A DNA stretch of 64,000 nucleotides. It comes from a phage. The position numbers and the translations under genes were made by a program. The notes beneath the pieces were generated by a model that saw only the letters and a program-made list of their open reading frames with translations, had not been told where the DNA came from and did no database searches. This document shows positions 1-64,000 of the stretch, one piece after another. Location of the stretch: sequence record PX418213.1; one strand, given 5' to 3'. Numbering within the stretch: the first letter of the stretch is position 1; each line of letters opens with the position of its first letter.

Positions 1-122
1 GTCCAGTGGGTTGGGAGAGAATACTTAGTCTGCTAACCGCCACCCCCGTTACTATTACCATGCTAAATGTTTCACCCTGCAACCATTTTAATTGCAAGGT
101 GAAACAATTTCAACTTTAATTA

Positions 123-899
123 TTACGCGACTTTTAGTTTCTCAATATATTGTTGCGGGCTGCAACTATATTCTGCGCGTTCTTCTTCTGTCATACTTTC
201 CCAACATAGTTTTAAGCGATCGGCTAGGAACTGATAATCATTATCATCCTCGAGCGATTCATCAATAAAGGTTCCGCCTATCAATGCCACGCCGATTGAT
301 AGAATATCATTAACGGCTTGCGCGTCCAACGTTTTAAATCCGTATGATGCCGCCGCTGATAATACACCTTTATGATCATCAATCATTGTAAAATCAGCGT
401 TCGGGTATAGCTGTTTAAATAATCCAAAGTAGTAACTTTTATATACTGCGTCCTTGCTGTGGTATATTTCGCTAACCTTATCAGCTTCAAAATATTTGTG
501 CAGTGTATCGCGGGAAAATACACGGATATTACTATCCCCACGCCCGCGCAAGCCTTGCTTGCGTAGGAAGTAATAATCTGATTTGCTCATCAGGCGAGCG
601 GTACAAATAAGGTTTAAGGTATTTGCGTCATTCATGCATTGGCGCATATATTCAACTAATGGTAATAAGGTGTCTTGCATTATTAAATGATGCTTGCAAG
701 CCTCGTTTTTGTATTTATTTAAATCTAAATTCCCGTCGCTATCAAAGCAAGGCGCTACGCGATGGAATGAGTTAACGATAGTGCCATCAAGATCCCAAAT
801 CATGACGCGGGAAACATGAGGAAAGCTACGGGTAATATTCGTTTTAACTTGATTCATTTTGTTACGTTCTCCATTAAAGGGATGTAGTTTATCCAGCAT
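123..899 (-). CDS. dmp: HAD-family 5'-deoxyribonucleotidase-like phosphatase (T5 dmp-like)
   Basis: 258-aa ORF; HAD motif I (IWDLDGTIVNS) near N-terminus; sits beside A1-like gene as in T5 pre-early region. Confidence 0.6.
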   Translation of the reverse strand: MLDKLHPFNGERNKMNQVKTNITRSFPHVSRVMIWDLDGTIVNSFHRVAPCFDSDGNLDLNKYKNEACKHHLIMQDTLLPLVEYMRQCMNDANTLNLICTARLMSKSDYYFLRKQGLRGRGDSNIRVFSRDTLHKYFEADKVSEIYHSKDAVYKSYYFGLFKQLYPNADFTMIDDHKGVLSAAASYGFKTLDAQAVNDILSIGVALIGGTFIDESLEDDNDYQFLADRLKLCWESMTEEERAEYSCSPQQYIEKLKVA

Positions 900-937
900 T
901 GCCCGCTATCTATCAGCGGGCAATAATAAATCAACTA

Positions 938-1330
938 TTAAAGACCAAAGGCCAGCGCATCAGCGATAAAACTAATATCTTCTCCTGATACGTGGGAACG
1001 AATGCCCGCGCATGTAAATACCTTCGCGCTCATTAGTTGATCATCAAGACAAGCCGGACAAGGCGCGACAACTGCAAACGCTAGGCCGGATTTCACGGCG
1101 TCGATGATAATCGTTTCCTGCTTCACCGTATCAACATAAACGCCTGCGGCCTTGATGTGACTACTTGCGCGGCCTTGCGTATAGGCGAAAGTCGTGATCT
1201 GCAGCGCCTCGTTAAACTCGAGTAAATCATCAACAACGTGACCGGCCTCAACGTGATACCGCTCCCCATTAGAATAAACCAGAACGATTGAGGATTGAGC
1301 GCGATCGAATGGAATATTTTGCTTTTTCAT
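938..1330 (-). CDS. hypothetical pre-early protein
   Basis: 130-aa ORF co-directional between dmp-like and A1-like genes; no recognised motif. Confidence 0.5.
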   Translation of the reverse strand: MKKQNIPFDRAQSSIVLVYSNGERYHVEAGHVVDDLLEFNEALQITTFAYTQGRASSHIKAAGVYVDTVKQETIIIDAVKSGLAFAVVAPCPACLDDQLMSAKVFTCAGIRSHVSGEDISFIADALAFGL

Positions 1331-1397
1331 AGTTATAAAACTCCAATTAATTTAATAAGGGAAATAAGCGAGGTATATACCCCGCTTATAAATTTAA

Positions 1398-3083
1398 TTA
1401 TGCGAAAAACTTACCGTTTTTAAAGTCAATCAAAGTGCGCTGGCCGTTCGCATAGGTAATTAAATGCGTTTGCGTCCAGCTTGACGCGCCAACGTTATAG
1501 CCCATATCTAGGGAACCAGCAACGCCCGCCGTATATACGCCGCCGTAAATGCTGGCGGTGTGAGTGTGCCCCGTGTTTAACTTGCCCAATTTCTTAAACT
1601 GCTTAGGATTGCCACGGCTGCCGTTTATGCCGTTGTGACCGTGTACGCCGCATTCAATGCCTGCAATCTTGAAAGATTGATCAGTCGTTAGGAAAATCGC
1701 GTTAAACTCGCAACCTGCGACGGTACGCAGCGCATAATCTAGCACGTTGAAAGTATCATCCTGCCTTGCAATAGCTGCATAGATAGCGGCATTCAGGCGG
1801 TGATATAATTCCGCGTTTGCTGGATCGTCTTTAATGTTAGCATTGCGATCATCAAGCCAACGGGATAGCGCCAGATCGTGGTTTGATTCCACAATGATTG
1901 TTTGACTAAAATCACGTTCCATTGATTCCAGCACGCGCCCGGTATCGATGAGATCATCCAGAACCTTATCACGTCCGGCTGCATACTGTTTCGCTAGAAA
2001 TACACCAGAAGCGCGGTTATGGTGGTTGCGCGATGTAAAATCATGCACGTCATGCACAAATTGATATTTTGGCTTGAGAATATCCACTAGCCCATAAGTA
2101 TCACCGTGCCCCCATGACGCTGCGGCGCACTCCTCATCAAGTTTTTCGGCGTGTATGTCGCCATATTGCAAGCCTAAAACATGCCCCGACGTTTCAAAGC
2201 ATCCGGTGGGAGTAGCGCAAACGTTCAGATCGTAAAACATGCCGCTTTCGTCCATCGTTTCAAGCTGGCGCACAAAAAACTCACCGTCTTCGTCGAACTC
2301 AACAATCAGCGCACCGAAATTATGCAATGCTTCCGCTTTCTGTCCTGCTTTCTGCTGAATGTAGTTTTTAAGCGTTGCCGTTCCGGTGGAATACATGCGG
2401 CGCACTACTTCACCTTTGAGAGCTGGCACGCTTTCGGCGGTGATTTTAGCGTGACCAATTGCCAGACCTTCCAGATTAAGCGCGGTTGCAGTTTCTGCGA
2501 ATCCAGACAGCGGATAGTCTGCGGTGGGCAAAACATTAATTTCAGCCATGAAAGCGAAACGGCGGTTATTTAAAAACACGTTTTTACTGCAAATATATTT
2601 ATCAAACGCGGAATCATATTTGATTCCGTCTGCGCCTTCCCCATTCTGGAATCCGTTTTTATTATAAATATACTTGCTAACCAGCAAATCAGCGCCGATA
2701 AATTGGGCGTATTGCTCCAACGCGGCTAAAAAGTTTTTATGCGGGAAAGTATTATTTTGAATCGACGTTAGAATAAAGCGTTTACCTTGTTTTACTTCCC
2801 ACTGTTCCACCGTGCTAGAAATAATTCCAGCCGCTTCGGGGCGCTCGTCGTTTTTAATGGCTTTTGCTACTTTCGCCGCTTTTGGTTTCGCTGGTTTATT
2901 TGCTTCCAGCCAATCACAAATCGCGGTGGAGTGTTTTGCAGTATCGTAAACCGCTTTCGAAATATCGTCACAAACTTCCAGCTTGGTGGCGCGCAGACGT
3001 TTACCATAGAAATTAAAGTCAGCGGCCAGCTTCAGGATAACGGTTTGCTTTTCTGCGGAAATAATCATAGTAATAAGCTCCAT
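1398..3083 (-). CDS. A1: A1-like pre-early protein, calcineurin-like metallophosphoesterase
   Basis: 561-aa ORF; phosphoesterase motifs GDIHAE, SNHD, GHTHT; size and position match T5 A1. Confidence 0.6.
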   Translation of the reverse strand: MELITMIISAEKQTVILKLAADFNFYGKRLRATKLEVCDDISKAVYDTAKHSTAICDWLEANKPAKPKAAKVAKAIKNDERPEAAGIISSTVEQWEVKQGKRFILTSIQNNTFPHKNFLAALEQYAQFIGADLLVSKYIYNKNGFQNGEGADGIKYDSAFDKYICSKNVFLNNRRFAFMAEINVLPTADYPLSGFAETATALNLEGLAIGHAKITAESVPALKGEVVRRMYSTGTATLKNYIQQKAGQKAEALHNFGALIVEFDEDGEFFVRQLETMDESGMFYDLNVCATPTGCFETSGHVLGLQYGDIHAEKLDEECAAASWGHGDTYGLVDILKPKYQFVHDVHDFTSRNHHNRASGVFLAKQYAAGRDKVLDDLIDTGRVLESMERDFSQTIIVESNHDLALSRWLDDRNANIKDDPANAELYHRLNAAIYAAIARQDDTFNVLDYALRTVAGCEFNAIFLTTDQSFKIAGIECGVHGHNGINGSRGNPKQFKKLGKLNTGHTHTASIYGGVYTAGVAGSLDMGYNVGASSWTQTHLITYANGQRTLIDFKNGKFFA

Positions 3084-3164
3084 TAAAGGGATAAAAAACG
3101 TTTGTTATTGGCAAATGTTGCCAAATATAACGCCTCCAATAATAGGCGTTATAATTTGCAATAT

Positions 3165-3410
3165 TTAACTAATAGGCATCAGGCTAGAACTAACACCGCA
3201 AACAACGGCGGCAATAAAACAAATCAGGCCCAAACGCTTCGCTAACTTAGATTTGCGTTTAAAATAATACGAATCTAAATCATTTTGAAAATATGCGAAC
3301 AATAACGAGGCCGCCACAATAAATAGGCCTAAAATTAAGGATTCAGTAGGAAAGAAAATCATTTTAATAACTCCAATTAAAGGGAAATTATAGTGGGGAA
3401 TAATCCCCAC
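3165..3410 (-). CDS. small membrane protein
   Basis: 81-aa ORF with two hydrophobic segments. Confidence 0.5.
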   Translation of the reverse strand: MGIIPHYNFPLIGVIKMIFFPTESLILGLFIVAASLLFAYFQNDLDSYYFKRKSKLAKRLGLICFIAAVVCGVSSSLMPIS

Positions 3411-3419
3411 TAATTAAAT

Positions 3420-3827
3420 TTATTCACCTGCGGCTTGTTTTACCTCATCGGCAACGCCTAACAACTGCGCCACGGCGTCCAGCGTTTCCAGCTTCGCGCT
3501 TTCAAGGCTTGCCAGATCATCGGCGTCCTTGATAATGCCGGAATCGATAGCGTGTTTTGCAATTACTCGCACATAGTGAGCTTTACGGATTGAGCTGCCG
3601 CCGCCAACCTTGCGCGGCTTGTCGCTTTTTTGGTAGGCTTTCGCGCTGGTCAATTTCGAACGAACTGACACGGGAGAAGCCGCACCAACTGCTTTCGCGA
3701 TCTCTTTCAAGCCGTCGCTATTTGCGAATTCTAGCCCGTTTTCATTGATTAACTGCTGATACATGGAAACAGCCTGCTGGGTGTTTTCTTCGTTCCAGGA
3801 AAATTTTGCGGCTTTAACGTTAGTCAT
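3420..3827 (-). CDS. hypothetical protein
   Basis: 135-aa ORF, co-directional, tightly packed. Confidence 0.55.
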   Translation of the reverse strand: MTNVKAAKFSWNEENTQQAVSMYQQLINENGLEFANSDGLKEIAKAVGAASPVSVRSKLTSAKAYQKSDKPRKVGGGSSIRKAHYVRVIAKHAIDSGIIKDADDLASLESAKLETLDAVAQLLGVADEVKQAAGE

Positions 3828-3927
3828 GGTAAAAACTCCAATTAATTTAATTTAAGGGATTAAATGATTAACTAATGTTAATCGTTATATGCCCCGAACT
3901 ACTGGGGCATATAAAGTTAACACTAAT

Positions 3928-4179
3928 TTATAAAACGGCTTCCCATTTTTCGTTGCGTTGAACAACCTTTACAACGTCGCCGGATTTAACGCGAACGTTA
4001 TAAATCGGCTTGCCGTTGTTACTGCGCTCATTTTCAGCGTATACCGCGTCGATTGTATCGAACGGCATGAGCGCCGCGCCTTTAATACGTTCGGCTTTTC
4101 CGGTCAATTCATCCGTTTTAGTAACGAAAGGAATAAAAACGGATTGACCAACTTTCGGCGCATTAATAACGTTTTTCAT
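3928..4179 (-). CDS. hypothetical protein
   Basis: 83-aa ORF. Confidence 0.5.
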   Translation of the reverse strand: MKNVINAPKVGQSVFIPFVTKTDELTGKAERIKGAALMPFDTIDAVYAENERSNNGKPIYNVRVKSGDVVKVVQRNEKWEAVL

Positions 4180-4408
4180 GGTATAAACTCCAAGTTATTT
4201 GTGGATTGTTCCGCATTATCTGCTACTTTCTAGCAGACAATAAGAAAAAATCCGCTAGCCATTATAAAATCAATTTAAGGAACTCCACGCGGGCCGCTAT
4301 ATCCCAGTTAGGGGGCGGGATGCATTATGGTAAGCACCGACCGTCAGATTTTATCAAGTTATCGCTCTTATCGAACTGGGTACATCTTAAAGCCTATCGG
4401 CTAGGGTG

Positions 4409-4585
4409 TCAAATAGTTTTTTCGTTTTCTTTTAAGTTAGGATCTTCCCAACTGAATAGCATTTCGCAAAATATTTTCCCATCTTTATGATGGTAAGCTA
4501 TTTCACTTCCGTGGTTAGCACAAAAATTAATCACCGCTTCAGCTTGTTCTACCGTGATATTGTTAGCCGTTTCTTTGATTTTCAT
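4409..4585 (-). CDS. small hypothetical protein (58 aa)
   Basis: hand-translated MKIKETANNITVEQ...; AAGGA RBS 9 nt upstream; below ORF-track length cutoff. Confidence 0.3.
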   Translation of the reverse strand: MKIKETANNITVEQAEAVINFCANHGSEIAYHHKDGKIFCEMLFSWEDPNLKENEKTI

Positions 4586-5010
4586 ATCGTCGATTCCTTA
4601 TAATGTAATAAGTTTACCGCCGATAGGCTTTAAGATATACCCAATTTTTAAAGAGCGCGGCGGTAAACTTCCCGCCGTGTAGTTCGTCATTGCCGCCCTA
4701 CGAGATAAATAATAACAAACAACGAAAAAGGCGCAACCTTATATTTGTAAAGAAATGTAAAGACAAACGCCACCGGACACCGTGCGGCGACCTGGGCGCA
4801 GCGCATTAAAATTAAAAGAAACGGGCGCGCGAATAACACAAAACATAGCAGATAGGCAAGTAATTTTTTCACTTATATTTGCTTTGGGGGTATTGACAAA
4901 ATCTAAAAAGCTCGTGGCAGCGATAAACGACGTGGCCCCTTATGATTGGATGGCCAAAAACTTTATTGCGTTCTGGGGCGTTTTAGGCGCATTCTAGCCT
5001 TGTTGATAAC

Positions 5011-5076
5011 TTATCCACAGAAGCAAAAATGAAATTTTCCTAGTTATCCACTTGACTTTTATTTTCCAGTGGATAA
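5011..5076. promoter_or_regulatory. DnaA-box-like cluster with perfect inverted pair
   Basis: TTATCCACA at 5011-5019; AGTTATCCACT (5042-5052) and AGTGGATAACT (5068-5078) form an 11-bp inverted repeat. Confidence 0.5.
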
Positions 5077-5275
5077 CTACTTATTTTATGAAATAAATTA
5101 ATTGACTTTTATTTGCTAGTATGCATCGGAAAGATAGCAGACTAATAATTGCTAGGATGATGATCATGCTGGTGGATTGTAACGGCCTGAATTATTAGCA
5201 GACTGTTAATCAGGGAAAATCTCATTAGCCAACTAACTATTTCATGATATATAATATACTTATAAATTAATGAGA

Positions 5276-5360
5276 AATAATAACTATAAGAAATCATCAT
5301 CATTATAATAATAACTATAAGAAATCATCATCATTATAATAATAACTATAAGAAACTATC
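5276..5360. repeat. 31-bp tandem repeat, about 2.7 copies
   Basis: unit aataataactataagaaatcatcatcattat repeated head-to-tail. Confidence 0.7.
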
Positions 5361-5365
5361 GGCAT

Positions 5366-5497
5366 AAGTGAGAACCACTATCATTTAAGTTATCCACAAC
5401 GTTATCCACAGCACAAAATAATTTGACACGATAGGCGGCGATATGAGGGCTTTTACACAGACTTATCCACAGGTTATCCTACTGTATAAATATACAG
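5366..5497. repeat. left arm of ~130-bp imperfect inverted repeat with three TTATCCACA boxes
   Basis: reverse complement closely matches 8755-8886 at both ends (gtgagaac...ttatccaca...ctgtataaatatacag). Confidence 0.65.
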
Positions 5498-5786
5498 GGT
5501 AAAAAGGCAGTGTTAACGACTGCAATCAATTTTAGGCGGCCTAAAACGCTTTCTAACGAGCTAAACGCTGCGGGGTAATATTAAAGTAAAGACCCAACAC
5601 GTCGCCCTGATGGCTTCAGTGCGTCGCCCTGGTGGCTTCGCCGTGTTTTGCTCGTTACTACACCGCTGCGCGGTTAGCATAAAATTAGGCGTTAGGCAAG
5701 AAAAATAAAAAAGTAAAATAATCTTTGCCTATGCTAGAAAATTACCTTTATCATTCACTCACCGATTAACGAGAGGGGCCGAACAA

Positions 5787-6773
5787 ATGAGGCTATATAA
5801 ACCAGATAACGCAACCGTCTTAAAAGGTGCGCTGCGTAACCTGCTGGACGGTAGCAGAACAACCAGCATTAAGCATTTTGTTTTCAATATTGAAACTATT
5901 CATCAAAACTTTTTTGATGATTATGATGCTTATAATATGAATAGTTTTCTACCGTTATATAAGCAAGGGGCAACGCTTGTTTTATATAATCAGGATTATC
6001 AATTACTTACTAGTCGGGGGCCGGATACTGATTTCATAATAGTAAAAGGCAACACAGTAAAAGCCTATGATACTGGGGCGGGCCTAGAAGTTTTTTCAAT
6101 AGAAAACTATGAGGCCAATGATAATGATCTTTATGACGTAGAAAATTTTCTCGATTCATTTTGGCGTTATTTATCAGTTGGCTGGAATCGGTCGGATTCT
6201 GATGGGTATCGTTTTGCGGCTATAATGGCCTTTGATGATAACGGTAATTTTTTGCTACCGTCGGAGTTATATAATCGGGTATATGAAGGCGATATTGTTG
6301 ACGCCGGATTTTCTTTCGAAAGGGAAGAAAGTATTGGCAATATAGAAAAACATGTTGTAAATTCTAACACTAAAAACGTTCACACTCAAACTACTGAAAA
6401 CAAAGGAAAAAATACCATGACCAAGATTGCTAACATCGTTGCCGCTAATAAATCCGCCGTTGTAAACGCTGCAAAACTGGAAGCGGGTAAAATTGCACTA
6501 ACTCAAATCACGAAAGTAGCGGCTAAAAAAGCACCGTTCATGATCAGAGGCTATATTGATACGCCGATTGGTCGCGTAGTGATCGCTAACCTGCTGAGTG
6601 TAGCGGTTGACCAGTACGCCCCGAGTAACCAGAAAGCGAAAGCGGTAGCAAGCGCGGCAATGGAAGCGGCTATGTTAGAAATGGTGCAATCTTTTAACAT
6701 CGCTGAGATGATCGATGAAATGGTAAAAGGTATCGATATTTCTACTTTTACCAATAACACCGAAAACGAGTAA
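5787..6773 (+). CDS. hypothetical protein (328 aa)
   Basis: long plus-strand ORF with GAGAGGGG RBS; first gene of inverted-repeat-bounded block. Confidence 0.6.
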   Translation: MRLYKPDNATVLKGALRNLLDGSRTTSIKHFVFNIETIHQNFFDDYDAYNMNSFLPLYKQGATLVLYNQDYQLLTSRGPDTDFIIVKGNTVKAYDTGAGLEVFSIENYEANDNDLYDVENFLDSFWRYLSVGWNRSDSDGYRFAAIMAFDDNGNFLLPSELYNRVYEGDIVDAGFSFEREESIGNIEKHVVNSNTKNVHTQTTENKGKNTMTKIANIVAANKSAVVNAAKLEAGKIALTQITKVAAKKAPFMIRGYIDTPIGRVVIANLLSVAVDQYAPSNQKAKAVASAAMEAAMLEMVQSFNIAEMIDEMVKGIDISTFTNNTENE

Positions 6774-6890
6774 TAAATAATCTAATGTAAAGTTTTGTAA
6801 AGGTCGCCTTTTATGGTGGCCTTTTTTGTTATAATGCCTTTACACCGTTCGAGGACGGTTGAAATTTTCCCAAAATTTTGGAGGCTTAAA

Positions 6891-7121
6891 ATGGTTGCTT
6901 TTTCTTCTGCTAGTCATCTTTTCACTGGAAAAGGCTGGGTATCAAATCGCTGGATCATTCAAGAAATGGTGCAAGAGTACGGCATCGCTAAAACTTATAC
7001 TACCATACAGGCGCTTTATGATAATGATCAGATTGATCAGCAAACGGCGGGCTTTTTACTGGATACCCTGAAGGCGGAGCACTGTACCAAAAAACAAGCG
7101 GCCAAAATTATTTTAATGTAA
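6891..7121 (+). CDS. hypothetical protein
   Basis: ORF 6813..7121 with start moved to ATG 6891 behind GGAGG RBS. Confidence 0.5.
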   Translation: MVAFSSASHLFTGKGWVSNRWIIQEMVQEYGIAKTYTTIQALYDNDQIDQQTAGFLLDTLKAEHCTKKQAAKIILM

Positions 7122-7170
7122 TCAATAACGGGGGATATAATATCCCCCACTAACTAGGGGAGTATTACAA

Positions 7171-7350
7171 ATGGTTATTTTTCGAGCTTTTTTAGCGGGT
7201 ATCTTGGGCGCTATTCTTACTCTTTTTGCTACCGCTTACGGTATCCAAGATTATTGCGGCTTAGTAGTCACAAAACCTATGGTTACTATTGGCGCGGGTA
7301 TCGCTGTATTTTCTTATCTGCTGGGCTGCATGACTAGTAAAGGAGAATAA
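7171..7350 (+). CDS. small membrane protein (59 aa)
   Basis: hand-translated MVIFRAFLAGILGAILTLF...; GGGGAG RBS; hydrophobic. Confidence 0.45.
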   Translation: MVIFRAFLAGILGAILTLFATAYGIQDYCGLVVTKPMVTIGAGIAVFSYLLGCMTSKGE

Positions 7351-7352
7351 AA

Positions 7353-7565
7353 ATGATCCGCAACGTTTCTCTTGCACGTTCGAAAGGCTTTGCGCTGGTG
7401 GATGCTAACACGTTCGAGCGTCCTGATTGTAAAATTGAATATGTAGCACGTAATAAAAATGCCTTTCGTGTTACTGAAAAGAAATTCGACAAGCGCGGCA
7501 ACGTGATCCTTGAAACGGTCAGGCACTTTGCCACCTTTTACGCTGCGTTTCGTGGGGTACTATGA
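7353..7565 (+). CDS. hypothetical protein
   Basis: 70-aa ORF with AAAGGAGAA RBS. Confidence 0.55.
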   Translation: MIRNVSLARSKGFALVDANTFERPDCKIEYVARNKNAFRVTEKKFDKRGNVILETVRHFATFYAAFRGVL

Positions 7566-7693
7566 AAAGCGTTATTGTTGTTCTCCTTGCAATGGCTGGC
7601 GGTTTTATCGCCACCTTATTTAGGAATGACCCCGTTTCGCTGGGGATCTTTATGCTTTTATCTGGATACCTGATCGGGAGGTTATGCAAATGA
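7562..7693 (+). CDS. small membrane protein (43 aa)
   Basis: ATGA start/stop overlap with upstream gene; hydrophobic MKSVIVVLLAMAGGFIATLF. Confidence 0.35.
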   Translation: MKSVIVVLLAMAGGFIATLFRNDPVSLGIFMLLSGYLIGRLCK

Positions 7694-8034
7694 TCATTTA
7701 CGAGGGCAATCGTTTTGTTGCTAACTGCCGCCCGGCATTGTTAGCAAACTATTTAAACCAGCTTTCGCCAGCTTATAAGGGCGTTATTAATATTTATGAG
7801 GGCAAGGCGCATTATAAAATCAATGCGGTCGTTGCCCGTGAACTAGCGTTTCAATTTTTAACCTTCGCATCTTGCGACGTTCAGGTAATGGGTGAGGCAT
7901 TAATCGCAGAAAATGAGGATGATTTTATTAATATTTTTCGCAAGATATGCACCGAGCGCCTGATAATGAAAGGCGCGTATATTCAATCCACGGCTGATAG
8001 TATTGAAACAGCGTTTCGAAAGGTGGCGCAATGA
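7684..8034 (+). CDS. hypothetical protein
   Basis: 116-aa ORF, overlapping-coupled with neighbours. Confidence 0.55.
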   Translation: MQMIIYEGNRFVANCRPALLANYLNQLSPAYKGVINIYEGKAHYKINAVVARELAFQFLTFASCDVQVMGEALIAENEDDFINIFRKICTERLIMKGAYIQSTADSIETAFRKVAQ

Positions 8035-8246
8035 GTGAAATTACTTGGAATATGTTGCTGAAGGTTAAACGGGTAAAATTAACGCAGGATTTATGGGGAG
8101 TAGGTAAAACTGGGGATGTATTCACTGTGTTTAAAGACGCCCATCATAGGTTTATAAGAAGGAATAACAATACCGGTACAGCGTTTTATTTAATTGATTT
8201 AATCAAATTACATGGTGAGGATATTTTCAAACTAGAATATGAGTAA
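8031..8246 (+). CDS. hypothetical protein
   Basis: 71-aa ORF, ATGA overlap with upstream gene. Confidence 0.5.
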   Translation: MSEITWNMLLKVKRVKLTQDLWGVGKTGDVFTVFKDAHHRFIRRNNNTGTAFYLIDLIKLHGEDIFKLEYE

Positions 8247-8301
8247 CTATATAATTTTGGCGTATTGCAATGAGATAGCCAACTAATAACGGAGCGTTAT
8301 T

Positions 8302-8496
8302 ATGAGCAATAAAATTGTTGTAACCAAAACTACTACGATGGTAGACGTTTTTTACGTGCCCAATACGCCGGAGAATCGACAAGCGGTTGAGCGTGGGGAA
8401 TATGATAAAGTGATCTATGATCACGATGGTTATTATCAGTATTTGGTGGATTCATACGGGGAGGAGGAAAAGATCACGCATCAACTACCTGACTAA
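8302..8496 (+). CDS. hypothetical protein
   Basis: 64-aa ORF, last gene of plus-strand block. Confidence 0.5.
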   Translation: MSNKIVVTKTTTMVDVFYVPNTPENRQAVERGEYDKVIYDHDGYYQYLVDSYGEEEKITHQLPD

Positions 8497-8754
8497 TAAT
8501 CACGGGGCGCAACTATCCGGGAGTGCCCCCAATTTTCAAACGATAATCATTCTCATTTGACCGCGCTCGCGATGGTTAGCCTGCTAATGGTTCGGGTGTT
8601 ACGTGTCGCCTTGTGTGATCGTTAGCGTGCTAACTAATTTTCAAGCCTCCTCCAATTTTGCCCTTGTTTTAGTATCTCCACCAAAATAAAACGCGTTAGA
8701 ATGCGTTTGAGAGCGTTTTAGCGGTATATTAGAATTATTCACTACATAGGAATA

Positions 8755-8886
8755 CTGTATATTTATACAGTAGGATAAGCTGTGGATAAGTCTGTTAATA
8801 ACGCCTCAAAATGGCTAGGATTCTGTCAAGTCAAATCGTGCTGTTAATAAGTCTGTGGATAACTTAAATAACAGTGTTTCTCACTT
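8755..8886. repeat. right arm of ~130-bp imperfect inverted repeat with TGTGGATAA boxes
   Basis: ctgtatatttatacagtaggataagctgtggataag ... tgtggataacttaaataacagtgtttctcac mirrors 5366-5497. Confidence 0.65.
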
Positions 8887-8889
8887 CCG

Positions 8890-9125
8890 TTCTTAAATGA
8901 GAATCATTATCATTTGCATTTCACTATCTAACTAATAATCATTCCACTTTTTAAATGAGAATCGTTCCACTTCCTGAATAATTTTCGTTCCACTTTCTAA
9001 ATGATAATCGTTATCATTTGCATTCCTCTTTCTAAATGCGAATCATTCCACTTCTTAAATGAGAATCGTTTCACTTTTTAAATGAGAATTATTATCATTC
9101 TCATTCCGCTTTTTAAATGAGAATG
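8890..9125. repeat. array of about 7 TAAATGAGAAT-type motifs
   Basis: taaatgagaat and variants (taaatgataat, taaatgcgaat) at irregular 23-60 bp spacing in AT-rich DNA. Confidence 0.6.
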
Positions 9126-9148
9126 ATTCTTATTATCATTCGTATTTA

Positions 9149-9170
9149 GCGCAGGGCAATTGCCCTGCGC
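9149..9170. promoter_or_regulatory. perfect 22-bp palindrome GCGCAGGGCAATTGCCCTGCGC
   Basis: exact palindrome between the two repeat arrays. Confidence 0.6.
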
Positions 9171-9174
9171 TTTT

Positions 9175-9397
9175 GTGCAAATCCGACATTGCTCCACGGG
9201 TGTTACGTGCGGGCGTGTATGTGCGAATCCGACAATTTTTGGTAGTGTGCAAATCCGACTCGAAAAATTTTTATAGTGTGCAAATCCGACAATGAATTTT
9301 TCTAGAAACTCCAGCAATCTCGAACTGCGCATCAATCCTGTGGAGTATGTGCAAATCCGACATGGTTTTTCTAGGATTAAGATGTGCGAATCCGACA
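9175..9397. repeat. six direct copies of GTGC(A/G)AATCCGAC, each followed by a T-run
   Basis: copies at 9175, 9221, 9247, 9278, 9349, 9384. Confidence 0.7.
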
Positions 9398-9725
9398 AGA
9401 TTTTTGTGACTTCGATGAGAGGGTGTGTGATTGTGTGAGTTTGAGGAGAAGTTGAGAGAGCGAGTGAAACTTGGGGGAACTGCGAGAGGGGCGCATGTTT
9501 GGTGCAGGGCACCTGATTTGCGGGGATTTTGGGGAAGAGTTGAGAAGATTTGGGTTAATTTGAGATTAGGGGAGATAAAGTAAAATTTTATTAGCAAAAT
9601 GGGGCAAAATAGCTTGACAAGTGAAAATTTCTGTGGCTCTAAAAACTCAGGCAATCATGGGCCTTCGGCCCGAAATAATGCTGCTATTTTCAGGAGATTA
9701 TATGTTCCTAAAAACTTAGGCAATT

Positions 9726-9774
9726 GTGCAAATCCGACCATAAATTTCTAGAAACACAATGTGCGAATCCGACA
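9726..9774. repeat. two further GTGC(A/G)AATCCGAC copies
   Basis: gtgcaaatccgacc at 9726 and gtgcgaatccgaca at 9761. Confidence 0.65.
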
Positions 9775-10284
9775 GTAATTTCTGGAAATGTGTTTTCAAA
9801 AAATGTCCCCTAGAAATAACCGCCCTCCTCATAACCGCCCTGTATTAAACCGCCTAGTATATGTTCCTAGAAACTTAGGAGAACCGCCCACTAGAAGTGT
9901 AGTATCTCGTGAGTATTTCGTGAGAACTCTGGAGTTTCTAGGAAAGTGTTGTGCCACCCTAGCAGATGAGCGGCAACAGGTGTATCATCTTGAATGTAAA
10001 TTATGTGGTCAAAAGTTTTACTTTTATTTTAAATATAAGATCCCCCAGGGTTCTCATATAGAGCTTTGCCCCCGCCAGAAGGTCTCGTGGTGTTTCTAGC
10101 AATTTATATTAAATTACTTATTAACTTGTCCTGTCGCTCCGTATCCTCCGCTACAAGTTAGTAATTTTAAATTACTGAACCACCACACCTTCTGTGTGGC
10201 AACTCTAAATGGTTAATTCTATTAACTCATAGAGTTATGATAACATACATTTAGCTATCTGTCAACGAGAGTTTGTATTTGAGT

Positions 10285-10309
10285 CTCGGTACAGATATTG
10301 TGCACCGAG
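10285..10309. other. stem-loop at boundary of repeat region and early genes
   Basis: CTCGGT (10285-10290) pairs with ACCGAG (10304-10309), 13-nt loop. Confidence 0.4.
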
Positions 10310-10321
10310 ACATGCAGGATC

Positions 10322-11206
10322 TTACAGTAACTCTTGGTATGCTTTTTGATACGCCTCAGTGTCAGTAGGTGTATCTTTTGCTAGTGCAATTAGTTCATCT
10401 GTTATCTGAATATTCGTATTATAACGTGAGTGGAACTCGTTAGGAATTTCTAGGTATCTATTGATGAATGCTGCAGCAAGCGGTGTGACTAAACCAATCT
10501 CTAGAGATAGCTTAACTTGTTTTTCGTAGATTAAATATTGAGAATCAGATGGGGTTGGTGGGGTTACATCAGTTTTCTCCGGTTCTTTTTCTGGAAGCAA
10601 GGGATTATTATATAATGCTTCATCTGGAAGCACAGATTTACGCTCTTTAAATATATAAGTTTCTAGATCCGATGCTTTAGATCCTGAGTATACCGCAAAG
10701 ACGCTAGCTTTACCCTGGGATGCCCTAACTGGTAAATAACTAGTAGGATAGCTTCTTAATGCATCATGGAATGGACTTCCTGAGTACTTGTACGTATCCC
10801 CATAGAGATCATCAATATTCATTCGTTCATCTTCAAAAATGTGAAAAGAGCTAAATGATGGGATAGTAAAGTATTCCATCTGTAATCCATAAACTAAGAA
10901 ACGATGTGCATATGCGCTAATCTTTAAGACTGTGAATGCTTTTTCACCTTCTTTATGGGCGTTGCCTTTTGAAGTAACTTGATAACGTTTACAAAACATC
11001 TCTACTAGACGTTTCTCATTAATACTAAGGGTGGAGTATAGTCGTCCACTTAATCCTATAAGTGCATCGAACATAAATGCTAGTTTATCTTTTTCTTCCT
11101 GAGATAGTTCTGGAAACGGTAATACTTTCGCATTAGGAACATTATTGTTCTCTTTAGGTTTTGTTTTACCAGCATTTTGTCTTAGTTTATCTTTAAAGTT
11201 ATACAT
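10322..11206 (-). CDS. hypothetical protein
   Basis: 294-aa ORF. Confidence 0.6.
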   Translation of the reverse strand: MYNFKDKLRQNAGKTKPKENNNVPNAKVLPFPELSQEEKDKLAFMFDALIGLSGRLYSTLSINEKRLVEMFCKRYQVTSKGNAHKEGEKAFTVLKISAYAHRFLVYGLQMEYFTIPSFSSFHIFEDERMNIDDLYGDTYKYSGSPFHDALRSYPTSYLPVRASQGKASVFAVYSGSKASDLETYIFKERKSVLPDEALYNNPLLPEKEPEKTDVTPPTPSDSQYLIYEKQVKLSLEIGLVTPLAAAFINRYLEIPNEFHSRYNTNIQITDELIALAKDTPTDTEAYQKAYQELL

Positions 11207-11285
11207 TATTATCTCCCATTTTTAAGGTCTGGATGACCTTCTTTTTATTTTAGAGCCTCCGTAGAGGCTCATGTATTAGGAATTA

Positions 11286-11888
11286 TTAATCCTTTTTACT
11301 CTCATTAATAGCAGCTCCCAACGCCTCCATAATAGCATCTTCTAAACTTCCATGTTGACTAGGATTATTAAAATGAATAGTACAAACAGAACTCCTAGAA
11401 ACTCCAGCATCCGCAGGTGCTACGCTTCGCATATCAGATTCAAAAGCTTCTTGAGTATGTTTCAACTGTACAGAAGGGCCGTAATCTTCCCCAAATTTAT
11501 ATGACTGCGTACTACTTACCACACCCCCACAAGGAACATTGTGCATATCCGATGATTTATTCAGCATTGCGATTGTCCCCGACTGCCACGGATCCCGAAT
11601 AGTTACTGGAGTACTAGGGCGGTTCACCTCAGCCTTCACAAGTTTGTACCCTGCATCGATTAATGCGTTAATTAGATTATCAGCTGGGATGCGAGCCTTA
11701 CCAAAAATCTTGCGAGCGTCTTCGAGCTTATCCTCAAGACCTTTACATGCTCTAAGGTCAGTGTGTGCAAAGGTTAGCTTCATAGATTTGAATTGTACAG
11801 TAGCAGTTAAATCTTTAAAGCTATAATCCCATGTATTCAGTTCATGATCTGGTACTACTTGAATAGATTGTTGCGCATTAAAAGTCAT
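11286..11888 (-). CDS. hypothetical protein
   Basis: 200-aa ORF. Confidence 0.6.
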   Translation of the reverse strand: MTFNAQQSIQVVPDHELNTWDYSFKDLTATVQFKSMKLTFAHTDLRACKGLEDKLEDARKIFGKARIPADNLINALIDAGYKLVKAEVNRPSTPVTIRDPWQSGTIAMLNKSSDMHNVPCGGVVSSTQSYKFGEDYGPSVQLKHTQEAFESDMRSVAPADAGVSRSSVCTIHFNNPSQHGSLEDAIMEALGAAINESKKD

Positions 11889-12073
11889 TATTTATTCTCC
11901 AGTTTGTCTAACAGTTTATGGGCTGCGATGTTATATTGTTTAAGTTCACGATTAAGGATTTGGTTCTCACACTTTAGCTCTAGATTCTTATTATTAAGAA
12001 TGTTGCAGATTAGTAGAAGTGCTAGTATTAGTAACAGAGAACCTATGAGCATTAAAAGAAAAAGAGTTTCCAT
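11888..12073 (-). CDS. small membrane / coiled-coil protein
   Basis: 61 aa; N-terminal hydrophobic LMLIGSLLLILALLLI then charged helix. Confidence 0.45.
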   Translation of the reverse strand: METLFLLMLIGSLLLILALLLICNILNNKNLELKCENQILNRELKQYNIAAHKLLDKLENK

Positions 12074-12513
12074 TATTTGATCTCCATTCTTAACTTTGAA
12101 AACTTATTATACCAAACTATATGATTATCGTCAATTACAAATTTATGATAACATGCTGGTACGGTATAAGTTCCATAATCCGTGACACGCTGCACAACCT
12201 TGTGTGCACACAGTCGACAACCATGCCCTTCTAAATGAGATCTAGCAGTTTGCCAATAATACCCTTCATGATCTGGACAATAGATCTCGACTTGCTGTTG
12301 CATTGTTTTGTAATTTACTCGCTCATACCCAAAGAAAGCTCCATGAACTGCAACAGCTTTCTTGATAAATATAAGGTTTAGTGCTTCTTGTTGAAAGTCG
12401 GGATGTAGCTGTTTAATCTTAGTTCTATTAATAGATCCATCCGATTTGATAAACCTGTTTATTGGAAAGTTGTTAGCTTCCTCGATTAGTAATTCATTTA
12501 CTTTTTCTCTCAT
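12073..12513 (-). CDS. hypothetical protein with Cys/His cluster
   Basis: ORF 12073..12615 trimmed to internal Met to avoid overlap; motif CPDHEGYYWQTARSHLEGHGCRLCAH. Confidence 0.45.
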   Translation of the reverse strand: MREKVNELLIEEANNFPINRFIKSDGSINRTKIKQLHPDFQQEALNLIFIKKAVAVHGAFFGYERVNYKTMQQQVEIYCPDHEGYYWQTARSHLEGHGCRLCAHKVVQRVTDYGTYTVPACYHKFVIDDNHIVWYNKFSKLRMEIK

Positions 12514-12514
12514 A

Positions 12515-12739
12515 TTAGATATTCTCACAGCTAAGGTAGAAACATTCGTAAGCATCACCAGTAAACTCTTTATCTTGTAGTATACACTTAGCCTGGTCTT
12601 CTGGTACTCCAGCATCTAATAATTGTTGTTTACTTGGCTTTTCAGCGAATACCTTTACAAAATATTCACCATCCTGATTATACTCATTTATATCTCTAGT
12701 AAGGACATATACTTGCATCTGAAGTTCCTTGAAACACAA
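12515..12739 (-). CDS. hypothetical protein
   Basis: 74-aa ORF. Confidence 0.5.
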   Translation of the reverse strand: MCFKELQMQVYVLTRDINEYNQDGEYFVKVFAEKPSKQQLLDAGVPEDQAKCILQDKEFTGDAYECFYLSCENI

Positions 12740-12772
12740 AAGGCCAGAACAATCAAGTCCTGGCCTCTAGAA

Positions 12773-13144
12773 TTAATGAAGTTGTTTACCACTTCTTAAA
12801 ATAGTGGCCGTTTCCATAAGACCTAGCGTAGCATCACGCTTATTGATCTGTTTACCAAGTTCATCAGTACGTTTACCGATATAAGCATTAATAGCCATAT
12901 TCATAGCTGTAGCGAGATCTTCTTTGGTTATCTCTTCATCATCTAAAGCTAATTTAGCCAAAGAATCGAAAGTACTAGAAAGCCCTATAAGATCAGAAGC
13001 TTCCCCAGCCAAAATAGGATTTATATTATCTATTGTTATTTCTAACATGGAGTTAACAATATTTTCTCCGTCTACTAGACCAGATTCAATATTACTCTCC
13101 CATTCCTTCATCTGCTCCAGCAATGGATTTTTCTTTTCTGTCAT
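12773..13144 (-). CDS. hypothetical protein
   Basis: ORF 12773..13210, start assigned to internal Met (MTEKK); true start ambiguous. Confidence 0.45.
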   Translation of the reverse strand: MTEKKNPLLEQMKEWESNIESGLVDGENIVNSMLEITIDNINPILAGEASDLIGLSSTFDSLAKLALDDEEITKEDLATAMNMAINAYIGKRTDELGKQINKRDATLGLMETATILRSGKQLH

Positions 13145-13553
13145 GGTAGAGGTTTCCTGTGTCAGTTGGTAAGAAGGACGATTGAGCTTTAGGTGGATGT
13201 TGTTTAGCAATCCAGTTAAGAATCAGTACACGACTAGGAACAATATCAGTGTTGTACCAAAAATCATGAACCCATTGACGAGCATCCTCAAACTTACCAA
13301 ATTTATATGCTTTCTTAAATAATTCAAACCCAAAACAATCTGGTGTGAAGTCTACTTCACGATACTGAACTACTTTGGAACCGGTTAGGTCTTGGATCGC
13401 TGCATTAATTTCTGTATGCGAGAATTTTGTTTCGTGAAACTTGTTAAAGAATCGGTAGTTGAAGCGTCCGTTCGTTTCGACAAACAACTGGATGAAGAGA
13501 TCGTTAAATTGGTTATCAAACCAGTAATTCTGTAGTTGTTGTAGTGCTGTCAT
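13092..13553 (-). CDS. hypothetical protein
   Basis: 153-aa ORF. Confidence 0.5.
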   Translation of the reverse strand: MTALQQLQNYWFDNQFNDLFIQLFVETNGRFNYRFFNKFHETKFSHTEINAAIQDLTGSKVVQYREVDFTPDCFGFELFKKAYKFGKFEDARQWVHDFWYNTDIVPSRVLILNWIAKQHPPKAQSSFLPTDTGNLYHDRKEKSIAGADEGMGE

Positions 13554-13750
13554 TTACGAACTCCGTTAATTGCCACGATGATGCCTTCGTACATAAAAGG
13601 AAGTAGTCCAGAAGTGTAGAAGATATTTTCTGTTATTCCTAGATGTCGAAAAAGTATATTAAATAATGCTGTTAGAAATACAATCTGAGGCAGTAATACA
13701 AAATACTCAGTTACAATCTTTGGTGCCTGATAAACAAGACGTTTTATCAT
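13550..13750 (-). CDS. small membrane protein
   Basis: 66 aa, hydrophobic. Confidence 0.45.
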   Translation of the reverse strand: MIKRLVYQAPKIVTEYFVLLPQIVFLTALFNILFRHLGITENIFYTSGLLPFMYEGIIVAINGVRK

Positions 13751-13849
13751 TGTTTTTAAGTCTCCTTATTACTTTGGCCTGCTCCACAATAATAAAAACT
13801 GCAAGCACTAATAGTGCTATTAGCCCAGCAGTAATTGGTACTAAATCAA

Positions 13850-14182
13850 TCATGGGAGACGCCATACGTAATTAGCTGTCTGTAGGATCTTAGGAGTATC
13901 GCCTTGATGCATTACTACAGACTCTGGTGAATAACTGTTAGCTAGTTCTTTACGAATCATCTTACATTCTTTACCAGTATCAATATTTTTAACAATCACT
14001 TTCATATTAAGTGGTGTTAATACAGAAAGTGGTTTCCAGGAATCTTCAATTTCAACTGCTACCTTTTTCTCAATTACTGTGAGAACTTCTAGTGTATCGT
14101 CTGGCATAGTGATATAGTCATTAGTATTCACAAACTGTAATAGATCAAGTAAGGTATTTAATTCATTAAAATTAAGCTTCAT
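13850..14182 (-). CDS. hypothetical protein
   Basis: 110-aa ORF. Confidence 0.5.
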   Translation of the reverse strand: MKLNFNELNTLLDLLQFVNTNDYITMPDDTLEVLTVIEKKVAVEIEDSWKPLSVLTPLNMKVIVKNIDTGKECKMIRKELANSYSPESVVMHQGDTPKILQTANYVWRLP

Positions 14183-14417
14183 CTTTAAGAATATCCTCTA
14201 CCATATCACAAGACTGCTGCAATTCATCAGCAATACGCTTAATATCGGTTTTTGTTACTTTACCAGCTAACATCACTAGTAGCATAGAAAAGATAATAAG
14301 TGGAACTGGAATAACAAATAAAGCTACCTTAACAACATTCTTTGGTGCCCATGTGTGGTATTTAGTAATCAGTACACCAACCACAATTAGATAAAACGCT
14401 AGAATAAACATCATCAT
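14172..14417 (-). CDS. small membrane protein
   Basis: 81 aa, two hydrophobic segments. Confidence 0.5.
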   Translation of the reverse strand: MMMFILAFYLIVVGVLITKYHTWAPKNVVKVALFVIPVPLIIFSMLLVMLAGKVTKTDIKRIADELQQSCDMVEDILKDEA

Positions 14418-14695
14418 CTTTTAATCTCCGTAATTATCTGTGCACGCATTACTTTATTAGGTAATTTTGTATTCCCAGCTATTGCTTCAATATTGTTTAA
14501 TTTTTCTTTTAGAATATCCGAGCGTCTCTGTGCTAGTTCAATATCTTGTTCTTGTTCTACTAGGCGGCAGTGAAGTCCGCTATTAGTAGTAAGCATACTC
14601 TCTATATTTTTTCGCATGCTTACAATACCAATAATCCCACCTATAGCTACTAGTGTCATAAGCACTAGCAATCCAATGAGAATTTCAGTTAACAT
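14414..14695 (-). CDS. membrane-anchored coiled-coil protein
   Basis: 93 aa; N-terminal TM (ILIGLLVLMTLVAIGGIIGIV) then charged helix. Confidence 0.5.
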   Translation of the reverse strand: MLTEILIGLLVLMTLVAIGGIIGIVSMRKNIESMLTTNSGLHCRLVEQEQDIELAQRRSDILKEKLNNIEAIAGNTKLPNKVMRAQIITEIKR

Positions 14696-14717
14696 TAATT
14701 ATATACTCCCTTAGTCC

Positions 14718-15014
14718 TTATTTCTTACCTTTCAGTTGCTTAACTTCACGCTCAAAGCTAGCTGCTCGGCGTTCTGCCACTGCTTGATGCTCCTTAGCAA
14801 AGCGTGCCTCTTGTTTTGCTAAGTTAAAGGCCATAGCGTTCTTGTTAAGAGAATCATACATCTTCTTCATCGCCGGAATAGACATCTTCATGAGCTGACC
14901 CTCAAAACCCTGCATGTCGAGGAGAATTGCTAATACATTGGCCATTTCAGTCTTGGTAAGGTTAGAGGCGTCGAAGTCTTTAGTCATGTTTTTCATTAGA
15001 ATTTCCTCTCTCAT
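14718..15014 (-). CDS. hypothetical protein
   Basis: 98-aa ORF directly downstream of promoter 15029-15057. Confidence 0.55.
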   Translation of the reverse strand: MREEILMKNMTKDFDASNLTKTEMANVLAILLDMQGFEGQLMKMSIPAMKKMYDSLNKNAMAFNLAKQEARFAKEHQAVAERRAASFEREVKQLKGKK

Positions 15015-15028
15015 TAATTTATGAACTT

Positions 15029-15057
15029 ATTATACAGAATTTTAAGGCTTAAAGCAA
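15029..15057 (-). promoter_or_regulatory. T5-type strong sigma70 promoter
   Basis: minus-strand TTGCTT, 17 bp, TATAAT in A/T-rich context. Confidence 0.6.
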
Positions 15058-15074
15058 CTGAATTTTTTAATTAC

Positions 15075-15503
15075 TTACCAATCGTTAACAACGCCGGAGA
15101 ACTCAGAAGCAAAAACTTTTTCAAATTTCTCTGCAATTTCAGGATGATCTTTGCAGATCAGCTCAATACAGGCTTCTGGAGTCATTCCTTCATCTTCAGG
15201 ATCACCGTAGTATTTATTCCAAAGATCATTAGGAATGATGCGTTCAGCTAGGTCTTGGAAATAAACTGCCTGATAACGTGGAGCCTCTTCAGTAAAAAGT
15301 TCTTCGATCTCTTCGTCTGCCTCACCCCTGTAATATGCCATTAATAGGGCATCAGTTGCGTAACATTCCCAAACCATCAAACGTTCAGAGATAGGATTAG
15401 ACTTATCTTGAACGTAAGACTGGAACAAGGTTCGGAAAGTTGCCTTAACTTGTTCAAACTTATCTGCTGCTGCGAAAACTAGAGCTTTGTCAACTTTGTT
15501 CAT
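15075..15503 (-). CDS. hypothetical protein
   Basis: 142-aa ORF downstream of promoter 15534-15562. Confidence 0.55.
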   Translation of the reverse strand: MNKVDKALVFAAADKFEQVKATFRTLFQSYVQDKSNPISERLMVWECYATDALLMAYYRGEADEEIEELFTEEAPRYQAVYFQDLAERIIPNDLWNKYYGDPEDEGMTPEACIELICKDHPEIAEKFEKVFASEFSGVVNDW

Positions 15504-15533
15504 TTTGATTCCTTCTCATCAATTTATAAAGTA

Positions 15534-15562
15534 ATTATACAGAAACTTAAGCATTTTAGCAA
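15534..15562 (-). promoter_or_regulatory. T5-type strong sigma70 promoter
   Basis: TTGCTA, 17 bp, TATAAT. Confidence 0.6.
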
Positions 15563-15670
15563 ATAAAACTTTTAATTAAAATGCCTAATCCCGTGCCAAT
15601 AGCAATACAAATGAGTATAAGTATTGCTATCGCTTGTATGATTCGTTTAATAATAGCCTCAGCTATATAC

Positions 15671-16192
15671 TTAGACATTTAACATCCAGCTAGTTTTATC
15701 ATGCGAAGTGTACTTACCACTCATGATGTCTTCCAGGCGTACTGGTGATTTTGCATACTCGACACAAACGTTAATATAACGAGGATCCCCCATTAGCTCA
15801 AAGTGAGTATGCCCATGTAAGTTCTTCTTACCTCTCAGCTCCCCATGGTGTATTGGGGCATGGGAAAGCCAGAAGTTTTTATACTTAACTAGTGATTGTA
15901 CGTTATCTACAACCCCTATTAAGTCTTTGAAAGATAATCCTTCTCGTTCTAAGTCGTGGTTTCCCAAAACTAACGTAGTTCTAACATTGCCAAAGAGTTT
16001 TTCGAACTTCTCCAAACCATTTCTAGATACAAATGCGTCTCCTAAAATATAGAATAATGTACGCTTATTCTTCACGGATGTAATAGTATCCATAATAAAT
16101 TCGTCATGCTCTTCCATAGTAGAGAAGATTGGTCTGAATTTAGTAATATTTGCATGTCCCAAGTGGAGATCACTCCAAAAGCTAACTTTCAT
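15671..16192 (-). CDS. calcineurin-like metallophosphoesterase
   Basis: motifs DLHLGH, GDAFVSRN, GNHDLE, HGHTHF. Confidence 0.65.
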   Translation of the reverse strand: MKVSFWSDLHLGHANITKFRPIFSTMEEHDEFIMDTITSVKNKRTLFYILGDAFVSRNGLEKFEKLFGNVRTTLVLGNHDLEREGLSFKDLIGVVDNVQSLVKYKNFWLSHAPIHHGELRGKKNLHGHTHFELMGDPRYINVCVEYAKSPVRLEDIMSGKYTSHDKTSWMLNV

Positions 16193-17067
16193 TAAAGAAT
16201 CCTCTGTACACCGCAGCTATTATTTTTATCAGTGGTAAATGTGGTGATTTTGCCAGTTTCATCGTTAACTTGCGCAACCGTCAACTGCCCGTTGAAAACA
16301 CCGCCAGTATCCAGATAAACACGGTTCTGATATAAAACCGGGTAGGGTACTCCAGTATGCCCATGAAATACAAAGTCTACTCCATTAACTGGGGGTACTT
16401 CTACCATGTATTTTTCTTTAAATCCTGCATAACGCTGGAAATATGGGTGTTCCTCACCATTTTTGGATAAGTAGAAGCCTATTTCTTGGATTACATCTCG
16501 ATCCCATAAATATGGTTCAACATGATATTCAGGATGGTCATGGGGGTCTTCCTTAGCTGCTTCTACTTGCGCAATAAGATTATCCCATACTGGGGTTTCT
16601 ACTTCATTACCACATTCTTTGTACGTAAAAGGTACACCACCATGAACAACACCAAATTTCTTACCACGATGTCTAACAGTTAGGAATACTGGCATTTTTT
16701 CAGCCATATCTTCGGCAATACTTTTAATGGTGTCTGCATCCAATTCATTCATGGCCCACATACCACCATTATACATCCAATTAGCCCAATCTCCTGCAAT
16801 CATAAATTGGTCATGATTACCACGGACACTGATAAAACGTGGATTATACAGGAATTTGGCTAAAACTTGTAGATTTTGCGTGCCTCGATCAATTAAGTCA
16901 CCAACACATACTACGCAATCTTTTTTGCTATTATACCCAGCCAATTTCAACGCATCTTCTAGCAAATCATTGCATCCATGAATATCACCGACGAAAAACA
17001 AGTTGGCGTCATCCGGCACTACTAGAGTTTTATGTACATTGAATTCTTTTTTCATAATTATTCCCAA
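16192..17067 (-). CDS. serine/threonine protein phosphatase (PPP family)
   Basis: motifs GDIHGC, GDLIDRG, GNHD. Confidence 0.75.
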   Translation of the reverse strand: MGIIMKKEFNVHKTLVVPDDANLFFVGDIHGCNDLLEDALKLAGYNSKKDCVVCVGDLIDRGTQNLQVLAKFLYNPRFISVRGNHDQFMIAGDWANWMYNGGMWAMNELDADTIKSIAEDMAEKMPVFLTVRHRGKKFGVVHGGVPFTYKECGNEVETPVWDNLIAQVEAAKEDPHDHPEYHVEPYLWDRDVIQEIGFYLSKNGEEHPYFQRYAGFKEKYMVEVPPVNGVDFVFHGHTGVPYPVLYQNRVYLDTGGVFNGQLTVAQVNDETGKITTFTTDKNNSCGVQRIL

Positions 17068-17303
17068 ATAACGGTTAAAATAGTTGTGCCATAATCATTA
17101 GATAGTTGGAGAGTATAACCCTCTTTATAGAGGGCTTTTATAGCTTCATAACTAATTTCATCACGATTAAACTGCACAAAAGAACCCCCAATCCCCACAG
17201 AAGAAACTATTCTCTTTTTAACATACTTATATGGTTTCTTCCTGCTATTAAGGAGTGCAGCTCTATTTATCCTGGCTAAACGTTTTGCTTGTTCCGCTAA
17301 CAT
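17058..17303 (-). CDS. hypothetical protein
   Basis: 81-aa ORF. Confidence 0.45.
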   Translation of the reverse strand: MLAEQAKRLARINRAALLNSRKKPYKYVKKRIVSSVGIGGSFVQFNRDEISYEAIKALYKEGYTLQLSNDYGTTILTVIWE

Positions 17304-17330
17304 TTAATCCTCCAATCAATTTATATAACT

Positions 17331-17359
17331 ATTATACCAAAATTTTTAGCAAAAAGCAA
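17331..17359 (-). promoter_or_regulatory. T5-type strong sigma70 promoter
   Basis: TTGCTT, 17 bp, TATAAT. Confidence 0.55.
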
Positions 17360-17360
17360 G

Positions 17361-17392
17361 TAAAATAAAAGCCTGATCAGCTAAGATCAGGC
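17361..17392 (-). terminator. rho-independent terminator
   Basis: GCCTGATC...GATCAGGC hairpin with U-run on minus strand, after thioredoxin-like gene. Confidence 0.6.
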
Positions 17393-17400
17393 TTTGTTTA

Positions 17401-17691
17401 TTAGTCCTCCGGATTATCATCCAGGAAATTTTTAATAGCTTCGTGCATAGTTTCTTTACGAAGCTGACGTCCAATCAGAATATGATTAGCTTCTACTCGA
17501 CCATTAGGTAAGCGATCCGCCAGAACTACTACGGGAACTTGGCGCACACCAAATTTCTGCATTAATTCTGTATTATCAGTCTCTTTATGGATTTCCAAAT
17601 TATAGTCACTGACTACTTTATCAAATACTGGCTCGAAAAGTTTGCAAGGGTTGCAAGTGGAACCTTTTAATAGATATACTAATTTACTCAT
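17401..17691 (-). CDS. thioredoxin/glutaredoxin-like protein
   Basis: 96 aa; CxxC motif (CNPC) near N-terminus; terminator downstream. Confidence 0.6.
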   Translation of the reverse strand: MSKLVYLLKGSTCNPCKLFEPVFDKVVSDYNLEIHKETDNTELMQKFGVRQVPVVVLADRLPNGRVEANHILIGRQLRKETMHEAIKNFLDDNPED

Positions 17692-18115
17692 AGTTATTAA
17701 TGGCCTCTAAGAAGTTTCTCATGGTTTTTACGGTTGCGGTGCTTAGATCAAGATTTACACCCAAACACTCGGTTAATGCTTCCTGATAAGGAGCCTTCAA
17801 TCTGCCTTCTGGGACTTCTACCTTTTTATACTCTTTATTTTTGACCTTTTTAATCATAGTCTCTAGTACAAGAAGCGGTAATTTAGCACCTTCAATATCA
17901 GTACCCAAAAGTTCAGTTAAAATTTTATTAAGATCAAGACGAGTTAACTTTTTGCCCTTAGACATAGATGCACCTACCTTTGTATCAATAGATTTTTCCG
18001 CTTTCTTTTCGAGCTTTTTGTACTCAGGAGAGTCATGATCACGGAGTGCAATGTTTAGCTCGTAATGTGGTATACGAAAATGTTCCGCCATTTGAGTATA
18101 GAAACGATCAGACAT
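17684..18115 (-). CDS. hypothetical protein
   Basis: 143-aa ORF. Confidence 0.5.
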   Translation of the reverse strand: MSDRFYTQMAEHFRIPHYELNIALRDHDSPEYKKLEKKAEKSIDTKVGASMSKGKKLTRLDLNKILTELLGTDIEGAKLPLLVLETMIKKVKNKEYKKVEVPEGRLKAPYQEALTECLGVNLDLSTATVKTMRNFLEAINNYE

Positions 18116-18190
18116 AATATATACCTCTCTTAACTAATTTATGTATATATTATATAATAACTAGGGCTAAAAGTCAAATACTTTTTTATC

Positions 18191-18607
18191 TTAATCCACT
18201 GCATGTATAAATCTTTTCCTAACTAGATACATAGTTATTGGGTAAATTGAGTACATAAGTATCGGGGAGAAAAGGGTGAAATACGCTGTAACTCCCCCAG
18301 CTAACATCAAAGGTATTAATGCTAGAGTAAGGGCCATAAGAATCATGCCGAATGAAACAGCCAAAGCTATGGATATAGGATTCTCTAGTTCCATCCATAA
18401 CCAACAATATTTCGTATCTCTATGGCAATTGCATTTACAAACGCCGAATGAACCCATAATTATATACTCTAGTCCGTGAATAACCTTTATTAATAAGCTA
18501 TTTCGGGTAGTTAATGCAAGGATAGTAAAGACTATCATTAAAACGAATACTACTAGACTTATTTTCCAGATACCTAGCAGCATCATAGTGAATAGTTCTG
18601 CAAACAT
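18191..18607 (-). CDS. polytopic membrane protein
   Basis: 138 aa, about 4 hydrophobic helices. Confidence 0.5.
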   Translation of the reverse strand: MFAELFTMMLLGIWKISLVVFVLMIVFTILALTTRNSLLIKVIHGLEYIIMGSFGVCKCNCHRDTKYCWLWMELENPISIALAVSFGMILMALTLALIPLMLAGGVTAYFTLFSPILMYSIYPITMYLVRKRFIHAVD

Positions 18608-18684
18608 GGCTTTCTCCTATCTTCAAAAATTATTAAAGCCCCCTTTGCCTAAAAAGGCGGGAATATTCCCGCCTAAGTTATTAA

Positions 18685-19098
18685 TTAAACTAGTTCGACA
18701 TGACCGCCATCATAGGTACCACGTTTTATTTCATCGTGATAATCTCCCGAAGCATTCCAATCAGCACCAAAACGAAGTTTAATGCCTAGTTCTTTACCAG
18801 CTTGTTCAAAAGCCTTTTTAACTGCCCAAAATGCTTCTAAATCATTCCAATCAATTTTGCCATTAATGTATGGAGCAAAATCAAGGGCATCCCCAGTAAT
18901 ATGCTTGCTTTTACTAGGATCTTTTAAAAATGAAGTACCATTAGCAATATTCTGGGCACTTTGTGCTACTGTACGAATACCCTGTACGATCGTGAAATCA
19001 TATGGAGATAATTCTAAAGCTCTACGAGCTACTTTTTGTAGCTCTGGCTTAACGGTAGCTAATTGTTTTTCGCTATTTTTACCAAATTTAAAACTCAT
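18685..19098 (-). CDS. lys: endolysin, L-alanyl-D-glutamate peptidase type (T5 Lys-like)
   Basis: 137-aa ORF matching T5 endolysin in size and sequence character; immediately downstream of holin-like gene. Confidence 0.7.
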   Translation of the reverse strand: MSFKFGKNSEKQLATVKPELQKVARRALELSPYDFTIVQGIRTVAQSAQNIANGTSFLKDPSKSKHITGDALDFAPYINGKIDWNDLEAFWAVKKAFEQAGKELGIKLRFGADWNASGDYHDEIKRGTYDGGHVELV

Positions 19099-19751
19099 AT
19101 TGATCTACCTAAAGATCTCTGTTGTGGGGAACAGAGCTTTGTTAAATACTCGTTAAATTTCTCAGAATCGGCTGCATCTACAGGATTATCTTTCCAAGCA
19201 ATACCAATATATCCAGCATAGATATTGTTTAGATTGAAATACGGACAAGTGTATATATAATTAAAAGTAACGTTCTTAAACGCAGGTATATTTAACCCCA
19301 TGTATTTATTTACTTTTACACTTAAATCCGACGCGTAGTTAAAGCCGTCTAAGTGACGTCTATATAGCTCAGACGTCTTATTTACCGCTTTATCGGCCAA
19401 GTCAGCCCTATCTAATTGCGCATTGCTTTCCCATGCAATAATGTTAGAATAATCATTAATGGCATCGGGTTTATACTTGACTACAAAAACAGCATCCGCA
19501 CCCGTTTGGGAAAAAAGCACCATGCTCTTTTCTCTAGCTACGTTAGGAAAATTACTTATCCTTTGAGTTTGAACATCCTGTAGAACTGCAGACGTGGAGA
19601 AAGTCTTTAAGAACGACATCACCTCACTAGTATTACTAACAAATAAGAAAATAATGACAGCAACTAAGATAGTTAGCAGACGTTTAAGAAGCGATGCTGG
19701 ATCTTTCGCTTCTTGGAGCAGTACCGTTAATAATTGTAAGAACTTTTCCAA
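19095..19751 (-). CDS. holin (T5-type, 218 aa, single TM)
   Basis: N-terminal TM LLTILVAVIIFLFV; ATGA-coupled to endolysin gene. Confidence 0.6.
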   Translation of the reverse strand: MEKFLQLLTVLLQEAKDPASLLKRLLTILVAVIIFLFVSNTSEVMSFLKTFSTSAVLQDVQTQRISNFPNVAREKSMVLFSQTGADAVFVVKYKPDAINDYSNIIAWESNAQLDRADLADKAVNKTSELYRRHLDGFNYASDLSVKVNKYMGLNIPAFKNVTFNYIYTCPYFNLNNIYAGYIGIAWKDNPVDAADSEKFNEYLTKLCSPQQRSLGRSI

Positions 19752-19922
19752 TTGTAACCTCCTCTAACCAGTACCATTATACTAATTTTGGAGGAAAATT
19801 ACAATGTGTTTTTAAAGATCACTTCTGGAGCATAAAATTTTGTCGTTGTCAAGAAGAATTTTACATAAAAGAAAAGCCAGGGTCGTTAAACCCTGGCTTA
19901 AAACTACTTACTCTTCGTTATG

Positions 19923-20507
19923 CTACTCTGACTGAGGTAACTGGGCTTTATTATATTGCTCAGATCGATATTTTGCCAAGATTTCAATACGCTTATGGAT
20001 TTCTTTGCTATCTAGATAGATATTTTTGTTGTCTTTTACCATCTCGTCGATTTCGTCTATTGAGAAGAACGGATAGTAGACATCTAGCATCATATCTTCT
20101 ACGAACTTGTTGTAAGATTCATAGGCTTTCTTGATTTCTTGACCCTTCTCACAGAATCCGCCAGAGAACGTGTGTCCCATTAGCGTAGCATGTGGATGTA
20201 CTACCCACCCATGGCAGGATAAGAAAATTGTGCAGTAAGCAGAAGCACTAGGACCAACCAGATGTCCTATAACTGTTCCACGGCAATTAGCAATTAAGTT
20301 AGATAACTGTGCAGCAGTATCAACATAACCACCAGGGCCATTAATCATCAGATTAATTTCGTCGTCCTCATTTGCTTGCATAAGTACCATTGATAAATCA
20401 CGGTATTCATCCGGCGGACCTAATTCTTCATCAAAGAAAAAGGTATACTCATTAGATTGGCGAATGGAGTGAAACAGGTTAGTCTTTTCTTCTTTTTTAT
20501 TAGTCAT
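19923..20507 (-). CDS. ClpP-like serine protease
   Basis: INGPGGYV and GPSASAYC motifs resembling ClpP oxyanion and Ser regions. Confidence 0.5.
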   Translation of the reverse strand: MTNKKEEKTNLFHSIRQSNEYTFFFDEELGPPDEYRDLSMVLMQANEDDEINLMINGPGGYVDTAAQLSNLIANCRGTVIGHLVGPSASAYCTIFLSCHGWVVHPHATLMGHTFSGGFCEKGQEIKKAYESYNKFVEDMMLDVYYPFFSIDEIDEMVKDNKNIYLDSKEIHKRIEILAKYRSEQYNKAQLPQSE

Positions 20508-20519
20508 AGCGATCCTTGA

Positions 20520-21272
20520 TTATCCAACTAGTGGTTCTAGCTCTAAGTCACAGAAGTTATAAACTTCTAGTTTAAGGTTATTGATACCATCGAATTTATT
20601 AACTAATTCGTGAGTAATATATTTTGCAGGAATACCACTTTCAGATGGATGATCTGATTTAATAGTAAACTTCTGCTCAGCGGGTACTACATTTACTATC
20701 AAAGAATCCATATCTAAATGGTTTGTTTCTCTGAGTAGCTCTCCTTCATTGGGGAATCTAACATCTGTTATTACGGCGACGTCTGGGTCGTCTTTAGCGA
20801 TGGATTGCTCCAGAATTATGAGCCAAATGCGTTCGTGCACCAGCTGTCTTCCTAGCTCTGTCCCTACGAGCTGTAACATTTTTCTCGGAGAAATAAATAA
20901 ACTGTAAAGTCCGTCTTCTTTATTCTCTGAGATAAGTTGTTGAGGATTAAGATATTTTTCCTCAAAAATAGGCCAAACGTACGAGAAGTCTTCAAACTTA
21001 TCGATACCGTACTTAAACCACACATCTCTGGCTCGCTCCAATTGAGATTGTGTGACCGTAAACCATTGGTCAATCTCTTTCCCCCTGCGCTCTCCTAGAA
21101 ACTCTGGAGTTACACCGAGGATTACGGATGCAAGTTCATAAACGGGCTTAGCAAAACTATAACGATGAGAAAAACACGTTGGATACGTGTCATTACACCA
21201 ATCGATAATTAATTTTGCAACGGTATCTTTTCCCGAACCAGCTTCACCATGTAAACCGACTAATACTGACAT
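20520..21272 (-). CDS. dnk: deoxynucleoside monophosphate kinase
   Basis: 250 aa; P-loop GEAGSGKDT at N-terminus. Confidence 0.65.
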   Translation of the reverse strand: MSVLVGLHGEAGSGKDTVAKLIIDWCNDTYPTCFSHRYSFAKPVYELASVILGVTPEFLGERRGKEIDQWFTVTQSQLERARDVWFKYGIDKFEDFSYVWPIFEEKYLNPQQLISENKEDGLYSLFISPRKMLQLVGTELGRQLVHERIWLIILEQSIAKDDPDVAVITDVRFPNEGELLRETNHLDMDSLIVNVVPAEQKFTIKSDHPSESGIPAKYITHELVNKFDGINNLKLEVYNFCDLELEPLVG

Positions 21273-21625
21273 TAATCTTTCCTATTGTTAATTGGTGGAT
21301 AATATACTAAACAACGTTTTTCTTGCAAATCTTGGCGATAGAAGCAAACCATACTTGTCAGTCGTGAAATATACGAATATTCTGCCTCACGGCATTTTGC
21401 CAACATATTCCAATCTTTATATGGTACAACAACTACTACGCCATCTTCCCCATTTGTAGCTAATTTCTTTTCAAACCTAAAGTTAAAGCTACAAGGTTGA
21501 AGTCCTTTAGGCCAGTCTACATGAGCTTGCTTTAACTCATGAGATGGCTCTGGTTTTATTTCTTCTGCACAGCCTGTGATTGTGATTGTGGCTGCGAGCA
21601 GTACTCCAAGTTTCCAGTTAAACAT
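21272..21625 (-). CDS. o-spanin-like outer-membrane lipoprotein
   Basis: signal peptide with lipobox (ITGC); 70-bp overlap with upstream i-spanin-like gene. Confidence 0.55.
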   Translation of the reverse strand: MFNWKLGVLLAATITITGCAEEIKPEPSHELKQAHVDWPKGLQPCSFNFRFEKKLATNGEDGVVVVVPYKDWNMLAKCREAEYSYISRLTSMVCFYRQDLQEKRCLVYYPPINNRKD

Positions 21626-22005
21626 GCTAATCTTTCCTCGAACTCTTTATTCTGCTTTTTAGCAATTAATGTTACCAATCCAGGCTTTGCAGCGATAACA
21701 TCTTGACGACTAAGAGCTTTATCTAGCTGCTTAATCTTTTTGTCTAGATCTGCTTGCGAAATATTATTCATTGTGAAATACTGATTCATTCTAGTCTCAC
21801 GAAGTTCGCTTTCAGCTTTCACCTTATTAAGGGAAGTCTCTAGAGAAGAGATCTTTTTAGTAGCTACTGCAAGATCTCCCGCTAAAGTCTCCACTTTATC
21901 TACTAAGTGATAAGCACCGAACCCGATGCCTATCGCTAGACCTGCTCCCAGGATGTACCACTTACCGTGCCATATTCCTGAAAGAAGTTTTTGTATCAAA
22001 TCCAT
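21556..22005 (-). CDS. i-spanin-like protein
   Basis: N-terminal TM (YILGAGLAIGIGFGAY) followed by coiled-coil-like periplasmic region. Confidence 0.55.
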   Translation of the reverse strand: MDLIQKLLSGIWHGKWYILGAGLAIGIGFGAYHLVDKVETLAGDLAVATKKISSLETSLNKVKAESELRETRMNQYFTMNNISQADLDKKIKQLDKALSRQDVIAAKPGLVTLIAKKQNKEFEERLACLTGNLEYCSQPQSQSQAVQKK

Positions 22006-22660
22006 GCGCTGCTAACCTGTCTTTATCTGATACTTTAATCATATCAGGCTCACCAGTTCCTAGTACACCGAAGATATACTGTTCGAGAACTTGGTGTAAA
22101 CGGTATAAGTTACTTTCAATTTCCTGCCACGGAATACCTGACTGATGGAAACGAATGTTAGTCTGAATCACGAAGTTACGAACATCATCGTTATCGTTCT
22201 TTTTAATACCTTTCACATATGCAATCGGTACACGCAGTTCGGATAAGATACGTTCTGCTTTAGGTTTTGCTTCAGCGAGCAAATCACGCATTGTTTCACG
22301 AACATCTCCACGACTCTTATCCATTAAGTAAGAGCGAGCATGCAATCCCATCTCTTCCATTTTATCGAACATAGTGTCGAGATTAAACGTTTTGAAGCTA
22401 AATGCTGGATGCCAGCAGTACAGCTCGTGTAACCAGTAAACTTCACCTGCAACAAATAGTGGGTTTACAAAGTATTCGAAATCACCACGGAAAGATAGCG
22501 AACCATCACGAAATACCTGGCGAGTATGCACAATGTTCTTTTCTGCATCATCGGTTACTTTAACCAGCAACTCCTCAGTTTTACGTTCCCACACACGATC
22601 TGGGTCGAACAAACTGTTCTGCAAATCATACACATCGGCGAACTTAGAAATAATCCTCAT
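21962..22660 (-). CDS. hypothetical protein
   Basis: 232-aa ORF downstream of promoter 22692-22720. Confidence 0.55.
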   Translation of the reverse strand: MRIISKFADVYDLQNSLFDPDRVWERKTEELLVKVTDDAEKNIVHTRQVFRDGSLSFRGDFEYFVNPLFVAGEVYWLHELYCWHPAFSFKTFNLDTMFDKMEEMGLHARSYLMDKSRGDVRETMRDLLAEAKPKAERILSELRVPIAYVKGIKKNDNDDVRNFVIQTNIRFHQSGIPWQEIESNLYRLHQVLEQYIFGVLGTGEPDMIKVSDKDRLAAHGFDTKTSFRNMAR

Positions 22661-22691
22661 ATTTAATCCTCTTGCCTCAATCTATAAACAT

Positions 22692-22720
22692 ATTATACAA
22701 AAGTTTGGGCATTTAAGCAA
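22692..22720 (-). promoter_or_regulatory. T5-type strong sigma70 promoter
   Basis: TTGCTT, 17 bp, TATAAT. Confidence 0.6.
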
Positions 22721-22730
22721 CTAAAATTTT

Positions 22731-22770
22731 ATTATAAAAATAGCCCAGTCGCAAAAGTGCGGGCTGGGCT
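22731..22770 (-). terminator. rho-independent terminator
   Basis: AGCCCAG...CTGGGCT hairpin with U-run on minus strand. Confidence 0.55.
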
Positions 22771-22814
22771 TTGTCATTATTTGCTTTTGCTAGTAAGTTG
22801 ATTTAGCATCAATC

Positions 22815-23195
22815 TTATGTAATATTAGTTTCTCTAGCTTTACGTAGTACCCCTGCATTTCTCCACAATTTGATGTCAGCAACTGTTTCTTTATACGGGG
22901 CAATGGTAGAACCAATTGGGCCAGCAACTAATAGCCCAAAGAACCCTACAATACGCATATAGAACAAACATTCTTTGGCTGTCATACTACTTACTGCTTT
23001 TTTCTGTCTTTCATCTCTAAACTCATGCTCTTGATTATCAATACGTAGATACTTAACAAACCATTCAGCAGAGTATTCGTCCAAATGTCTAATAATAGCT
23101 ATAGCATATCCAGCACCGATTAAAAACCAAGTTGTAACAAGAATTAGTAATATAGTCATATTATCTCCAGTTAGGGCTAGCAGCCACCTCACCAC
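22815..23195 (-). CDS. membrane protein
   Basis: 126 aa with TM segments. Confidence 0.5.
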   Translation of the reverse strand: MVRWLLALTGDNMTILLILVTTWFLIGAGYAIAIIRHLDEYSAEWFVKYLRIDNQEHEFRDERQKKAVSSMTAKECLFYMRIVGFFGLLVAGPIGSTIAPYKETVADIKLWRNAGVLRKARETNIT

Positions 23196-23269
23196 TTACC
23201 GCACTAAGGGGCACGACTCCCTTATCCGTAACAGTTGCAGGTGACGCAACTCGGTCCTACGCGAGTTCT

Positions 23270-23554
23270 TTAGGTATTCTGCATTTCAGCTTTAAATTTT
23301 TTCATATTACGAGTTTTTCTATAAAAGAAGAATACAGATGCTGGGCCTAGCAGAATATCCACAATAAATATCATAGATCTAGCACATCTGAGTAATGTTT
23401 TATCATCAAGAGGTGGCAGATCTAACGGTCGAGTTTTATGTATAACGTATAATATTACATCTTTATTCTTAGAAATATACAGATCATCAACCAAGCTGTA
23501 AATAGCAACTACAGATCCAATGACGAACCAAAGAGCAAATGGAGAGATAATCAT
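23270..23554 (-). CDS. membrane protein
   Basis: 94 aa hydrophobic. Confidence 0.5.
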   Translation of the reverse strand: MIISPFALWFVIGSVVAIYSLVDDLYISKNKDVILYVIHKTRPLDLPPLDDKTLLRCARSMIFIVDILLGPASVFFFYRKTRNMKKFKAEMQNT

Positions 23555-23847
23555 TTCAGATCCTTTTCATTAATTAGAATATTAGTAAACAGTGGAGTAA
23601 ATCCTAGACTCATAGTGGGTCCAAAGGTTTTCATAGCTATCCATAGCTGCATAGTAATCATCCCATCTTTAATCTCTGGATCTTTATATTCACCAATACG
23701 TTTCTTGGCAAAAGCAACTATGTCTGGGTTATTTTTATTTTCCTGAATATAGTCATGCCAAAATTGGGTATTCTCACTACGTAGGAATGTTAAAACATCC
23801 TTAGTTGCGGGAATCTGCACTGTGCTGTTGATGTTTAGTCTTTTCAC
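23551..23847 (-). CDS. hypothetical protein
   Basis: 98-aa ORF. Confidence 0.5.
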   Translation of the reverse strand: MKRLNINSTVQIPATKDVLTFLRSENTQFWHDYIQENKNNPDIVAFAKKRIGEYKDPEIKDGMITMQLWIAMKTFGPTMSLGFTPLFTNILINEKDLK

Positions 23848-24244
23848 GTTCTTCTCTCCTACGTTTACTTTCTTTCATCATATGAGCTGCTACAACTTCA
23901 TGGTAGTAGTCATTAATGTTACCTTCTGGCAAGAAATGCTTAATAGTCTCTAGCTGACAGATAACTCGATGAAGATGGTTATTTGGTAGACACAATTTTA
24001 TACCTGCAACAAATCCAGAGAAGCCTGGAACACTGAACATGGGTTGGGCCTCTACTCTACCTTCAGAGTTGATATTAAGCTCAATTGAGATACCCATTTT
24101 CATACTATAAAGCTGGCAATATTCTCCGTTACCAGACCTTGACCAAATAGTGAAGTCCTCATCAATTTGATCTTGGATTTCTGTAATTGCAAATTTAATT
24201 CTAGGGTCTAAATTATTCATCTTCACCTTCAAAGTCGCAATCAT
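23801..24244 (-). CDS. hypothetical protein
   Basis: 147-aa ORF. Confidence 0.5.
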   Translation of the reverse strand: MIATLKVKMNNLDPRIKFAITEIQDQIDEDFTIWSRSGNGEYCQLYSMKMGISIELNINSEGRVEAQPMFSVPGFSGFVAGIKLCLPNNHLHRVICQLETIKHFLPEGNINDYYHEVVAAHMMKESKRRREEREKTKHQQHSADSRN

Positions 24245-24578
24245 AACGACAAGTAAAAGAACTGGAGCTATTAGTACGTTGAGTGGTTATTTCACCGCGT
24301 TTGCTAATAGTAACGGCTGGAGTAGAGAAGTTTTTATTAGTATATATTTCTACTTTACCATTACGTTCCTTAATATCACGAACTTTACCATACTCGGTAA
24401 TAATGCCGTTCTGTTGGACTTTAACATTACCATTTTTCATAGAAACTTTGGTAGATGCCAGAGAACCGAAACTAACTGCGGAGATCATCAGTGCAATAAT
24501 AAACTTATTCATCTTCATCCTCCCCACTACAATCACGACATACATCATAATCGTTGAAAGAACGTTCGTGGGCTTCAC
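24213..24578 (-). CDS. secreted protein
   Basis: signal peptide MKMNKFIIALMISAVSFGSLAS; acidic C-terminal tail. Confidence 0.5.
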   Translation of the reverse strand: MKPTNVLSTIMMYVVIVVGRMKMNKFIIALMISAVSFGSLASTKVSMKNGNVKVQQNGIITEYGKVRDIKERNGKVEIYTNKNFSTPAVTISKRGEITTQRTNSSSSFTCRYDCDFEGEDE

Positions 24579-24786
24579 ACCACCAAGAACAAGAATCGCA
24601 GAGAAACATTTCGGTTTTCTCCAGTGCTTGACCTAAAAGATCATCAGCTTCCTCAGCAGTAATCTTCAATCCGCACACATCTGCCACACGTTCTTTAATT
24701 AAACGACCTGCTTCGTGGTAAGACATACAGGTTCCTGCAACATCATGTTCAAGAACATGAACAGCACAGTCTAGACGAGTTTTCAT
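24505..24786 (-). CDS. Cys-rich protein with acidic tail
   Basis: CDSCSWWC...CRDCSGEDEDE. Confidence 0.5.
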   Translation of the reverse strand: MKTRLDCAVHVLEHDVAGTCMSYHEAGRLIKERVADVCGLKITAEEADDLLGQALEKTEMFLCDSCSWWCEAHERSFNDYDVCRDCSGEDEDE

Positions 24787-24816
24787 TTCAAACCTCTCTC
24801 ATCAATTTATAAACAT

Positions 24817-24845
24817 ATTATAGCAAGAAAAGAGAGGTTTAGCAA
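24817..24845 (-). promoter_or_regulatory. T5-type strong sigma70 promoter
   Basis: TTGCTA, 17 bp, TATAAT. Confidence 0.6.
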
Positions 24846-24862
24846 ATGAATTATTTCAGAAT

Positions 24863-25210
24863 TTAGTCATAGCACCACCATAACCCGCGTTTACGCATGT
24901 CATGATCGCGATTATAATCATAATTTTCTGGATCTTTCATCACGCGGTGGAGTTCTTGACGATTCCCTTGACGAACCATTTTATTAGAATGCCACTTAAC
25001 ATTCTTACTAATAGAATTCCAGTTATAACCATCCTTTTTCTCATTACGAATGGTTGCTTCCTTCATTTCTTTTTTGATGTCGTCCCAGGATTTGGCATAA
25101 ATAACACGAATCCAGTAGCCATTTTCTTTGAGGAAAGAAAATTCTTGAGAGAATTGTTCTTTAGACTTCCACCACTGATCACCAGATTGTCTACGATAAG
25201 TACGGCTCAT
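24863..25210 (-). CDS. hypothetical protein
   Basis: 115-aa ORF. Confidence 0.5.
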   Translation of the reverse strand: MSRTYRRQSGDQWWKSKEQFSQEFSFLKENGYWIRVIYAKSWDDIKKEMKEATIRNEKKDGYNWNSISKNVKWHSNKMVRQGNRQELHRVMKDPENYDYNRDHDMRKRGLWWCYD

Positions 25211-25331
25211 ATTACCTCCATTAAGTCTTTTAAATTAACCTAATGTGGATGAATTTTATTATACATATATTATGTACCTTTATACAGAAAAACCCCAGAC
25301 TACTTATTCAATAGCTGGGGTTTGTTATTAA

Positions 25332-25637
25332 TTACAGATCGGGGCGTTCATCTTCGAACGCTACGAAGCCATCAAATTCATCGTTTGAAATACCACCAGT
25401 ATAGGTGGTGTCCGCAATCATCGCTTCCATTTTCCGGATCTCCGAGGTTTTCATGCCTGCTTTACTATTCTTATAATACTTGCGAGGGTTCCCACACATC
25501 CAACAAGAACAGATGCAAGGAGTAGTAGTGATAATACCTAACCGCTTAGGGCTTTCTTCATGTGGAAAGACTGTCCAATACTTCTTGCGGTTGTTCTTCA
25601 CACGTTGCCGGTGATGGCGTCTTAATGCTCGATCCAC
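25332..25637 (-). CDS. basic protein with Cys cluster
   Basis: N-terminal RRHHRQRVKNNRKKY and CICSCWMC; not a canonical CxxxCxxC radical-SAM motif. Confidence 0.5.
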   Translation of the reverse strand: MDRALRRHHRQRVKNNRKKYWTVFPHEESPKRLGIITTTPCICSCWMCGNPRKYYKNSKAGMKTSEIRKMEAMIADTTYTGGISNDEFDGFVAFEDERPDL

Positions 25638-25718
25638 ACATTTCTCCTAAAACTTGGGAGATAAACGGAGTTTGCTCGACTACCTTGCGTAGCTGGGAGA
25701 AATCGTATCCAAACCCCA

Positions 25719-26087
25719 TTACATCGCCTGAGTAAATGTACGACTAATAACGTCGTTCTGTTGTTCACGAGTCAATGCGTTAAATCGAACAGCATAGCCA
25801 GAGACACGGATAGTCAATTGAGGATATTTTTCAGGATGTTTCTGTGCATCCAAAAGCTGATCACGGCTTAACACATTGACATTTAGGTGCTGTCCACCTT
25901 CGATTTGAGGGGCGACTTCCACTTTGACTTCACGGAAGGCTTCGGGATCGAATTGTGGCGTGATACCTTCTAGATCTTCAACTAGAACTTTCTGTTTAAG
26001 TTCACCATTGTCGGAGTATAGCTGAATAATCTGATTTTCATGAACAAGGTTAATTACGCCAGATTTAAGATTTTGATATGCTTTCAT
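25719..26087 (-). CDS. grcA: autonomous glycyl radical cofactor (GrcA/YfiD-like)
   Basis: C-terminal ...[10 protein letters not shown]...[28 protein letters not shown] matches the GrcA/PFL glycyl-radical signature (RVSGY). Confidence 0.75.
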
Positions 26088-26129
26088 TAGATCTCCCCGA
26101 TGTTAGAATTTGGCTCAGCTCTTTATTCT

Positions 26130-26324
26130 TTATACTTTTCCATAGTATACGGAAACTGTCTTACCAGTTTGGTTCATGACATATGCTACTTCATCTTCTT
26201 TTAAAAAGATGGCTTGGTCTACTCCAACTATAGCCAATCTTTTATTTCTAGGATTAAAGCTTACACTTCTGCCTGTATGAATCTGTTCCCCATTCTTGGC
26301 TGACATTATTTTAATTGTTAACAT
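26130..26324 (-). CDS. hypothetical protein
   Basis: 64-aa ORF. Confidence 0.45.
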   Translation of the reverse strand: MLTIKIMSAKNGEQIHTGRSVSFNPRNKRLAIVGVDQAIFLKEDEVAYVMNQTGKTVSVYYGKV

Positions 26325-26361
26325 AGCTGCTCCTAAATTTAGCTATCTCTAGCTCTTTTAA

Positions 26362-26437
26362 TGGTAGTTAGTAGTGGATTTGAACCACTGTAGTCACTCC
26401 GTATGAAGGAGGTGCATAACCGCTCTGCCAACTAACT
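26362..26437 (-). tRNA. tRNA, anticodon CAT (Met or Ile2)
   Basis: T-arm GGTTCAAATCC, acceptor AGTTAGT/ACTAACT, CCA encoded. Confidence 0.6.
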
Positions 26438-26533
26438 GTTATGTTTTACTAGACTAAGTAAGTATTCTTTATACTCTTTAGACCAATTAGCTTTTTTAAA
26501 CTTTCCTGGACGCATAGTCTTAATTCCTAAATT

Positions 26534-26610
26534 TGGTACTCCGGGAGGGATTTAAACCCCCGATCTCTCGGTTATCAGCCGAGTGCTTTAGATCGCTAAG
26601 CTACCGAAGC
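26534..26610 (-). tRNA. tRNA-Ile (GAT)
   Basis: acceptor stem pairs; anticodon arm CTCGG-CTGATAA-CCGAG; CCA encoded. Confidence 0.65.
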
Positions 26611-26611
26611 A

Positions 26612-26839
26612 TTAACATTTTACAGTAGAACGTTTGCCATTTCTAGGTGCACCTGGAAGTCGTGCACGTTCTGCCATTCTTCGCTTAATCTTTGAGATAT
26701 TTTCTAGTGTTTGTTTTTCAAGCTTAATACCTGAAACACTACACCACTGATTACCATCCCATGCGGTAATGATCATAACACCATTACTCATAATCTTTTC
26801 TGTGAAAGTAATTCTCATTATAGCAACTCGTCTAAGCAA
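26612..26839 (-). CDS. hypothetical protein
   Basis: 75-aa ORF abutting tRNA; uncertain. Confidence 0.3.
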   Translation of the reverse strand: MLRRVAIMRITFTEKIMSNGVMIITAWDGNQWCSVSGIKLEKQTLENISKIKRRMAERARLPGAPRNGKRSTVKC

Positions 26840-27111
26840 GAGGTATATTTAAGTTTACCATCTTTATCTACTTTAATTTCGACTTCCGCTCGTGGTACTT
26901 GACGAACTACACCATGAATCATCTTATAGCGAATGCCTTTAGCTGGTTCACGATCTTTTGGAAATACTTGCTTAACCGTTACTACCTTGAAACCCTCACG
27001 CGGTGTTAACACTACTACTTGATCACCTTCTTTGATCTTCCAAGAGCTAGGAAATTCATAGGTATAGCGTTGACCACCAGTTTGGAACACAACAGAAAGA
27101 TAACGTTTCAT
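26818..27111 (-). CDS. hypothetical protein
   Basis: 97-aa ORF downstream of promoter 27142-27170. Confidence 0.5.
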   Translation of the reverse strand: MKRYLSVVFQTGGQRYTYEFPSSWKIKEGDQVVVLTPREGFKVVTVKQVFPKDREPAKGIRYKMIHGVVRQVPRAEVEIKVDKDGKLKYTSCLDELL

Positions 27112-27141
27112 TTGGTTTCCCTCTCATTAATTTATATAAAT

Positions 27142-27170
27142 ATTATAACAATAAATAAGAGAGAAAGCAA
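27142..27170 (-). promoter_or_regulatory. T5-type strong sigma70 promoter
   Basis: TTGCTT, 17 bp, TATAAT. Confidence 0.6.
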
Positions 27171-27178
27171 ATGAATTT

Positions 27179-27346
27179 TTAATAAAGTTTAGTCACTTCA
27201 TAAACTATACTACGAGATTCTTTATTACGTTGTATTAAATTAGCATATGCTTCTTCAGCTTCATTTTTAGTATTAAAGTCTATAACGTGGGAGGTATTAG
27301 CTCTGTTTGATTGGCTATACCAGATAACTACTAGGAGTTTAAACAT
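27179..27346 (-). CDS. small hypothetical protein
   Basis: ORF 27179..27373 trimmed to internal Met with AAGGA RBS so it no longer overlaps the tRNA. Confidence 0.4.
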   Translation of the reverse strand: MFKLLVVIWYSQSNRANTSHVIDFNTKNEAEEAYANLIQRNKESRSIVYEVTKLY

Positions 27347-27360
27347 ACTAATCCTTAAAT

Positions 27361-27447
27361 TGGTGCTGGGCACAGGATTCGAACCTGCAATGGGATTACT
27401 CCTCCTGATTACAAATCAGGTGCATTCAACCATTCTGCCAACCCAGC
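27361..27447 (-). tRNA. tRNA with long extra arm, anticodon TGT (Thr-type) in arm CCTGA-TTTGTAA-TCAGG
   Basis: 87 nt; acceptor GCTGGGT/GCCCAGC; T-arm GCAGG-TTCGAAT-CCTGT; class-II-like length unusual for Thr. Confidence 0.5.
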
Positions 27448-27612
27448 AGAACCCGTTATTTCAACGGGATTTCTTTTTCAATAACAAGAGACTTGTCAGT
27501 CATAACTATCATTGCCATTTGTTGTAGAAATTCAAAGGTGAAGGCTACACGTTCTTCACCAATCTCTACTTCTACACGTTTCTTTTGTTTATCGATCTTG
27601 ACTTTTATGTTA

Positions 27613-27864
27613 TCAGCCATTAGAGAGTACAGTACTGGTAGTTGGCAATACTACAGATGAAGCAACAGTGTTTAAATGCTTTCTCCAGTCTAGGTTAAAT
27701 TGTTTTCGAAACTCTTCATAAGGTTCTTCTGGATAAAAGCTAAAACCCCCTTTCTCATCATTCAGGATAACAGATCCGTCAGTTTGTTCGTATGCTCGGT
27801 ATGTTTCTCCAATAACAATAACTCGTTTATCGGTACTTTTATTACGAAACTCAAAAACGTGCAT
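27613..27864 (-). CDS. hypothetical protein
   Basis: 83-aa ORF. Confidence 0.5.
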   Translation of the reverse strand: MHVFEFRNKSTDKRVIVIGETYRAYEQTDGSVILNDEKGGFSFYPEEPYEEFRKQFNLDWRKHLNTVASSVVLPTTSTVLSNG

Positions 27865-27880
27865 AATGTTTCCTTAAAGT

Positions 27881-27956
27881 TGGAGCGGCTAGAGGGAATC
27901 GAACCCTACTCAGCGAGGCTTGGAAGGCCTGCGACACAACCCATGTGCTTAACCGC
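27881..27956 (-). tRNA. tRNA-Gly (TCC), tentative
   Basis: acceptor GCGGTTA/TAGCCGC; loop CTTCCAA; one mismatch in anticodon stem. Confidence 0.5.
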
Positions 27957-27964
27957 TTATTATT

Positions 27965-28040
27965 TGGCTGGAGAAGGAGGAATCGAACCTACCATTAACG
28001 GAGTCAAAGGCCGTTGTGCTAACCGTTACACTACTCTCCA
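27965..28040 (-). tRNA. tRNA-Gln (TTG)
   Basis: U1-A72 acceptor (TGGAGAG/CTTCTCCA) as in bacterial tRNA-Gln; loop CTTTGAC. Confidence 0.55.
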
Positions 28041-28046
28041 ATTATT

Positions 28047-28122
28047 TGGCTGGAGTGCCTGGGATCGAACCAGGAACCTTCGGAGTCAGAGGCCGACGAT
28101 CTGCCAATTGATCTACACTCCA
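28047..28122 (-). tRNA. tRNA, anticodon CTG (Gln-type), tentative
   Basis: acceptor TGGAGTG/CACTCCA; T-arm CTGGG-TTCGATC-CCAGG; loop CTCTGAC. Confidence 0.5.
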
Positions 28123-28131
28123 AAAATGCTA

Positions 28132-28368
28132 TTAACTAGATGCTGTTTCTACTGGCTGAGACACAGCAGGCTGTTCTAACGTATCTGGTGCTGATACAGA
28201 GAAAAGAGCTTGTAATGCTGCAATATCACGCTCGTAAGTATCAATACGAGTAGTAAGAGTATCTACCATCTGTTTATGGTAGGCTAAGTTATTCTGAGAT
28301 TCATCTCGAAGAGTTTGCAGTTCTGCAAGACGTGTTAACATAATTTCACTAATTAAAGCATTACTCAT
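28132..28368 (-). CDS. coiled-coil protein
   Basis: 78-aa ORF. Confidence 0.5.
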   Translation of the reverse strand: MSNALISEIMLTRLAELQTLRDESQNNLAYHKQMVDTLTTRIDTYERDIAALQALFSVSAPDTLEQPAVSQPVETASS

Positions 28369-28558
28369 TTGTTTCTCCTAAGTTTTCCGGTTCTTCTAAA
28401 CGTTTGCCTTCATGATCTACTCGAATAACTCCGCACCCTTCGCAAATCACAACTGCACCATAACCTTCTTTGACCTCAGCTTCTGTAATCAAACCAGAAA
28501 GATCACCAGTATCTCTGCCCCACATATCAATGGAGCATTGTTTGCAGAAATCAGCCAT
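28361..28558 (-). CDS. hypothetical protein
   Basis: 65-aa ORF. Confidence 0.45.
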   Translation of the reverse strand: MADFCKQCSIDMWGRDTGDLSGLITEAEVKEGYGAVVICEGCGVIRVDHEGKRLEEPENLGETNE

Positions 28559-28583
28559 ATTTTATTTCCTATTTAAGTTAATT

Positions 28584-28660
28584 TGGGGTGGCTAGTGGAA
28601 TTCGAATCCACATAGGCCTGATTCACAATCAGGATCATTAACCAATTATGATATAGCCAC
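28584..28660 (-). tRNA. tRNA-His (GTG)
   Basis: extra 5' G typical of tRNA-His; anticodon arm CTGAT-TGTGAAT-ATCAG. Confidence 0.7.
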
Positions 28661-29029
28661 AATTGAAAACTCGCAGGGTTAGCGAAACCATCCTCAATTA
28701 GCATGTTCTAGAATACTAATCAAGTTATCTCCTATTGCACGCAGCTCAAGACGAGTACGAATTTTCAATTGTGGCGGCTCTCCGAAACTCTTCTACTCTA
28801 GCCTTAGCAGCTTACTCCCGAACGCATGTCGGGAAAGTCTTACTAAGAGTATCAAATAGCACCGTTACACTTTGAGCCATAGGTGTATCAAGAAGCAGAA
28901 GGACTTGAACCTTCACGAGATAGACCATTTATCTCAGCCGCTTTATGAGGTATGTTGCGGGGAGTGGATGTTCCCCATAAACCTTTTAGGCAGCCCCGTC
29001 TACCGATTCCGGCATACTTCAAGATTTTT
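28661..29029 (-). ncRNA. non-coding stretch with isolated T-arm-like hairpin
   Basis: GAAGG-TTCAAGT-CCTTC hairpin near 28898-28914 with no matching acceptor stem; GGGGA..TCCCC hairpin at 28958-28975. Confidence 0.3.
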
Positions 29030-29203
29030 TTATAAACCAGCAGAAGCCTCATTTAGAGCATCAACAATAGCTTCACGTTGGGTCATTCCATACCCGGTGG
29101 AATCTAGGTGTGGCAAATAAGCCATCCATCCCTTATCTGTTTCATGAAGACATGCTTTAAATTTTGTACCATCCTTCATTGTTACAGTAACTGTTTTGCT
29201 CAT
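29030..29203 (-). CDS. small hypothetical protein (57 aa)
   Basis: hand-translated MSKTVTVTMKDGTKFKACLHE...; AAGGAAA RBS. Confidence 0.4.
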   Translation of the reverse strand: MSKTVTVTMKDGTKFKACLHETDKGWMAYLPHLDSTGYGMTQREAIVDALNEASAGL

Positions 29204-29223
29204 AAGATTTCCTTATAGTTAAT

Positions 29224-29313
29224 TGGCAGAAGATAATGGAGTCGAACCATCACCGTATCGCTACAGCGGGCTGGTTTTCAAGACCAGTTACGTACCACTA
29301 CGTCCTATCTTCT
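29224..29313 (-). tRNA. tRNA-Ser (TGA)
   Basis: 90 nt with long variable arm; anticodon arm CTGGT-CTTGAAA-ACCAG. Confidence 0.7.
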
Positions 29314-29326
29314 AGTATTTATTATA

Positions 29327-29674
29327 CTAATAGTCACTCGTACTAGTGAAGTTTTCTACTTTTCCACAAATTTTACAAGTCCTACGATGGTAGTAGGTAA
29401 TTTTTACTTTAGACCAGCCATCGTGATCATTACCTAGGTTTTCTGTTACTCCCCAAGTATGAGAACACTCATTTTCAATTTGCTTAGTAAGAGCGTTATA
29501 GCGAGTATAAAACTCCTCCTGAGCAATAGCAAACTCTTTCTGTAGTTTATCACGAGCAATAATAGCACGTTCCAGATATGTTAAATCTGGCATTCCAGCT
29601 TTTTCAGCAGCATCTATAATCTTATCTTCATCTAAAGATGCTAAAAACTCTAGAGCTTTATCTTTTGCTAACAT
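29327..29674 (-). CDS. hypothetical protein with C-terminal Cys pairs
   Basis: 115-aa ORF; ...CSHTWG...RRTCKICGK. Confidence 0.5.
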   Translation of the reverse strand: MLAKDKALEFLASLDEDKIIDAAEKAGMPDLTYLERAIIARDKLQKEFAIAQEEFYTRYNALTKQIENECSHTWGVTENLGNDHDGWSKVKITYYHRRTCKICGKVENFTSTSDY

Positions 29675-29693
29675 TATTATTACCTCAAGTGTT

Positions 29694-29784
29694 TGGCGGA
29701 AGAGGAGAGATTTGAACTCTCAAGCCGTTTTACCAGTCAGCCACTTTCCAAGCGGTTTTCGTCGCCAATTCGATTTGCTCTTCC
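29694..29784 (-). tRNA. tRNA-Ser (GGA), tentative
   Basis: 91 nt; acceptor GGAAGAG/CTCTTCC; T-arm GAGAG-TTCAAAT-CTCTC; long variable arm. Confidence 0.55.
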
Positions 29785-29804
29785 AATAATAAGATGATGC
29801 CTCT

Positions 29805-29893
29805 ATCACACCAGGCTGTTATGCCTCGCTGGGATTCGAACCCATTAAAACAGCTCAACCGAGATAGTAGGTTTAATTTACTCTGACCATCAA
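29805..29893 (-). ncRNA. degenerate tRNA-like element
   Basis: T-loop GGGTTCGAATCCC at 29831-29843 but no complementary acceptor strand or encoded CCA. Confidence 0.3.
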
Positions 29894-29896
29894 ATT

Positions 29897-29973
29897 TGGT
29901 GCGTGACAAGGGATTCGAACCCTCAAAACCCGACTTCTAAGGACGGTATGTATGCCAATTCCATCAATCACGC
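29897..29973 (-). tRNA. atypical tRNA, anticodon TAG (Leu codon) but class-I length
   Basis: 77 nt; acceptor GCGTGAT/GTCACGC; D-loop GAATTGG (Leu-like); loop CTTAGAA; no long variable arm. Confidence 0.45.
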
Positions 29974-29978
29974 GTATT

Positions 29979-30057
29979 TGGTGGAGAATAACGGAATCGA
30001 ACCGTTCTGATGTCCTCGGTGCAAGCGAGGTGTCCACTCCATGCAGACCCATTCCCC
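29979..30057 (-). tRNA. tRNA-Ala (TGC)
   Basis: G3:U70 pair in acceptor (GGGGAAT/ATTCTCC); anticodon arm CCTCG-CTTGCAC-CGAGG. Confidence 0.7.
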
Positions 30058-30295
30058 AAATTCTTTAGTTTACTAAGGCTATTAGCTCGGCGCAACTACA
30101 GCACCTTCGCTTCGAGCGGAAGGAACTGCGTCATCTCGCAAACCCAATACACTATTCAGTTGCCGCTGAATCTAGTGGACTAATCTAGAACTTCTCCCGA
30201 ATCGTAGGGATCGTGCTTTTTGGCAGCCAGTCCTAGGTCGAGCTAATACCTTAGTGAACTATGATGAGGATTTCTCCTCATCAATTTATATAAAT
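30058..30295 (-). ncRNA. structured leader / candidate ncRNA at 5' end of tRNA transcript
   Basis: no ORF; long-range complement AGGCTATTAGCTCG (30076-30089) with CGAGCTAATACCT (30239-30251); local hairpins. Confidence 0.35.
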
Positions 30296-30324
30296 ATTAT
30301 AACAAGAAATTAAGCATCAAGCAA
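30296..30324 (-). promoter_or_regulatory. T5-type promoter driving tRNA cluster segment
   Basis: TTGCTT, 17 bp, TATAAT; overlaps 3' end of CDS 30317-30685. Confidence 0.55.
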
Positions 30325-30685
30325 GTACATTTTTAGCGATTTCTTGCAGTTCCTTTACATCACGAACGTAAAGGTAATCAGAGCTTCCAGAGTGCATACT
30401 TTGCATAACTACACCTTCATCTGGTGCATTATCCTTCAGAGTAATTCCTAACCAGAACTCGGCAAAACTAGGTGTTATCTCACCTTGACTTGCCTTGAAT
30501 ACATCATATTCTGTAAGTTCTTGACCAGTAGATAATCCCAAATAGACAGAACTAAGATCTATCTCTTTATGAGACTCATAAAACTCCGTTAGATCTTTCT
30601 CCATATCCCAACCATGCTGTAACGCGAACTCCATTGCCACATGACTGAAATAACCTTGAATCTTGCTTGATAATTGCATTTGCAA
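30317..30685 (-). CDS. hypothetical protein
   Basis: 122-aa ORF starting with TTG. Confidence 0.5.
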   Translation of the reverse strand: MQMQLSSKIQGYFSHVAMEFALQHGWDMEKDLTEFYESHKEIDLSSVYLGLSTGQELTEYDVFKASQGEITPSFAEFWLGITLKDNAPDEGVVMQSMHSGSSDYLYVRDVKELQEIAKNVLA

Positions 30686-30704
30686 TTCCTTATTTTGAGT
30701 TAAT

Positions 30705-30778
30705 TGGTACTCGGTGATAGAATCGAACTATCGCAATCGCCGTGTAAAGACGGGGTTCTCCCATTAAACTAACCGAGC
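30705..30778 (-). tRNA. tRNA-Val (TAC), tentative
   Basis: acceptor GCTCGGT/ACCGAGT; T-arm GATAG-TTCGATT-CTATC; loop TTTACAC. Confidence 0.5.
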
Positions 30779-30782
30779 AATT

Positions 30783-30861
30783 TGGTAGATCGCCTGGGAC
30801 TCGAACCCAGAACCTTCCGATTAAAAGTCGGATGCTACTAAACCTATTGAGCTAGCGATCT
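30783..30861 (-). tRNA. tRNA-Lys (TTT)
   Basis: anticodon arm TCCGA-CTTTTAA-TCGGA; acceptor AGATCGC/GCGATCT. Confidence 0.7.
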
Positions 30862-30862
30862 A

Positions 30863-31030
30863 TTAGTAACCATTGTATACTTCTTTAATAGAGTGAATTT
30901 TCAAGTAAGGGTGATTAGTATTAAACTCTGCCATTACTTCATCCCAATTTTTACCGTAATGAGCGAGTAAGGATTTTGATGTATTCTTACCTAAACGTTT
31001 GTCACTTACTACTAATCGAAATACTTTCAT
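30863..31030 (-). CDS. small hypothetical protein (55 aa)
   Basis: hand-translated MKVFRLVVSDKRLGKN...; AGAGGA RBS. Confidence 0.4.
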   Translation of the reverse strand: MKVFRLVVSDKRLGKNTSKSLLAHYGKNWDEVMAEFNTNHPYLKIHSIKEVYNGY

Positions 31031-31050
31031 TTCGAAATCCTCTATTAAAA

Positions 31051-31128
31051 TGGAAGCGGGTGCAGGAATCGAACCTACCTCTTTCTAGCTTATGAGACTA
31101 GTGATCTCTACCAGAGATCTAACCCGCA
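31051..31128 (-). tRNA. tRNA, anticodon CAT (Met/fMet/Ile2)
   Basis: anticodon arm CTAGT-CTCATAA-GCTAG; T-arm GTAGG-TTCGATT-CCTGC; irregular acceptor end. Confidence 0.55.
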
Positions 31129-31134
31129 ATTGTT

Positions 31135-31212
31135 TGGTCTCCGTGGGAGGATTTGAACCCCCGACCCTATCGCCCCAAACGAAACGCTCTGGCCAAACTG
31201 AGCTACACGGAG
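31135..31212 (-). tRNA. tRNA-Pro (TGG)
   Basis: acceptor CTCCGTG/CACGGAG; D-arm GCTCAGTTTGGCCAGAGC; loop TTTGGGG. Confidence 0.6.
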
Positions 31213-31216
31213 AATA

Positions 31217-31375
31217 TTATTTCTTCAACCACAACAAAGATAAGCCCAACATACTAAAGCCGCTAACTAATCCGATACATTTTTCTTCTATAGTAAAAGT
31301 ATCTAGATTAAATGCTGTTATAGCTATTGGCATACACCATAATGCCATAAAAACTTGAGCTATCTTGTGTTTCAT
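31217..31375 (-). CDS. small membrane protein (52 aa)
   Basis: hand-translated MKHKIAQVFMALWCMPIAITAF...; GAAGGAAAG RBS; promoter directly upstream. Confidence 0.4.
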   Translation of the reverse strand: MKHKIAQVFMALWCMPIAITAFNLDTFTIEEKCIGLVSGFSMLGLSLLWLKK

Positions 31376-31407
31376 TTTGCTTTCCTTCTCTTCACTTTAT
31401 AAGATAT

Positions 31408-31436
31408 ATTATACAGAGAATTAAGCAGAATAGCAA
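31408..31436 (-). promoter_or_regulatory. T5-type strong sigma70 promoter
   Basis: TTGCTA, 17 bp, TATAAT. Confidence 0.6.
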
Positions 31437-31439
31437 ATG

Positions 31440-31828
31440 AATTTTTAATAAATTTACTTATTGTGTAGGCCACCTGGAGGCTACCAACCCCACGGCTGAC
31501 AAAGAAGTTTGCGAGACCTCTCTTAAATGCCAGAATAGACCCGCCGATCTATCGGAACCTACATAATAAGTAAACTTTATAGTGTCATTCTAGACAGGAC
31601 TCGAACCTGTTATCACTTGTGCGGACTTACGAGAACCATTCTTTCACTCGAATCGAACGAGCTTCTGCCCTAGCCAAGCTGGTTTCCCCATCAACCACGC
31701 TAGAATGTTTGATTGTTTTCAGTGCAAGAGTCCGAGTCTTGGACACGACCGCTTCGCAAGTACATAGGCAGCTTATCATGAGTCAGCACTTCCGAATTGC
31801 TAGCTCCGTGTTCTGCACTGAAATTTTG
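31440..31828 (-). ncRNA. structured non-coding region with tRNA-like elements
   Basis: no ORF; D-arm-like TGGTT-GATGGGGA-AACCA; two T-arm-like hairpins (CTCG-TTCGATT-CGAG and ACAGG-TTCGAGT-CCTGT); ATTCTAG/CTAGAAT complement about 120 nt apart; separate stem TTCAGTGCA/TGCACTGAA (31719-31727 with 31812-31820). Confidence 0.35.
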
Positions 31829-32176
31829 TTAATTTAATAGTAAAGTACGATCTACTTCACCATTAATTGTTCGGCACTCTTCTGGGATTGCTGGTGTAGC
31901 CTTATATTCCCACCATTCAGAACCGTCGTATTCACCACGTTCTAACCAAGTTCCGTCAGTAAACCATACATTACCATAAAGCAATTGCCCACCGAAACCC
32001 GAGTCATATTTAAAGTCTAGATTATTTAGAAAATCTTCAATATCTTTTTCTGTATAACCTACGGGCAATACCCAAACTTCTTTGTCTCCATAATAACCGA
32101 ATTCTATCTTAATACACTTAACTTCAGAATTAGTATTCTTTAGGGCAAGTAACAACTCTTCTTTAGCATTAATCAT
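31829..32176 (-). CDS. hypothetical protein
   Basis: 115-aa ORF. Confidence 0.5.
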   Translation of the reverse strand: MINAKEELLLALKNTNSEVKCIKIEFGYYGDKEVWVLPVGYTEKDIEDFLNNLDFKYDSGFGGQLLYGNVWFTDGTWLERGEYDGSEWWEYKATPAIPEECRTINGEVDRTLLLN

Positions 32177-32202
32177 AGCATATTTCTCGTGCTAGTTTAA
32201 TT

Positions 32203-32278
32203 TGGTACACCCACTAGGACTTGAACCTAGAACCCTCCGCTTAAGAGGCGGTAGCTCTAACCATTGAGCTATGGATGT
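32203..32278 (-). tRNA. tRNA, anticodon CTT (Lys-type), tentative
   Basis: acceptor ACATCCA/TGGGTGT; D-arm GCTCAATGGTTAGAGC; loop CTCTTAA. Confidence 0.5.
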
Positions 32279-32279
32279 A

Positions 32280-32438
32280 TTAAATTACTTTTTCCAGTTC
32301 ATCAGCTATGGCTTTGATTTTTTCAAAGTTTACATCACTTATAATGATACCTTCCAGTGACAGAGATATTCTAGCATTTTTCATAGCAGATTCTTTTATC
32401 TGCTCTATCTCTTCTGGAGTAAACTCCCTACGTTCCAT
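32280..32438 (-). CDS. small hypothetical protein (52 aa)
   Basis: hand-translated MERREFTPEEIEQIKESAMKNARISL...; AAGGTAGG RBS. Confidence 0.4.
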   Translation of the reverse strand: MERREFTPEEIEQIKESAMKNARISLSLEGIIISDVNFEKIKAIADELEKVI

Positions 32439-32455
32439 AGCTAACCTACCTTATT

Positions 32456-32532
32456 TGGCGCGACCGATGGGATTCGAACCCACATTCCCTCCCGTGACAG
32501 GGGAGTACCATTACCAAGCCAGCCCCGGTCGC
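32456..32532 (-). tRNA. tRNA-Asp (GTC)
   Basis: acceptor GCGACCG/CGGTCGC; anticodon arm CTCCC-CTGTCAC-GGGAG. Confidence 0.75.
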
Positions 32533-32541
32533 ATAATTCAT

Positions 32542-32727
32542 TTACTCAGCTTTGAGTTTTTCAATAGCTGCATTAAGTTCCTTAAGAAACTCTTTTCGTA
32601 CATTAAGACGATTAAGACTTACTAGTATATCATGTTTAAGTTCTTCGATGTATTTCTTCTCAACTTCAATATTGTTGAGAGTGCTATCACGATGAACCTC
32701 TAGCTGCGCAATTACATTCTTGGACAT
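32542..32727 (-). CDS. small coiled-coil protein
   Basis: 61-aa ORF. Confidence 0.4.
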   Translation of the reverse strand: MSKNVIAQLEVHRDSTLNNIEVEKKYIEELKHDILVSLNRLNVRKEFLKELNAAIEKLKAE

Positions 32728-32829
32728 GCTTGTTTCCTCAGTTATTAATGAAAATGGTATCTGTGGCTGAATTCGATGTCAGCAATGATAGCTGGTTGGC
32801 TACCGGTTTACTTAACTCTACACAGAATT

Positions 32830-32912
32830 TGGCGGGCCGTGTAGGATTCGAACCTACGTTGTCTTTCGACATGGATTAACAGTCCACCGCCAAACCGCTT
32901 GGCTAACGACCC
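32830..32912 (-). tRNA. tRNA, anticodon GTT (Asn-type) with 13-nt extra arm
   Basis: 83 nt; acceptor GGGTCGT/ACGGCCC; anticodon arm GTGGA-CTGTTAA-TCCAT; variable GTCGAAAGACAAC. Confidence 0.55.
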
Positions 32913-33064
32913 TAAATTTATATTGCTGACTAGGATTTTCACCTAGACGGAGTTAGCACCGTAGCGTGTAGCGGCATACCTCTCCAAACCGTGCCTCATC
33001 TTTCAATTACGGAGACAGTGTTCCTACGCGTGCCTGAATTGATTTAACAATTCTTTCAGCAAAT

Positions 33065-33140
33065 TGGACGACCGCATGAGATTTGAACTCACATAAAAAG
33101 GATTTGCAATCCTTCGCCTAAGCCATTCAGCCAACGGTCG
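33065..33140 (-). tRNA. tRNA-Cys (GCA)
   Basis: anticodon arm AAGGA-TTGCAAA-TCCTT; acceptor CGACCGT/GCGGTCG. Confidence 0.7.
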
Positions 33141-33188
33141 ATTTATCTTGTTCTGTCATGTTGCTTCTCCAGTTCAATTTATGTAATT

Positions 33189-33217
33189 ATTATACAGAAC
33201 TTTTGGAAACTAAGCAA
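33189..33217 (-). promoter_or_regulatory. T5-type promoter upstream of tRNA-Cys
   Basis: TTGCTT, 17 bp, TATAAT. Confidence 0.6.
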
Positions 33218-33497
33218 CTACATTTTTTAAGAATTTGATGCCTTTCTTTTTCTTCTTATATTTCCACGTTAATGGATTCTGTCGATTATGAACGCTTGAG
33301 ATCTTCGTCTCGTCAAAGTTCTTCAATATCATGTAATCACAAGATAATTGTTCTAGTGGAATGTGATCACCGTCAAAAGCGTATACATAGGGCTGTTGAC
33401 TAGCACGATAATGATAGACTTTGTTAATTCTACGTTTCAGCGACTTATCCGCGCAGTAAATAAAGAAGTTTTCAGGATGCATCAGCAGCTCCTTCAA
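33210..33497 (-). CDS. hypothetical protein
   Basis: 95-aa ORF. Confidence 0.5.
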   Translation of the reverse strand: MKELLMHPENFFIYCADKSLKRRINKVYHYRASQQPYVYAFDGDHIPLEQLSCDYMILKNFDETKISSVHNRQNPLTWKYKKKKKGIKFLKNVVA

Positions 33498-33499
33498 TT

Positions 33500-33574
33500 T
33501 GGTGCACCCTGTTCGTATCGAACGAACCTCTCAAGCTCTTCAGGCAAGCGCTAATCCATCTCAGCTAAAGGTGC
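33500..33574 (-). tRNA. tRNA, anticodon ambiguous (GAA-Phe or CTG)
   Basis: acceptor GCACCTT/AGGGTGC; T-arm GTTCG-TTCGATA-CGAAC; anticodon stem irregular. Confidence 0.45.
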
Positions 33575-33580
33575 AAATTT

Positions 33581-33660
33581 TGGCAAACCTACTAGGACTC
33601 GAACCTAGACCGTACGGTTTTGGAGACCGACATGCTGTCCAGTAACACTCTAGGAATGCA
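33581..33660 (-). ncRNA. tRNA-like element with mismatched acceptor
   Basis: T-arm CTAGG-TTCGAGT-CCTAG, variable hairpin ACCGTACGGT, 3' TAGGTTT-G-CCA; 5' strand pairs at only 5 of 7 positions. Confidence 0.35.
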
Positions 33661-33665
33661 GGAAT

Positions 33666-33742
33666 TGGCGTCCTGTGCGGGGGTCGAACCCGCAAATCCT
33701 ACCTTGAAAGGGTAGTGACTTTACCAGTTTGTCTAACAGGAC
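33666..33742 (-). tRNA. tRNA-Glu (TTC)
   Basis: acceptor GTCCTGT/ACAGGAC; anticodon arm CTACC-CTTTCAA-GGTAG. Confidence 0.75.
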
Positions 33743-33748
33743 TTAAAT

Positions 33749-33835
33749 TGGTGGGGAAAGATGGAGTCGAACCACCCGAGTCGCAATGACAACTGATTTA
33801 CAGTCAGCTCTGCTACCACTTACAGAATATTTCCC
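33749..33835 (-). tRNA. tRNA-Tyr (GTA)
   Basis: long-arm tRNA; acceptor GGGGAAA/TTTCCCC; anticodon arm GCTGA-CTGTAAA-TCAGT. Confidence 0.7.
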
Positions 33836-33967
33836 CATATTTAGAAGTATTCAAAAAATTCTAATTTAAACACTTTTAAATATGTTTCCAAATTAGGTAA
33901 CTATTATACCAAGTTTTAAGGCACTGAGCAAGTCAAATTTTAAAGAACTTGCTCAGTGCTGTATTGG

Positions 33968-34243
33968 TTAGTCGAACTTAGGAGTGACAGTTAAGGAGAA
34001 TGGAAGTTCGAAAACTTCTTCACCCTCATTACTAACAGTAATTACACGACCTTTAAGTTCAGACATTGAAATATCAATATCAGCTTTTGCATCCGGAGCC
34101 ATGCCAGCTTCAACACATTTAGCTTTAATTTCCGGCAGAAGTTCTACATCATAGAAATAAAGCCATTCAATCTCACCTTCCCAGCCTTCCCAGGATTTAC
34201 AGATTGCACTTTCAATACCAGCTGCTATAACACGATTTTGCAT
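33968..34243 (-). CDS. hypothetical protein
   Basis: 91-aa ORF. Confidence 0.5.
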   Translation of the reverse strand: MQNRVIAAGIESAICKSWEGWEGEIEWLYFYDVELLPEIKAKCVEAGMAPDAKADIDISMSELKGRVITVSNEGEEVFELPFSLTVTPKFD

Positions 34244-34273
34244 TCATTAACTCCTTCATCAATTTATATAACT

Positions 34274-34303
34274 ATTATATCAGAAATTTAAAGCAAAAGG
34301 CAA
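34274..34303 (-). promoter_or_regulatory. T5-type sigma70 promoter
   Basis: TTGCCT, 18 bp, TATAAT. Confidence 0.5.
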
Positions 34304-34333
34304 GTACATTTTTAAAAATTCTGTTTGGAGGAG

Positions 34334-34540
34334 CTAAACTCCAGATTCTTCAGCCAAGTCTAGGCTAATAAGAGATATAGCCATAATTGCCGCTCCATGT
34401 TCTTTTTCTCCAGTCTCTTTAGCTAGAGTTATAATGTCAAGAAATTGCTTATGAAAATCTGCAACCTCTTGAGTTATACCTGCCTCAGCAATCATGCCTT
34501 TAAGCATAAAACGTTGTGCAGTAATTTCAGGATTAGCCAT
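34334..34540 (-). CDS. hypothetical protein
   Basis: 68-aa ORF. Confidence 0.45.
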   Translation of the reverse strand: MANPEITAQRFMLKGMIAEAGITQEVADFHKQFLDIITLAKETGEKEHGAAIMAISLISLDLAEESGV

Positions 34541-34700
34541 GTTGTTTCTCCAGTTTCATCTTTAATAGTCTACAAATAAAATCAATGTCTTCATCCGTGC
34601 CTAGATCTCTGTCTTCAAGAGTTGCCTTGAAGTTTTTAGTCAATTCCATGAGGATAACTTCCCTAGAACGACGTGTTGGCGGAGGTGGATGTCTATACAT
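34533..34700 (-). CDS. small hypothetical protein (55 aa)
   Basis: hand-translated MYRHPPPPTRRSREV...; AAGGAAA RBS; stop overlaps next start. Confidence 0.4.
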   Translation of the reverse strand: MYRHPPPPTRRSREVILMELTKNFKATLEDRDLGTDEDIDFICRLLKMKLEKQHG

Positions 34701-34715
34701 CTTATTTCCTTAATT

Positions 34716-34792
34716 TGGTAGGGGTGGTGGGATTCGAACCCACAAAACCTGAATTTTAAGTCCAGTACCTATGCCAATTCGATTACACCCCC
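34716..34792 (-). tRNA. atypical tRNA, anticodon TAA (Leu codon) but class-I length
   Basis: 77 nt; acceptor GGGGGTG/CACCCCT; D-loop GAATTGG; anticodon arm CTGGA-CTTAAAA-TTCAG; no long variable arm. Confidence 0.5.
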
Positions 34793-34893
34793 ATGTAATC
34801 AGTTTATTAGTTGATACATATTATAGCCTAGTGAAAATCCTACTACTAGTCCCACAAACCAACCAATATAATAATCTTTTAGTTTCACAGGTA

Positions 34894-35079
34894 TTATCCT
34901 CTTTCAATATCTAGAGAAATACCACAGTTAGGATTAATACCTGTACCCTTGCAATTTGGGCAAATCCATATATTGCAAAAAGTATCTCCTGCTTCTGCAT
35001 CAGAACTTTCACCAATTCCCCTACACTCAGGGCAGGCGCATTCTTCTAGCTCTTGCTTGAGTTCTTGAAACTTGGACAT
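34894..35079 (-). CDS. small zinc-ribbon-like protein
   Basis: 61 aa; CPECRG...CPNCKG. Confidence 0.5.
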   Translation of the reverse strand: MSKFQELKQELEECACPECRGIGESSDAEAGDTFCNIWICPNCKGTGINPNCGISLDIERG

Positions 35080-35088
35080 ATAGTCTCC

Positions 35089-35277
35089 TTAGTTAATTAC
35101 TTTTGAGGCTTCTAAAGCATTAACGTAGTAAACATCTTCTACATTATACATATAGTCTACTACTTTGTCCATAGCATGGAGTTCGGATGTAGCCTTTACT
35201 AGTCTGTACCCTTGTTTAAACTCGTCCGAACGTTCTCTATCTTGTGCAAATTTAACAGAAACTATGAATAATTCCAT
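35089..35277 (-). CDS. hypothetical protein
   Basis: 62-aa ORF. Confidence 0.45.
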   Translation of the reverse strand: MELFIVSVKFAQDRERSDEFKQGYRLVKATSELHAMDKVVDYMYNVEDVYYVNALEASKVIN

Positions 35278-35296
35278 TAATTGTCCTTATTTAATT

Positions 35297-35374
35297 TGGT
35301 GGCTCCCCGAGGATTCGAACCTACGTACCTTCCGGTTATGAGCCGGGTGCTCATACCATATGAGCTTGAGAACC
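35297..35374 (-). tRNA. tRNA, anticodon CAT (Met/Ile2)
   Basis: acceptor GGTTCTC/GGGAGCC with G-U pairs; loop CTCATAA; T-stem has mismatches. Confidence 0.5.
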
Positions 35375-35380
35375 AAAATC

Positions 35381-35469
35381 TGGCGGAAGAAGTGGGAATC
35401 GAACCCACAAGGCTATATTTCAAACCGACAGATTAGCAATCTGCTGCAATACCGTTATGCTATTCTTCC
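35381..35469 (-). tRNA. tRNA-Ser (GCT)
   Basis: 89 nt long-arm tRNA; acceptor GGAAGAA/TTCTTCC; anticodon arm GCAGA-TTGCTAA-TCTGT. Confidence 0.65.
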
Positions 35470-35484
35470 GAATTTATAAGATAT

Positions 35485-35513
35485 ATTATATTAGAAATTT
35501 AGCTTCATAGCAA
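35485..35513 (-). promoter_or_regulatory. T5-type promoter upstream of tRNA-Ser(GCT)
   Basis: TTGCTA, 17 bp, TATAAT. Confidence 0.6.
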
Positions 35514-36060
35514 GAAAATTTTTCAAGTTTTCGGTAGACATCTCATCCATATCTACGGGAGAAACAAAGCCGTTTAATTTTCTAGCAAATTTTTCACCTG
35601 CAGGGTCATTATCCCCAACAGCTACCAATTTAAAAGGTAGTAATTTCAGTTGCTTTAATAATGCTTTTCCTGGAGAAGAACCCAACATTGCCAGGGCTGG
35701 ATAACCAGCGTTATGTAGCGCCACTGCCTTAAATACAGACTCAGCAATCAATACTACTTTTTCATCTCCATTGAGAGTTTCTAGTCCCCATACACACTGG
35801 GTAGTAGAATAAGTAAAATATTTAGCTTCAAAGGGGCACTTACCATGACCTTTTGGAGCAGAAGGATTATAAGTTTGATAGCCCCTCAACATCCCAGAGA
35901 AGTCATACAACGGGACTGTTAGCCATCCTTCCGGACTTAACCAGCAATGATATTTATCTGTATCAAATCCTCTAGATAAGAGGTGCTGTGTTAGCTCATC
36001 AACATTCATATTTGGTTCCTCTCTCAAATTTATAGATATATTATACTGAGAATTTAGCAT
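35491..36060 (-). CDS. Toprim-domain protein (primase-like fragment)
   Basis: VLIAESVFKAVAL...VAVGDNDPAGEKF resembles DnaG-type Toprim E...DxD motifs; only 189 aa. Confidence 0.55.
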   Translation of the reverse strand: MLNSQYNISINLREEPNMNVDELTQHLLSRGFDTDKYHCWLSPEGWLTVPLYDFSGMLRGYQTYNPSAPKGHGKCPFEAKYFTYSTTQCVWGLETLNGDEKVVLIAESVFKAVALHNAGYPALAMLGSSPGKALLKQLKLLPFKLVAVGDNDPAGEKFARKLNGFVSPVDMDEMSTENLKNFLAMKLNF

Positions 36061-36068
36061 TCAAGCAA
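36040..36068 (-). promoter_or_regulatory. T5-type strong sigma70 promoter
   Basis: TTGCTT, 17 bp, TATAAT. Confidence 0.6.
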
Positions 36069-36184
36069 TCAAATTTTTTAACTTTTTAGAGGAAAATCAT
36101 AGGGCACTTAAGGGTAGCAGATAAGTGGTGAGGACCAAAATTTGTGACCCCACTAAAAATTCAGGGGCAATTTTTAAAGACCCC

Positions 36185-36213
36185 TTGACATTTTCGCTGG
36201 GGTAGTGTAAAGT
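36185..36213 (+). promoter_or_regulatory. sigma70-type promoter for plus-strand three-gene module
   Basis: TTGACA (36185-36190), 17-bp spacer, TAAAGT; AGGAGG RBS before 36266. Confidence 0.4.
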
Positions 36214-36265
36214 ATATGTTATGGATGAGTGATCAAAGAGACACACATTTTCTATATACTAGGAG

Positions 36266-37261
36266 GTGTCAAAAATGACAGAAGAAGTAGCTAAGAGTCC
36301 TGAGACCGTCGCTAGCGTTGCAGCAGAACTGCACCGTCACGAGGAATCAGATAAGAAAAAGTGGGAGAAGGTCAGAGCCTACGAAGAAAAACATCGTGAA
36401 CACGATGATGAAGAAGATGACGATGATGAACATTGTCATAAATATGGAAAACATAAAATGCAAGAACCAGTAAACGTATTTACTAGTGGCTTCCCTGGCC
36501 TACTGGGTGGTTACCCAGCAAACGCAGGTGCTTTCGGTGGTGAAGGTATGGGACTATTCGGAGCTATCCTAATCGGTGCTCTATTAACAGGCGGATTCGG
36601 TGGATTCGGTGGATTCGGTGGACGTGGTATAGTTGGTGAAGGTACCGCAGTTGATGCAGTACTTCAGAACCAAGATACCGCTAGTATTCTAGCAGCTATT
36701 AACACTACTCGTACAGAAGCTAATCAGGGTACTGGGGCTGTTTTAAGCGCAGTTAACAATGGTTTTAGCCAGACATCCCAAAACCAGAGCCGTGATACTC
36801 AGTCTGTACTAACTACGATCTATGGTACAGGTGCTAATCTGTCTAATCAGATCTGCCAGGAAACTCGCAATGTTATTCAGGGTCAGTTCGATCTTTCTCG
36901 CCAGATTGATCAATCTTTCGCAGCTAATCAGATAGCTCGTGCACAAGATAAGTTTGATTCTGCACAGATCGCTTTCCAGCAGACTTTACAAACTAATAAC
37001 CAGTTTGCCGCTGTTCAGGCTCAGATGTGTGCTAACCAGAACTCTCTGGAACGTCAGATCGCTGAATGTTGCTGTGAACTTCAGACTGCGATCGCTGGTG
37101 TAACTACTGCGCGTATCCAGGATGAGTTAGACGCATGTCGCCTACGTGAAGCAATCGCTGCGGGTAGCGGTGCTAACGGTCAGGTAATTAATCAAATCGC
37201 TTTAAGTCTTGGTGCTATCACTCAGACTCTGGCTGGTCTGCAGGCTAAACTGCCGGCTTAA
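36266..37261 (+). CDS. glycine-zipper membrane protein with Q/N-rich coiled-coil-like tail
   Basis: 331 aa; His/acid-rich N-terminus (HREHDDEEDDDDEHCH); GLFGAILIGALLTGGFGGFGGFGG; long Q/N/S/T-rich region with ECCCE. Confidence 0.6.
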   Translation: MSKMTEEVAKSPETVASVAAELHRHEESDKKKWEKVRAYEEKHREHDDEEDDDDEHCHKYGKHKMQEPVNVFTSGFPGLLGGYPANAGAFGGEGMGLFGAILIGALLTGGFGGFGGFGGRGIVGEGTAVDAVLQNQDTASILAAINTTRTEANQGTGAVLSAVNNGFSQTSQNQSRDTQSVLTTIYGTGANLSNQICQETRNVIQGQFDLSRQIDQSFAANQIARAQDKFDSAQIAFQQTLQTNNQFAAVQAQMCANQNSLERQIAECCCELQTAIAGVTTARIQDELDACRLREAIAAGSGANGQVINQIALSLGAITQTLAGLQAKLPA

Positions 37262-37282
37262 TATTAAGGGGAGGAGCCCATT

Positions 37283-37699
37283 ATGAGTAAATATGGTTTT
37301 GTAAATAACGGACTTAATCAAAGTATGGGCTCCCAGCAGCCCGTTCCGGGTCTGGATAACCCCTACTTACAACAGTTGCAACAGCGTTTAGCAGAAGCGC
37401 AACAGATGCAGCAACAACTCCAGCAAAACCCTGGAAGTGTAAGTCCTATGCAAATGATGCAGCAAATGAGCGGGCAGTCGCAAATGTCTCAACAAATGCA
37501 GCAACAGATGCCGCAGCAGCAAGTTCAACAACAAACCCAACAACCGCAGGTTTCTGCGGAAGGACAGGCAGTACTAGCCCTTTTCGAAGACTTCGCAAAG
37601 ACAGAGGATGGGAAACAGCTTGTATCACTTATGGGTAAGTTTAATAGCTTCTGCCAAAGCCAAGTTGCAAAAGCTCAAAATGGTGGTAATAACTCCTAA
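37283..37699 (+). CDS. Gln/Met-rich low-complexity protein
   Basis: 138 aa; central QQLQQRLAEAQQMQQQLQQ...QQMQQQMPQQQVQQQTQQPQ; GGAGG RBS. Confidence 0.55.
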   Translation: MSKYGFVNNGLNQSMGSQQPVPGLDNPYLQQLQQRLAEAQQMQQQLQQNPGSVSPMQMMQQMSGQSQMSQQMQQQMPQQQVQQQTQQPQVSAEGQAVLALFEDFAKTEDGKQLVSLMGKFNSFCQSQVAKAQNGGNNS

Positions 37700-37708
37700 G
37701 GAGAAATT

Positions 37709-37903
37709 ATGTGTTGCAGAAAATCTGTTTCGTGCTGCCCAATGCCTGTAGCACGTTGTTGCTCTCCAGCAATGTTTACGCAAATACCGGCGTTCAATCC
37801 GTTTGCCTTTAAGCCTACTCTTATCCTGCCCCCTAGAGTGGATTTTCAGTCAAGATTGGCCTCCCGTATGGGTGGTTGCTGTACACCGAGAGTGTGGTTC
37901 TAA
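37709..37903 (+). CDS. small Cys-doublet-rich peptide
   Basis: 64 aa with four CC doublets (MCCRKSVSCCPMPVARCC...GGCC); AGGAGA RBS; followed by terminator. Confidence 0.45.
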   Translation: MCCRKSVSCCPMPVARCCSPAMFTQIPAFNPFAFKPTLILPPRVDFQSRLASRMGGCCTPRVWF

Positions 37904-37913
37904 ACCAAAAACA

Positions 37914-37950
37914 AAAGCCCCTGCCGAAAGGTAAGGGGCTTTTTCTTTTG
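37914..37950 (+). terminator. rho-independent terminator
   Basis: AGCCCCT...AGGGGCT hairpin followed by TTTTTCTTTT. Confidence 0.65.
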
Positions 37951-37959
37951 CCTTAAATA

Positions 37960-37994
37960 CAGAAAAGCCCGCGCTCTCGGAGGAAACGCGGGCT
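37960..37994 (-). terminator. rho-independent terminator for SPFH gene
   Basis: GCCCGCG...CGCGGGC hairpin with U-run on minus strand. Confidence 0.6.
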
Positions 37995-38018
37995 TGGTTC
38001 GAAGATTACGTGTAACTA

Positions 38019-38966
38019 TTACTTGTTACGCATATCCATGATCATTTGACCATCGTAGCCAGTACCTACCACAGTCTGAGGTACACCACCTTGATATTTC
38101 TGAGCACGAATCATCTCAACTTCCAGTTGTTTCCAACGAATCATCTCAGGAGTAATAGTACGTTGCAATGCGGCGTTAGCTTCAGCTTCTTTCTTAGCTG
38201 CGTACAGTTTAGCATCTGCGTCACGTTCATTAGCAATAGCTTGGTTGTTGCGAGCTTCACGATCTGCTTCTGCTTGTTTAACCTTCTGCTGTGCTTCTTG
38301 TTCAACACGAGCCAGTTCAGCTTTTGCAGCATTAACTTGCTCTTCACGAACTTTGGTATTCTGTACCTGCTCCATGATTACCGGTGGCAAAGTAATATCC
38401 TGAAGGAACACCTGCTTAACTGTGTAACCATATGGGCGTGCATACTCTTCAACTTCCTGTTGAATTGCAGTTTGCAATTGAGCCTGAATTTTAGCATCAA
38501 ACAAATCTTGTGCTTTAGGTACAGACTTACCAAACTCACGAATAGTAGACAGTAATTTTTCAGTTACATATTTGTCTAACGCTTGATCCTGAGTACCTGC
38601 ATTAATACGGTTAATCGGTGCCTTAGAACCATCAAACTGCAACATAACAGTCAGGTCAACAGTGGATTTAAACTTATCCTGACTAGGAACCTGAAGTTTA
38701 TCTAATTTTAGAGCAATATCTTTTGTACTAAAAGTATCGAAAGAAGCAAAAGGATTTACAATATGAAAGCCGGGTAATACTGGATTAGGGTCTACTTTAC
38801 CCAGGAAAGTCTGGGTTTTAACAGTACCGTCTTGAACAACAGTATAGGAGTTAAGGGCCAGAACTAAACCTACCAAACCAACTGCAGCACCAATACCCCA
38901 ACGTTTGATATTACGCATCAATTTTTGCTCATAAGTCAGTTCTTTAGTGTTTTTAGTAGCAAACAT
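38019..38966 (-). CDS. SPFH/band-7 (prohibitin/HflKC-like) membrane protein
   Basis: 315 aa; N-terminal TM (WGIGAAVGLVGLVLAL); band-7-like core; C-terminal coiled coil. Confidence 0.65.
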   Translation of the reverse strand: MFATKNTKELTYEQKLMRNIKRWGIGAAVGLVGLVLALNSYTVVQDGTVKTQTFLGKVDPNPVLPGFHIVNPFASFDTFSTKDIALKLDKLQVPSQDKFKSTVDLTVMLQFDGSKAPINRINAGTQDQALDKYVTEKLLSTIREFGKSVPKAQDLFDAKIQAQLQTAIQQEVEEYARPYGYTVKQVFLQDITLPPVIMEQVQNTKVREEQVNAAKAELARVEQEAQQKVKQAEADREARNNQAIANERDADAKLYAAKKEAEANAALQRTITPEMIRWKQLEVEMIRAQKYQGGVPQTVVGTGYDGQMIMDMRNK

Positions 38967-39000
38967 ATATTTCCTTTGTTTTAGTTACAGTTAATAAAAT

Positions 39001-39075
39001 TGGCCGAGGTGACAGGATTCGAACCTGCATAAAGGAATTTAGAAGACTCCTGCCTCTCCCTTAGACTACACCCCG
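39001..39075 (-). tRNA. tRNA-Arg (TCT)
   Basis: acceptor CGGGGTG/CACCTCG; anticodon arm GGAGT-CTTCTAA-ATTCC. Confidence 0.7.
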
Positions 39076-39083
39076 AAATTTAG

Positions 39084-39584
39084 TTATTTAATCAGATTAG
39101 CTTGACTTTCCACTGCTTCTGTAGCAGCTTTCTCAGCAATTCTAGCAGCTCGATTTGTCCTAGCTTTAGCAATTATCTTTTTATATTGTTCATCTATTAG
39201 ATCTTCTATCTCGTCATAGAATCTACATTGGTCTAGATAATTTATTGCATCAACATTATAAAGTTTTATATGTAATGCAGAGCTACGACCACCTTTCAAT
39301 GTGCTTTCTAAGATCTGTGGACGATAACGTCTAAGAGTATCTTTTGCCTTTTTAACTTCACCAGTTTCTTCTCCTAATTGGATTAGGTGATAAAGTCGGG
39401 TGTTATCAACGTAGTGCAGTTCAACACTGTGATATTCACCTTCACGAAGATTAAATCCGGTGAGTTTACTCATCTTTTCCTGTGCTTGTTCCAGTGTAAG
39501 CCGCTCCGTAAAATGAACTACGTACAGGATATGAGGACAACACATCTCTTGATGATCAAATATACAAGTAGTTCCTAGATTCAT
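39084..39584 (-). CDS. hypothetical protein
   Basis: 166-aa ORF. Confidence 0.5.
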   Translation of the reverse strand: MNLGTTCIFDHQEMCCPHILYVVHFTERLTLEQAQEKMSKLTGFNLREGEYHSVELHYVDNTRLYHLIQLGEETGEVKKAKDTLRRYRPQILESTLKGGRSSALHIKLYNVDAINYLDQCRFYDEIEDLIDEQYKKIIAKARTNRAARIAEKAATEAVESQANLIK

Positions 39585-39599
39585 AGATATATTTCCTAT

Positions 39600-40396
39600 T
39601 CTAAGTATTTTTAAGAATTCTCATAAAAACTCTTAAAAATACAGACGATACCGGGAGAGTCATAAGTCTCACTCATTAAGTATTTCAAGACAAAATACGG
39701 TAACGTCTATTATTTTCCAGTTTAAGTCAGGGTGACTTAGTGGTTATGTCCTGCGGTATATTGAGGACTCGGTTAGGCTTGGGGTCATGACTTCCCACCT
39801 TTTGCTGCTACTCAACAGGAGTTATCGCGAATTACCTGTGCTATTGTGCACCATTAGTGACATCTCTCATGTCAGCATTTCCCACTTTGTGGATAGCTTG
39901 AAAAACTACTCCGATATGGAGAAAGAACTTCACTATCCTAGAATACCTTCTAAAGTTCTTCTTTAGCCTGGACATAGTTAAATCGTAATAAAACTATTCA
40001 GCAGACTGGTTGGTTAGTCTGGAACCAACTACCGCGTGGTTTAGGCAGTGCGCAACTAACCTCGGAAGCTTTTACGTTAAAAGCACCAGTTATCCAGTTC
40101 TTACCGACCGTAGGATTCGAACCTACATCTTCCACCAGTTACGACTTGATAATACCAATTATACTAGGACGGCAGTGTTACTACATAAGTGATTTCCACA
40201 CCCCACTATTTATAAATTAGAGAAGAGTTTAGGGGAGAGGTTTCAGACGCCTCATTTTACACGTTCTAGCCACTAACCGGGATTGCCGCCCCCTGTGTAC
40301 TAGTTTTACAACTAACCCACCGACTCTATTCAATGCGCTCCGCTTGGGATTCTGCACTCAGCGTAATCGGCTCGCTGTTCCCTAATTTATGAATAT
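39600..40396 (-). ncRNA. about 800-nt non-coding transcribed region with degenerate tRNA-like element
   Basis: no ORF of 60 aa or more; lies between promoter 40397-40425 and gene 39084-39584; T-loop GGTTCGAATCC at 40113-40123 with imperfect acceptor. Confidence 0.3.
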
Positions 40397-40425
40397 ATTA
40401 TACAGAATTTATAAGCATTTAGCAA
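40397..40425 (-). promoter_or_regulatory. T5-type strong sigma70 promoter
   Basis: TTGCTA, 17 bp, TATAAT. Confidence 0.6.
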
Positions 40426-40433
40426 ATAAATTT

Positions 40434-40877
40434 TTAATTAAATTCTCCAGCAATCTGAGCAGCAGTACCACCATCATAACGCCCAGGAAATTCTTCCTTA
40501 ATCGCTTTCATCAGCATACCCTTTGTAATTCCAGGGTTTAGCTTAACTAATTCTGCAAAGTATTTACGAATCTCAGTATCAGATAACTGAGGAGGCAGAT
40601 ACTCCTGCAACCATTTATTTAGAATGTACTCATACTGAGCAGACTGCAAGCTATAACTATCAAGATCTTGACCATGAAGTTTAGCTTTCATCTGGTTAAT
40701 GCTTTTTAGTTGAGCTTTGAGATAAGACACAAATTGTTCAGAAGTGATGAAATCTTTATCAATACGCTGAAGATCCCCAATTATGGTCTGATAGCTTTTA
40801 GCGACTTCTTTATCAGAACCATTAAACTTAGAATCCTGCAAAGCTCTACGCAAAACATCTAAAATATTCTCTTCCAT
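40434..40877 (-). CDS. GatB/YqeY-domain protein
   Basis: 147 aa; C-terminal ...ITKGMLMKAIKEEFPGRYDGGTAAQIAGEF resembles YqeY family. Confidence 0.55.
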   Translation of the reverse strand: MEENILDVLRRALQDSKFNGSDKEVAKSYQTIIGDLQRIDKDFITSEQFVSYLKAQLKSINQMKAKLHGQDLDSYSLQSAQYEYILNKWLQEYLPPQLSDTEIRKYFAELVKLNPGITKGMLMKAIKEEFPGRYDGGTAAQIAGEFN

Positions 40878-41047
40878 TATTTCATTCCTAACGCTTGGTT
40901 AAAAGATTGTTCTGTCATAACTGCTGAGACTTTGGCGAAATCAAACTTTTTAGGGTTCGTAGTGATTTCAGCAACGTTAGAAGTTTTAACAGTTTTCGTA
41001 GTACGAATACCGCGAGTGTTAACACCAATAATTACAACTGATTTCAT
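40877..41047 (-). CDS. small hypothetical protein (56 aa)
   Basis: hand-translated MKSVVIIGVNTRGIRTTK...; GAGGAAG RBS; TAATG overlap with YqeY-like gene. Confidence 0.4.
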   Translation of the reverse strand: MKSVVIIGVNTRGIRTTKTVKTSNVAEITTNPKKFDFAKVSAVMTEQSFNQALGMK

Positions 41048-41078
41048 ATTTCGCTTCCTCTCATTAATTTATGAAAGT

Positions 41079-41107
41079 ATTATACAGAAATTTAAGTAGT
41101 TGAGCAA
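41079..41107 (-). promoter_or_regulatory. T5-type sigma70 promoter
   Basis: TTGCTC, 17 bp, TATAAT. Confidence 0.55.
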
Positions 41108-41115
41108 GTAAATTT

Positions 41116-41565
41116 TTAAGTTTTAGTGACAACAGGTTTATAGAATGTATGTCCCTTAATCTTAGTTGTTTTCTTAAATTTCTTTGTCCAGTAAGGTTTA
41201 TCTTTACCACTATGGAAGTATAGTGCTCCATGTGTAGGATCTTGTGGTAAATCAACGTAGTATATCACTCTAGCTAAATTCTTAGCGGTTTGCCAAGCCT
41301 CATCAGTTTTATCAACTTTTGGTCTCTTAGATACCCAAGAGAACTGGTTAGACTGATATACTACTTTACAGTAGGAATCTGGGAATTTACCGGAGTTTAC
41401 ACGGTTTTTAGTAACATGTGCAATCGCCGTCATTCCCTTTATGCCCTCACCACGACTTTCGAAATAGATATTTTTAGCAATGCAATCTATTTCTTTTGCA
41501 TCGTGCGATGCCTGACTACTAAAGCTGAAGGTAAGGGCAGCTACTAAAAGCAAAGCTGCCTTCAT
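41116..41565 (-). CDS. secreted SleB-like cell-wall hydrolase
   Basis: start moved to Met with AGGAG RBS; signal peptide MKAALLLVAALTFSFSSQA; core ...NIYFESRGE...AIAHVTKNR... Confidence 0.6.
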   Translation of the reverse strand: MKAALLLVAALTFSFSSQASHDAKEIDCIAKNIYFESRGEGIKGMTAIAHVTKNRVNSGKFPDSYCKVVYQSNQFSWVSKRPKVDKTDEAWQTAKNLARVIYYVDLPQDPTHGALYFHSGKDKPYWTKKFKKTTKIKGHTFYKPVVTKT

Positions 41566-41569
41566 TCTT

Positions 41570-41887
41570 TTACTCCTGCCAATCATATTCAACACGATTG
41601 GGATTTTCTTTATACCCTAAGTCAAGCAAATCATTACGCATATTTTGCTTAGCTACTGGGTTCGAGGTTACTAGTACCACTTTCTTTGGTCTCTGCCCAA
41701 ATTCTAAGAGTAAACGAAGAATTTGATAACCTTCCATACCATCTACAGCCAAGTCATTATCCATATAAACGAAATGGCCTGTGGTATCAGTTTTATTCAG
41801 AAACTCTACAGCGGCTTCTGGGGTTCGAATGATAATGTCCATTCCGTGAAGATTACGCACATCATCAATCAAAATATGAAAAGTCAT
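41570..41887 (-). CDS. hypothetical protein, possible receiver-like fold
   Basis: 105-aa ORF; domain call is weak. Confidence 0.45.
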   Translation of the reverse strand: MTFHILIDDVRNLHGMDIIIRTPEAAVEFLNKTDTTGHFVYMDNDLAVDGMEGYQILRLLLEFGQRPKKVVLVTSNPVAKQNMRNDLLDLGYKENPNRVEYDWQE

Positions 41888-41917
41888 AATAGCCTCGTTT
41901 CATCAATTTAAAAATAT

Positions 41918-41946
41918 ATTATACATATAATTTAGTAGATTAGCAA
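41918..41946 (-). promoter_or_regulatory. T5-type strong sigma70 promoter
   Basis: TTGCTA, 17 bp, TATAAT. Confidence 0.6.
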
Positions 41947-42329
41947 ATACATTTTTAAATTGTGAAACTAGTAAACCGATAAACAGCCTAGAGGCGCCAC
42001 AGGCCATATCTTATGAGCCATGTACCTTTGATCTAGGGTTTGAATCATCAACGAATACTTTGCATCTTTTAGCTTTAGAAGTTTAGAAGTTTGAGTTCTT
42101 TAAACTTTTCAGCTTTCATACTTAAATGTTGATCTTTGAAGTTGTGTCGGTAATATCAACGACGCTTTGTTCTTACGTGTCAGCTTAAAAGGCTGGTGTA
42201 ATAAACATAATCTCCAATAGATTATACTTTATAGTATGGTCAGCGGTCCTATTTAACCTCGTATTTCAACCGCTGCTGCGAGGTAAGATGCTTGGGCTTT
42301 CGTCTACCGATTTACTAGCTTTTAAATTA

Positions 42330-42968
42330 TTACTCTACTTCAATGAAGGTAGAGGCGTTAGACTCGGACAGAACAAAGTCAACATTTGTTGCAAAGTCCT
42401 GATATTCCTCGTCATGCTGCTTAATCAGCTTTTCCAGTTCCAGCGGATCAATCAAGAATGGAGTATTCTTGAGTTCCAGCAGGTTGAGCTGCATTTTAAC
42501 TTCATCTTCGGAAGTTTTCTTATCGCGGGTAGCCATGCTATCCTGCAAACGCTCATATTTAGCATCAAACTGTGCTTTCTGCGTATTAAACTTAACCGTA
42601 GCGGCATGGAACTGCTTACGCATATTAGCCAGCAGTTGGGCTTTAAGTTCCATAGAACGCTTAGCTTCAATTGCTTCCGCAACAGTCATCTTACGAGAGC
42701 CAATCTCAACGATTGTTTCCGCATTGCTTTTAATCAGAGCAGATTTGATACGATCACGCTGGGACATCATATCCAGGAGAGATTGGAAATCTGCCTTAAT
42801 ACGAGTAGACAAATCAGCTACTTCGATTGCAGCGCCAACTACAACCTGGTTTTTATCCTTACCTTCGCCAACAGCGATCAGAAGCTGCTGTTCAGTAGCT
42901 TTACGGATTTTAGCTTCCAGAGATTTGATAGTTGCCAGAGCGCGAGTTTTAGAGATACGAGTAGTCAT
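42330..42968 (-). CDS. hypothetical coiled-coil protein
   Basis: 212-aa ORF; overlapping plus-strand ORFs judged spurious. Confidence 0.55.
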   Translation of the reverse strand: MTTRISKTRALATIKSLEAKIRKATEQQLLIAVGEGKDKNQVVVGAAIEVADLSTRIKADFQSLLDMMSQRDRIKSALIKSNAETIVEIGSRKMTVAEAIEAKRSMELKAQLLANMRKQFHAATVKFNTQKAQFDAKYERLQDSMATRDKKTSEDEVKMQLNLLELKNTPFLIDPLELEKLIKQHDEEYQDFATNVDFVLSESNASTFIEVE

Positions 42969-43021
42969 TATTTGCTTCCTTATATGAAGTTTGAGATTTG
43001 AATTTGTTTAAATTTGGTCTA

Positions 43022-43204
43022 TTACAGACCAATTGCCAGCAGAGTGCGCAGAACAGTATCATTACTGTTATCAATTTTAGGATTAGCACGATTTAGCAGA
43101 TCAAAGATCTTCTGGATACCTGATTGACGTTCAGCCATACGACGGATGCCCAGATTACGAGTAGCTTTCTTACCATTTTTACGAACATTTTTAGATACTG
43201 GCAT
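43022..43204 (-). CDS. small basic protein
   Basis: 60-aa ORF downstream of promoter 43245-43273. Confidence 0.4.
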   Translation of the reverse strand: MPVSKNVRKNGKKATRNLGIRRMAERQSGIQKIFDLLNRANPKIDNSNDTVLRTLLAIGL

Positions 43205-43244
43205 ATTTGTTTTCCTTTTATTGTTTTCTCAAATTTATGAGTAT

Positions 43245-43273
43245 ATTATACAGAATTTTGGGGCCGGAAGCAA
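43245..43273 (-). promoter_or_regulatory. T5-type strong sigma70 promoter
   Basis: TTGCTT, 17 bp, TATAAT. Confidence 0.6.
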
Positions 43274-43274
43274 A

Positions 43275-43976
43275 TCAAATTTTCATTTTTTCGATCATAG
43301 CTGCAACACAATAGCTCTCAACTAAGGCATCAAATGCAGGAGCATGCTTAACCGGATAGATCCCATAACGAATGGTGTCCATCTTTTCCATTTTAGCTAT
43401 TGCCCAGCTAATACCTTCGGTCTCTAGAGCTTTATAACTGTATCCAGCTTGCATCCAGAGATTACGAAGAGATCGAACATTGCCCAAATTCCAGAATTTC
43501 CACGGAACTACCTCTTCATTGGTTCCAGCATGGAACGTATTTGCAGAGTAGATAGTCATATCAAACTCTGGGCCATTGCCATAATACAAAGCATTTTCGC
43601 CTAGAGCCAACTCCATAATATTTTGAGCCATAGAGAAGGCAGCATAGTTTGAGCCTAATTTATTAGTGCAATGATGTTTACCATTTTGGAAGGCAATCAG
43701 TTTTGGATTACGTTCCTTCATAGCTTCCATAATGTGGATAGCAGACGGACTATTTTTAGCTTGATCCATCCAGAATGCTAGAGTAGATGCTGTAACTTTG
43801 GCACCAGAATTAAGTTGATCTTGCACATCCAAAGTAACAAATACTAGATCAGGGTCTTTATCAATTCCATGCATAGCCACAAAAGCGAAAGAAGGCATTG
43901 CGATATGAGTAGTACCACAATCTCCTGGAGTTCCTAGAGATTCAATATCTAGCATACCAAATGGTTTTACTTTCAT
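43275..43976 (-). CDS. DEDD-family 3'-5' exonuclease-like protein
   Basis: 233 aa; N-terminal FGMLDIESLG resembles DnaQ-like Exo I motif. Confidence 0.5.
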   Translation of the reverse strand: MKVKPFGMLDIESLGTPGDCGTTHIAMPSFAFVAMHGIDKDPDLVFVTLDVQDQLNSGAKVTASTLAFWMDQAKNSPSAIHIMEAMKERNPKLIAFQNGKHHCTNKLGSNYAAFSMAQNIMELALGENALYYGNGPEFDMTIYSANTFHAGTNEEVVPWKFWNLGNVRSLRNLWMQAGYSYKALETEGISWAIAKMEKMDTIRYGIYPVKHAPAFDALVESYCVAAMIEKMKI

Positions 43977-44004
43977 AACTTATCCTTTATTGTGTAGAAA
44001 ACTA

Positions 44005-44226
44005 TTAAAGAGCTGTCTCTTTAATAGACTCCCACTTCTTGGGGTCTTTAAAACCAGGAAGCATATCCTCACTGACATCCCAGTTCTCTTCCATATAGGG
44101 GTCATCTAAGTCTAACTCATCCACTGCTAAATCCATTACCTCATGACTAGAAAGTCGTGTATAATCCCTAGCTGACTTATGGGTGCTAGCACGGTTAAAA
44201 TCATTCTTTGCTACAAAATTACGCAT
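44005..44226 (-). CDS. hypothetical protein
   Basis: 73-aa ORF. Confidence 0.45.
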   Translation of the reverse strand: MRNFVAKNDFNRASTHKSARDYTRLSSHEVMDLAVDELDLDDPYMEENWDVSEDMLPGFKDPKKWESIKETAL

Positions 44227-44267
44227 AGTTTCTCCAAATAAGAGGGGCTTTCGCCCCCTGATTTAAA

Positions 44268-44483
44268 TCACTTGCCCAGCAGTTTAAGGATATTTTCCAT
44301 AATAGTTTGGGCGGATTTTTCACTCTTGTTGGTTTCAGCCAACTTTAAAGCGAGTTCTTCCTGCTGTTTCTGAATATCAGCTGCGATTTTTTGATCAGCC
44401 TCAATACGAGCTTGAAGCTCATCAGTGATAGTGGTAAAGGAAGCAACGATTTCAGTAACAGAACGTGGTTTCTTAGAGAACAT
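44268..44483 (-). CDS. hypothetical coiled-coil protein
   Basis: 71-aa ORF. Confidence 0.45.
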   Translation of the reverse strand: MFSKKPRSVTEIVASFTTITDELQARIEADQKIAADIQKQQEELALKLAETNKSEKSAQTIMENILKLLGK

Positions 44484-44547
44484 AAAAAATATCCTTGATT
44501 AGTTAGAGAATTAGTCGATTGTAGGGGCTTTCGCCCCTATTTATCTA

Positions 44548-45063
44548 TTACTTCGCTTTACGCTTGCGAGCTGGTTTAGCAGATTTACGAGCAGAATCAC
44601 CCGTGAACTTAATGCCTACACCGTAACACAGAGCACGAACATTATCTTTACTATACTCTACGCCAAAGATATTTGGCTTAACAGAACCAAACTGTCCACG
44701 AGTATCACGCAATACATCTGCTGTTGGTTTACGCTTCTGGTTAACTGCCTTCTCATAGTCTTTCATAGACATACCATTACGAGAGAACAATTCAGCCCCA
44801 GCGTTGAAGCTCAAGGAAACCGGGACAGATTTGTGGCCGTAATTTTCTACATACATAACCATTTTGTAGGATTTACGGGTGGCATTTTTAGCTTTAGGCT
44901 TTTGACGAATCGGAGCCGGGTTATTCAGTGCTTGTGCAGCCTGAGCATCGGTAGGATGCTTACGCAGGTGACGTTCCAGGCGAGCTTTGCGATTAGCCTC
45001 GGTCTGCGGGAAAGTTTTAACTGCCGGAGCTGCTTGAGTTTTTGCGTTTTTCTGCTTAGCCAT
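44548..45063 (-). CDS. basic, probably nucleic-acid-binding protein
   Basis: 171 aa; K/R-rich termini. Confidence 0.5.
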   Translation of the reverse strand: MAKQKNAKTQAAPAVKTFPQTEANRKARLERHLRKHPTDAQAAQALNNPAPIRQKPKAKNATRKSYKMVMYVENYGHKSVPVSLSFNAGAELFSRNGMSMKDYEKAVNQKRKPTADVLRDTRGQFGSVKPNIFGVEYSKDNVRALCYGVGIKFTGDSARKSAKPARKRKAK

Positions 45064-45101
45064 TATTTGTTTTCCTTTTTGTTTATCAATTTATGAAGTA
45101 T

Positions 45102-45130
45102 ATTATACGAGAATTTGAAGCGTTTAGCAA
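45102..45130 (-). promoter_or_regulatory. T5-type strong sigma70 promoter
   Basis: TTGCTA, 17 bp, TATAAT. Confidence 0.6.
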
Positions 45131-45138
45131 ATGAATTT

Positions 45139-45588
45139 TTAATTTATTAACTGTAAGCTTCTTTTAATTTCAGACCTTACCTGCATCAAAAGAACTCCTA
45201 AAGTATTATCCCCGATGCCTCGGCAAACACCCCAATATGTATCTCCCCAGGTATTTCCTTCGATCAAAGTTGCATTTTTTGTTGCTAACAGTTTGTCTCT
45301 CAAATCAGGGATTGCAAACTTTAACCGTAAAAGCTCTAGCATTACATCATCTTTTACCTTATCCCAGTCAGAGCGCAGAGTTAATTTACGTCCTCTACGT
45401 TTGGCAACTCCTGCATTTAGGGAGCGCAGTACATGAGCTACATCATCTTTTTGGTCGGATTTCATAGCCTGAAAAGCATGTTCTACAGTATCAGCATGCC
45501 ATATCTCATTTAGGTATTCGAAAGTAATTGGTGATAAATAAAAGTTAGATAAGAAACTATAAGCACCTTTAAATTCAGTAATCTTCAT
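45139..45588 (-). CDS. NADAR-domain (YbiA-like) protein
   Basis: 149 aa; ...EGNTWGDTYWGVC...GDNTLGVLLMQVR resembles NADAR/DUF1768. Confidence 0.6.
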   Translation of the reverse strand: MKITEFKGAYSFLSNFYLSPITFEYLNEIWHADTVEHAFQAMKSDQKDDVAHVLRSLNAGVAKRRGRKLTLRSDWDKVKDDVMLELLRLKFAIPDLRDKLLATKNATLIEGNTWGDTYWGVCRGIGDNTLGVLLMQVRSEIKRSLQLIN

Positions 45589-45869
45589 TTTTTACGCCCC
45601 GCATCTTTAGCCTCTTCGGCTGTATAGATATACTGATAAGCCCCTTTGGAGTAGGCTGGAGCAGTACACATTTTCTTACGCTCAATCTCTTCTTGGGCTT
45701 TTCTTTCGCGTTCAGCTAATTCTTCATCCAGATAAACTAAACGTTGTTCTGGAGGGGGTGGAAGACGTGTTTCTGGCTCACCAATATTAGCCTTTCTTAT
45801 TTGACGAGGTGATTGTGCACGTTTTCTCAATGGTTTAAATCCTAATGAATTTGAGTTATAAATCCGCAT
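45585..45869 (-). CDS. hypothetical protein
   Basis: 94-aa ORF. Confidence 0.5.
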   Translation of the reverse strand: MRIYNSNSLGFKPLRKRAQSPRQIRKANIGEPETRLPPPPEQRLVYLDEELAERERKAQEEIERKKMCTAPAYSKGAYQYIYTAEEAKDAGRKK

Positions 45870-45896
45870 AAAGCCCTCCTCACTTTCAATACGAAT

Positions 45897-45925
45897 ATTA
45901 TACTAAATTAGAGGGCTTTAAGCAA
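45897..45925 (-). promoter_or_regulatory. T5-type strong sigma70 promoter
   Basis: TTGCTT, 17 bp, TATAAT. Confidence 0.6.
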
Positions 45926-45946
45926 GAGAATTTTTTAATTTATTTA

Positions 45947-46435
45947 TCACATCTCAGCCATTTCAGCTTCAGTAATAACTGTGTTACATAAGGCATCTAC
46001 AGCTTCATTACCACTAATACCAGAATGTCCTTTAACCTTAATAAAGGTAGGGTTAGTATTATGAAAGTTGATATACTGCTGTGTTAATTTAAATGCTTCC
46101 TGCCAAAGTTCTAGATTAAGAGGAACTTCACCATCTGCTTTCTTCCAGCCTTTCCTTTGCCAAGAAAACATCCAACTTTCCATACCATTTTTGCAATAAG
46201 CAGAGTCAGTATAGATAGCAATTGGTCTATTATCTTTTTTAACAGACCAACGTAGAGCTTCTACAATAGCTGTGAGTTCCATCTCATTATTTGTAGTTTT
46301 AGGATTATAACCAGATTTAGAACCTAAACGATCGTCGTTATCATCATAGACAATAAAACCCCAAGCACCTGGACCTGGATTAGACTTACAAGCACCATCT
46401 GTGTAAATGTGGAAAACCGACATTATACCTCCCAA
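45947..46435 (-). CDS. rnhA: ribonuclease H
   Basis: 162 aa; RNase HI motifs YTDGAC, NNEMEL, YTDS, GHSGI.GNE.VD. Confidence 0.8.
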   Translation of the reverse strand: MGGIMSVFHIYTDGACKSNPGPGAWGFIVYDDNDDRLGSKSGYNPKTTNNEMELTAIVEALRWSVKKDNRPIAIYTDSAYCKNGMESWMFSWQRKGWKKADGEVPLNLELWQEAFKLTQQYINFHNTNPTFIKVKGHSGISGNEAVDALCNTVITEAEMAEM

Positions 46436-46704
46436 CTAATTTTAAGACCCATGTCTACAAAGGCGGCTTCTCGGTAGTATTGTGAGAGATGATACCCCTT
46501 ATCCGATAAGGCTTTTAGTACCGATTTAGCCGCTCCTGGCATTTCTCTAGGGTTATATAGCCACCTAGCGTAAGGATTATCTCTAATAATTACTTCTGTA
46601 TTTCCAGACTTAGCAGCTTCTACAATCTTTTCTTCTATAAATTTTAGAAATGCGGGTACTTCTGTTAATCCTGCAAGTTCTTGGGCTTCTTTGGCTGAAA
46701 TCAT
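46423..46704 (-). CDS. hypothetical protein
   Basis: 93-aa ORF. Confidence 0.5.
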   Translation of the reverse strand: MISAKEAQELAGLTEVPAFLKFIEEKIVEAAKSGNTEVIIRDNPYARWLYNPREMPGAAKSVLKALSDKGYHLSQYYREAAFVDMGLKISWEV

Positions 46705-46729
46705 TATATACCTCCAATTTATAAAATAT

Positions 46730-46758
46730 ATTATATTTAAATTTCACTAAATAAGCAA
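46730..46758 (-). promoter_or_regulatory. T5-type strong sigma70 promoter
   Basis: TTGCTT, 17 bp, TATAAT. Confidence 0.6.
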
Positions 46759-46797
46759 ATGAAATTTAAATATAATAGCCCCGAAGGGCTATTTAAA

Positions 46798-47652
46798 TTA
46801 CACAGTGAATGGATATGCAATAGCAGGATGGTGTTTGTAACCACGAACAGTAAAATCATCCTTATTTACCCAGGTCAATACGTCCTCCAGAGTTCGGATA
46901 TTTGGATTGATTTCTAGAGTAGGAGGTGCAAAAGGTTCACGATCGAATTGCTTATGCTCCATCAAAACGTTATACTGATCCTCATAAATATGAAGATTGA
47001 TAATCTTCTGGCGTGCAATTCCTGGTTTAAGGCCTGTAATCTGTGCCATTAATGCTAGAAGCGTATAGCACTGAACCATGTTAAATACTTGGCCTAACAG
47101 GAAGTCATTAGATCTCTGGAAAGAGTTCAGATATAATGTATCTCCCAAAATAGAGAACTGATGAGTGTGCATACATGGACGTAAGCAACCCTTTGAGAAC
47201 TCTCCCGGATTCCAAAATGTTAGAATTTCCCCACGATCATCAATGCCCTTCTTCAGGTTATGATAAATCTTGGCTAGTTGGTCAAACATAAGACCATCGG
47301 AATTAGTCCACTGACGTCCTTGAACACCATAGACTCGTCCCATATCATCCTCACCTTTACGGTATGGATTGTCTAACCAAGCTAAGTTTTCATTTGCATT
47401 AGCATTCCATGTGTTAACACCAATAGCGCGGAATTGTGCTGCTGAATCATACCCGCGTAGATACCCAATCATTTCCATTATTGCTTGTTTTGCAAACGCC
47501 TTACGGGTAGTAATAAGTGGAAATTCACCTGCACCTACGTTAAAAGTAAAGTCTGCGTCAATAATAGTGAGGCAACGAACCCCCGTTCTAGGATTCGTTA
47601 CCCACTGACCTTCTGATAGAATACGTTTTCCAACTTCGATATACTGATCCAT
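46798..47652 (-). CDS. thyA: thymidylate synthase
   Basis: 284 aa; ThyA-like sequence; ATGA-coupled to DHFR gene. Confidence 0.8.
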
Positions 47653-48185
47653 TAATAAGTAACCAATTCCTGTACAAATCGCAGGCTGTTATCACTGTTT
47701 GCGCCAGTTGCGTAAACTAAACGAGTAGATTCATAGTTGTAATCTAGAATCGTATTATCCAGATGTACATCTGCCTCTAGTTTTTGATTACTAAAGATTG
47801 TGGATACGAAAGCACTTTCAATATGTCCATGAATATACATTTCGTACAGTAATGTTGCACCACCTAAAACCACTGTCTGTTGATCTTTTAAGAATGTAGG
47901 TAATGTATCTCCAATCTTTGAAATTGGGGTATAGATACCATGCTTAATATCATCAGGCAGAGGACGATCCGCACGAATAAAGAGGTCAGATTCTCCAATC
48001 ATACGTTGCCGAACAACTTCTGGAAGTGCTAAATAAGTACCCGCACCAATGATGATGTTATCTGGATTCAACACGTCTAGTTGAGAATAGAAAGCATCTA
48101 GTTCTTCTTTGAAGGAACCCCATGGGAGTTTACCTCGGAGGCCGAACTCCCCATTCGGCCCAACTGCATATATTGCTGTAATCAT
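47652..48185 (-). CDS. frd: dihydrofolate reductase
   Basis: 177 aa; N-terminal [25 protein letters not shown] motif. Confidence 0.75.
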
Positions 48186-49327
48186 AAGAAATCTCCAAAT
48201 TCATTACCCAGATCTTTCAAAGTATCCGTAGAGGTCTCAGTTACCTGACCTACACGGTAGGCTGCACCAATCTGGATTTCTTGTGGAGCAGGCTGTAAAG
48301 AGGTGGTATCCAACCAGTTCATGATCCACGGAATAGGGTTTTTGGTGATTACTGGTAAATGACTAGGCCATTCTACACCAATGTGCATAAACGCATTACG
48401 CCCTACAAAATATAGGTACTCTTCTAGAAGTTCTGCATTCAAGCCAATCAGACTACGACCTTTGAAAATGAAGTGGCCCCATTCAATTTCAGTTTTCAGA
48501 GTTTTCAGGAGCTGTGCTGGTGCTTTAGTCACTGCTTCATCTACCAGATCTTTGTCAAATTGCTGAAACATAATCTGGATGATTGCTTTAGACATCTGAG
48601 TGTGTAGAGCTTCATCTTTAGCAATTAATTGTAGGTTTTTAGCAATACCTTGTAGAATATCGTTCTCTGCTAATGCAAAGGTACATGCAAAGGATGCGTA
48701 AAACTGCATTGCTTCCAGACCATAGATCGCAAAATAAGCGTCTAATAGTTTAGCCTGAGTTTCACGTTTAACTTCAGGGAACTCAGTTTCTGGATATGTA
48801 TTGTCTCCACGATGATCGCGTACTGCGATGAAATACTGACCTAACTGGTACAGTTCATCGAATAGTTCAACAGAATCAGCGATGCGTGCGAATGCTTCTT
48901 GGTTTTTGGTTACAGAATCAATAAATTCTGCTGGATCAGTTAGCACATTACGAATAATATTGCTATAAGCACGACTATGCAGATCTTCGAAGTAGCTCCA
49001 CTGCTTGAGCATACCTTCCAATTCTGGACGACTTACAAGCGGCATAATAGCTGCTTCAGGAGCACGACTGATAAAGGAATCAGTTTGAGTCTGCCATGCT
49101 AAGTTCAGGAGTGTAATTTCCTGAATTTCACGTGGGAGATTAGGCCATTGTTTCTTATCTGCTTCCAGACTGATTTCAGTTTCAGTCCAAAATTGAGAGC
49201 GTTGCAGAAGTGCCAGGCGTTCTAGTTCTGGATGTGCTACACGTACATAATCTGCGATACCGAGAGAATCTCCCAGGAAAAGGTCAGCGTTAGTATGATC
49301 CCAATTCAGGTTTAGTAAAGTAGTCAT
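48182..49327 (-). CDS. nrdB: ribonucleotide reductase class Ia small subunit
   Basis: 381 aa with di-iron/tyrosyl-radical motif pattern. Confidence 0.8.
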   Translation of the reverse strand: MTTLLNLNWDHTNADLFLGDSLGIADYVRVAHPELERLALLQRSQFWTETEISLEADKKQWPNLPREIQEITLLNLAWQTQTDSFISRAPEAAIMPLVSRPELEGMLKQWSYFEDLHSRAYSNIIRNVLTDPAEFIDSVTKNQEAFARIADSVELFDELYQLGQYFIAVRDHRGDNTYPETEFPEVKRETQAKLLDAYFAIYGLEAMQFYASFACTFALAENDILQGIAKNLQLIAKDEALHTQMSKAIIQIMFQQFDKDLVDEAVTKAPAQLLKTLKTEIEWGHFIFKGRSLIGLNAELLEEYLYFVGRNAFMHIGVEWPSHLPVITKNPIPWIMNWLDTTSLQPAPQEIQIGAAYRVGQVTETSTDTLKDLGNEFGDFL

Positions 49328-49358
49328 TGATTTTCCTCTTTCTCACTATTTCAGGAAT

Positions 49359-49387
49359 ATTATAGCAAATCTGGTAGCGATTAGCAA
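49359..49387 (-). promoter_or_regulatory. T5-type promoter for nrdB-DHFR-thyA operon
   Basis: TTGCTA, 17 bp, TATAAT upstream of nrdB. Confidence 0.6.
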
Positions 49388-49400
49388 GTAAAATTTCAAA

Positions 49401-49425
49401 GAAAAAGGAGACCCGAAGATCTCCT
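49401..49425 (-). terminator. rho-independent terminator after nrdA
   Basis: GGAGA...TCTCC hairpin with U-run on minus strand. Confidence 0.55.
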
Positions 49426-49433
49426 TGTTTTTA

Positions 49434-51764
49434 TTAAATAGTACAACCACCGGATGCACAACCGGCTGCTTCTTCTCCAGCACCTCCACCATTTGCGGTA
49501 TTGAAGTTAGCATAATACCAAGTTTTCCACCCATACTTAACAGCAGTCATGAAATCACGAACTACTACTGGGCCAGGAATGATTTCATTCTCAAACTTGG
49601 TGTAGTCATAGTACATATTCGTACTGATAGACTGACTGAAGAATTTCTGCATAGTTGCTACCCATTTGATCCACTCGATACGATCTACATCATAAGCCAG
49701 TTTATAGCTCATTAATGTTTCCCAATCGGTTGCACCTGGAGCAATTGCAATTACTTTATTTACTGCACTACCTTTAATAGATACAATCTTACGAGGCGGT
49801 TCGATAGAGTTAGTAACTCCTAGCAGAACAGAAGAACTTTCTCCCGGCATCTGAGCAGTCAGAACAGAGTTACGCATACCATATTTCAGAATATCTGCAC
49901 GTAGAGACTCCCAATCCATTTCTAGACCTACGGATACCAGTTCATCAACAGTTTTCTTGTACGTATCGATTACCAGAATTCCTTTAGATGGTTTAGTACG
50001 ATCAAACCACTCACATGCACCCTGTTCCTTAGCCAGGCGTACAGAGGCTTTATGCAGGAAGTAAGACAGTTTTTCAGCCTCACGGTGAATCCAGTTACGG
50101 GCTTCAATACCTTCGTAAGCCAGACCTTCTGCTGCCATTGCACCTGCTGCATTCATCAGGCCAATACCAACATTACGACGTTTCTTAGCCGTATATTCCA
50201 TAGTTGGGAACGGATAATCCTGAATTTCAATAATTGTATCAACGAATTTCAGGAGGATGTAGCAAGTTTTTTCCCACTCAGCCAGAGACTCCATGCGCCC
50301 AAGTACAACACCACCTAAGTTACACAGAGATACTTCACCAATATCCTCCGGCTTCATTTGATCAAGCTGCTCTTTTGTCTTGTACAGCTCTGTAATGTGA
50401 TGGAACGGGCGCGTAGGCTGAGTAATTTCAACACAAAGGTTTGTCATACGGATCGGATCAAGGAAGTTACCGTGACGATTAGATTCCCCGATGTGATGAG
50501 CATACATACGTCCTGTTTCCATTCGGATACGTAGCCAAGTATCTAGGATTTCTTTTGCAGAGACTTTAGGAGCTGCTGGAACTGTTTTTCCTTCGTGGTC
50601 GATCTTTGTAAGAGATGCCACACGTTTCTCCGCTGCCACGTAGATTTCTTCAAAATTAGCCTCGTCATCACTATAAAACGCTTCATGAACTTCTGGAGCA
50701 TAGAAGTATGACATTAGCGTAATATCTTCGTTTTTAAGATAACGTTTTAACAAAAGATTGTTAAAGCTCAGAGAATAATCCATCTTATCGATTTTATTCT
50801 CATCTGTAGCACGTTGTTGCTTAACCTGCATCAATTGAATGATTTCAGGATCGAAGTATGGATAAGACACTGTAGCAGAACCACCACGAGTTTGCTGAGT
50901 ATTGGCCTTTACTGAGCGGTCAATGTGTCGATAATATGGCAGTTTTCCGGAATGCGGGAATGCCCCATTTCGCACCGGATCAGCAATTGATCGGCTTTCA
51001 AGATGATACCCGATTCCCGCTCTGGCTGCGACCATTTTGAAGACGATGTGCTCGGCGGTGTCGATTGAATCCAACGTGTCAGTGGAATCCACGAGGCAGC
51101 AACTAGCAAATCCACGGTCACTAGAGCGCAGACCAACCAGTGGCGGCGTAGGAACGTTGATTTTGTGGAGTGACATTGCGTTGTAGAGATCGATTGCATC
51201 TAGAATTGTCCAGTTAGGTTGAGATAACATAGCCATTGCCATACCCATGTAGGCAAACTGCGGGGTTTCATAAATTTCACCAGTGGCTATATTACGACGG
51301 GAATACTTATCAAAGAACTGCTTCAGCCCACCACTAGTAAAAAGACGGTCACGATCATGGTCGATAACCTGATTCAGAGCTTCAAATTGCTCATCGGTAA
51401 TCCATGCACTCATGTCTTCCCATGCACCTACGCTAACCATGTGGTCATGGAAGAAGCGTAGAGAAGGTGGTTCGAAGGAATCATAAAGGCGTTTACGCAT
51501 TTGCGCAAGACGTAATTCCTTTGCTGGCACATCATATGCTGGATTATCTTTAATAAGACTTTCAGCAGCTTTAATTAATGCATCCATCAGAGTGTCGGAA
51601 TCTACAACCCCTTTAGGCAGAGTTTTTTGAGCAGCCATAGTAATGGCTGACCAACTTACATCAACTGTTTTGCAACCATACTCTGCCCAACCATTGATTT
51701 TTTCAGGAGCAAAGTCTTCTACAGTACCGTCACGTTTAATTACTTTTTCAATGCGATGGCTCAT
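49434..51764 (-). CDS. nrdA: ribonucleotide reductase class Ia large subunit
   Basis: start moved to ATG 51764 (MSHRIEKVIKRDG, ATP-cone) behind AAGGAAAG RBS; terminator downstream. Confidence 0.8.
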   Translation of the reverse strand: MSHRIEKVIKRDGTVEDFAPEKINGWAEYGCKTVDVSWSAITMAAQKTLPKGVVDSDTLMDALIKAAESLIKDNPAYDVPAKELRLAQMRKRLYDSFEPPSLRFFHDHMVSVGAWEDMSAWITDEQFEALNQVIDHDRDRLFTSGGLKQFFDKYSRRNIATGEIYETPQFAYMGMAMAMLSQPNWTILDAIDLYNAMSLHKINVPTPPLVGLRSSDRGFASCCLVDSTDTLDSIDTAEHIVFKMVAARAGIGYHLESRSIADPVRNGAFPHSGKLPYYRHIDRSVKANTQQTRGGSATVSYPYFDPEIIQLMQVKQQRATDENKIDKMDYSLSFNNLLLKRYLKNEDITLMSYFYAPEVHEAFYSDDEANFEEIYVAAEKRVASLTKIDHEGKTVPAAPKVSAKEILDTWLRIRMETGRMYAHHIGESNRHGNFLDPIRMTNLCVEITQPTRPFHHITELYKTKEQLDQMKPEDIGEVSLCNLGGVVLGRMESLAEWEKTCYILLKFVDTIIEIQDYPFPTMEYTAKKRRNVGIGLMNAAGAMAAEGLAYEGIEARNWIHREAEKLSYFLHKASVRLAKEQGACEWFDRTKPSKGILVIDTYKKTVDELVSVGLEMDWESLRADILKYGMRNSVLTAQMPGESSSVLLGVTNSIEPPRKIVSIKGSAVNKVIAIAPGATDWETLMSYKLAYDVDRIEWIKWVATMQKFFSQSISTNMYYDYTKFENEIIPGPVVVRDFMTAVKYGWKTWYYANFNTANGGGAGEEAAGCASGGCTI

Positions 51765-51906
51765 TTGGCTTTCCTTTTTATAGTTATCAGGATTTAAGGA
51801 ATATTCTACTTTATTATCGGTCATTAGGCAAATAAAATTTTCTGATAGAAAAGGCCCGAGTATTTTCATACCCAGGCCCTGTATATTACCAGTCTAGCTT
51901 TTTAGC

Positions 51907-52128
51907 TTATTCAATTACTTTAGCTCTAGCTACTTCTTTTAATAGAATATCTATGGAGGTGCTCAGCTCATTATAATTGAATGGTTTATTTGGATTTGAG
52001 GTTACAATTTTCCACGCTAGGGTTGTCTTAGGACTTTCTTCCCCTTCCTTACGTGTAATCATATTAGCAGCACTCAGTGAAGTACGATGTATTTTAGTTT
52101 TACGGCTCATATGAACGACGTTTCCCAT
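51907..52128 (-). CDS. hypothetical protein
   Basis: ORF 51907..52197 trimmed to Met with GGAAGG RBS. Confidence 0.45.
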   Translation of the reverse strand: MGNVVHMSRKTKIHRTSLSAANMITRKEGEESPKTTLAWKIVTSNPNKPFNYNELSTSIDILLKEVARAKVIE

Positions 52129-52129
52129 A

Positions 52130-52891
52130 TTACACCTTCCCCATGTCTTTAAAAATATCATAGAATGCTTTAGACTCAACAGAACGAACGTTATCAATCA
52201 ATTCGATCATTGAGAATGGGGCATTTTCGTATTTCTCATAGACTTCCATAAGGAGTGCTAGACCTGAGTCACCTTTAATGTCTTTCTGAGCTATATCTCC
52301 GCAGATAATTAAACGGCAGTCTTGTCCTACACGAGTTAGGAGACAAATCATTGCCTCAACGGAAATATTCTGAGCTTCATCGACAATTACATAGGAGTTG
52401 TTGAAAGTTCTGCCACGAGCATGTTCGATAGCCAAAAATTTAATTTTCTGACGTTCGACATATCCTTTATATGCATGATCGCCAATGGCCCATTTCATAC
52501 CATCAGCTATTGGCTCCAACCAAGGCTCTAGCTTTTCTGCTAGATCACCAGGAAGCATACCAAGAGACTTACCTAGAGGTTCATTAGGACGTACGAGAAT
52601 CACTTGCTCAATATCTGAGTGAATGTCTACGAGTTCCTGAGCTGCAAGAACGGACGGAATAAAGGTTTTACCAGTACCTGGCTCACCGATACCCACAGTC
52701 ACTGTGTTGTTCTTGATCATATTGATATATGATTTTTGCTCGCGGTTTTTACCTACTAGGGATTTAGCAACTGGGTTAGCGTAATCATTAGAAAAATCAG
52801 CCTGAATTACGTTATTCTCATATTTGTTGCCACGCTTTCTTGAACCATTGCGGTTCTCTCTTTTTTGACGTGCTTTTCCCATAAATAACAC
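52130..52891 (-). CDS. phoH: PhoH-like ATPase
   Basis: 253 aa; Walker A GEPGTGKT, Walker B VIVDEAQN. Confidence 0.8.
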   Translation of the reverse strand: MLFMGKARQKRENRNGSRKRGNKYENNVIQADFSNDYANPVAKSLVGKNREQKSYINMIKNNTVTVGIGEPGTGKTFIPSVLAAQELVDIHSDIEQVILVRPNEPLGKSLGMLPGDLAEKLEPWLEPIADGMKWAIGDHAYKGYVERQKIKFLAIEHARGRTFNNSYVIVDEAQNISVEAMICLLTRVGQDCRLIICGDIAQKDIKGDSGLALLMEVYEKYENAPFSMIELIDNVRSVESKAFYDIFKDMGKV

Positions 52892-52955
52892 TCCTATAGT
52901 GTACTTCGCTAACAGAGGATCAACAAAAAGATCTTGTTTATCAACTTACAAATAT

Positions 52956-52984
52956 ATTATACCAATATATACAGTAAAAAGCAA
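52956..52984 (-). promoter_or_regulatory. T5-type promoter for phoH, divergent from nrdD promoter
   Basis: TTGCTT, 17 bp, TATAAT. Confidence 0.6.
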
Positions 52985-53176
52985 CTACAATTTTAAATAA
53001 GCCTATGATATTGCATTTAAATAAAAAATTTGCTTGCTTTTAACGTGAGATGTGTGATAATAGATAATCATTTTATATCGCGTACACGAGTGCGTGATTA
53101 TACAATTTTTAATAGAGATTGACAAATAAAATTTTTTGACTCAGATCATGTTACAGAACTTTATAGTAAAATATTG

Positions 53177-53205
53177 TTGACATCCGCCCTCGAATGAGTT
53201 ATAAT
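53177..53205 (+). promoter_or_regulatory. sigma70-type promoter for nrdD
   Basis: TTGACA, 17-bp spacer, TATAAT; further TTGACA/TTGCTT elements upstream. Confidence 0.6.
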
Positions 53206-53234
53206 AGTAGTCTTAGTTAGAAAAGGAGAGTATA

Positions 53235-55109
53235 ATGAATCGCAATGAAGAACTAAAGTATAAAGAAATGCAGGCGTTAATTAGAAACTGCAAAGAGATT
53301 ATCGAAGGGTCAGCAGATGAAGAGCTGCTGTTTAATAATGCCAATAAACCCTCAGAACGTTTCCCTACACAAAGGGATATGCTTGCAGGTGAATTGAGTA
53401 AGTATCTAATTCTAGAAGAAATGCCAATTCAGATTCGAAATGCTCATATGATTGGGGATATTCATTTCCATGATGCCGATTATGCTGCATTAGGCATGAC
53501 TAACTGTTGTCTGGTAGCTCTGGAAGATATGTTGAAGAATGGTATGAAGGTTGGTAATGCTGAAATTAGCACTCCAAACTCTATCACTACTGCGGCGGCT
53601 ATTACTGCTCAGATTATCACTCAGGTTAGCTCCCATCAGTATGGTGGTACTTCTGTAGATCGCCTTGATGAAGTATTAGCCCCTTATGTTCGTAAATCCT
53701 ATGATAAAAATCATGCGTTTGCAAAACGTTGGACTAAGGATGAAGCCAAAGCATCCGTAATGGCTACGGAGATGACTGAAAAAGAAGTCTATGACGCTTG
53801 TCAGGGTTTAGAATATGAAATCAATACCATGTTCAACTCTAATGGTCAGAGTCCATTTATTACCTTTGGTTTTGGTCTAGGAACTTCTTGGGAAGCACGT
53901 CTAGTACAGAAAGCAATACTGAAAGTACGCATGGATGGTTTAGGTATCAATAAACGTACAGCTATCTTCCCGAAACTGGTATTTGTACTTCGTGATGGTG
54001 TTAACATGAAACCAGGAGATGTTAATTATGACATCAAGAAGTTAGCTATGAAATGTACTGCTGAACGTATGTATCCAGATTATATTAGCTATGACAAGGT
54101 TGTAGAAGTTACTGGAGACTATAAAGTTTCTATGGGCTGCCGTTCATTCCTAGCTGCTACAGAAGATGGTGAAACTGCCGGTCGTAATAACTTAGGTGTT
54201 GTTTCTGTAAACTTGCCTAGAATTGCTATCGAAGCTGAAGGAAATATTGACCTATTCTTTGATTTGCTTGAGCTACGTGTGGATACAGCATTAAAAGCGT
54301 TGGAGTGGAGAGTTGATCGCTTAAAATACATTCAAGCTAAAGCTGCACCCATCCTCTATATGTCAGGAGCCTTTGGGTTACGCTTGGGGCCTGATGAATA
54401 TGTATTCGATCATTTCTATAACCGTGCTTCTGTATCTCTAGGGTATATTGGCTGCCATGAAATGCTACAGTTCATGTTTGGCAAAGATGTAGACACAATG
54501 TCCGAGACCTGCATCAAGTTTGTTCAGCGTGTATTGCAGTACATGCGAGATAGAGTCGATCAGAAGAAGGAAGAGACTAAGTTAGGTTATAGCCTGTATG
54601 CTACACCGTCAGAGTCCCTATGCGATCGTTTTTGTCGTCTAGACCGTGAGTATTTCCCGGAGCATGAAGATATTCTGTCCAAAGGATACTACACTAACTC
54701 TCACCACCTTGATGTGGAACGTAAAGTTGCTCCCAATGTGAAATTTGATTATGAATCTAACTTTACGCCTATTGCCTCTGGTGGGTGTATTTCCTATGTA
54801 GAACTACCGGATATGAAACGATTCCCAGATGCGCTGGAATGGGTTATTAATTATGCTGCTAGTAAGGTTCATTACTTCGGTATTAATACTCCAGTGGATT
54901 CTTGTGGTAAATGTGGATTCTTAGGTGAAACAATAGCATCCGAAGATGGATTTAAGTGCCCTATCTGTGGTAATCATGACCCCGAAACTCTTGAAGTAAC
55001 TCGTCGAGTTTGTGGGTATCTTGGAAATCCGGGTGCTCGTCCATTTAACCCTGGCAAACAGCACGAGGTTATGGGCAGAGTGAAGCATCAGGATATTCGA
55101 GCTAAATAA
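53235..55109 (+). CDS. nrdD: anaerobic ribonucleoside-triphosphate reductase (class III)
   Basis: 624 aa; C-terminal Zn ribbon (CGKCG...CPICG) and glycyl-radical motif RVCGYLG. Confidence 0.85.
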   Translation: MNRNEELKYKEMQALIRNCKEIIEGSADEELLFNNANKPSERFPTQRDMLAGELSKYLILEEMPIQIRNAHMIGDIHFHDADYAALGMTNCCLVALEDMLKNGMKVGNAEISTPNSITTAAAITAQIITQVSSHQYGGTSVDRLDEVLAPYVRKSYDKNHAFAKRWTKDEAKASVMATEMTEKEVYDACQGLEYEINTMFNSNGQSPFITFGFGLGTSWEARLVQKAILKVRMDGLGINKRTAIFPKLVFVLRDGVNMKPGDVNYDIKKLAMKCTAERMYPDYISYDKVVEVTGDYKVSMGCRSFLAATEDGETAGRNNLGVVSVNLPRIAIEAEGNIDLFFDLLELRVDTALKALEWRVDRLKYIQAKAAPILYMSGAFGLRLGPDEYVFDHFYNRASVSLGYIGCHEMLQFMFGKDVDTMSETCIKFVQRVLQYMRDRVDQKKEETKLGYSLYATPSESLCDRFCRLDREYFPEHEDILSKGYYTNSHHLDVERKVAPNVKFDYESNFTPIASGGCISYVELPDMKRFPDALEWVINYAASKVHYFGINTPVDSCGKCGFLGETIASEDGFKCPICGNHDPETLEVTRRVCGYLGNPGARPFNPGKQHEVMGRVKHQDIRAK

Positions 55110-55151
55110 GCTAATCAGCCGGGTTGCTAGTCGACCTGGCTTTTATTTTAT

Positions 55152-55180
55152 TTGCTTTCAGCCAAAAATTTATATATAAT
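55152..55180 (+). promoter_or_regulatory. sigma70-type promoter
   Basis: TTGCTT, 17-bp spacer, TATAAT; near-duplicate of cassette at 62772-62800. Confidence 0.6.
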
Positions 55181-55208
55181 AGATTTATAAATTTGAGAGG
55201 AGAAAGAT

Positions 55209-55589
55209 ATGGAATTAAAGCCCTATATAGTTGAATCTACATGTGGTGGTTTCCATCTGGGTGTGGATGATATTGCTGAGGCTGTCTTTGCTGCCACAGG
55301 TGATTACTCGCACATAGAGGGTGTTGCATACCCTACCATTATTGGCGATTGGGTAGGAACAAATCTAGATGTATCTCCTTATAACCCATATTGCTTGTTT
55401 GATGAAGACAGAGATGAAGTAAAATGTAATCTTGAATTTGTGTATAATAGAGTGTTAAAAGTATACCAACGTAGCCCCAATGGGTACGAAGATATTACTT
55501 GGAGCATTAAACAGTATCTTAAAGATATATACTCTAGTTTTTCTGACGAAGACCTAGAAACAGTTGCAGTGGAGTTTAATAATGACTAA
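55209..55589 (+). CDS. hypothetical protein
   Basis: 126-aa ORF with GAGGAGAAAG RBS. Confidence 0.5.
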   Translation: MELKPYIVESTCGGFHLGVDDIAEAVFAATGDYSHIEGVAYPTIIGDWVGTNLDVSPYNPYCLFDEDRDEVKCNLEFVYNRVLKVYQRSPNGYEDITWSIKQYLKDIYSSFSDEDLETVAVEFNND

Positions 55590-55788
55590 GAATGTGAAAC
55601 ACCTTAAATATCGCTTAATTTACAATGGACGTATGGAAACAGAAGACCTAGCCCAATTAGCTATTAATTCTAATGAGGTTACAGTGCGTGCGCTGGCAAT
55701 TGAAAAGTTGCGTGCCTCTTATGAAAATCGTGTTATGGAACTAGAGGAGAAACTTTATGGCATTCTCGAAGCCGATGCTACCAGATAA
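55564..55788 (+). CDS. hypothetical protein
   Basis: 74-aa ORF. Confidence 0.45.
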   Translation: MQWSLIMTKNVKHLKYRLIYNGRMETEDLAQLAINSNEVTVRALAIEKLRASYENRVMELEEKLYGILEADATR

Positions 55789-55978
55789 TGGTTTAAATGC
55801 CGCTTTGGAAAATGCATTAATGCAGCAGTGGGAAACTGGCTATAAGGATGGTGTTGAATCCTGTGCTACTATGCTAGAAGTTATTGCTAATACCTTAATG
55901 GAGAAAGGCAATAAAGAATTAGCTGAGCTATTAGACAGTATTGGGCAAAACTTCAGAGAACAGGTGAAAAATGCGTAG
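55757..55978 (+). CDS. hypothetical protein
   Basis: 73-aa ORF. Confidence 0.45.
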   Translation: MAFSKPMLPDNGLNAALENALMQQWETGYKDGVESCATMLEVIANTLMEKGNKELAELLDSIGQNFREQVKNA

Positions 55979-56789
55979 ATTAATTATTATTAGCGGTGCA
56001 GGTTTGAGTGTTGAAAGTGGTGTACGAGCTTTTCGTACTGATACTACTAGTGGTAAAGCACTGTGGGATGACTATGATCTAGAAGAAGTATGTAATATTC
56101 ATGCCTTTCGTGGTAATTTTTATCATAAAACCCATATGTTTTACAACAAGCGTCGTGAAGAGCTAAAAACTGTTGAACCCAATCTTGCGCATTTGCGTAT
56201 TGGTGAATGGTATAAACAATATCCAGGTCAAGTAGTAAACTTGACTACCAACGTTGATGACCTTATTGAGCGTGCTGGAGTTCCACATAGTGACATTCTG
56301 CACATTCACGGATATTTAAAAGAGGTTGTTGTAGCTGATAGCTACAATAGTAGCAATAAACGGATTATTGATGTAGGATACAATTCTGTTGATCCAGATG
56401 ATTATAAATGGGTTAAACCTAATGTAATCTTCTTTGGAGAGCATGCTCCTGCATACGCAGAAATGTATAATGTTTTTGATGGTATTACCAGTCAAGATAT
56501 GATCATTGTGGTTGGTTGCTCTAACCAAGTAATTAACTTCTACTGGGAATTATTTCCTGTTCTTAATTTGACTGCTGCGAAACTTATGGTTGTTAACTAT
56601 TATGATAGTGCCCTAGCGGCGGAACCGGGCTATCAAGGTATGACTCGTAGTGAGATGTACCAGCTGGAAGAACGTGGTATCCCTTACTGGAGTAAAGGTG
56701 CAGTAGATGCTTTCAGTGATCCTGATTTTATTGCTCGTGTAGAAGCTCATTTAGAGGGTAGACCTTATGTGTCGAGAAGCAAGAAATAA
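55971..56789 (+). CDS. Sir2-family NAD-binding protein lacking Zn-ribbon cysteines
   Basis: 272 aa; ISGAGLSVESGVRAFR, PNLAHLRIGEW, TTNVDDLIERAG, HIHGYL, KPNVIFFGE match Sir2/CobB blocks; no CxxC pairs. Confidence 0.7.
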   Translation: MRRLIIISGAGLSVESGVRAFRTDTTSGKALWDDYDLEEVCNIHAFRGNFYHKTHMFYNKRREELKTVEPNLAHLRIGEWYKQYPGQVVNLTTNVDDLIERAGVPHSDILHIHGYLKEVVVADSYNSSNKRIIDVGYNSVDPDDYKWVKPNVIFFGEHAPAYAEMYNVFDGITSQDMIIVVGCSNQVINFYWELFPVLNLTAAKLMVVNYYDSALAAEPGYQGMTRSEMYQLEERGIPYWSKGAVDAFSDPDFIARVEAHLEGRPYVSRSKK

Positions 56790-56964
56790 TGAATGGGATA
56801 TTTTTATAACTGAGTCTGGCACTTGGTGTTATAGGTTTGCCTACAGGTTTGCCTACAGGTTTCCTAGTGTAAGAAAACGGTTGGGATACGCATATAAAAT
56901 TATCTATACTATGGATAATATATGGTTATCCTCTGGAGATGAGGAGAAACAGGTATGTCCATAG
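56767..56964 (+). CDS. hypothetical protein
   Basis: 65-aa ORF. Confidence 0.35.
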   Translation: MCREARNNEWDIFITESGTWCYRFAYRFAYRFPSVRKRLGYAYKIIYTMDNIWLSSGDEEKQVCP

Positions 56965-57137
56965 TTAAATCTGTGTATACACATCCAGATGATATATTTG
57001 TATGGGCGGATGGTAGTTGGTGCTATCGCTGTGAGCTGTGGGAAATGGATTATAAATCCGATGACTATGGTGTTATATATGTTGATACGGTTGAGTATGA
57101 TACGTTCTTAGAAAGGAACAGAAATGGAAATAAGTAA
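56955..57137 (+). CDS. hypothetical protein
   Basis: 60-aa ORF. Confidence 0.4.
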   Translation: MSIVKSVYTHPDDIFVWADGSWCYRCELWEMDYKSDDYGVIYVDTVEYDTFLERNRNGNK

Positions 57138-57630
57138 TACTCCAATTATTTTTCTAGACATTGATGGGGTGCTCAATTCGAGCATCTCCCACCATCATGC
57201 ACCTGACGATGAGAAGATTTTCTTTGGAAGTGATTGGGTTTTCAAACCGCTTCTCAAGGCTTTTCAGGACTTTATTCGTCCTTCTCCAATAATGATTGTT
57301 GGAGTATCATCTTGGTTCTCTGTCAGAAATGAGATGGAGAACGTTCGGATTATGACCGGATTAGGTCTTATCGATCGTTTTCTTGGTACAACGGATTTTA
57401 CTGGTGGTGGATTATCTAGGGGTAATTCTGTTCTTCGTTTCGTCGAAAAGCATAAGCTCAAACATTGGTGTGTACTTGATGATGCGGGTGCTATGATGTA
57501 TCAGTATCCAACGGTTATAGTCAACGGTAGAACTGGGATAAATCTTCAAGATTTAAAAGCTGTTAGCTATATGCTAGAATTTAGCCCAGATCTTGAAATG
57601 TGTAAATCCTTACAACAATTTAAGGTGTAA
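57124..57630 (+). CDS. HAD-like hydrolase
   Basis: 168 aa; N-terminal IIFLDIDGVLN (DxDG) and downstream VLDDAG acidic motif. Confidence 0.55.
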   Translation: MEISNTPIIFLDIDGVLNSSISHHHAPDDEKIFFGSDWVFKPLLKAFQDFIRPSPIMIVGVSSWFSVRNEMENVRIMTGLGLIDRFLGTTDFTGGGLSRGNSVLRFVEKHKLKHWCVLDDAGAMMYQYPTVIVNGRTGINLQDLKAVSYMLEFSPDLEMCKSLQQFKV

Positions 57631-57632
57631 AT

Positions 57633-58061
57633 ATGTTCAATAATGTATTCTCTAAAGAAGCTAACCCAATTTTGGTTAACTTTTGGCGTACTCTCCCGGC
57701 TAGCCTGTATAATGAGGCTATTAACTCCTTGAAAATATGGTGTGAGAATAATGAAATCTCCTTTGCTTTTAAAGATGATATTGATGAGGGCCCCTGTATT
57801 GGTTTAACTGTGCAGGTAGAGGATGGTCTTGAAGAGATTGTCGGCTGGAAAGAGTTGGATGAAATGGGCTTAGTTTTTGCGTTAAACTATAAGCTGTTTA
57901 TGCCTAACAAACACCGTATTGCTATTAATTATAAAACCGGTGAATCTCCTGGTTTTCAGGTTAATGAACGTTATGGTTGGTCTTACTCACCAGAAGAAGT
58001 AAATGAGGGGATTCAGAAACTTCGACGTTTCGGGTATATAATCCCAGGTTTAACTGCTTAA
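57633..58061 (+). CDS. hypothetical protein, paralog A
   Basis: 142 aa; shares PCIG, MGL..ALN and IPGL/VPGL blocks with next gene. Confidence 0.5.
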   Translation: MFNNVFSKEANPILVNFWRTLPASLYNEAINSLKIWCENNEISFAFKDDIDEGPCIGLTVQVEDGLEEIVGWKELDEMGLVFALNYKLFMPNKHRIAINYKTGESPGFQVNERYGWSYSPEEVNEGIQKLRRFGYIIPGLTA

Positions 58062-58070
58062 GGAGGCAGA

Positions 58071-58463
58071 ATGGAACAAGTATATTGGCGTCAGATTGAC
58101 CCTAGTTTGGTGAAACGTGCGGAGAAGCTGCTACAACGTTGGTTGGGGGTAAGACAAGCCTCCTTCACTTTTCCGGAACAGCAAATAGATGACCCCTGCA
58201 TTGGTGTTTTCCTGTCTGGATATGCCGGGGAATGGGAATTGGATTGGAATGAATTGTCTGCTATGGGCTTGATTGTTGCCCTAAACTTCTCTATATTCCA
58301 TCCACGTGGTTTGGCCATATGTCGTGTGCCTGATGACGGTTGTTCGCCCCATCTTTTACAGGTGGAAGATGATATTTGGGAGTACACTCCAGATATTCTC
58401 AAAGAGGCTAAAGAACAATTAAACCGTGTTGGGATATATGTTCCGGGATTAAATGATGAATAA
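58071..58463 (+). CDS. hypothetical protein, paralog B
   Basis: 130 aa; same motif blocks as 57633-58061. Confidence 0.5.
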   Translation: MEQVYWRQIDPSLVKRAEKLLQRWLGVRQASFTFPEQQIDDPCIGVFLSGYAGEWELDWNELSAMGLIVALNFSIFHPRGLAICRVPDDGCSPHLLQVEDDIWEYTPDILKEAKEQLNRVGIYVPGLNDE

Positions 58464-58650
58464 GGAATTTTGGAAAATAAAAGGTAAGATTTCTAAGTGG
58501 AATACTACAGGGAAAATTAGTAAGTCTCTAGAGATAGAGATAGCTAGAATGTTTACTGATCCTGATTTTGATATAGGAAAGCTAAGTAAAGTAGATGCTA
58601 AAAAAGTAGATAAGTATATGGAAGAGATTAGAAGTATTTTAAGTGTCTAA
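58453..58650 (+). CDS. hypothetical protein
   Basis: 65-aa ORF. Confidence 0.4.
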   Translation: MMNKEFWKIKGKISKWNTTGKISKSLEIEIARMFTDPDFDIGKLSKVDAKKVDKYMEEIRSILSV

Positions 58651-58657
58651 TCCACAT

Positions 58658-58684
58658 AACCGAGTCATTTTGGCTCGGTTTTAC
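58658..58684 (+). terminator. rho-independent terminator
   Basis: AACCGAG...CTCGGTT hairpin followed by TT. Confidence 0.5.
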
Positions 58685-58726
58685 CCGTACTCAAGACCAA
58701 TGATAGCACCATCCGGAAAATTTTAC

Positions 58727-58755
58727 TTGCAGGATGCCCAAAATCTTGATATAAT
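58727..58755 (+). promoter_or_regulatory. sigma70-type promoter
   Basis: TTGCAG, 17-bp spacer, TATAAT. Confidence 0.5.
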
Positions 58756-58764
58756 ATTTATATT

Positions 58765-59250
58765 GAATTGAGAGACATTAGTAAAAATTGATTTTGCTAA
58801 TTTTTCTTGTTTACAATCCGCGATACGGAACAGTTAGGCTGCCCCATTAAGGGTTGTTTTAACTGTTACGTGTTAGTTTTTAAACAAATAATTAATAGAA
58901 TACTTAGCGATCTACATCCCGTAGGAACCCTGGTAAGGCCTCGAAGCAACCTAGTGTGAGGTGGTTGTGAAGTGAGACGGGAAGAGTGAAAAACTCTGAG
59001 AAGTGATGACGTAAGGTATACTACATCTAGTATGAGCTAGTACATGAAGCATTAGGTGAGCAAATCTGGCTTAGCGGCCATCCTCAAGGATTTGTGCGGT
59101 ATAGTGAAGCGGCAGTGTAGCGTGAAAGGGGAAGTTGCCACCCCCCTTCAGTATTTGCGATTAATTTGTTGAGAAATTGACAGTAACAGTTGTTCTATTC
59201 TTTCTGAATAGTCCTAAAGAAAACTTATTTCATTTCCAACACAGGAGTAT
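58765..59250 (+). ncRNA. candidate purine-rich non-coding RNA / long leader
   Basis: no ORF; downstream of promoter; recurring GTGA(A/G)G units; GGGG..CCCC hairpin near 59128-59148. Confidence 0.3.
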
Positions 59251-59254
59251 TGTT

Positions 59255-62041
59255 GTGTTCTCAATCCTACAAGGTCATGCAGGATTTCATCGCGATTTAG
59301 CCACAGGCAATTGGCGAGAAGTTAAAGCAGAAGACTATCTTTTTGCTAAAAGATTTTCCTCAAAGCATCCTGAAGGTAAACCAGCTTCAATGCCCTTCAA
59401 GTTTGATGTAATTGATGAAGTTGATCCTCAAACCCTAGTAGAAATGCTTCCTCTTATGAGACGTTTAACGTCTGACCCTCATATCGTTGCGGTACGAGGT
59501 CGATGTCTTGCACCTAAAAATAATGTGCGACGTAAGAAGGGCAACTTTAATATATCTAACCCAAGTCATATAATTGCAATGGACGTGGATGGTATTGTAG
59601 ATACAGGTGGTTGTAACAAGTTTGATCTTGTTGGCATGGCTCGACATATTATTAGAATGTTAAATAGTATTAGTGAGGATATGTTTCCTCTTGATGCAGG
59701 GTTTATTGCTCATGCATCGTCTTCGGCTGGACTAAAACCAGGTATCCGAATGCACTTAATACTAGAATCTAATGTTAAAGTAACTCAGGGTCAAATCAAA
59801 TTCTTATTTACATCTATCAACGAAAGTAGTAGACAAAAGTATGGCTTTGATATTGCCGACTTAGCCTATTACTCTTCCGTACAGCTCCATTACTTTGCAG
59901 ATCCGTTATTTATCGATGGTATAGTAGATCCGTTTAAAGCGGAGGGTGCTTCACGTCTGGTATTTGTTAAGGGTTCTAAAGTAAATTTACCCAATAATCT
60001 GGTTGACTATGAAACAACTAGGGGTGAGTTTAAAGAGGAGTTTTACTCTTTACTCGATCAAATTAAAGGTAAAAAAGCTGCCTCTGATAAAGTAGAGGAA
60101 ACTATCAGCGAACTAGAAGAAGCTGAGGATGGAGTGTATCTACGTATCATACCTAAACTCTATCACAGAGCTTTAGAGGATGGTGTTGACTTTGCATGGC
60201 TAGAAAAAGAAATCCGTCCAGCCTTATCAGAGTATATTGCAACTAAAGATAATAGTCGTAATATTCAAGATTACTTTAATAACGGTCGTAAACAGGCTCT
60301 GAAAGCATTTGTTAATAATTCTAAACGTGATATACCGGATGTTTTAAAAGGTATTCCACTTAAAAAACTAGAAACTAATTCTCTAGAAACTGATAACTTC
60401 TTGAAATTAAATACTGTACCACCAGAAGGTTATATGACTTTTGTAAAAGCAAGTCTAGGTACAGGTAAAACTACAGCGGTTGTGCGTTGGTTAGACTCAG
60501 GAGTTATTAAAGGTAATTTCTTAGCAATTACCAATACTAGAGCGCTAGTATCTTCAAATGCTAAGAAATTTAGTGCAGGACAATATGATAAGTCTGTAGA
60601 TATGCTTAATTTTAAGCGTGGTGCTATTGACCGTATGTCCACAACTATTCACTCTTTGCATAAGTTCAAGAGTTTTATTGGTCAAATTGATGCAATCTTT
60701 ATCGATGAATGTGATGCTGTAATGAATGACCTATTATTCGCCCCGGTTGTTAAACAACGTCGTGAATGTATTCAGGTTCTTCGAGACATTCTTGCAACTG
60801 CAAAAATCATTATATTATCTGATGGGGATATTAGTGCAGAAACAATTGAAGCATATGGTTCTTTGATTGAGTTTGATAAACCGGTTGCATTTTATAATCA
60901 TCACCGTAAAATGCTATCAAAAGCTCATGCTTATGAGTTCCCGGATGAATCCAGTATTTGGGTTGCACTTCAGACTTCTCTAGAGATGGGTGAGAAATCT
61001 ATCCTAGTATCTGACTGTGGGCCGGATGAACTGAATGAGAAGGGCATGGCATTACGTCGTAATACGGGTGCGTTAGTTAAGGAAATCCACTCAAACTCTA
61101 CGTCTGATGTAGATATTCGACGTATTCTGGATTACACAACTAATGAGCTAATTGATCAACAAATTGATTGCTTATTATGTAGTCCATCGGTAACAAGTGG
61201 TGTTGACTTTAACTACTTTGATAACGTATTCGTTATTACTAGAACCTCAAACCAAGCGCCAAACATGCGTTTCCAAGCAATCAGGCGCGACCGTGGTGCT
61301 CAGAACATTTATTATTTTATTGATAAATCTACGAGTGGGTTCTCCGCAGGTTCTGAGCAATATAACATTGATGAAGGTTGGCTGGAGTTAGCACAGCAAT
61401 TATACGCACGTCGCAGGGAGCTGGAATCTAGAAACTATACTAGTACTCTACGTTATTACTTGCTTGATCAGGGTGCAACTATTGATATTTTCAGTGAAAG
61501 CTGGGGAAATATCGAAGGTGCAGGAAAAGAGTATACGGAAGAGCGAATCAAAGCTATTTTGTATTCAACTCCTGATTATTGTGCTCCACGCCATGCAGAT
61601 GCGTATGAAGCTAAACTACTTCTTGTTCGCTATTACCATCTTGAGTCTATTAAAGATGTAACAGTTGAGCATGTTGAACAATATATCAAAGATAAACCGA
61701 ATGATCGAGCTGCATTCTTCCATAAGATGCACGAGATGTTCTGGGAAGATATTAAGAAGTGTTCAAATGTCACTATCAAACCCTTTATAGAAGCTCTGAA
61801 AGGTAAGAAGAAAGATTTCTTCCTTAAAACAGGTCAGAGTGCTAACCCAAAATATGCGAGAATGTATCTTGGTATGATGGGTATTGGCAAGGATATGAAC
61901 ACGGAGAATATTGTAGACTGGTACAGAACCTATTGTAAAATCGAGTGTATGCCAATCCCCCTAAAATTCATGACAGAGGAAGAGAAGGCCATGGCAGAAG
62001 AAGTAATGTCCGAACTTGGAGCAACCAATGAAGATACATAA
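59255..62041 (+). CDS. primase-polymerase / helicase-like fusion protein
   Basis: ORF called from TTG 59177; GTG 59255 behind AGGAG RBS preferred; N-terminal IIAMDVDG and IRMHLIL (AEP-like), C-terminal Walker A LGTGKTT and Walker B FIDECD. Confidence 0.55.
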   Translation: MFSILQGHAGFHRDLATGNWREVKAEDYLFAKRFSSKHPEGKPASMPFKFDVIDEVDPQTLVEMLPLMRRLTSDPHIVAVRGRCLAPKNNVRRKKGNFNISNPSHIIAMDVDGIVDTGGCNKFDLVGMARHIIRMLNSISEDMFPLDAGFIAHASSSAGLKPGIRMHLILESNVKVTQGQIKFLFTSINESSRQKYGFDIADLAYYSSVQLHYFADPLFIDGIVDPFKAEGASRLVFVKGSKVNLPNNLVDYETTRGEFKEEFYSLLDQIKGKKAASDKVEETISELEEAEDGVYLRIIPKLYHRALEDGVDFAWLEKEIRPALSEYIATKDNSRNIQDYFNNGRKQALKAFVNNSKRDIPDVLKGIPLKKLETNSLETDNFLKLNTVPPEGYMTFVKASLGTGKTTAVVRWLDSGVIKGNFLAITNTRALVSSNAKKFSAGQYDKSVDMLNFKRGAIDRMSTTIHSLHKFKSFIGQIDAIFIDECDAVMNDLLFAPVVKQRRECIQVLRDILATAKIIILSDGDISAETIEAYGSLIEFDKPVAFYNHHRKMLSKAHAYEFPDESSIWVALQTSLEMGEKSILVSDCGPDELNEKGMALRRNTGALVKEIHSNSTSDVDIRRILDYTTNELIDQQIDCLLCSPSVTSGVDFNYFDNVFVITRTSNQAPNMRFQAIRRDRGAQNIYYFIDKSTSGFSAGSEQYNIDEGWLELAQQLYARRRELESRNYTSTLRYYLLDQGATIDIFSESWGNIEGAGKEYTEERIKAILYSTPDYCAPRHADAYEAKLLLVRYYHLESIKDVTVEHVEQYIKDKPNDRAAFFHKMHEMFWEDIKKCSNVTIKPFIEALKGKKKDFFLKTGQSANPKYARMYLGMMGIGKDMNTENIVDWYRTYCKIECMPIPLKFMTEEEKAMAEEVMSELGATNEDT

Positions 62042-62546
62042 ACCAATGCCTCCTATGGCATTTATCCTGAAAAAGCTTAAGTATGATGAAAGTACTGGGG
62101 ACTTAATTTGGTTATCTGGCCCAAGGAAGGGAAGGGTAGCGGGCTCCAAAATGAAAACTGGGAGACAGTTAGAGTTTACTATAAAGGGAGAGCGGACAGC
62201 TTACTTAGCCCATAGAATAATCTGGTTTATAAAAACAGGCGAAGATCCTGGGGATAAAACTATCGACCACAAAGACGGGGATAACTTAAACAACTTGTGG
62301 GATAATTTACGTAAGGCTACCTACTCCGAAAATGGAAAGAATAAGAAGTGTTCTACTAATTCTACCGGATTCACTGGAGTTGTAAAACGAGGTAATAGGT
62401 ATATGGCCTACGCTTACTGTGATGGAAAGCAGCATATTTTTGGTAGACGAGATACCCCGGAAGAAGCCCATCAGCTATACCTTATGGGAGTTAAAGAACT
62501 GTTTGGTGAATTTAATCCCTCGGAGAGATATGACAGTGAAGAATAA
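62016..62546 (+). CDS. HNH homing endonuclease with AP2-like DNA-binding domain
   Basis: HNH core AHRIIWFIKTGEDPGDKTIDHKDGDNLNNLWDNL; AP2-like GFTGVVKRGNRYMAYAY; overlaps 3' end of upstream gene. Confidence 0.7.
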   Translation: MEQPMKIHKPMPPMAFILKKLKYDESTGDLIWLSGPRKGRVAGSKMKTGRQLEFTIKGERTAYLAHRIIWFIKTGEDPGDKTIDHKDGDNLNNLWDNLRKATYSENGKNKKCSTNSTGFTGVVKRGNRYMAYAYCDGKQHIFGRRDTPEEAHQLYLMGVKELFGEFNPSERYDSEE

Positions 62547-62771
62547 AAAATGGGAAACAAGGAAGTTCCCAGTAAAAGAACGTAAAGTTCCTGCTTACAA
62601 CACTTCGGAAAAGCTATGTAGGGTGGTTCCTGCTAGACTAGCTGGCATCCCTAACATATCCGAGTGGTTACTTAAACAACGGAAAACAAACGTGTCTCTT
62701 CGCATCGGCTTTGAGTTAGATAAAGTCTATGCTGAACTTGCTTCTTTGCTCAAGGAATCGTAAAAATTTAT

Positions 62772-62800
62772 TTGCTTTCAGGAAAATTTTTCTGTATAAT
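62772..62800 (+). promoter_or_regulatory. sigma70-type promoter (duplicate cassette)
   Basis: TTGCTT, 17-bp spacer, TATAAT. Confidence 0.6.
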
Positions 62801-62831
62801 AGATTCATAAATTTGAGAGAGGAGTTTAAAT

Positions 62832-63536
62832 ATGGCTGGTTCTCGCAGAAAGAAACATATCCATGAAATCCCTGATGAAGTCTTTAAAAAGGTTATAGAG
62901 CATCTGGAGAACGGTGGTACTAAGAAAGCAGCATGTGAAATGCTCGGCGTATCATCCAATCCAACTATGGAAAGGATGATTGAGGAGTGGCAAGACCGCC
63001 AGATCCAAGTTGCCGAAATGAAGAAAAAGAAACGCGGCACACTTATTGAAGGCATTGAGTTAGCTAACGTTATTGAGCAGTATTTATCTGGTGATTCTTT
63101 CGAAGAAATTGCCGATCGTAATTACCGCTCTGTAGCAATGGTTAAATCTGTTCTGGAACGATATGGTGCTCTACTTCGTTTGAACGATATTGTAGATCCA
63201 TTGAATCCTCCAATTATTCCTGATGATGCTGTAGCAGAAGAATTTGCAGTTGGTGAGCTTGTTTGGGTTCCTGGATACCAGTGTATTGGTGAAATCAAAA
63301 AAGCAATGGATAATCCTGTTGGTTGCTATCGTGTATGGCTTCTATCAGAAGGCAAACAACAGAACGTCCATTATATGAATTACGAGCTGGCTTCTGTTAA
63401 ACATCTGGAAAAATTAGGGGTTGACGTAAAATCTCTAGGGTACAAGTGGACTCGTGAAGAAGTAATTTCATTAATTAATGAAGCTGTTAAGGCTGCCTTG
63501 AAACTTGATAAAGAAAAAGGAAAACGCCGTGAGTAA
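62832..63536 (+). CDS. hypothetical protein with HTH-like segment
   Basis: 234 aa; GGTKKAACEMLGVSSNPTMERMIEEW. Confidence 0.55.
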   Translation: MAGSRRKKHIHEIPDEVFKKVIEHLENGGTKKAACEMLGVSSNPTMERMIEEWQDRQIQVAEMKKKKRGTLIEGIELANVIEQYLSGDSFEEIADRNYRSVAMVKSVLERYGALLRLNDIVDPLNPPIIPDDAVAEEFAVGELVWVPGYQCIGEIKKAMDNPVGCYRVWLLSEGKQQNVHYMNYELASVKHLEKLGVDVKSLGYKWTREEVISLINEAVKAALKLDKEKGKRRE

Positions 63537-63780
63537 GCTAACAGATTTGCTTAAAGATGGGGAAGTAAAAACTCTGTATCGTAGAAGCTGGGATAATGAT
63601 AATAATGGCTTAGTATTACTAACTCTAGATGCTGACTCAGATGTAGTTACCCAACATACCTGGGTAGCTGGTAATTATCCCTATAGTGAGGTTGTTACGT
63701 TAACAGTATGCGAAGCTATTGCCGACGATTGGGAGGTTGCCAGCATCGATGATATGCTCGCTGTTGGCCTGGTGGAGTAA
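63505..63780 (+). CDS. hypothetical protein
   Basis: 91-aa ORF. Confidence 0.45.
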   Translation: MIKKKENAVSKLTDLLKDGEVKTLYRRSWDNDNNGLVLLTLDADSDVVTQHTWVAGNYPYSEVVTLTVCEAIADDWEVASIDDMLAVGLVE

Positions 63781-63797
63781 CTACAGAAAAATTTCAG

Positions 63798-63826
63798 TTG
63801 CTTAATCCTATAATTCTTGATATAAT
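63798..63826 (+). promoter_or_regulatory. sigma70-type promoter
   Basis: TTGCTT, 17-bp spacer, TATAAT. Confidence 0.55.
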
Positions 63827-63883
63827 ATTCTCATAGTTTGAAAGAACTATTCTGTTTAATTCTTAATTAAGGAAATATAAAAT

Positions 63884-64000
63884 ATGACTACTCCAACTCA
63901 GTGGACTGATGAACTGTTCGAAAAAATGTCTTCCGAATACGTTGCTCGTATGGAGCAATTCCCAGAGGATGAACGTCCGGGTGTTAGCATGGAAATTGTT
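63884..64000 (+). CDS. hypothetical protein (5' partial, runs off window)
   Basis: ATG 63884 behind AAGGAAA RBS; MTTPTQWTDELFEKMSSEYVARMEQ... Confidence 0.4.
   Translation, partial: MTTPTQWTDELFEKMSSEYVARMEQFPEDERPGVSMEIV

What the first reader, a model, noticed from the sequence alone, without database searches (positions are those of the whole stretch)
39600..40396. About 800-nt transcribed non-coding stretch containing a degenerate tRNA-like element
The longest ORF-free segment in the early region lies between promoter 40397-40425 and gene 39084-39584. It contains a consensus T-loop (40113-40123) with a mismatched acceptor stem and no encoded CCA, suggesting a decayed tRNA or a tRNA-like regulatory RNA.
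Basis: seen in the sequence. Interest (0 to 1): 0.5.

Follow-up and report, generated by a model that had tools for sequence, protein, structure and literature searches.

The report
RNAX: large structured T5-phage RNA
This ORF-free stretch is the T5-family "RNAX" gene, a roughly 785-nt non-coding RNA with conserved structure and unknown function, which carries a swappable tRNA-shaped module and two self-complementary loops and resembles in outline the giant "ornate" RNAs that other phages keep beside their tRNA genes.

Summary
Window 39585-40433 has no ORF of 65 aa or more and no called tRNA. It lies behind a 10/12 sigma-70 promoter and holds a tRNA-like element (40102-40173, minus strand; Rfam tRNA 35.5 bits).

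The element is not an isolated decayed tRNA. The whole interval is the ortholog (97%) of "rnaX/RNAX, stable RNA with unknown functions", annotated in GenBank for BF23, T5 and DT571/2. Homologs of 637-1289 nt occur in about 530 phage records, including Klebsiella phages and Pectobacterium phage My1. None were found in E. coli genomes or plasmids.

Substitutions show no codon periodicity. A consensus structure is 93% paired, against 35-44% for slid controls, with 55 compensatory pairs.

The tRNA-like part caps a conserved helix (P2). Across relatives it is remodelled, truncated or replaced by a non-tRNA hairpin, and it has no conserved anticodon.

Two hairpin loops are self-complementary. One carries UCGCGA, CGCGCG, CUCGAG, CCGCGG, UGCGCA or GUGCAC depending on lineage. 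The other is invariant UCAUGA in Markadamsvirinae and the Klebsiella phages.

I read RNAX as a GOLLD/ROOL-like accessory RNA that probably self-associates. That last step is inferred. Function remains unknown, and T5 st0 lacks the gene.

The parts
40397..40425 (-). Early sigma-70 promoter (TTGCTA, 17 nt, TATAAT). Equivalent to 'promoter P16-17' of T5 and BF23.
   Evidence: 10 of 12 matches. BF23 and T5 annotations. The same promoter plus initial transcribed sequence recurs at other early promoters in related loci.
39606..40390 (-). RNAX transcript, about 785 nt. RNA position r = 40391 minus window coordinate.
   Evidence: 97.4% identity over 832 nt to BF23 rnaX. The 5' end at 40390 is inferred by analogy to the T5 PN25 promoter (own knowledge). 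The BF23 annotation maps to 39600-40383. The 3' end is set at the end of the conserved terminal hairpin.
40378..40390 (-). P1, 5' strand (r1-13, AUAAAUUAGGGAA).
   Evidence: Pairs with r167-179. Helices 1-3 are 97% paired, with 3 pairs compensatory. In T5 and DT571/2, P1 is a plain hairpin.
40225..40377 (-). Variable 5' domain inserted in the P1 loop (r14-166). Includes CAGCG/CGCUG and GCCGAUU/AGUCGGU, a possible pseudoknot.
   Evidence: The distance from the 5' end to the core motif is 35-406 nt in relatives (about 35 nt where the domain is absent). Replaced by an HNH ORF in phages H8, CitS1 and KFSSM. Helices 4, 6 and 9. My1 shows a compensatory change in CAGCA/UGCUG.
40212..40224 (-). P1, 3' strand (r167-179, UUCUCUAAUUUAU).
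   Evidence: helices 1-3.
40194..40208 (-). Core motif UAGUGGGGUGUGGAA (r183-197), nearly invariant.
   Evidence: Invariant columns in A2. GUGG may pair with CCAC at r352-355: 100% paired but invariant (helix 10). My1 has ACGG/CCGU at the same places.
40174..40193 (-). P2, 5' strand (r198-217).
   Evidence: helix 13: 12 pairs, 100% of cells paired, 5 pairs with changes on both sides. Recovered by the single-sequence MFE fold.
40102..40173 (-). tRNA-like module capping P2 (r218-289). T-loop UUCGAAU lies at 40115-40121.
   Evidence: Rfam tRNA 35.5 bits. ARAGORN gives no call here. In relatives, ARAGORN calls it in 9 of 50 with anticodons ACU, UCA or CGA.
40085..40101 (-). P2, 3' strand (r290-306, AGAACUGGAUAACUGGU). 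Contains the invariant GAUAACU.
   Evidence: helix 13.
40068..40084 (-). P3 hairpin (GCUUUU AACGU AAAAGC, r307-323).
   Evidence: helix 19: 2 compensatory pairs, 95.7% paired.
39858..39874 (-). Hairpin UGACAU-GAGAG-AUGUCA (r517-533).
   Evidence: helix 31: 5 of 6 pairs have changes on both sides.
39815..39838 (-). Hairpin ACAGG[UAAUUCGCGAUAACU]CCUGU (r553-576). Its loop carries the 6-nt palindrome UCGCGA at 39825-39830.
   Evidence: The loop palindrome differs by lineage while staying self-complementary. Local folds leave the loop open in most lineages, but the Klebsiella and phiR201 folds pair part of it. Shuffle test.
39776..39799 (-). Hairpin Hb (r592-615) with loop AGUCAUGA at 39785-39792. 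The palindrome UCAUGA lies within the invariant GAGUCAUGACC.
   Evidence: Invariant in all 50 sequences of A2 and all 21 of A3. The stems covary (helices 1-2).
39748..39768 (-). Hairpin GUCCU...AGGAC (r623-643).
   Evidence: helix 37: 100% paired, 4 of 5 pairs compensatory. helix 3: 5 of 5 compensatory.
39715..39747 (-). Invariant block AUAACCAC.AAGUCACCYUGACUUAAACUGGAA (r644-676): hairpin AGUCA-CCC-UGACU enclosed by CCA/UGG.
   Evidence: helices 4 and 5. Duplicated in T5 and L060.
39606..39641 (-). Terminal 16-bp hairpin (r750-785) with no U-tract. In T5 and BF23 it ends 5 nt before tRNA-Arg.
   Evidence: helix 44 (98.6% paired). Not a terminator by the scan. Conserved as far as My1 and the Klebsiella phages. 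Adjacency to tRNA-Arg.

Best explanation
The interval is the rnaX gene of a T5-like phage.

**Transcription (inferred from the promoter match and the curated T5/BF23 annotations).** Host RNA polymerase starts at a strong early promoter and makes a non-coding RNA of about 785 nt.

**Fold (supported by covariation).** The RNA has these parts:
- A 13-bp helix, P1, ties the 5' end to r167-179 and encloses a variable 5' domain.
- A nearly invariant junction, UAGUGGGGUG, follows.
- A long, regularly interrupted helix, P2, carries a tRNA-shaped module as a swappable cap.
- A 3' half holds several covarying hairpins.
- A 16-bp terminal hairpin closes the RNA.

**Stability (inferred).** P1 and the terminal hairpin probably protect the two ends. 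In T5 and BF23, RNase P cleavage at the abutting tRNA-Arg probably creates the 3' end. This would explain why the RNA was recorded as 'stable'.

**Most likely mode of action (about 35-40% likely, not demonstrated).** RNAX works as an architectural RNA particle, like GOLLD, ROOL and OLE. Two exposed hairpin loops with self-complementary sequences would make symmetric loop-loop (kissing) contacts between copies and build dimers or larger assemblies. One loop varies by lineage (UCGCGA here). The other is UCAUGA. The tRNA-like module would be peripheral cargo or decoration, like the tRNAs sometimes found in the GOLLD linker.

**Essentiality.** The RNA is an accessory function of the phage tRNA island and is not essential for growth on laboratory E. 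coli.
For: **Identity**
- 97.4% over 832 nt to BF23 rnaX, annotated 'stable RNA with unknown functions'.
- T5 and DT571/2 carry the same annotation.

**Non-coding**
- No ORF above 60 aa.
- Variable sites by phase are 58/59/60 (p = 0.98), against 27/9/50 (p = 4e-7) in the YqeY-like gene. Only 17% of indels are multiples of three.

**Strand**
- The promoter orientation points to the minus strand.
- Many G-U pairs exist only on the minus strand.

**Structure**
- Consensus structure on 50 distinct sequences: 93.0% of cells paired, against 87.5% for shuffles (0/500) and 35-44% for slid controls.
- 55 pairs have changes on both sides, against 12-21 for slid controls. 445 cells have such changes, against 40-125.
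- 3' core alone: 94.7% paired against 17-42%, covariation score 0.28 against 0.01-0.07.

**Modularity**
- Lengths run 637-1289 nt.
- The 5' domain is absent, short or long, or replaced by an HNH gene.
- The tRNA-like module exists in at least five forms, including a non-tRNA hairpin.

**Self-complementary loops**
- Only three places in the alignment carry a conserved palindromic 6-mer: the T-loop, r561-566 and r601-606.
- At r561-566 the palindrome is UCGCGA, CGCGCG, CUCGAG, CCGCGG (in two unrelated stems), UGCGCA, or GUGCAC in My1.
- It sits in an open 12-16-nt loop in most lineages, but local folds of the Klebsiella and phiR201 versions pair part of it.
- The chance that a shuffled loop has a 6-nt palindrome is 0.07-0.24 per loop. 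The joint value is 4e-3 for three independent lineages.

**Range**
- About 520-530 phage records.
- My1, of another subfamily, has a 939-nt homolog at the syntenic place.
- No match in E. coli genomes or plasmids.

**Dispensability**
- rnaX lies inside the segment deleted in T5 st0. That T5 st0 is viable is from my own knowledge.

**Parallels**
- GOLLD and ROOL are phage-encoded, lie near tRNA islands, sometimes hold tRNAs in the GOLLD linker, have a conserved 3' and variable 5' region (GOLLD), and are held together by kissing loops (PMC12286853).
Against: - No expression, end-mapping or oligomerisation data were available. 'Stable RNA' rests on a GenBank note, and no paper on RNAX was found.
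- No sequence or profile similarity to GOLLD, ROOL or any Rfam family other than tRNA.
- The palindrome argument is moderate statistically.
  - Two lineages (S124, NG_S8) have only ACGCGA, with a CGCG core.
  - In My1 the second loop is UCAUGC, leaving only CAUG self-complementary.
  - UCAUGA never varies elsewhere, so it gives no covariation.
  - Local folds of the Klebsiella and phiR201 versions pair part of the first palindrome instead of leaving it in an open loop.
- The 50 sequences represent roughly 8-10 lineages, so covariation cell counts are inflated by shared descent.
- Long-range helices differ between two alignments and are not settled.
- Whole-RNA MFE z-score is only -2.1.
- The 3' end in this window is not defined, because a 166-aa ORF, not tRNA-Arg, follows the terminal hairpin.
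Confidence: 0.55

Rival explanations
1. RNAX is a processing precursor. RNase P and 3' processing enzymes recognise the tRNA-like module and cut it out, as for MALAT1/mascRNA or mitochondrial tRNA punctuation. This would release separate 5' and 3' stable RNAs plus a small tRNA-like RNA, and the pieces would be the active species.
For: - The module passes the Rfam tRNA threshold.
- It keeps the acceptor and T arms, UA at positions 8-9 and a consensus T-loop in 40 of 50 sequences.
- RNase P cleavage is the likely source of the RNAX 3' end at tRNA-Arg in T5 and BF23.
- This rival is not exclusive of the main explanation, because P2 could hold the halves together after cutting.
Against: - The flanks of the module are base-paired in P2, 100% conserved with covariation. 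That is unlike single-stranded leaders and trailers.
- Position 1:72 is never Watson-Crick, and 5:68 is U.U in 36 of 45 sequences.
- There is no CCA.
- The module is replaced by a non-tRNA hairpin in 6 of 50 sequences and loses its D arm in one, while the rest of RNAX is kept.
- The curated records annotate one RNA of 719-784 nt.
Confidence: 0.2
2. RNAX is a tRNA-mimicking decoy. The module, or the whole RNA, would soak up a host factor that senses or attacks tRNAs, such as a tRNA-targeting defence nuclease or a modification or processing enzyme. This would complement the anti-defence role reported for T5 tRNAs.
For: - The gene lies in the tRNA island of a phage whose tRNAs are reported to counter tRNA-cleaving defences (PMC10644984).
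- The tRNA-like shape is retained in most lineages, down to My1.
- A YqeY-like protein is encoded immediately upstream. That this domain binds tRNA is from my own knowledge.
- The RNA is dispensable in the laboratory, as accessory anti-defence genes often are.
Against: - The anticodon arm and loop are not conserved: loops of 3-7 nt, long bulged arms, and 'anticodons' ACU, UCA, CGA or UAG. A decoy for anticodon nucleases is therefore unlikely.
- The module is dispensable in some lineages.
- The most conserved sequences are outside it.
- The Klebsiella phages lack the adjacent YqeY gene.
Confidence: 0.12
3. The interval is junk: a decayed tRNA gene plus spacer left over from tRNA-cluster turnover, transcribed only because it lies behind a promoter.
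For: - tRNA clusters in these phages are in flux. Gene content differs between T5 and BF23.
- ARAGORN rejects the element in this window.
- Homing endonuclease genes invade the region.
Against: - The sequence is conserved across three groups of Demerecviridae, with invariant blocks of 10-30 nt.
- Compensatory changes occur in many helices.
- The 'defects' of the acceptor stem are themselves conserved.
- It has a dedicated strong promoter and a conserved terminal hairpin.
Confidence: 0.03
4. The interval encodes several small proteins, as annotated by automatic pipelines in some relatives.
For: Hypothetical CDSs of about 30-65 aa are annotated inside the homologous interval in SB13, Boggle_ER46, Uniso31, K7_rec10 and others.
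Against: - There is no codon periodicity, and indels are mostly not multiples of three.
- The longest sense-strand ORF in this window is 45 aa, and ORF positions differ between relatives.
- The AUG in GAGUCAUGACC opens a reading frame of 4 to 14 codons depending on the phage.
- Other records leave the interval empty or annotate an RNA.
Confidence: 0.02
5. The conserved palindromes and blocks act at the DNA level, for example as a nick site, a protein-binding operator, a homing-endonuclease target or a replication element, rather than in RNA.
For: - Palindromic hexamers are typical DNA protein-binding sites.
- T5 DNA has site-specific nicks, and homing endonuclease genes sit in this region.
Against: - The palindrome changes sequence between lineages while staying self-complementary. 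That fits nucleic-acid pairing, not a sequence-specific protein.
- G-U pairs and strand-specific covariation indicate RNA.
- The nick annotated in BF23 lies about 1.1 kb away.
- The palindromes do not share the GCGC motif that I recall for T5 nicks (own knowledge).
Confidence: 0.03

Closest known systems
RNAX (rnaX) of phages T5, BF23 and DT571/2. GenBank AY734508, AJ604530 and NC_047749: 'stable RNA with unknown functions'.
   Same: - The locus is orthologous. It has the same promoter (P16-17) and the same upstream YqeY-like gene (T5.081), and leads to the same downstream tRNA-Arg(UCU) and Band-7 gene.
- Identity is 97.4% to BF23 over 832 nt.
   Different: - Here a 166-aa ORF with no known family separates the terminal hairpin from tRNA-Arg.
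- T5 and DT571/2 lack the 5' domain. T5 has a duplicated 3' motif.
- The database entries give no structure, family range or mechanism.
GOLLD RNA (Rfam RF01998) and ROOL RNA (RF03087): large 'ornate' phage and prophage RNAs that form RNA-only nanocages.
   Same: - Phage-encoded, several hundred to more than 800 nt, non-coding, and beside tRNA islands.
- Conserved 3' part and variable 5' part (GOLLD).
- tRNA sometimes embedded in a variable region (GOLLD linker).
- Quaternary contacts through kissing loops (PMC12286853).
- RNAX has conserved self-complementary loops.
- RNAX lies in a segment that T5 st0 lacks. Whether GOLLD or ROOL is dispensable was not checked.
   Different: - No covariance-model match, even at E up to 10. 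The helices and motifs are unrelated.
- Hosts are Enterobacterales and the phages are virulent siphoviruses.
- Oligomerisation of RNAX is only inferred.
HIV-1 dimerisation initiation site (DIS) and other kissing-loop dimerisation hairpins (own knowledge).
   Same: - A hairpin loop exposes a 6-nt G+C-rich palindrome flanked by purines (AA-NNNNNN-AUAA in several lineages).
- Natural variants change the hexamer but keep it self-complementary.
   Different: - There is no relation in sequence or context.
- The loop is 12-16 nt rather than 9.
- Dimerisation was not tested.
tRNA (Rfam RF00005) and tRNA-like processing signals (mascRNA type).
   Same: - Cloverleaf-like module with a consensus T-arm, UA at positions 8-9 and a D-loop GG.
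- It scores above the Rfam threshold.
   Different: - No conserved anticodon or 7-nt loop.
- Non-Watson-Crick 1:72, U.U at 5:68, and no CCA.
- Flanks are locked in helix P2.
- The module is replaceable by a non-tRNA hairpin.

Membership tests
RNAX (T5/BF23 rnaX) | Sequence similarity to the annotated rnaX genes. | tested here: met
   97.4% over 832 nt to BF23 AJ604530. T5 AY734508 is matched over the core.
RNAX (T5/BF23 rnaX) | Position: behind promoter P16-17, downstream of the YqeY-like gene and upstream of tRNA-Arg(UCU) and the Band-7 gene, on the same strand. | tested here: met
   One difference: a 166-aa ORF is inserted before tRNA-Arg.
RNAX (T5/BF23 rnaX) | Accumulates as a stable RNA in infected cells. 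| not testable with these tools
   Only the GenBank note is available. No paper or expression data were found.
tRNA (RF00005) | Covariance-model score above the gathering threshold. | tested here: met
   35.5 bits against 29. Relatives score 26-38 bits, against 44-69 for the true tRNA-Arg.
tRNA (RF00005) | Anticodon stem with a 7-nt loop and an anticodon conserved among orthologs. | tested here: not met
   In the window the arm is 3 bp with a 6-nt loop. ARAGORN makes no call in the window and of 50 relatives, with ACU, UCA or CGA. My1 has a 3-5-nt loop.
tRNA (RF00005) | Regular 7-bp acceptor stem with free single-stranded flanks and a CCA end. | tested here: not met
   1:72 is G-U or G.A in all sequences. 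5:68 is U.U in 36 of 45. No CCA is present. The flanks are paired in P2.
GOLLD / ROOL | Match to the Rfam covariance models (shared conserved helices and motifs). | tested here: not met
   No hit at E up to 10 on the window or at E up to 1 on six relatives.
GOLLD / ROOL | Large phage-encoded non-coding RNA beside tRNA genes, with extensive covarying structure. | tested here: met
   637-1289 nt, inside the tRNA region, with covariation.
GOLLD / ROOL | Homo-oligomeric RNA-only assembly. | not testable with these tools
   Only indirect evidence: two conserved self-complementary loops.
Kissing-loop dimerisation hairpin (DIS type) | Hairpin loop with a self-complementary hexamer that stays self-complementary when it varies. 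| tested here: met
   Six different palindromes at the homologous hairpin. Two lineages are imperfect (ACGCGA). Local folds leave the loop open in most lineages but pair part of it in the Klebsiella and phiR201 versions.
Kissing-loop dimerisation hairpin (DIS type) | Dimer formation that depends on the loop. | not testable with these tools
   Needs native gels or cryo-EM.
tmRNA | tRNA-like domain formed by the 5' and 3' ends, plus a tag reading frame. | tested here: not met
   ARAGORN finds no tmRNA. No tmRNA-clan hit is listed by Rfam beyond tRNA.
Protein-coding genes | Codon-periodic substitution, in-frame indels and a conserved ORF. | tested here: not met
   (58/59/60; 17% in-frame indels)..

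The most novel reading that the evidence does not exclude
RNAX is a third, evolutionarily unrelated class of self-assembling 'ornate' phage RNA alongside GOLLD and ROOL. Copies would join through two symmetric kissing loops into dimers or closed multimers, and the tRNA-shaped module would be displayed or enclosed. Because it sits in the model phage T5 and its relatives, which infect E. coli, the unknown biology of such giant phage RNAs would become genetically testable.
Probability: 0.3. Interest if true: 0.8.

Novelty: already known. Interest (0 to 1): 0.5.

Why it matters
The existence of this RNA is on record as a bare GenBank annotation in T5, BF23 and DT571/2, so the locus itself is not a discovery. 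I found nothing in the searchable literature describing its structure, family range or mode of action. Many recent genome records mis-annotate it as small proteins or as tRNA-Sec, Ser, Pro, Leu or OTHER.

This analysis shows several things:
- RNAX is a large, modular RNA family with conserved, covarying structure, present in roughly 530 Demerecviridae records.
- Its tRNA-like part is a replaceable cap on a conserved helix.
- It carries loops whose self-complementarity is preserved through sequence change.

If the inferred self-association is real, T5-like phages would offer a tractable E. coli system. A viable natural deletion, T5 st0, already exists. Such a system could ask what giant structured phage RNAs next to tRNA islands are for, a question still open for GOLLD and ROOL.

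A practical gain is that a covariance model for RNAX would clean up annotation of hundreds of therapeutic-candidate phage genomes.

Tried and rejected
- **Rfam scans.** Scans of the window and six relatives found only tRNA. No GOLLD, ROOL, tmRNA, RNase P or riboswitch match appeared. Other hits (SpF41, Hrs13, snoR83, Flavivirus 5'UTR) are far below threshold and treated as chance.
- **Literature.** Searches for RNAX, T5 stable RNAs, T5 transcriptomes and T5-like structured RNAs found nothing specific.
- **Host or plasmid origin.** BLAST against E. coli genomes and plasmids gave no match, so host mimicry by sequence is rejected.
- **Loose pattern scan.** The pattern GAGTCATGACC-N{12,42}-AACCAC in viral and genome collections was too permissive. 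Apart from known T5-like contigs, only one locus (L167) carried even two further RNAX motifs, and I judged it a chance match. Two stricter patterns found only T5-like contigs.
- **Long-range helices.** RNAalifold predictions differed between two alignments. UAGUGG paired with CCACUA at r648-653 in one and with CCAC at r352-355 in the other. I do not rely on them. My1 favours the second pairing.
- **Covariation scan for long-range stems.** It returned many G/U-rich artefacts, for example GGGGUGUGG with CUGUAUUUU. These were rejected.
- **Terminator reading.** The terminal hairpin has no U-tract and no scan hit, so this reading is rejected.
- **More distant T5-like phage.** In Vibrio phage pVp-1 the corresponding gaps are filled with 22 tRNAs, and the best model score is 11.5 bits. 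RNAX was not detected there.
- **Endolysin as a marker.** Using the endolysin to find distant relatives mostly recovered unrelated phage groups.
- **The 166-aa downstream ORF.** It matches no Pfam or PHROG family.
Full report
**What is in the window**

The window is the tRNA region of a T5-like phage, with 24 tRNA genes all on the minus strand. Between the YqeY-like gene (40434-40877, minus; PF09424 and phrog_1460) and a 166-aa ORF (39084-39584, minus) lie 849 nt with no ORF above 60 aa on either strand.

With a 65-aa cut-off this is the second largest ORF-free gap of the 64 kb. The only larger one holds two tRNA genes.

A sigma-70 promoter match (TTGCTA-17-TATAAT, 10 of 12) lies at 40425-40397 on the minus strand. 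Its -10 box and downstream sequence (TATAAT ATATTC ATAAATTAG) resemble the classic T5 early promoter PN25 (my own knowledge). By that analogy I place +1 at 40390.

G+C is 0.44-0.46 inside the interval, against 0.33-0.38 in the flanking genes.

Rfam finds a full-length tRNA match at 40173-40102 (minus): 35.5 bits against a threshold of 29, E = 1.2e-5. ARAGORN rejects it. The acceptor stem has G1-U72 and U5.U68, and no CCA follows.

**Identity**

BLAST against phage genomes finds the interval in 419-531 records.

- In BF23 (AJ604530) the homologous 784 nt are annotated as misc_RNA rnaX, 'RNAX, stable RNA with unknown functions'. They run from 'promoter P16-17' to the abutting tRNA-Arg.
- T5 (AY734508, 719 nt) and DT571/2 (636 nt) carry the same annotation.
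- Identity to BF23 is 97.4% over 832 nt.
- The T5 record is the 8.2-kb segment deleted in the st0 mutant, and rnaX lies inside it. That T5 st0 is viable is my own knowledge. RNAX is therefore dispensable on laboratory hosts.

I found no paper in the searchable library that describes RNAX.

**It is RNA, not protein or junk**

Among 29 close relatives, the 177 variable positions fall 58/59/60 over the three phases (p = 0.98). The adjacent YqeY-like gene in the same phages gives 27/9/50 (p = 4e-7). Only 17% of indels are multiples of three.

Automatic pipelines place 30-65-aa ORFs here in some genomes. Those ORFs are not conserved. Other records leave the interval empty or annotate an RNA.

**Family and modularity**

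I collected 50 distinct homologs (alignment A2) plus further loci. Lengths are as follows:

| Length (nt) | Phages |
|---|---|
| 637-639 | 5' domain absent, e.g. DT571/2 |
| 720 | T5 |
| 785 | this window, BF23 |
| about 800 | close Tequintavirus relatives |
| 822-1033 | Epseptimavirus (up to 1005-1006) and Yersinia phiR2-01 (1033) |
| 1238-1289 | Klebsiella phages; two of the records used are classified as Sugarlandvirus |

In phages H8, CitS1 and KFSSM an HNH endonuclease gene (PF13392) replaces P1 and the 5' domain. Its ATG lies 7 nt after the -10 box.

A covariance model of the 3' core (R1) gave a weak hit in Pectobacterium phage My1 of subfamily Mccorquodalevirinae. Reading that locus shows a complete 939-nt homolog at the syntenic place. 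It has:
- the same promoter and the same start, AUAAAUUA;
- P1;
- the GAACAGC...GCUGAG hairpin;
- the GGGGUGUCGAAAU core;
- a tRNA-like module, annotated there as tRNA-Leu;
- the GGGAGUCAUG hairpin;
- the terminal hairpin.

BLAST with the My1 RNA finds the T5-like RNAX core (E = 6e-10) and the terminal hairpin.

Vibrio phage pVp-1 shows no equivalent. E. coli genomes and plasmids have no match. Specific pattern scans of IMG/VR and metagenomes return only T5-like contigs.

**Structure**

An RNAalifold structure projected on A2 is 93.0% paired. Column shuffles give 87.5% (0 of 500 reach the observed value). Versions with the 3' partners slid by 1-3 columns give 35-44%.

55 pairs show changes on both sides, against 12-21 when slid. 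445 cells show such changes, against 40-125.

The best-supported helices, using r = 40391 minus the window coordinate, are:

- **P1**, r1-13 with r167-179. It encloses the variable 5' domain and is a plain hairpin in T5.
- **P2**, r198-211 with r293-306. It has 12 pairs, 100% paired, 5 of them compensatory. Single C.C and G.G mismatches divide it into blocks of four pairs. It continues into C216-G291 and U217-A290.
- **P3**, r307-323.
- **Hairpin r517-533**, with 5 of 6 pairs compensatory.
- **Hairpin r623-643**, with 4-5 of 5 pairs compensatory.
- **Hairpin r653-667**, invariant, enclosed by CCA/UGG.
- **The 16-bp terminal hairpin**, r750-785.

The 3' core alone gives 94.7% paired against 17-42%, and a covariation score of 0.28 against 0.01-0.07.

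Three caveats apply. The 50 sequences are about 8-10 lineages, so cell counts are inflated by shared descent. Long-range helices are not settled. The whole-RNA MFE z-score is only -2.1.

**The tRNA-like element**

It sits on top of P2. Its features do not fit a decoding tRNA:

- ARAGORN accepts it in 9 of 50 sequences, with anticodons ACU, UCA or CGA.
- Position 1:72 is G-U in 28 sequences and G.A in 22.
- Position 5:68 is U.U in 36 of 45 sequences with the module. BF23 and DT571/2 have U-A and A-U there.
- The T-loop is UUCGAAU in 40 of 50.
- My1 again has G1.A72 and U5.U68.

The module comes in several forms:
- the window type, with a 3-bp arm and a 6-nt loop;
- a form with a long bulged arm (GGGGAGCUAUCCCC or GGAGAUUAUAUCUCC);
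- a form with a canonical D arm (phiR2-01);
- a form lacking the D arm (L066);
- in six sequences, a roughly 55-nt non-tRNA hairpin closed by the same helix.

It is thus a replaceable cap, not the core.

**Self-complementary loops**

Scanning A2 for palindromic hexamers conserved by position gives only three places: the T-loop (UUCGAA, inherent to the consensus), r561-566 and r601-606.

At r561-566 the hexamer depends on lineage:

| Hexamer | Lineage |
|---|---|
| UCGCGA | this window and most Tequintavirus and Epseptimavirus |
| CGCGCG | T5 |
| CUCGAG | L021, 26175III, SB13 |
| CCGCGG | Klebsiella phages, and KFSSM in an unrelated stem |
| UGCGCA | phiR2-01, CitS1 |
| GUGCAC | My1 |
| ACGCGA (imperfect) | S124, NG_S8 |

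The stems differ completely between lineages. Each still forms a hairpin, and in most lineages the hexamer lies in an open 12-16-nt loop, often as AA-hexamer-AUAA. Local folds of the Klebsiella and phiR201 versions pair part of the hexamer instead.

A hexamer cannot pair with itself within one strand. Preserved self-complementarity therefore points to pairing between two copies, as in the HIV-1 DIS (my own knowledge).

The statistics are moderate. Shuffled loops contain a palindromic hexamer with probability 0.07-0.24. The joint value is about 4e-3 for three clearly independent lineages.

The second loop, AGUCAUGA (UCAUGA), lies within the longest invariant run of the RNA, GAGUCAUGACC. It is identical in all 50 sequences while its stems covary. 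In My1 it is UCAUGC, so only CAUG stays self-complementary.

**Most likely working**

*Shown or strongly supported:* a non-coding, minus-strand RNA of about 785 nt with conserved modular structure, orthologous to annotated RNAX.

*Inferred:*
- It starts at about 40390.
- P1 and the terminal hairpin protect the ends.
- In T5 and BF23, RNase P cutting at tRNA-Arg makes the 3' end, because the hairpin ends 5 nt before the tRNA.
- In this window the 3' end is open, because an ORF follows.
- The two palindromic loops mediate symmetric kissing contacts, giving dimers or larger assemblies (about 35-40% likely).

This matches in outline what cryo-EM showed for GOLLD, ROOL and OLE (PMC12286853):
- phage-encoded RNAs near tRNA islands;
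- a conserved 3' and variable 5' region in GOLLD;
- tRNAs sometimes in the GOLLD linker;
- kissing loops as inter-chain bridges.

RNAX has no profile similarity to these RNAs. It 'may work like' them but is not a member of their families. The cellular role remains unknown.

**Rivals**

- A precursor cut at the tRNA-like module. This is possible and not exclusive of the main explanation. The paired flanks, the non-Watson-Crick 1:72 pair and the replaceable module argue against it.
- A tRNA-mimic decoy. The anticodon arm is not conserved and the module is dispensable in some lineages.
- Junk or a decayed tRNA.
- Small proteins.
- A DNA-level element.

The last three are disfavoured by the covariation, periodicity and strand evidence. 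Details are in the rival list.

**Verdict**

The locus is already on record as RNAX, so novelty of existence is nil. Its structure, range, swappable tRNA-like cap and self-complementary loops appear undescribed in what I could search. They make a concrete, testable hypothesis in a model phage.

Noticed in passing
window 34541-35490: This is a second ORF-poor stretch (no ORF of 65 aa or more). It holds tRNA-Leu(taa) at 34716-34792 and tRNA-Ser(gct) at 35381-35469. The roughly 590 nt between them have neither a tRNA nor such an ORF. T5 records also mention another stable RNA (rna3) in the tRNA region.
   Followed up: no
L018 3488-3970 (phage H8); L072 817-1299 (CitS1); L085 1139-1621 (KFSSM): An HNH endonuclease gene (PF13392, E = 1e-11) replaces P1 and the 5' domain of RNAX. 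Its ATG lies 7 nt after the -10 box (TATAAT ATATTC ATG). It would therefore be expressed as a leaderless mRNA from the RNAX promoter, fused upstream of the remaining RNAX core.
   Followed up: partly
window 39084-39584 (-): A 166-aa ORF with no Pfam or PHROG family sits between the RNAX terminal hairpin and tRNA-Arg. It is absent at this place in T5, BF23 and DT571/2. A similar 169-aa ORF is present in some Epseptimavirus genomes (26175III, CitS1, GSW6, 1-29).
   Followed up: partly
window 40434-40877 (-): The gene directly upstream of the RNAX promoter encodes a YqeY/GatB-tail-like protein. That this domain binds tRNA is my own knowledge. The adjacency holds in Tequintavirus and Epseptimavirus but not in the Klebsiella phages, so a specific partnership with the tRNA-like module is only a thought.
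   Followed up: no
window 40088-40094 and 39820-39826 (r297-303 and r565-571): The heptamer GAUAACU occurs twice. One copy is the invariant 3' strand of P2. The other forms the 3' flank of the palindromic loop. This is unexplained. It could allow alternative pairing with UUAU at r203-206.
   Followed up: no
L044/L068 (T5) and L060: T5 and one metagenomic relative carry a tandem duplication of the conserved AAGUCACCUUGACUUAAACUGGAA motif in the 3' region of RNAX.
   Followed up: no
related loci, e.g. L003-L022 at about 595-651, 1923-1972 and 2763-2813: The first roughly 55 nt of the query (promoter plus initial transcribed sequence ATAAATTAG) recur at several other places in each T5-like locus. 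Early promoters of these phages therefore share a conserved module that extends past +1.
   Followed up: no
GenBank records of relatives: The tRNA-like module is variously annotated as tRNA-OTHER, tRNA-Sec(tca), tRNA-Ser, tRNA-Pro or tRNA-Leu. Some records place 3-6 small hypothetical CDSs on RNAX. An RNAX covariance model would remove these inconsistencies.
   Followed up: partly
L001 1397 (BF23 record position 12549): The BF23 record marks a site-specific DNA single-strand interruption about 1.1 kb downstream of RNAX, next to a bidirectional terminator. It is not inside RNAX.
   Followed up: no

What the first reader, a model, noticed from the sequence alone, without database searches (positions are those of the whole stretch)
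40434..40877. YqeY/GatB-domain protein encoded next to the tRNA cluster
YqeY-like domains are linked to tRNA/translation functions. Placement beside ~26 phage tRNAs suggests a role in tRNA charging or quality control.
Basis: partly seen in the sequence, partly recalled or inferred. Interest (0 to 1): 0.45.

Follow-up and report, generated by a model that had tools for sequence, protein, structure and literature searches.

The report
Phage YqeY protein beside tRNA genes
This T5-like phage gene really does encode a small YqeY-family protein at the edge of the phage's tRNA gene block. It is already annotated in public records, it is not the "tRNA amidotransferase" many of them call it, and its function is still untested.

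Summary
ORF 40434-40877 (minus strand, 147 aa) is a real gene under purifying selection in a T5-like phage. It lies 260 nt upstream of the first of 26 co-oriented tRNA or tRNA-like genes.

Pfam YqeY alone is just below threshold (25.4 vs 27 bits). Homology is nevertheless solid:
- A family profile reaches full-length Pfam YqeY proteins.

It is a free-standing YqeY/Aim41 protein, not GatB. It has no catalytic domain, no Lys-rich GatB motif and no link to tRNA-Gln/Asn.

The tRNA neighbourhood is not a T5 accident. A tRNA lies within 10 kb in 22 of 38 dereplicated viral YqeY clusters, always on the same strand. The figure is 2 of 39 for a viral ThyA control, and 3 of 80 cellular homologues within 6 kb. 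The link is regional, not operonic: tRNA density is flat over ±10 kb and the promoters are separate.

A non-catalytic tRNA-binding helper for the phage tRNA set is the best guess (about 0.45). It is unproven. The same idea is already in the literature, so novelty is low.

The parts
40434..40877 (-). CDS for a free-standing two-domain YqeY/Aim41-family protein (147 aa). It is the ortholog of T5 gene T5.081.
   Evidence: ORF. PHROG 1460, E 3e-47. Pfam YqeY 25.4 bits. Profile and structure evidence. T5 ortholog. dN/dS 0.19.
40877..41047 (-). CDS for a 56-aa basic protein (DUF7616, pI 10.4). Its stop codon overlaps the YqeY ATG by one base (TAATG), so the two are probably translationally coupled. 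It is the ortholog of T5.082.
   Evidence: Pfam DUF7616, E 4.7e-33. PHROG 5077. The overlap is conserved in all 10 T5-like loci that carry both genes. pI. Found only in T5-like loci. No significant structural match.
41079..41107 (-). Sigma-70-type early promoter for the DUF7616-YqeY pair: -35 TTGCTC (41107-41102), 17-nt spacer, -10 TATAAT (41084-41079). A Shine-Dalgarno GAGAGGAAG lies at 41062-41054. It is homologous to the annotated T5 promoter P-D/E 33.
   Evidence: Alignment to the annotated T5 promoter, 92% identical.
40397..40425 (-). Next promoter (homologue of T5 P16-17; TTGCTA-17-TATAAT), directly after the YqeY stop codon. It drives the RNAX-like RNA, the tRNA-like element and tRNA-Arg. 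It therefore marks the end of the YqeY transcription unit and the start of the tRNA region.
   Evidence: Promoter scan. T5 annotation. Alignment.
40102..40173 (-). tRNA-like element inside the RNAX-homologous region. It is the nearest tRNA-type gene to the ORF.
   Evidence: Rfam tRNA model, 35.5 bits against a gathering score of 29. Annotated 'tRNA-OTHER' in phage ende. Missed by ARAGORN.
26362..39075 (-). Block of 25 tRNA genes interspersed with small ORFs, co-oriented with the YqeY gene.
   Evidence: ARAGORN finds 24. Rfam adds 35300-35374.

Best explanation
**What is shown.** The ORF encodes a stand-alone, non-catalytic YqeY-family protein. It has an N-terminal helical domain and a C-terminal three-helix bundle of the kind found at the tail of GatB/GatE. 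It is transcribed from its own sigma-70-type early promoter as a two-gene unit with the small basic protein DUF7616. Its genes in phages preferentially lie in tRNA-rich regions on the same strand as the tRNAs. It is not an amidotransferase.

**What is inferred.** The most likely way it works is as a tRNA-binding accessory factor. The conserved C-terminal pocket (M123-K124-x2-K127 ... G132-R-Y134-D135-G136) would dock on the elbow/D-loop region of tRNAs, as the homologous GatB tail is modelled to do. This would help the phage's own set of about 25 tRNAs to be matured, charged or kept usable. The host (E. coli/Salmonella) has no YqeY of its own. Because the isolated domain has little activity in trans elsewhere, it probably acts while tethered to a partner, either a host enzyme or DUF7616. 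That it binds tRNA, which tRNAs, and to what end are all inferred.
For: **Family and fold.**

**The C-terminal domain is the constrained part.** Mean identity within the T5-like family is 79% for residues 96-147 against 35% for residues 46-95. Most invariant residues lie there. The motif M-K-x2-K...G-x-Y-D-G is shared by 115 of 148 distant representatives. It aligns with the B. subtilis YqeY-C motif.

**The homologous GatB tail binds tRNA.** Its conserved hydrophobic pocket, ringed by basic residues, is modelled on the tRNA D-loop, and the tail is essential for tRNA binding (PMC2811023). A YqeY domain fused to D. radiodurans GlnRS lowers KM and raises kcat for tRNA-Gln (PMC1865053).

**Genomic association with tRNAs in independent phage lineages.**
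- pf16: 283 bp upstream of 8 tRNAs.
- Vibrio River4: inside a 23-tRNA cluster.
- RSP15: 669 bp downstream of a tRNA cluster (7 tRNAs in that locus).
- Jumbo phage RsoM2USA: 3.5 kb from 6 tRNAs.

**Systematic test.** A tRNA lies within 10 kb in 22 of 38 dereplicated viral clusters against 2 of 39 for viral ThyA (Fisher p 3.4e-7). For contigs >=90 kb the figures are 14/19 against 1/10 (p 0.0017). All 216 tRNAs are on the YqeY strand. Cellular homologues with the same YDG motif have a tRNA within 6 kb in only 3 of 80 loci.

**Host lacks yqeY.** PMC13374519.
Against: - No experiment on any free-standing YqeY shows tRNA binding.
- The D. radiodurans domain is inactive when added in trans (PMC1865053).
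- The protein is mildly acidic (pI 5.5; C-terminal domain 6.8), which is unusual for an autonomous RNA binder.
- This allele has Gly where most relatives have the Lys of 'YDGK'.
- tRNA density around viral YqeY genes is flat from 0 to 10 kb. The link could therefore reflect a shared accessory-gene region or a genome-level correlation (tRNA-rich large phages), and not function.
- The ThyA control is not matched for phage lineage.
- 16 of 38 viral clusters, and the phages muut, phiM19, PA5oct and Aeromonas P19, have no tRNA within the 6-20 kb of flank examined.
- The YqeY fold also serves as a protein-protein bridge (NUQM/Aim41; PMC12487887).
- The gene has its own promoter, separate from the tRNA transcription units.
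Confidence: 0.45

Rival explanations
1. **Protein-protein adaptor with no RNA role.** The YqeY fold is used as a scaffold or bridge that binds a host or phage protein. The tRNA neighbourhood would simply reflect that tRNA blocks in large phages are hot spots for small accessory genes.
For: - The protein is acidic.
- tRNA density is flat with distance.
- The N-terminal and middle segments vary strongly between otherwise near-identical phages (35% identity), as expected for an interface that co-evolves with a variable partner.
- The region also carries unrelated accessory genes: cell-wall hydrolase, SPFH, cRec.
Against: - The most conserved part is the C-terminal GatB-tail-like bundle, not the N-terminal domain that NUQM uses.
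- The enrichment near tRNAs is strong against two controls and recurs in unrelated lineages.
Confidence: 0.3
2. **Ribosome or translation-initiation cofactor.** In many bacteria yqeY is co-transcribed with rpsU (ribosomal protein bS21). The phage copy would act on the 30S subunit to favour phage mRNAs, not on free tRNA.
For: - The rpsU-yqeY operon linkage is reported in many bacteria (PMC1865053; PMC13374519).
- The gene is paired with a small, very basic protein (DUF7616, pI 10.4).
- One viral contig (L045) carries a bS21 homologue 3.5 kb from its YqeY gene.
Against: - DUF7616 is not bS21-like. Pfam gives only DUF7616. The predicted fold is beta-beta-alpha-beta-alpha with no significant structural match.
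- DUF7616 is confined to T5-like phages.
- bS21 is adjacent in 0 of 80 cellular YDG-type loci and in only 1 of the fetched viral YqeY loci searched (L001-L090).
- No experiment links YqeY to ribosomes.
Confidence: 0.1
3. **A true tRNA-dependent amidotransferase subunit.** This is the RefSeq/PHROG label. It would mean the protein converts Glu-tRNA-Gln or Asp-tRNA-Asn to the amide form.
For: - PHROG 1460 is named 'tRNA amidotransferase', and many records copy that name.
- The C-terminal domain is homologous to the GatB tail (PMC2811023).
Against: - At 147 aa there is no room for the roughly 400-aa GatB cradle and helical domains.
- No GatB_N or GatB_Yqey Pfam hit, and no GatB chain among the top structural matches.
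- The GatB-specific Lys-rich KxGKxK motif is absent (residues 114-120 read NPGITKG).
- tRNA-Gln/Asn are not enriched next to viral YqeY genes: 1 of 22 nearest tRNAs and 9% of all flanking tRNAs.
- E. coli uses GlnRS and AsnRS and has no GatCAB (general knowledge).
Confidence: 0.02

Closest known systems
Free-standing bacterial YqeY (B. subtilis 1NG6; C. jejuni 8XJE; V. parahaemolyticus 8XJG; Pfam PF09424)
   Different: - Only 10-19% identical.
- The motif is G-R-Y-D-G instead of G-K-A-D-G. The YDG form is also found in Caulobacterales, Leptospiraceae and Bdellovibrionota.
- Encoded by a virus whose host lacks yqeY.
- Lies beside tRNA genes, not beside rpsU.
Tail domain of GatB/GatE (tRNA-dependent amidotransferase)
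   Same: The C-terminal three-helix bundle is homologous. In GatB it forms a conserved hydrophobic pocket ringed by basic residues, modelled on the tRNA D-loop (PMC2811023).
   Different: - No cradle or catalytic domain and no GatA/GatC partners.
- Lacks helix alpha14 and the Lys-rich KxGKxK motif.
- Not detected by the GatB_Yqey Pfam model.
- No Gln/Asn tRNA link.
C-terminal YqeY domain of Deinococcus radiodurans GlnRS
   Same: The same domain family, acting as a non-catalytic enhancer of tRNA affinity. It is the only experimentally supported function for a YqeY module.
   Different: There the domain is covalently fused and works only in cis. Here it is a separate polypeptide, so it would need a non-covalent partner to act the same way.
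Aim41 / NUQM (mitochondrial YqeY-family protein; bridging subunit of Pichia pastoris complex I)
   Different: A structural protein-protein bridge in a respiratory complex. It has no counterpart in a phage-infected E. coli cell.
YqeY-like genes of other large phages (pf16 gp65, RSP15 ORF100, River4 gp114, T5.081; PHROG 1460)
   Same: Same family and same size. Often beside or inside tRNA clusters on the same strand. Already noted and speculated on for pf16 (PMC5587285).
   Different: The T5-like copies are uniquely paired with DUF7616. The T5-like alleles are mosaic, with a variable N-terminal half and a conserved C-terminal domain.

Membership tests
YqeY / Aim41 family (Pfam PF09424) | Single-sequence match to the family profile above Pfam's curated cutoff | tested here: inconclusive
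   E 1.7e-5 and 25.4 bits against a cutoff of 27, covering the C-terminal third only. 17 of 33 close relatives hit PF09424 at E<0.01, and some carry a precomputed PF09424 assignment. The cutoff is operational, not a biological criterion.
YqeY / Aim41 family (Pfam PF09424) | Profile-level homology to bona fide members over the full length | tested here: met
   The family profile finds 730 representatives at E<=1e-3, nearly all 135-155 aa and matched end to end. 8 of 10 sampled pass the PF09424 cutoff with 27.6-95.7 bits. The profile also gives a collinear match to 1NG6, residues 7-138 against 5-141.
YqeY / Aim41 family (Pfam PF09424) | Two-domain all-helical fold: N-terminal helical domain plus C-terminal three-helix bundle | tested here: met
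YqeY / Aim41 family (Pfam PF09424) | Conserved C-terminal motif M-x3-(K/M)...G-x-(A/Y)-D-G | tested here: met
   M123, K127, G132, Y134, D135 and G136 are invariant or nearly invariant in the family. The motif aligns with B. subtilis M...GKADG. The YDG form is present in 115 of 148 representatives.
YqeY / Aim41 family (Pfam PF09424) | Biochemical activity | not testable with these tools
   None is defined for the family. The depositors describe the solved proteins as being of unknown function.
GatB subunit of tRNA-dependent amidotransferase | N-terminal cradle (catalytic) and helical domains, about 400 aa | tested here: not met
GatB subunit of tRNA-dependent amidotransferase | Lys-rich KxGKxK motif and extra helix alpha14 in the tail (PMC2811023) | tested here: not met
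   The loop between the last helices reads N114-P-G-I-T-K-G120. This is the YqeY-C type, without the insertion.
GatB subunit of tRNA-dependent amidotransferase | GatA and GatC partners encoded in phage or host | not tested
   Only ORFs near the gene were scanned and none is amidase-like. That E. coli lacks GatCAB rests on general knowledge, not on a test here.
GatB subunit of tRNA-dependent amidotransferase | Functional link to tRNA-Gln / tRNA-Asn | tested here: not met
   The nearest tRNA is Gln or Asn in 1 of 22 viral clusters. Gln plus Asn make up 8.8% of the 216 flanking tRNAs.
Bacterial rpsU(bS21)-yqeY operon | bS21 gene immediately upstream and co-transcribed | tested here: not met
   The upstream coupled gene is DUF7616, not bS21. 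No bS21 homologue was found in the T5-like loci.

The most novel reading that the evidence does not exclude
Phage YqeY is a dedicated 'tRNA escort'. By clamping the elbow of the phage's own tRNAs, possibly together with DUF7616, it would keep them usable when the host fires tRNA-targeting defences such as PARIS AriB, Retron-Eco7 PtuAB, PrrC-type anticodon nucleases or Schlafens. Alternatively it would channel them to host synthetases. Either role would give the YqeY family its first assigned function, and would add a protein component to the known 'phage tRNAs as counter-defence' strategy.
Probability: 0.1. Interest if true: 0.7.

Novelty: already known. Interest (0 to 1): 0.3.

Why it matters
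Free-standing YqeY proteins are widespread in bacteria, mitochondria and large phages. Structures have been available since 2003, yet no function is known.

T5-like phages offer an unusually clean test bed:
- The host has no yqeY.
- The phage gene sits at the edge of a tRNA block whose biological value has recently been shown. T5 tRNA-Lys defeats PARIS and T5 tRNA-Tyr defeats Retron-Eco7 (PMC11464382).
- T5 deletion genetics exist.

A deletion phenotype or a tRNA pull-down would speak to the whole family.

On the practical side, the widely propagated labels 'tRNA amidotransferase' and 'recombination-related exonuclease' for this gene are wrong and should be replaced by 'YqeY-family protein'.

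Tried and rejected
1. **DUF7616 as a phage analogue of bS21, or a conserved YqeY partner.** Rejected. It occurs only in T5-like loci. Its predicted beta-beta-alpha-beta-alpha fold has no significant PDB match (best E 0.36, T4 Dmd). Only one of five single-sequence models was confident.
2. **A universal protein neighbour of viral YqeY.** None found. The best candidates are a metallophosphoesterase (6 of 46 loci), a DUF2828/DUF7788 protein (5 loci) and a GIY-YIG endonuclease (4 loci).
3. **The 'histidyl tRNA synthetase' next to YqeY in phage muut.** No Pfam support, so it was not used as evidence.
4. **The GC-rich 150-nt insert downstream of the gene as a structured RNA.** Folding z-score is 0.40, no better than shuffles. 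The only Rfam hit there is noise (Hrs13, E 0.97).
5. **Defence or anti-defence annotation.** No PADLOC hit for YqeY, DUF7616, cRec or the 166-aa ORF.
6. **'YDG' subfamily as phage-specific.** Rejected. It is also chromosomal in Caulobacterales, Leptospiraceae and Bdellovibrionota.
7. **Technical dead ends.**
   - A 40-sequence alignment was too diverse for the locus scan.
   - The single-sequence ThyA control reached only T5 relatives.
   - No paper mentions T5.081 or T5.082.
   - Domain-wise dN/dS was not interpretable, because saturated pairs drop out unevenly.

Full report
**1. What is in the sequence**

The window is part of a T5-like phage genome (Demerecviridae, Markadamsvirinae). The region 39000-42000 matches 449 phage records, mostly Salmonella and Escherichia phages, at up to 99% identity.

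The ORF named in the finding exists exactly as stated: 40434..40877, minus strand, ATG start, 147 aa. Its product is 100% identical in many deposited phages and is found by tblastn in 455 phage records. Across 11 distinct T5-like alleles the median dN/dS is 0.19, so it is a real, selected gene. It is the ortholog of T5 gene T5.081.

ARAGORN finds 24 tRNA genes between 26362 and 39075, all on the minus strand. Rfam's covariance model adds 35300-35374 and a degenerate tRNA-like element at 40102-40173. The ORF therefore sits at the upstream edge of the tRNA block. It is 260 nt from the tRNA-like element and 1.36 kb from tRNA-Arg.

**2. Is it a YqeY protein?**

On its own the sequence is borderline:
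- Pfam YqeY (PF09424) gives E 1.7e-5 but 25.4 bits against a cutoff of 27, and only for residues 90-142.
- NCBIfam gives nothing.
- B. subtilis YqeY (1NG6) is hit at E 0.04.
- PHROG 1460 is hit strongly (3e-47), but that is a phage family named by inference.

I therefore built a 33-member alignment from database homologues. All of these come from T5-like phages, at 45-99% identity. Three lines of evidence follow from it:
- **Profile search.** Against 1.8 billion representatives the profile finds 730 proteins at E<=1e-3. Nearly all are 135-155 aa and match from end to end. Eight of ten sampled pass the Pfam YqeY cutoff, up to 95.7 bits.
- **Foldseek.** The AlphaFold2 model is confident (pLDDT 89.3, eight helices). 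Its six best Foldseek chain hits in the PDB are all YqeY crystal structures, from three entries (8XJE, 1NG6, 8XJG; TM up to 0.69).

Homology and fold are thus established. 'GatB domain' is true only at superfamily level. The GatB_Yqey Pfam model is not hit, and no GatB or GatE chain is among the top matches.

**3. What it is not**

RefSeq and PHROGs call it 'tRNA amidotransferase'. Many GenBank records call it 'recombination-related exonuclease'. Neither name is supported:
- At 147 aa the protein has no room for the GatB catalytic cradle.
[quoted passage not shown] The corresponding loop reads NPGITKG.
- tRNA-Gln and tRNA-Asn are not enriched beside viral YqeY genes: 1 of 22 nearest tRNAs, and 8.8% of 216 flanking tRNAs.
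- Nothing in the sequence or fold resembles a nuclease.

**4. Local anatomy**

The upstream ORF at 40877-41047 encodes a 56-aa basic protein (pI 10.4) of family DUF7616. Its stop codon overlaps the YqeY start by one base (TAATG). This overlap is kept in all ten T5-like loci that carry both genes, even though the YqeY alleles diverge to roughly 55% identity while DUF7616 is almost invariant.

The pair is preceded by a sigma-70-type promoter: TTGCTC, 17-nt spacer, TATAAT at 41107-41079, with a strong Shine-Dalgarno. This region is 92% identical to the annotated T5 promoter P-D/E 33.

Directly after the YqeY stop codon lies a second promoter (40425-40397), homologous to T5 P16-17. In T5 that promoter drives 'RNAX', a 719-nt stable RNA of unknown function that runs into tRNA-Arg. 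YqeY is therefore next to the tRNA transcription units but not part of them.

Within the family the C-terminal domain is the constrained part. Mean identity to the window protein is 79% for residues 96-147, against 35% for residues 46-95 and 57% for residues 1-45. Most invariant residues lie in that domain.

**5. Is the tRNA neighbourhood meaningful?**

*Individual lineages.* YqeY-like genes occur in many unrelated large phages.

| Phage | Lineage | Position relative to tRNAs |
|---|---|---|
| pf16 | T4-like, Pseudomonas | 283 bp upstream of 8 tRNAs |
| River4 | Vibrio | inside a 23-tRNA cluster |
| RSP15 | Ackermannviridae-like, Ralstonia | 669 bp downstream of a tRNA cluster (7 tRNAs in the 12.4-kb locus) |
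| RsoM2USA | jumbo phage | 3.5 kb from 6 tRNAs |
| muut | rV5-like | none within 20 kb |
| phiM19 | Sinorhizobium | none within 8 kb |
| PA5oct | jumbo, Pseudomonas | none within 8 kb |
| Aeromonas P19 | T4-like | none within 6 kb |

*Systematic scan.* A scan of viral contigs with a diverse YqeY profile gave 80 loci, which fall into 38 clusters at 60% identity. Among those clusters:
- A tRNA lies within 2 kb in 11, within 5 kb in 18, and within 10 kb in 22.
- All 216 tRNAs are on the same strand as the YqeY gene.
- 170 of the tRNAs are upstream and 46 downstream.

*Controls.*
- The same pipeline on viral thymidylate synthase gave a tRNA within 10 kb in 2 of 39 clusters (Fisher p 3.4e-7). For contigs >=90 kb the figures are 1/10 against 14/19 for YqeY (p 0.0017).
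- Cellular homologues carrying the same G-x-Y-D-G motif (Caulobacterales, Leptospiraceae, Bdellovibrionota) have a tRNA within 6 kb in only 3 of 80 loci. One of those three is a phage-like array of 25 tRNAs.

*Limits.* tRNA density around viral YqeY genes is flat at about 0.3 per kb per flank from 0 to 10 kb. The association is therefore with a tRNA-rich module, not with a specific adjacent tRNA. The ThyA control is not lineage-matched, so a genome-level correlation (tRNA-rich phages carry YqeY) cannot be separated from local linkage.

**6. How it most likely works**

Established knowledge:
- The GatB/GatE tail, which superimposes on YqeY-C, is required for tRNA binding and is modelled on the D-loop through a conserved hydrophobic pocket ringed by basic residues (PMC2811023).
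- A YqeY domain fused to D. radiodurans GlnRS enhances tRNA-Gln affinity, but only in cis (PMC1865053).
- Free YqeY has no known function.
- In many bacteria yqeY is co-transcribed with rpsU (PMC1865053, PMC13374519).
- E. coli lacks yqeY (PMC13374519).
- The fold can also be a protein bridge, as in NUQM/Aim41 (PMC12487887).

Putting this together with the conserved C-terminal pocket motif (M123-K124-x2-K127...G132-R-Y134-D135-G136) and the phage-specific tRNA linkage, the best-supported model is a non-catalytic tRNA-binding helper. It would support maturation, charging or protection of the phage's own tRNA set, probably while tethered to a partner. I put this at about 0.45.

The rivals are:
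- a protein-protein adaptor whose location is incidental (0.3);
- a ribosome or initiation factor (0.1);
- a true amidotransferase subunit (0.02).

Arguments against the favoured model:
- the acidic pI of 5.5;
- the lack of trans activity of the Deinococcus domain;
- the flat distance profile;
- the many viral loci without nearby tRNAs.

**7. Side tests that led nowhere**

- DUF7616 is confined to T5-like phages. It has no significant structural match and is not bS21-like.
- No protein family is a universal neighbour of viral YqeY.
- PADLOC finds nothing for YqeY or its neighbours.
- The GC-rich insert downstream does not fold better than shuffled sequence.
- No paper mentions T5.081 or T5.082.
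- The known viable T5 deletions (29191-32442 and 30661-38625) stop short of T5.081 at 41617-42051 (PMC11464382). Its dispensability is therefore unknown.

**8. Novelty and verdict**

The gene, its YqeY assignment and the speculation about tRNA charging are already in public annotation and literature:
- 'YqeY protein domain-containing protein' in several T5-like records;
- pf16 gp65 (PMC5587285);
- 'amidotransferase' genes listed among tRNA functions of jumbo phages (PMC5852040, PMC7760394).

What this analysis adds:
- a firm structural confirmation;
- rejection of the amidotransferase and exonuclease labels;
- a quantified, controlled demonstration that viral, but not cellular, YqeY genes lie in tRNA-rich regions on the same strand;
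- the conserved coupling to DUF7616 in T5-like phages.

The finding is real but ordinary. Its interest lies in T5 being a convenient system for giving the YqeY family its first function.

Noticed in passing
window 39076-40430 (minus strand): The stretch between the YqeY stop codon and tRNA-Arg corresponds to T5 'RNAX', a stable RNA of unknown function, but it is modular. The window has a ~150-nt GC-rich insert (~40385-40235) that T5 lacks and phage ende shares in part. It also has a degenerate tRNA-like element (40102-40173) and a 166-aa ORF (39084-39584) with no Pfam, PHROG or PADLOC hit. That ORF is present in ende and absent from T5.
   Followed up: partly
window 35300-35374 (minus strand): An additional tRNA reaches the Rfam gathering score (40.3 bits) but is missed by ARAGORN. 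Conversely, ARAGORN's tRNA-Ser (29224-29313) and tRNA-Ala (29979-30057) are absent from the Rfam list.
   Followed up: no
window 41570-41887 (minus strand): Two genes upstream of YqeY is a 105-aa cRec (PF20274, cyclic-phosphate-processing receiver) protein, the ortholog of T5.084. The jumbo-phage comparative study predicts this domain to process 2',3'-cyclic RNA ends or cADPR and finds it linked to RNA ligases (PMC7824862). This suggests the region is RNA- or NAD-conflict related.
   Followed up: partly
window 40434-41047; loci L091-L097, L103, L001, L002: YqeY alleles are mosaic among otherwise near-identical T5-like phages. The N-terminal and middle part diverges to about 17-35% identity while the C-terminal domain stays at 67-100%. 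The overlapping upstream DUF7616 gene is almost invariant.
   Followed up: partly
window 40434-40877 and its orthologs in GenBank/RefSeq: Propagated mis-annotations: 'recombination-related exonuclease' and 'tRNA amidotransferase' for a 147-aa YqeY-family protein. Copies labelled 'Salmonella enterica' sit on 108-113 kb contigs that look like T5-like phage genomes inside bacterial assemblies.
   Followed up: partly
L040 8350-9768 (and 4 other viral loci; RSP15 ORF108): A 450-470-aa DUF2828/DUF7788 protein lies immediately upstream of YqeY in 5 of 46 viral loci, next to tRNA clusters. RSP15 annotates it as 'RNA-binding protein'. A metallophosphoesterase recurs about 1.3 kb downstream in 6 loci.
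   Followed up: partly
L045 4291-4587: A viral contig encodes a bS21 ribosomal-protein homologue (E 6e-16 to E. coli bS21) about 3.5 kb from its YqeY gene and next to tRNAs. One of those tRNAs ARAGORN calls tRNA-Pyl, meaning it has a CUA anticodon.
   Followed up: no
L205 (Salipiger mucosus DSM 16094 scaffold9, 164133-176555): A bacterial scaffold carries 25 tRNA genes within 12 kb around a YqeY gene, the nearest 338 bp away. This looks like a phage-derived tRNA array integrated in, or co-assembled with, a bacterial genome.
   Followed up: no
window 46798-47652 (minus strand): The window's thymidylate synthase is a different allele from that of phage T5. The phmmer match to T5 ThyA is only E 1.7e-25, no better than to ThyA of unrelated viral contigs. 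This points to gene replacement within the T5-like group.
   Followed up: no
L003 19416-19988 (Escherichia phage muut gp076): The gene annotated 'histidyl tRNA synthetase' directly upstream of muut's YqeY gene encodes only 190 aa and has no Pfam hit at E<=0.001. The label is probably unreliable.
   Followed up: partly
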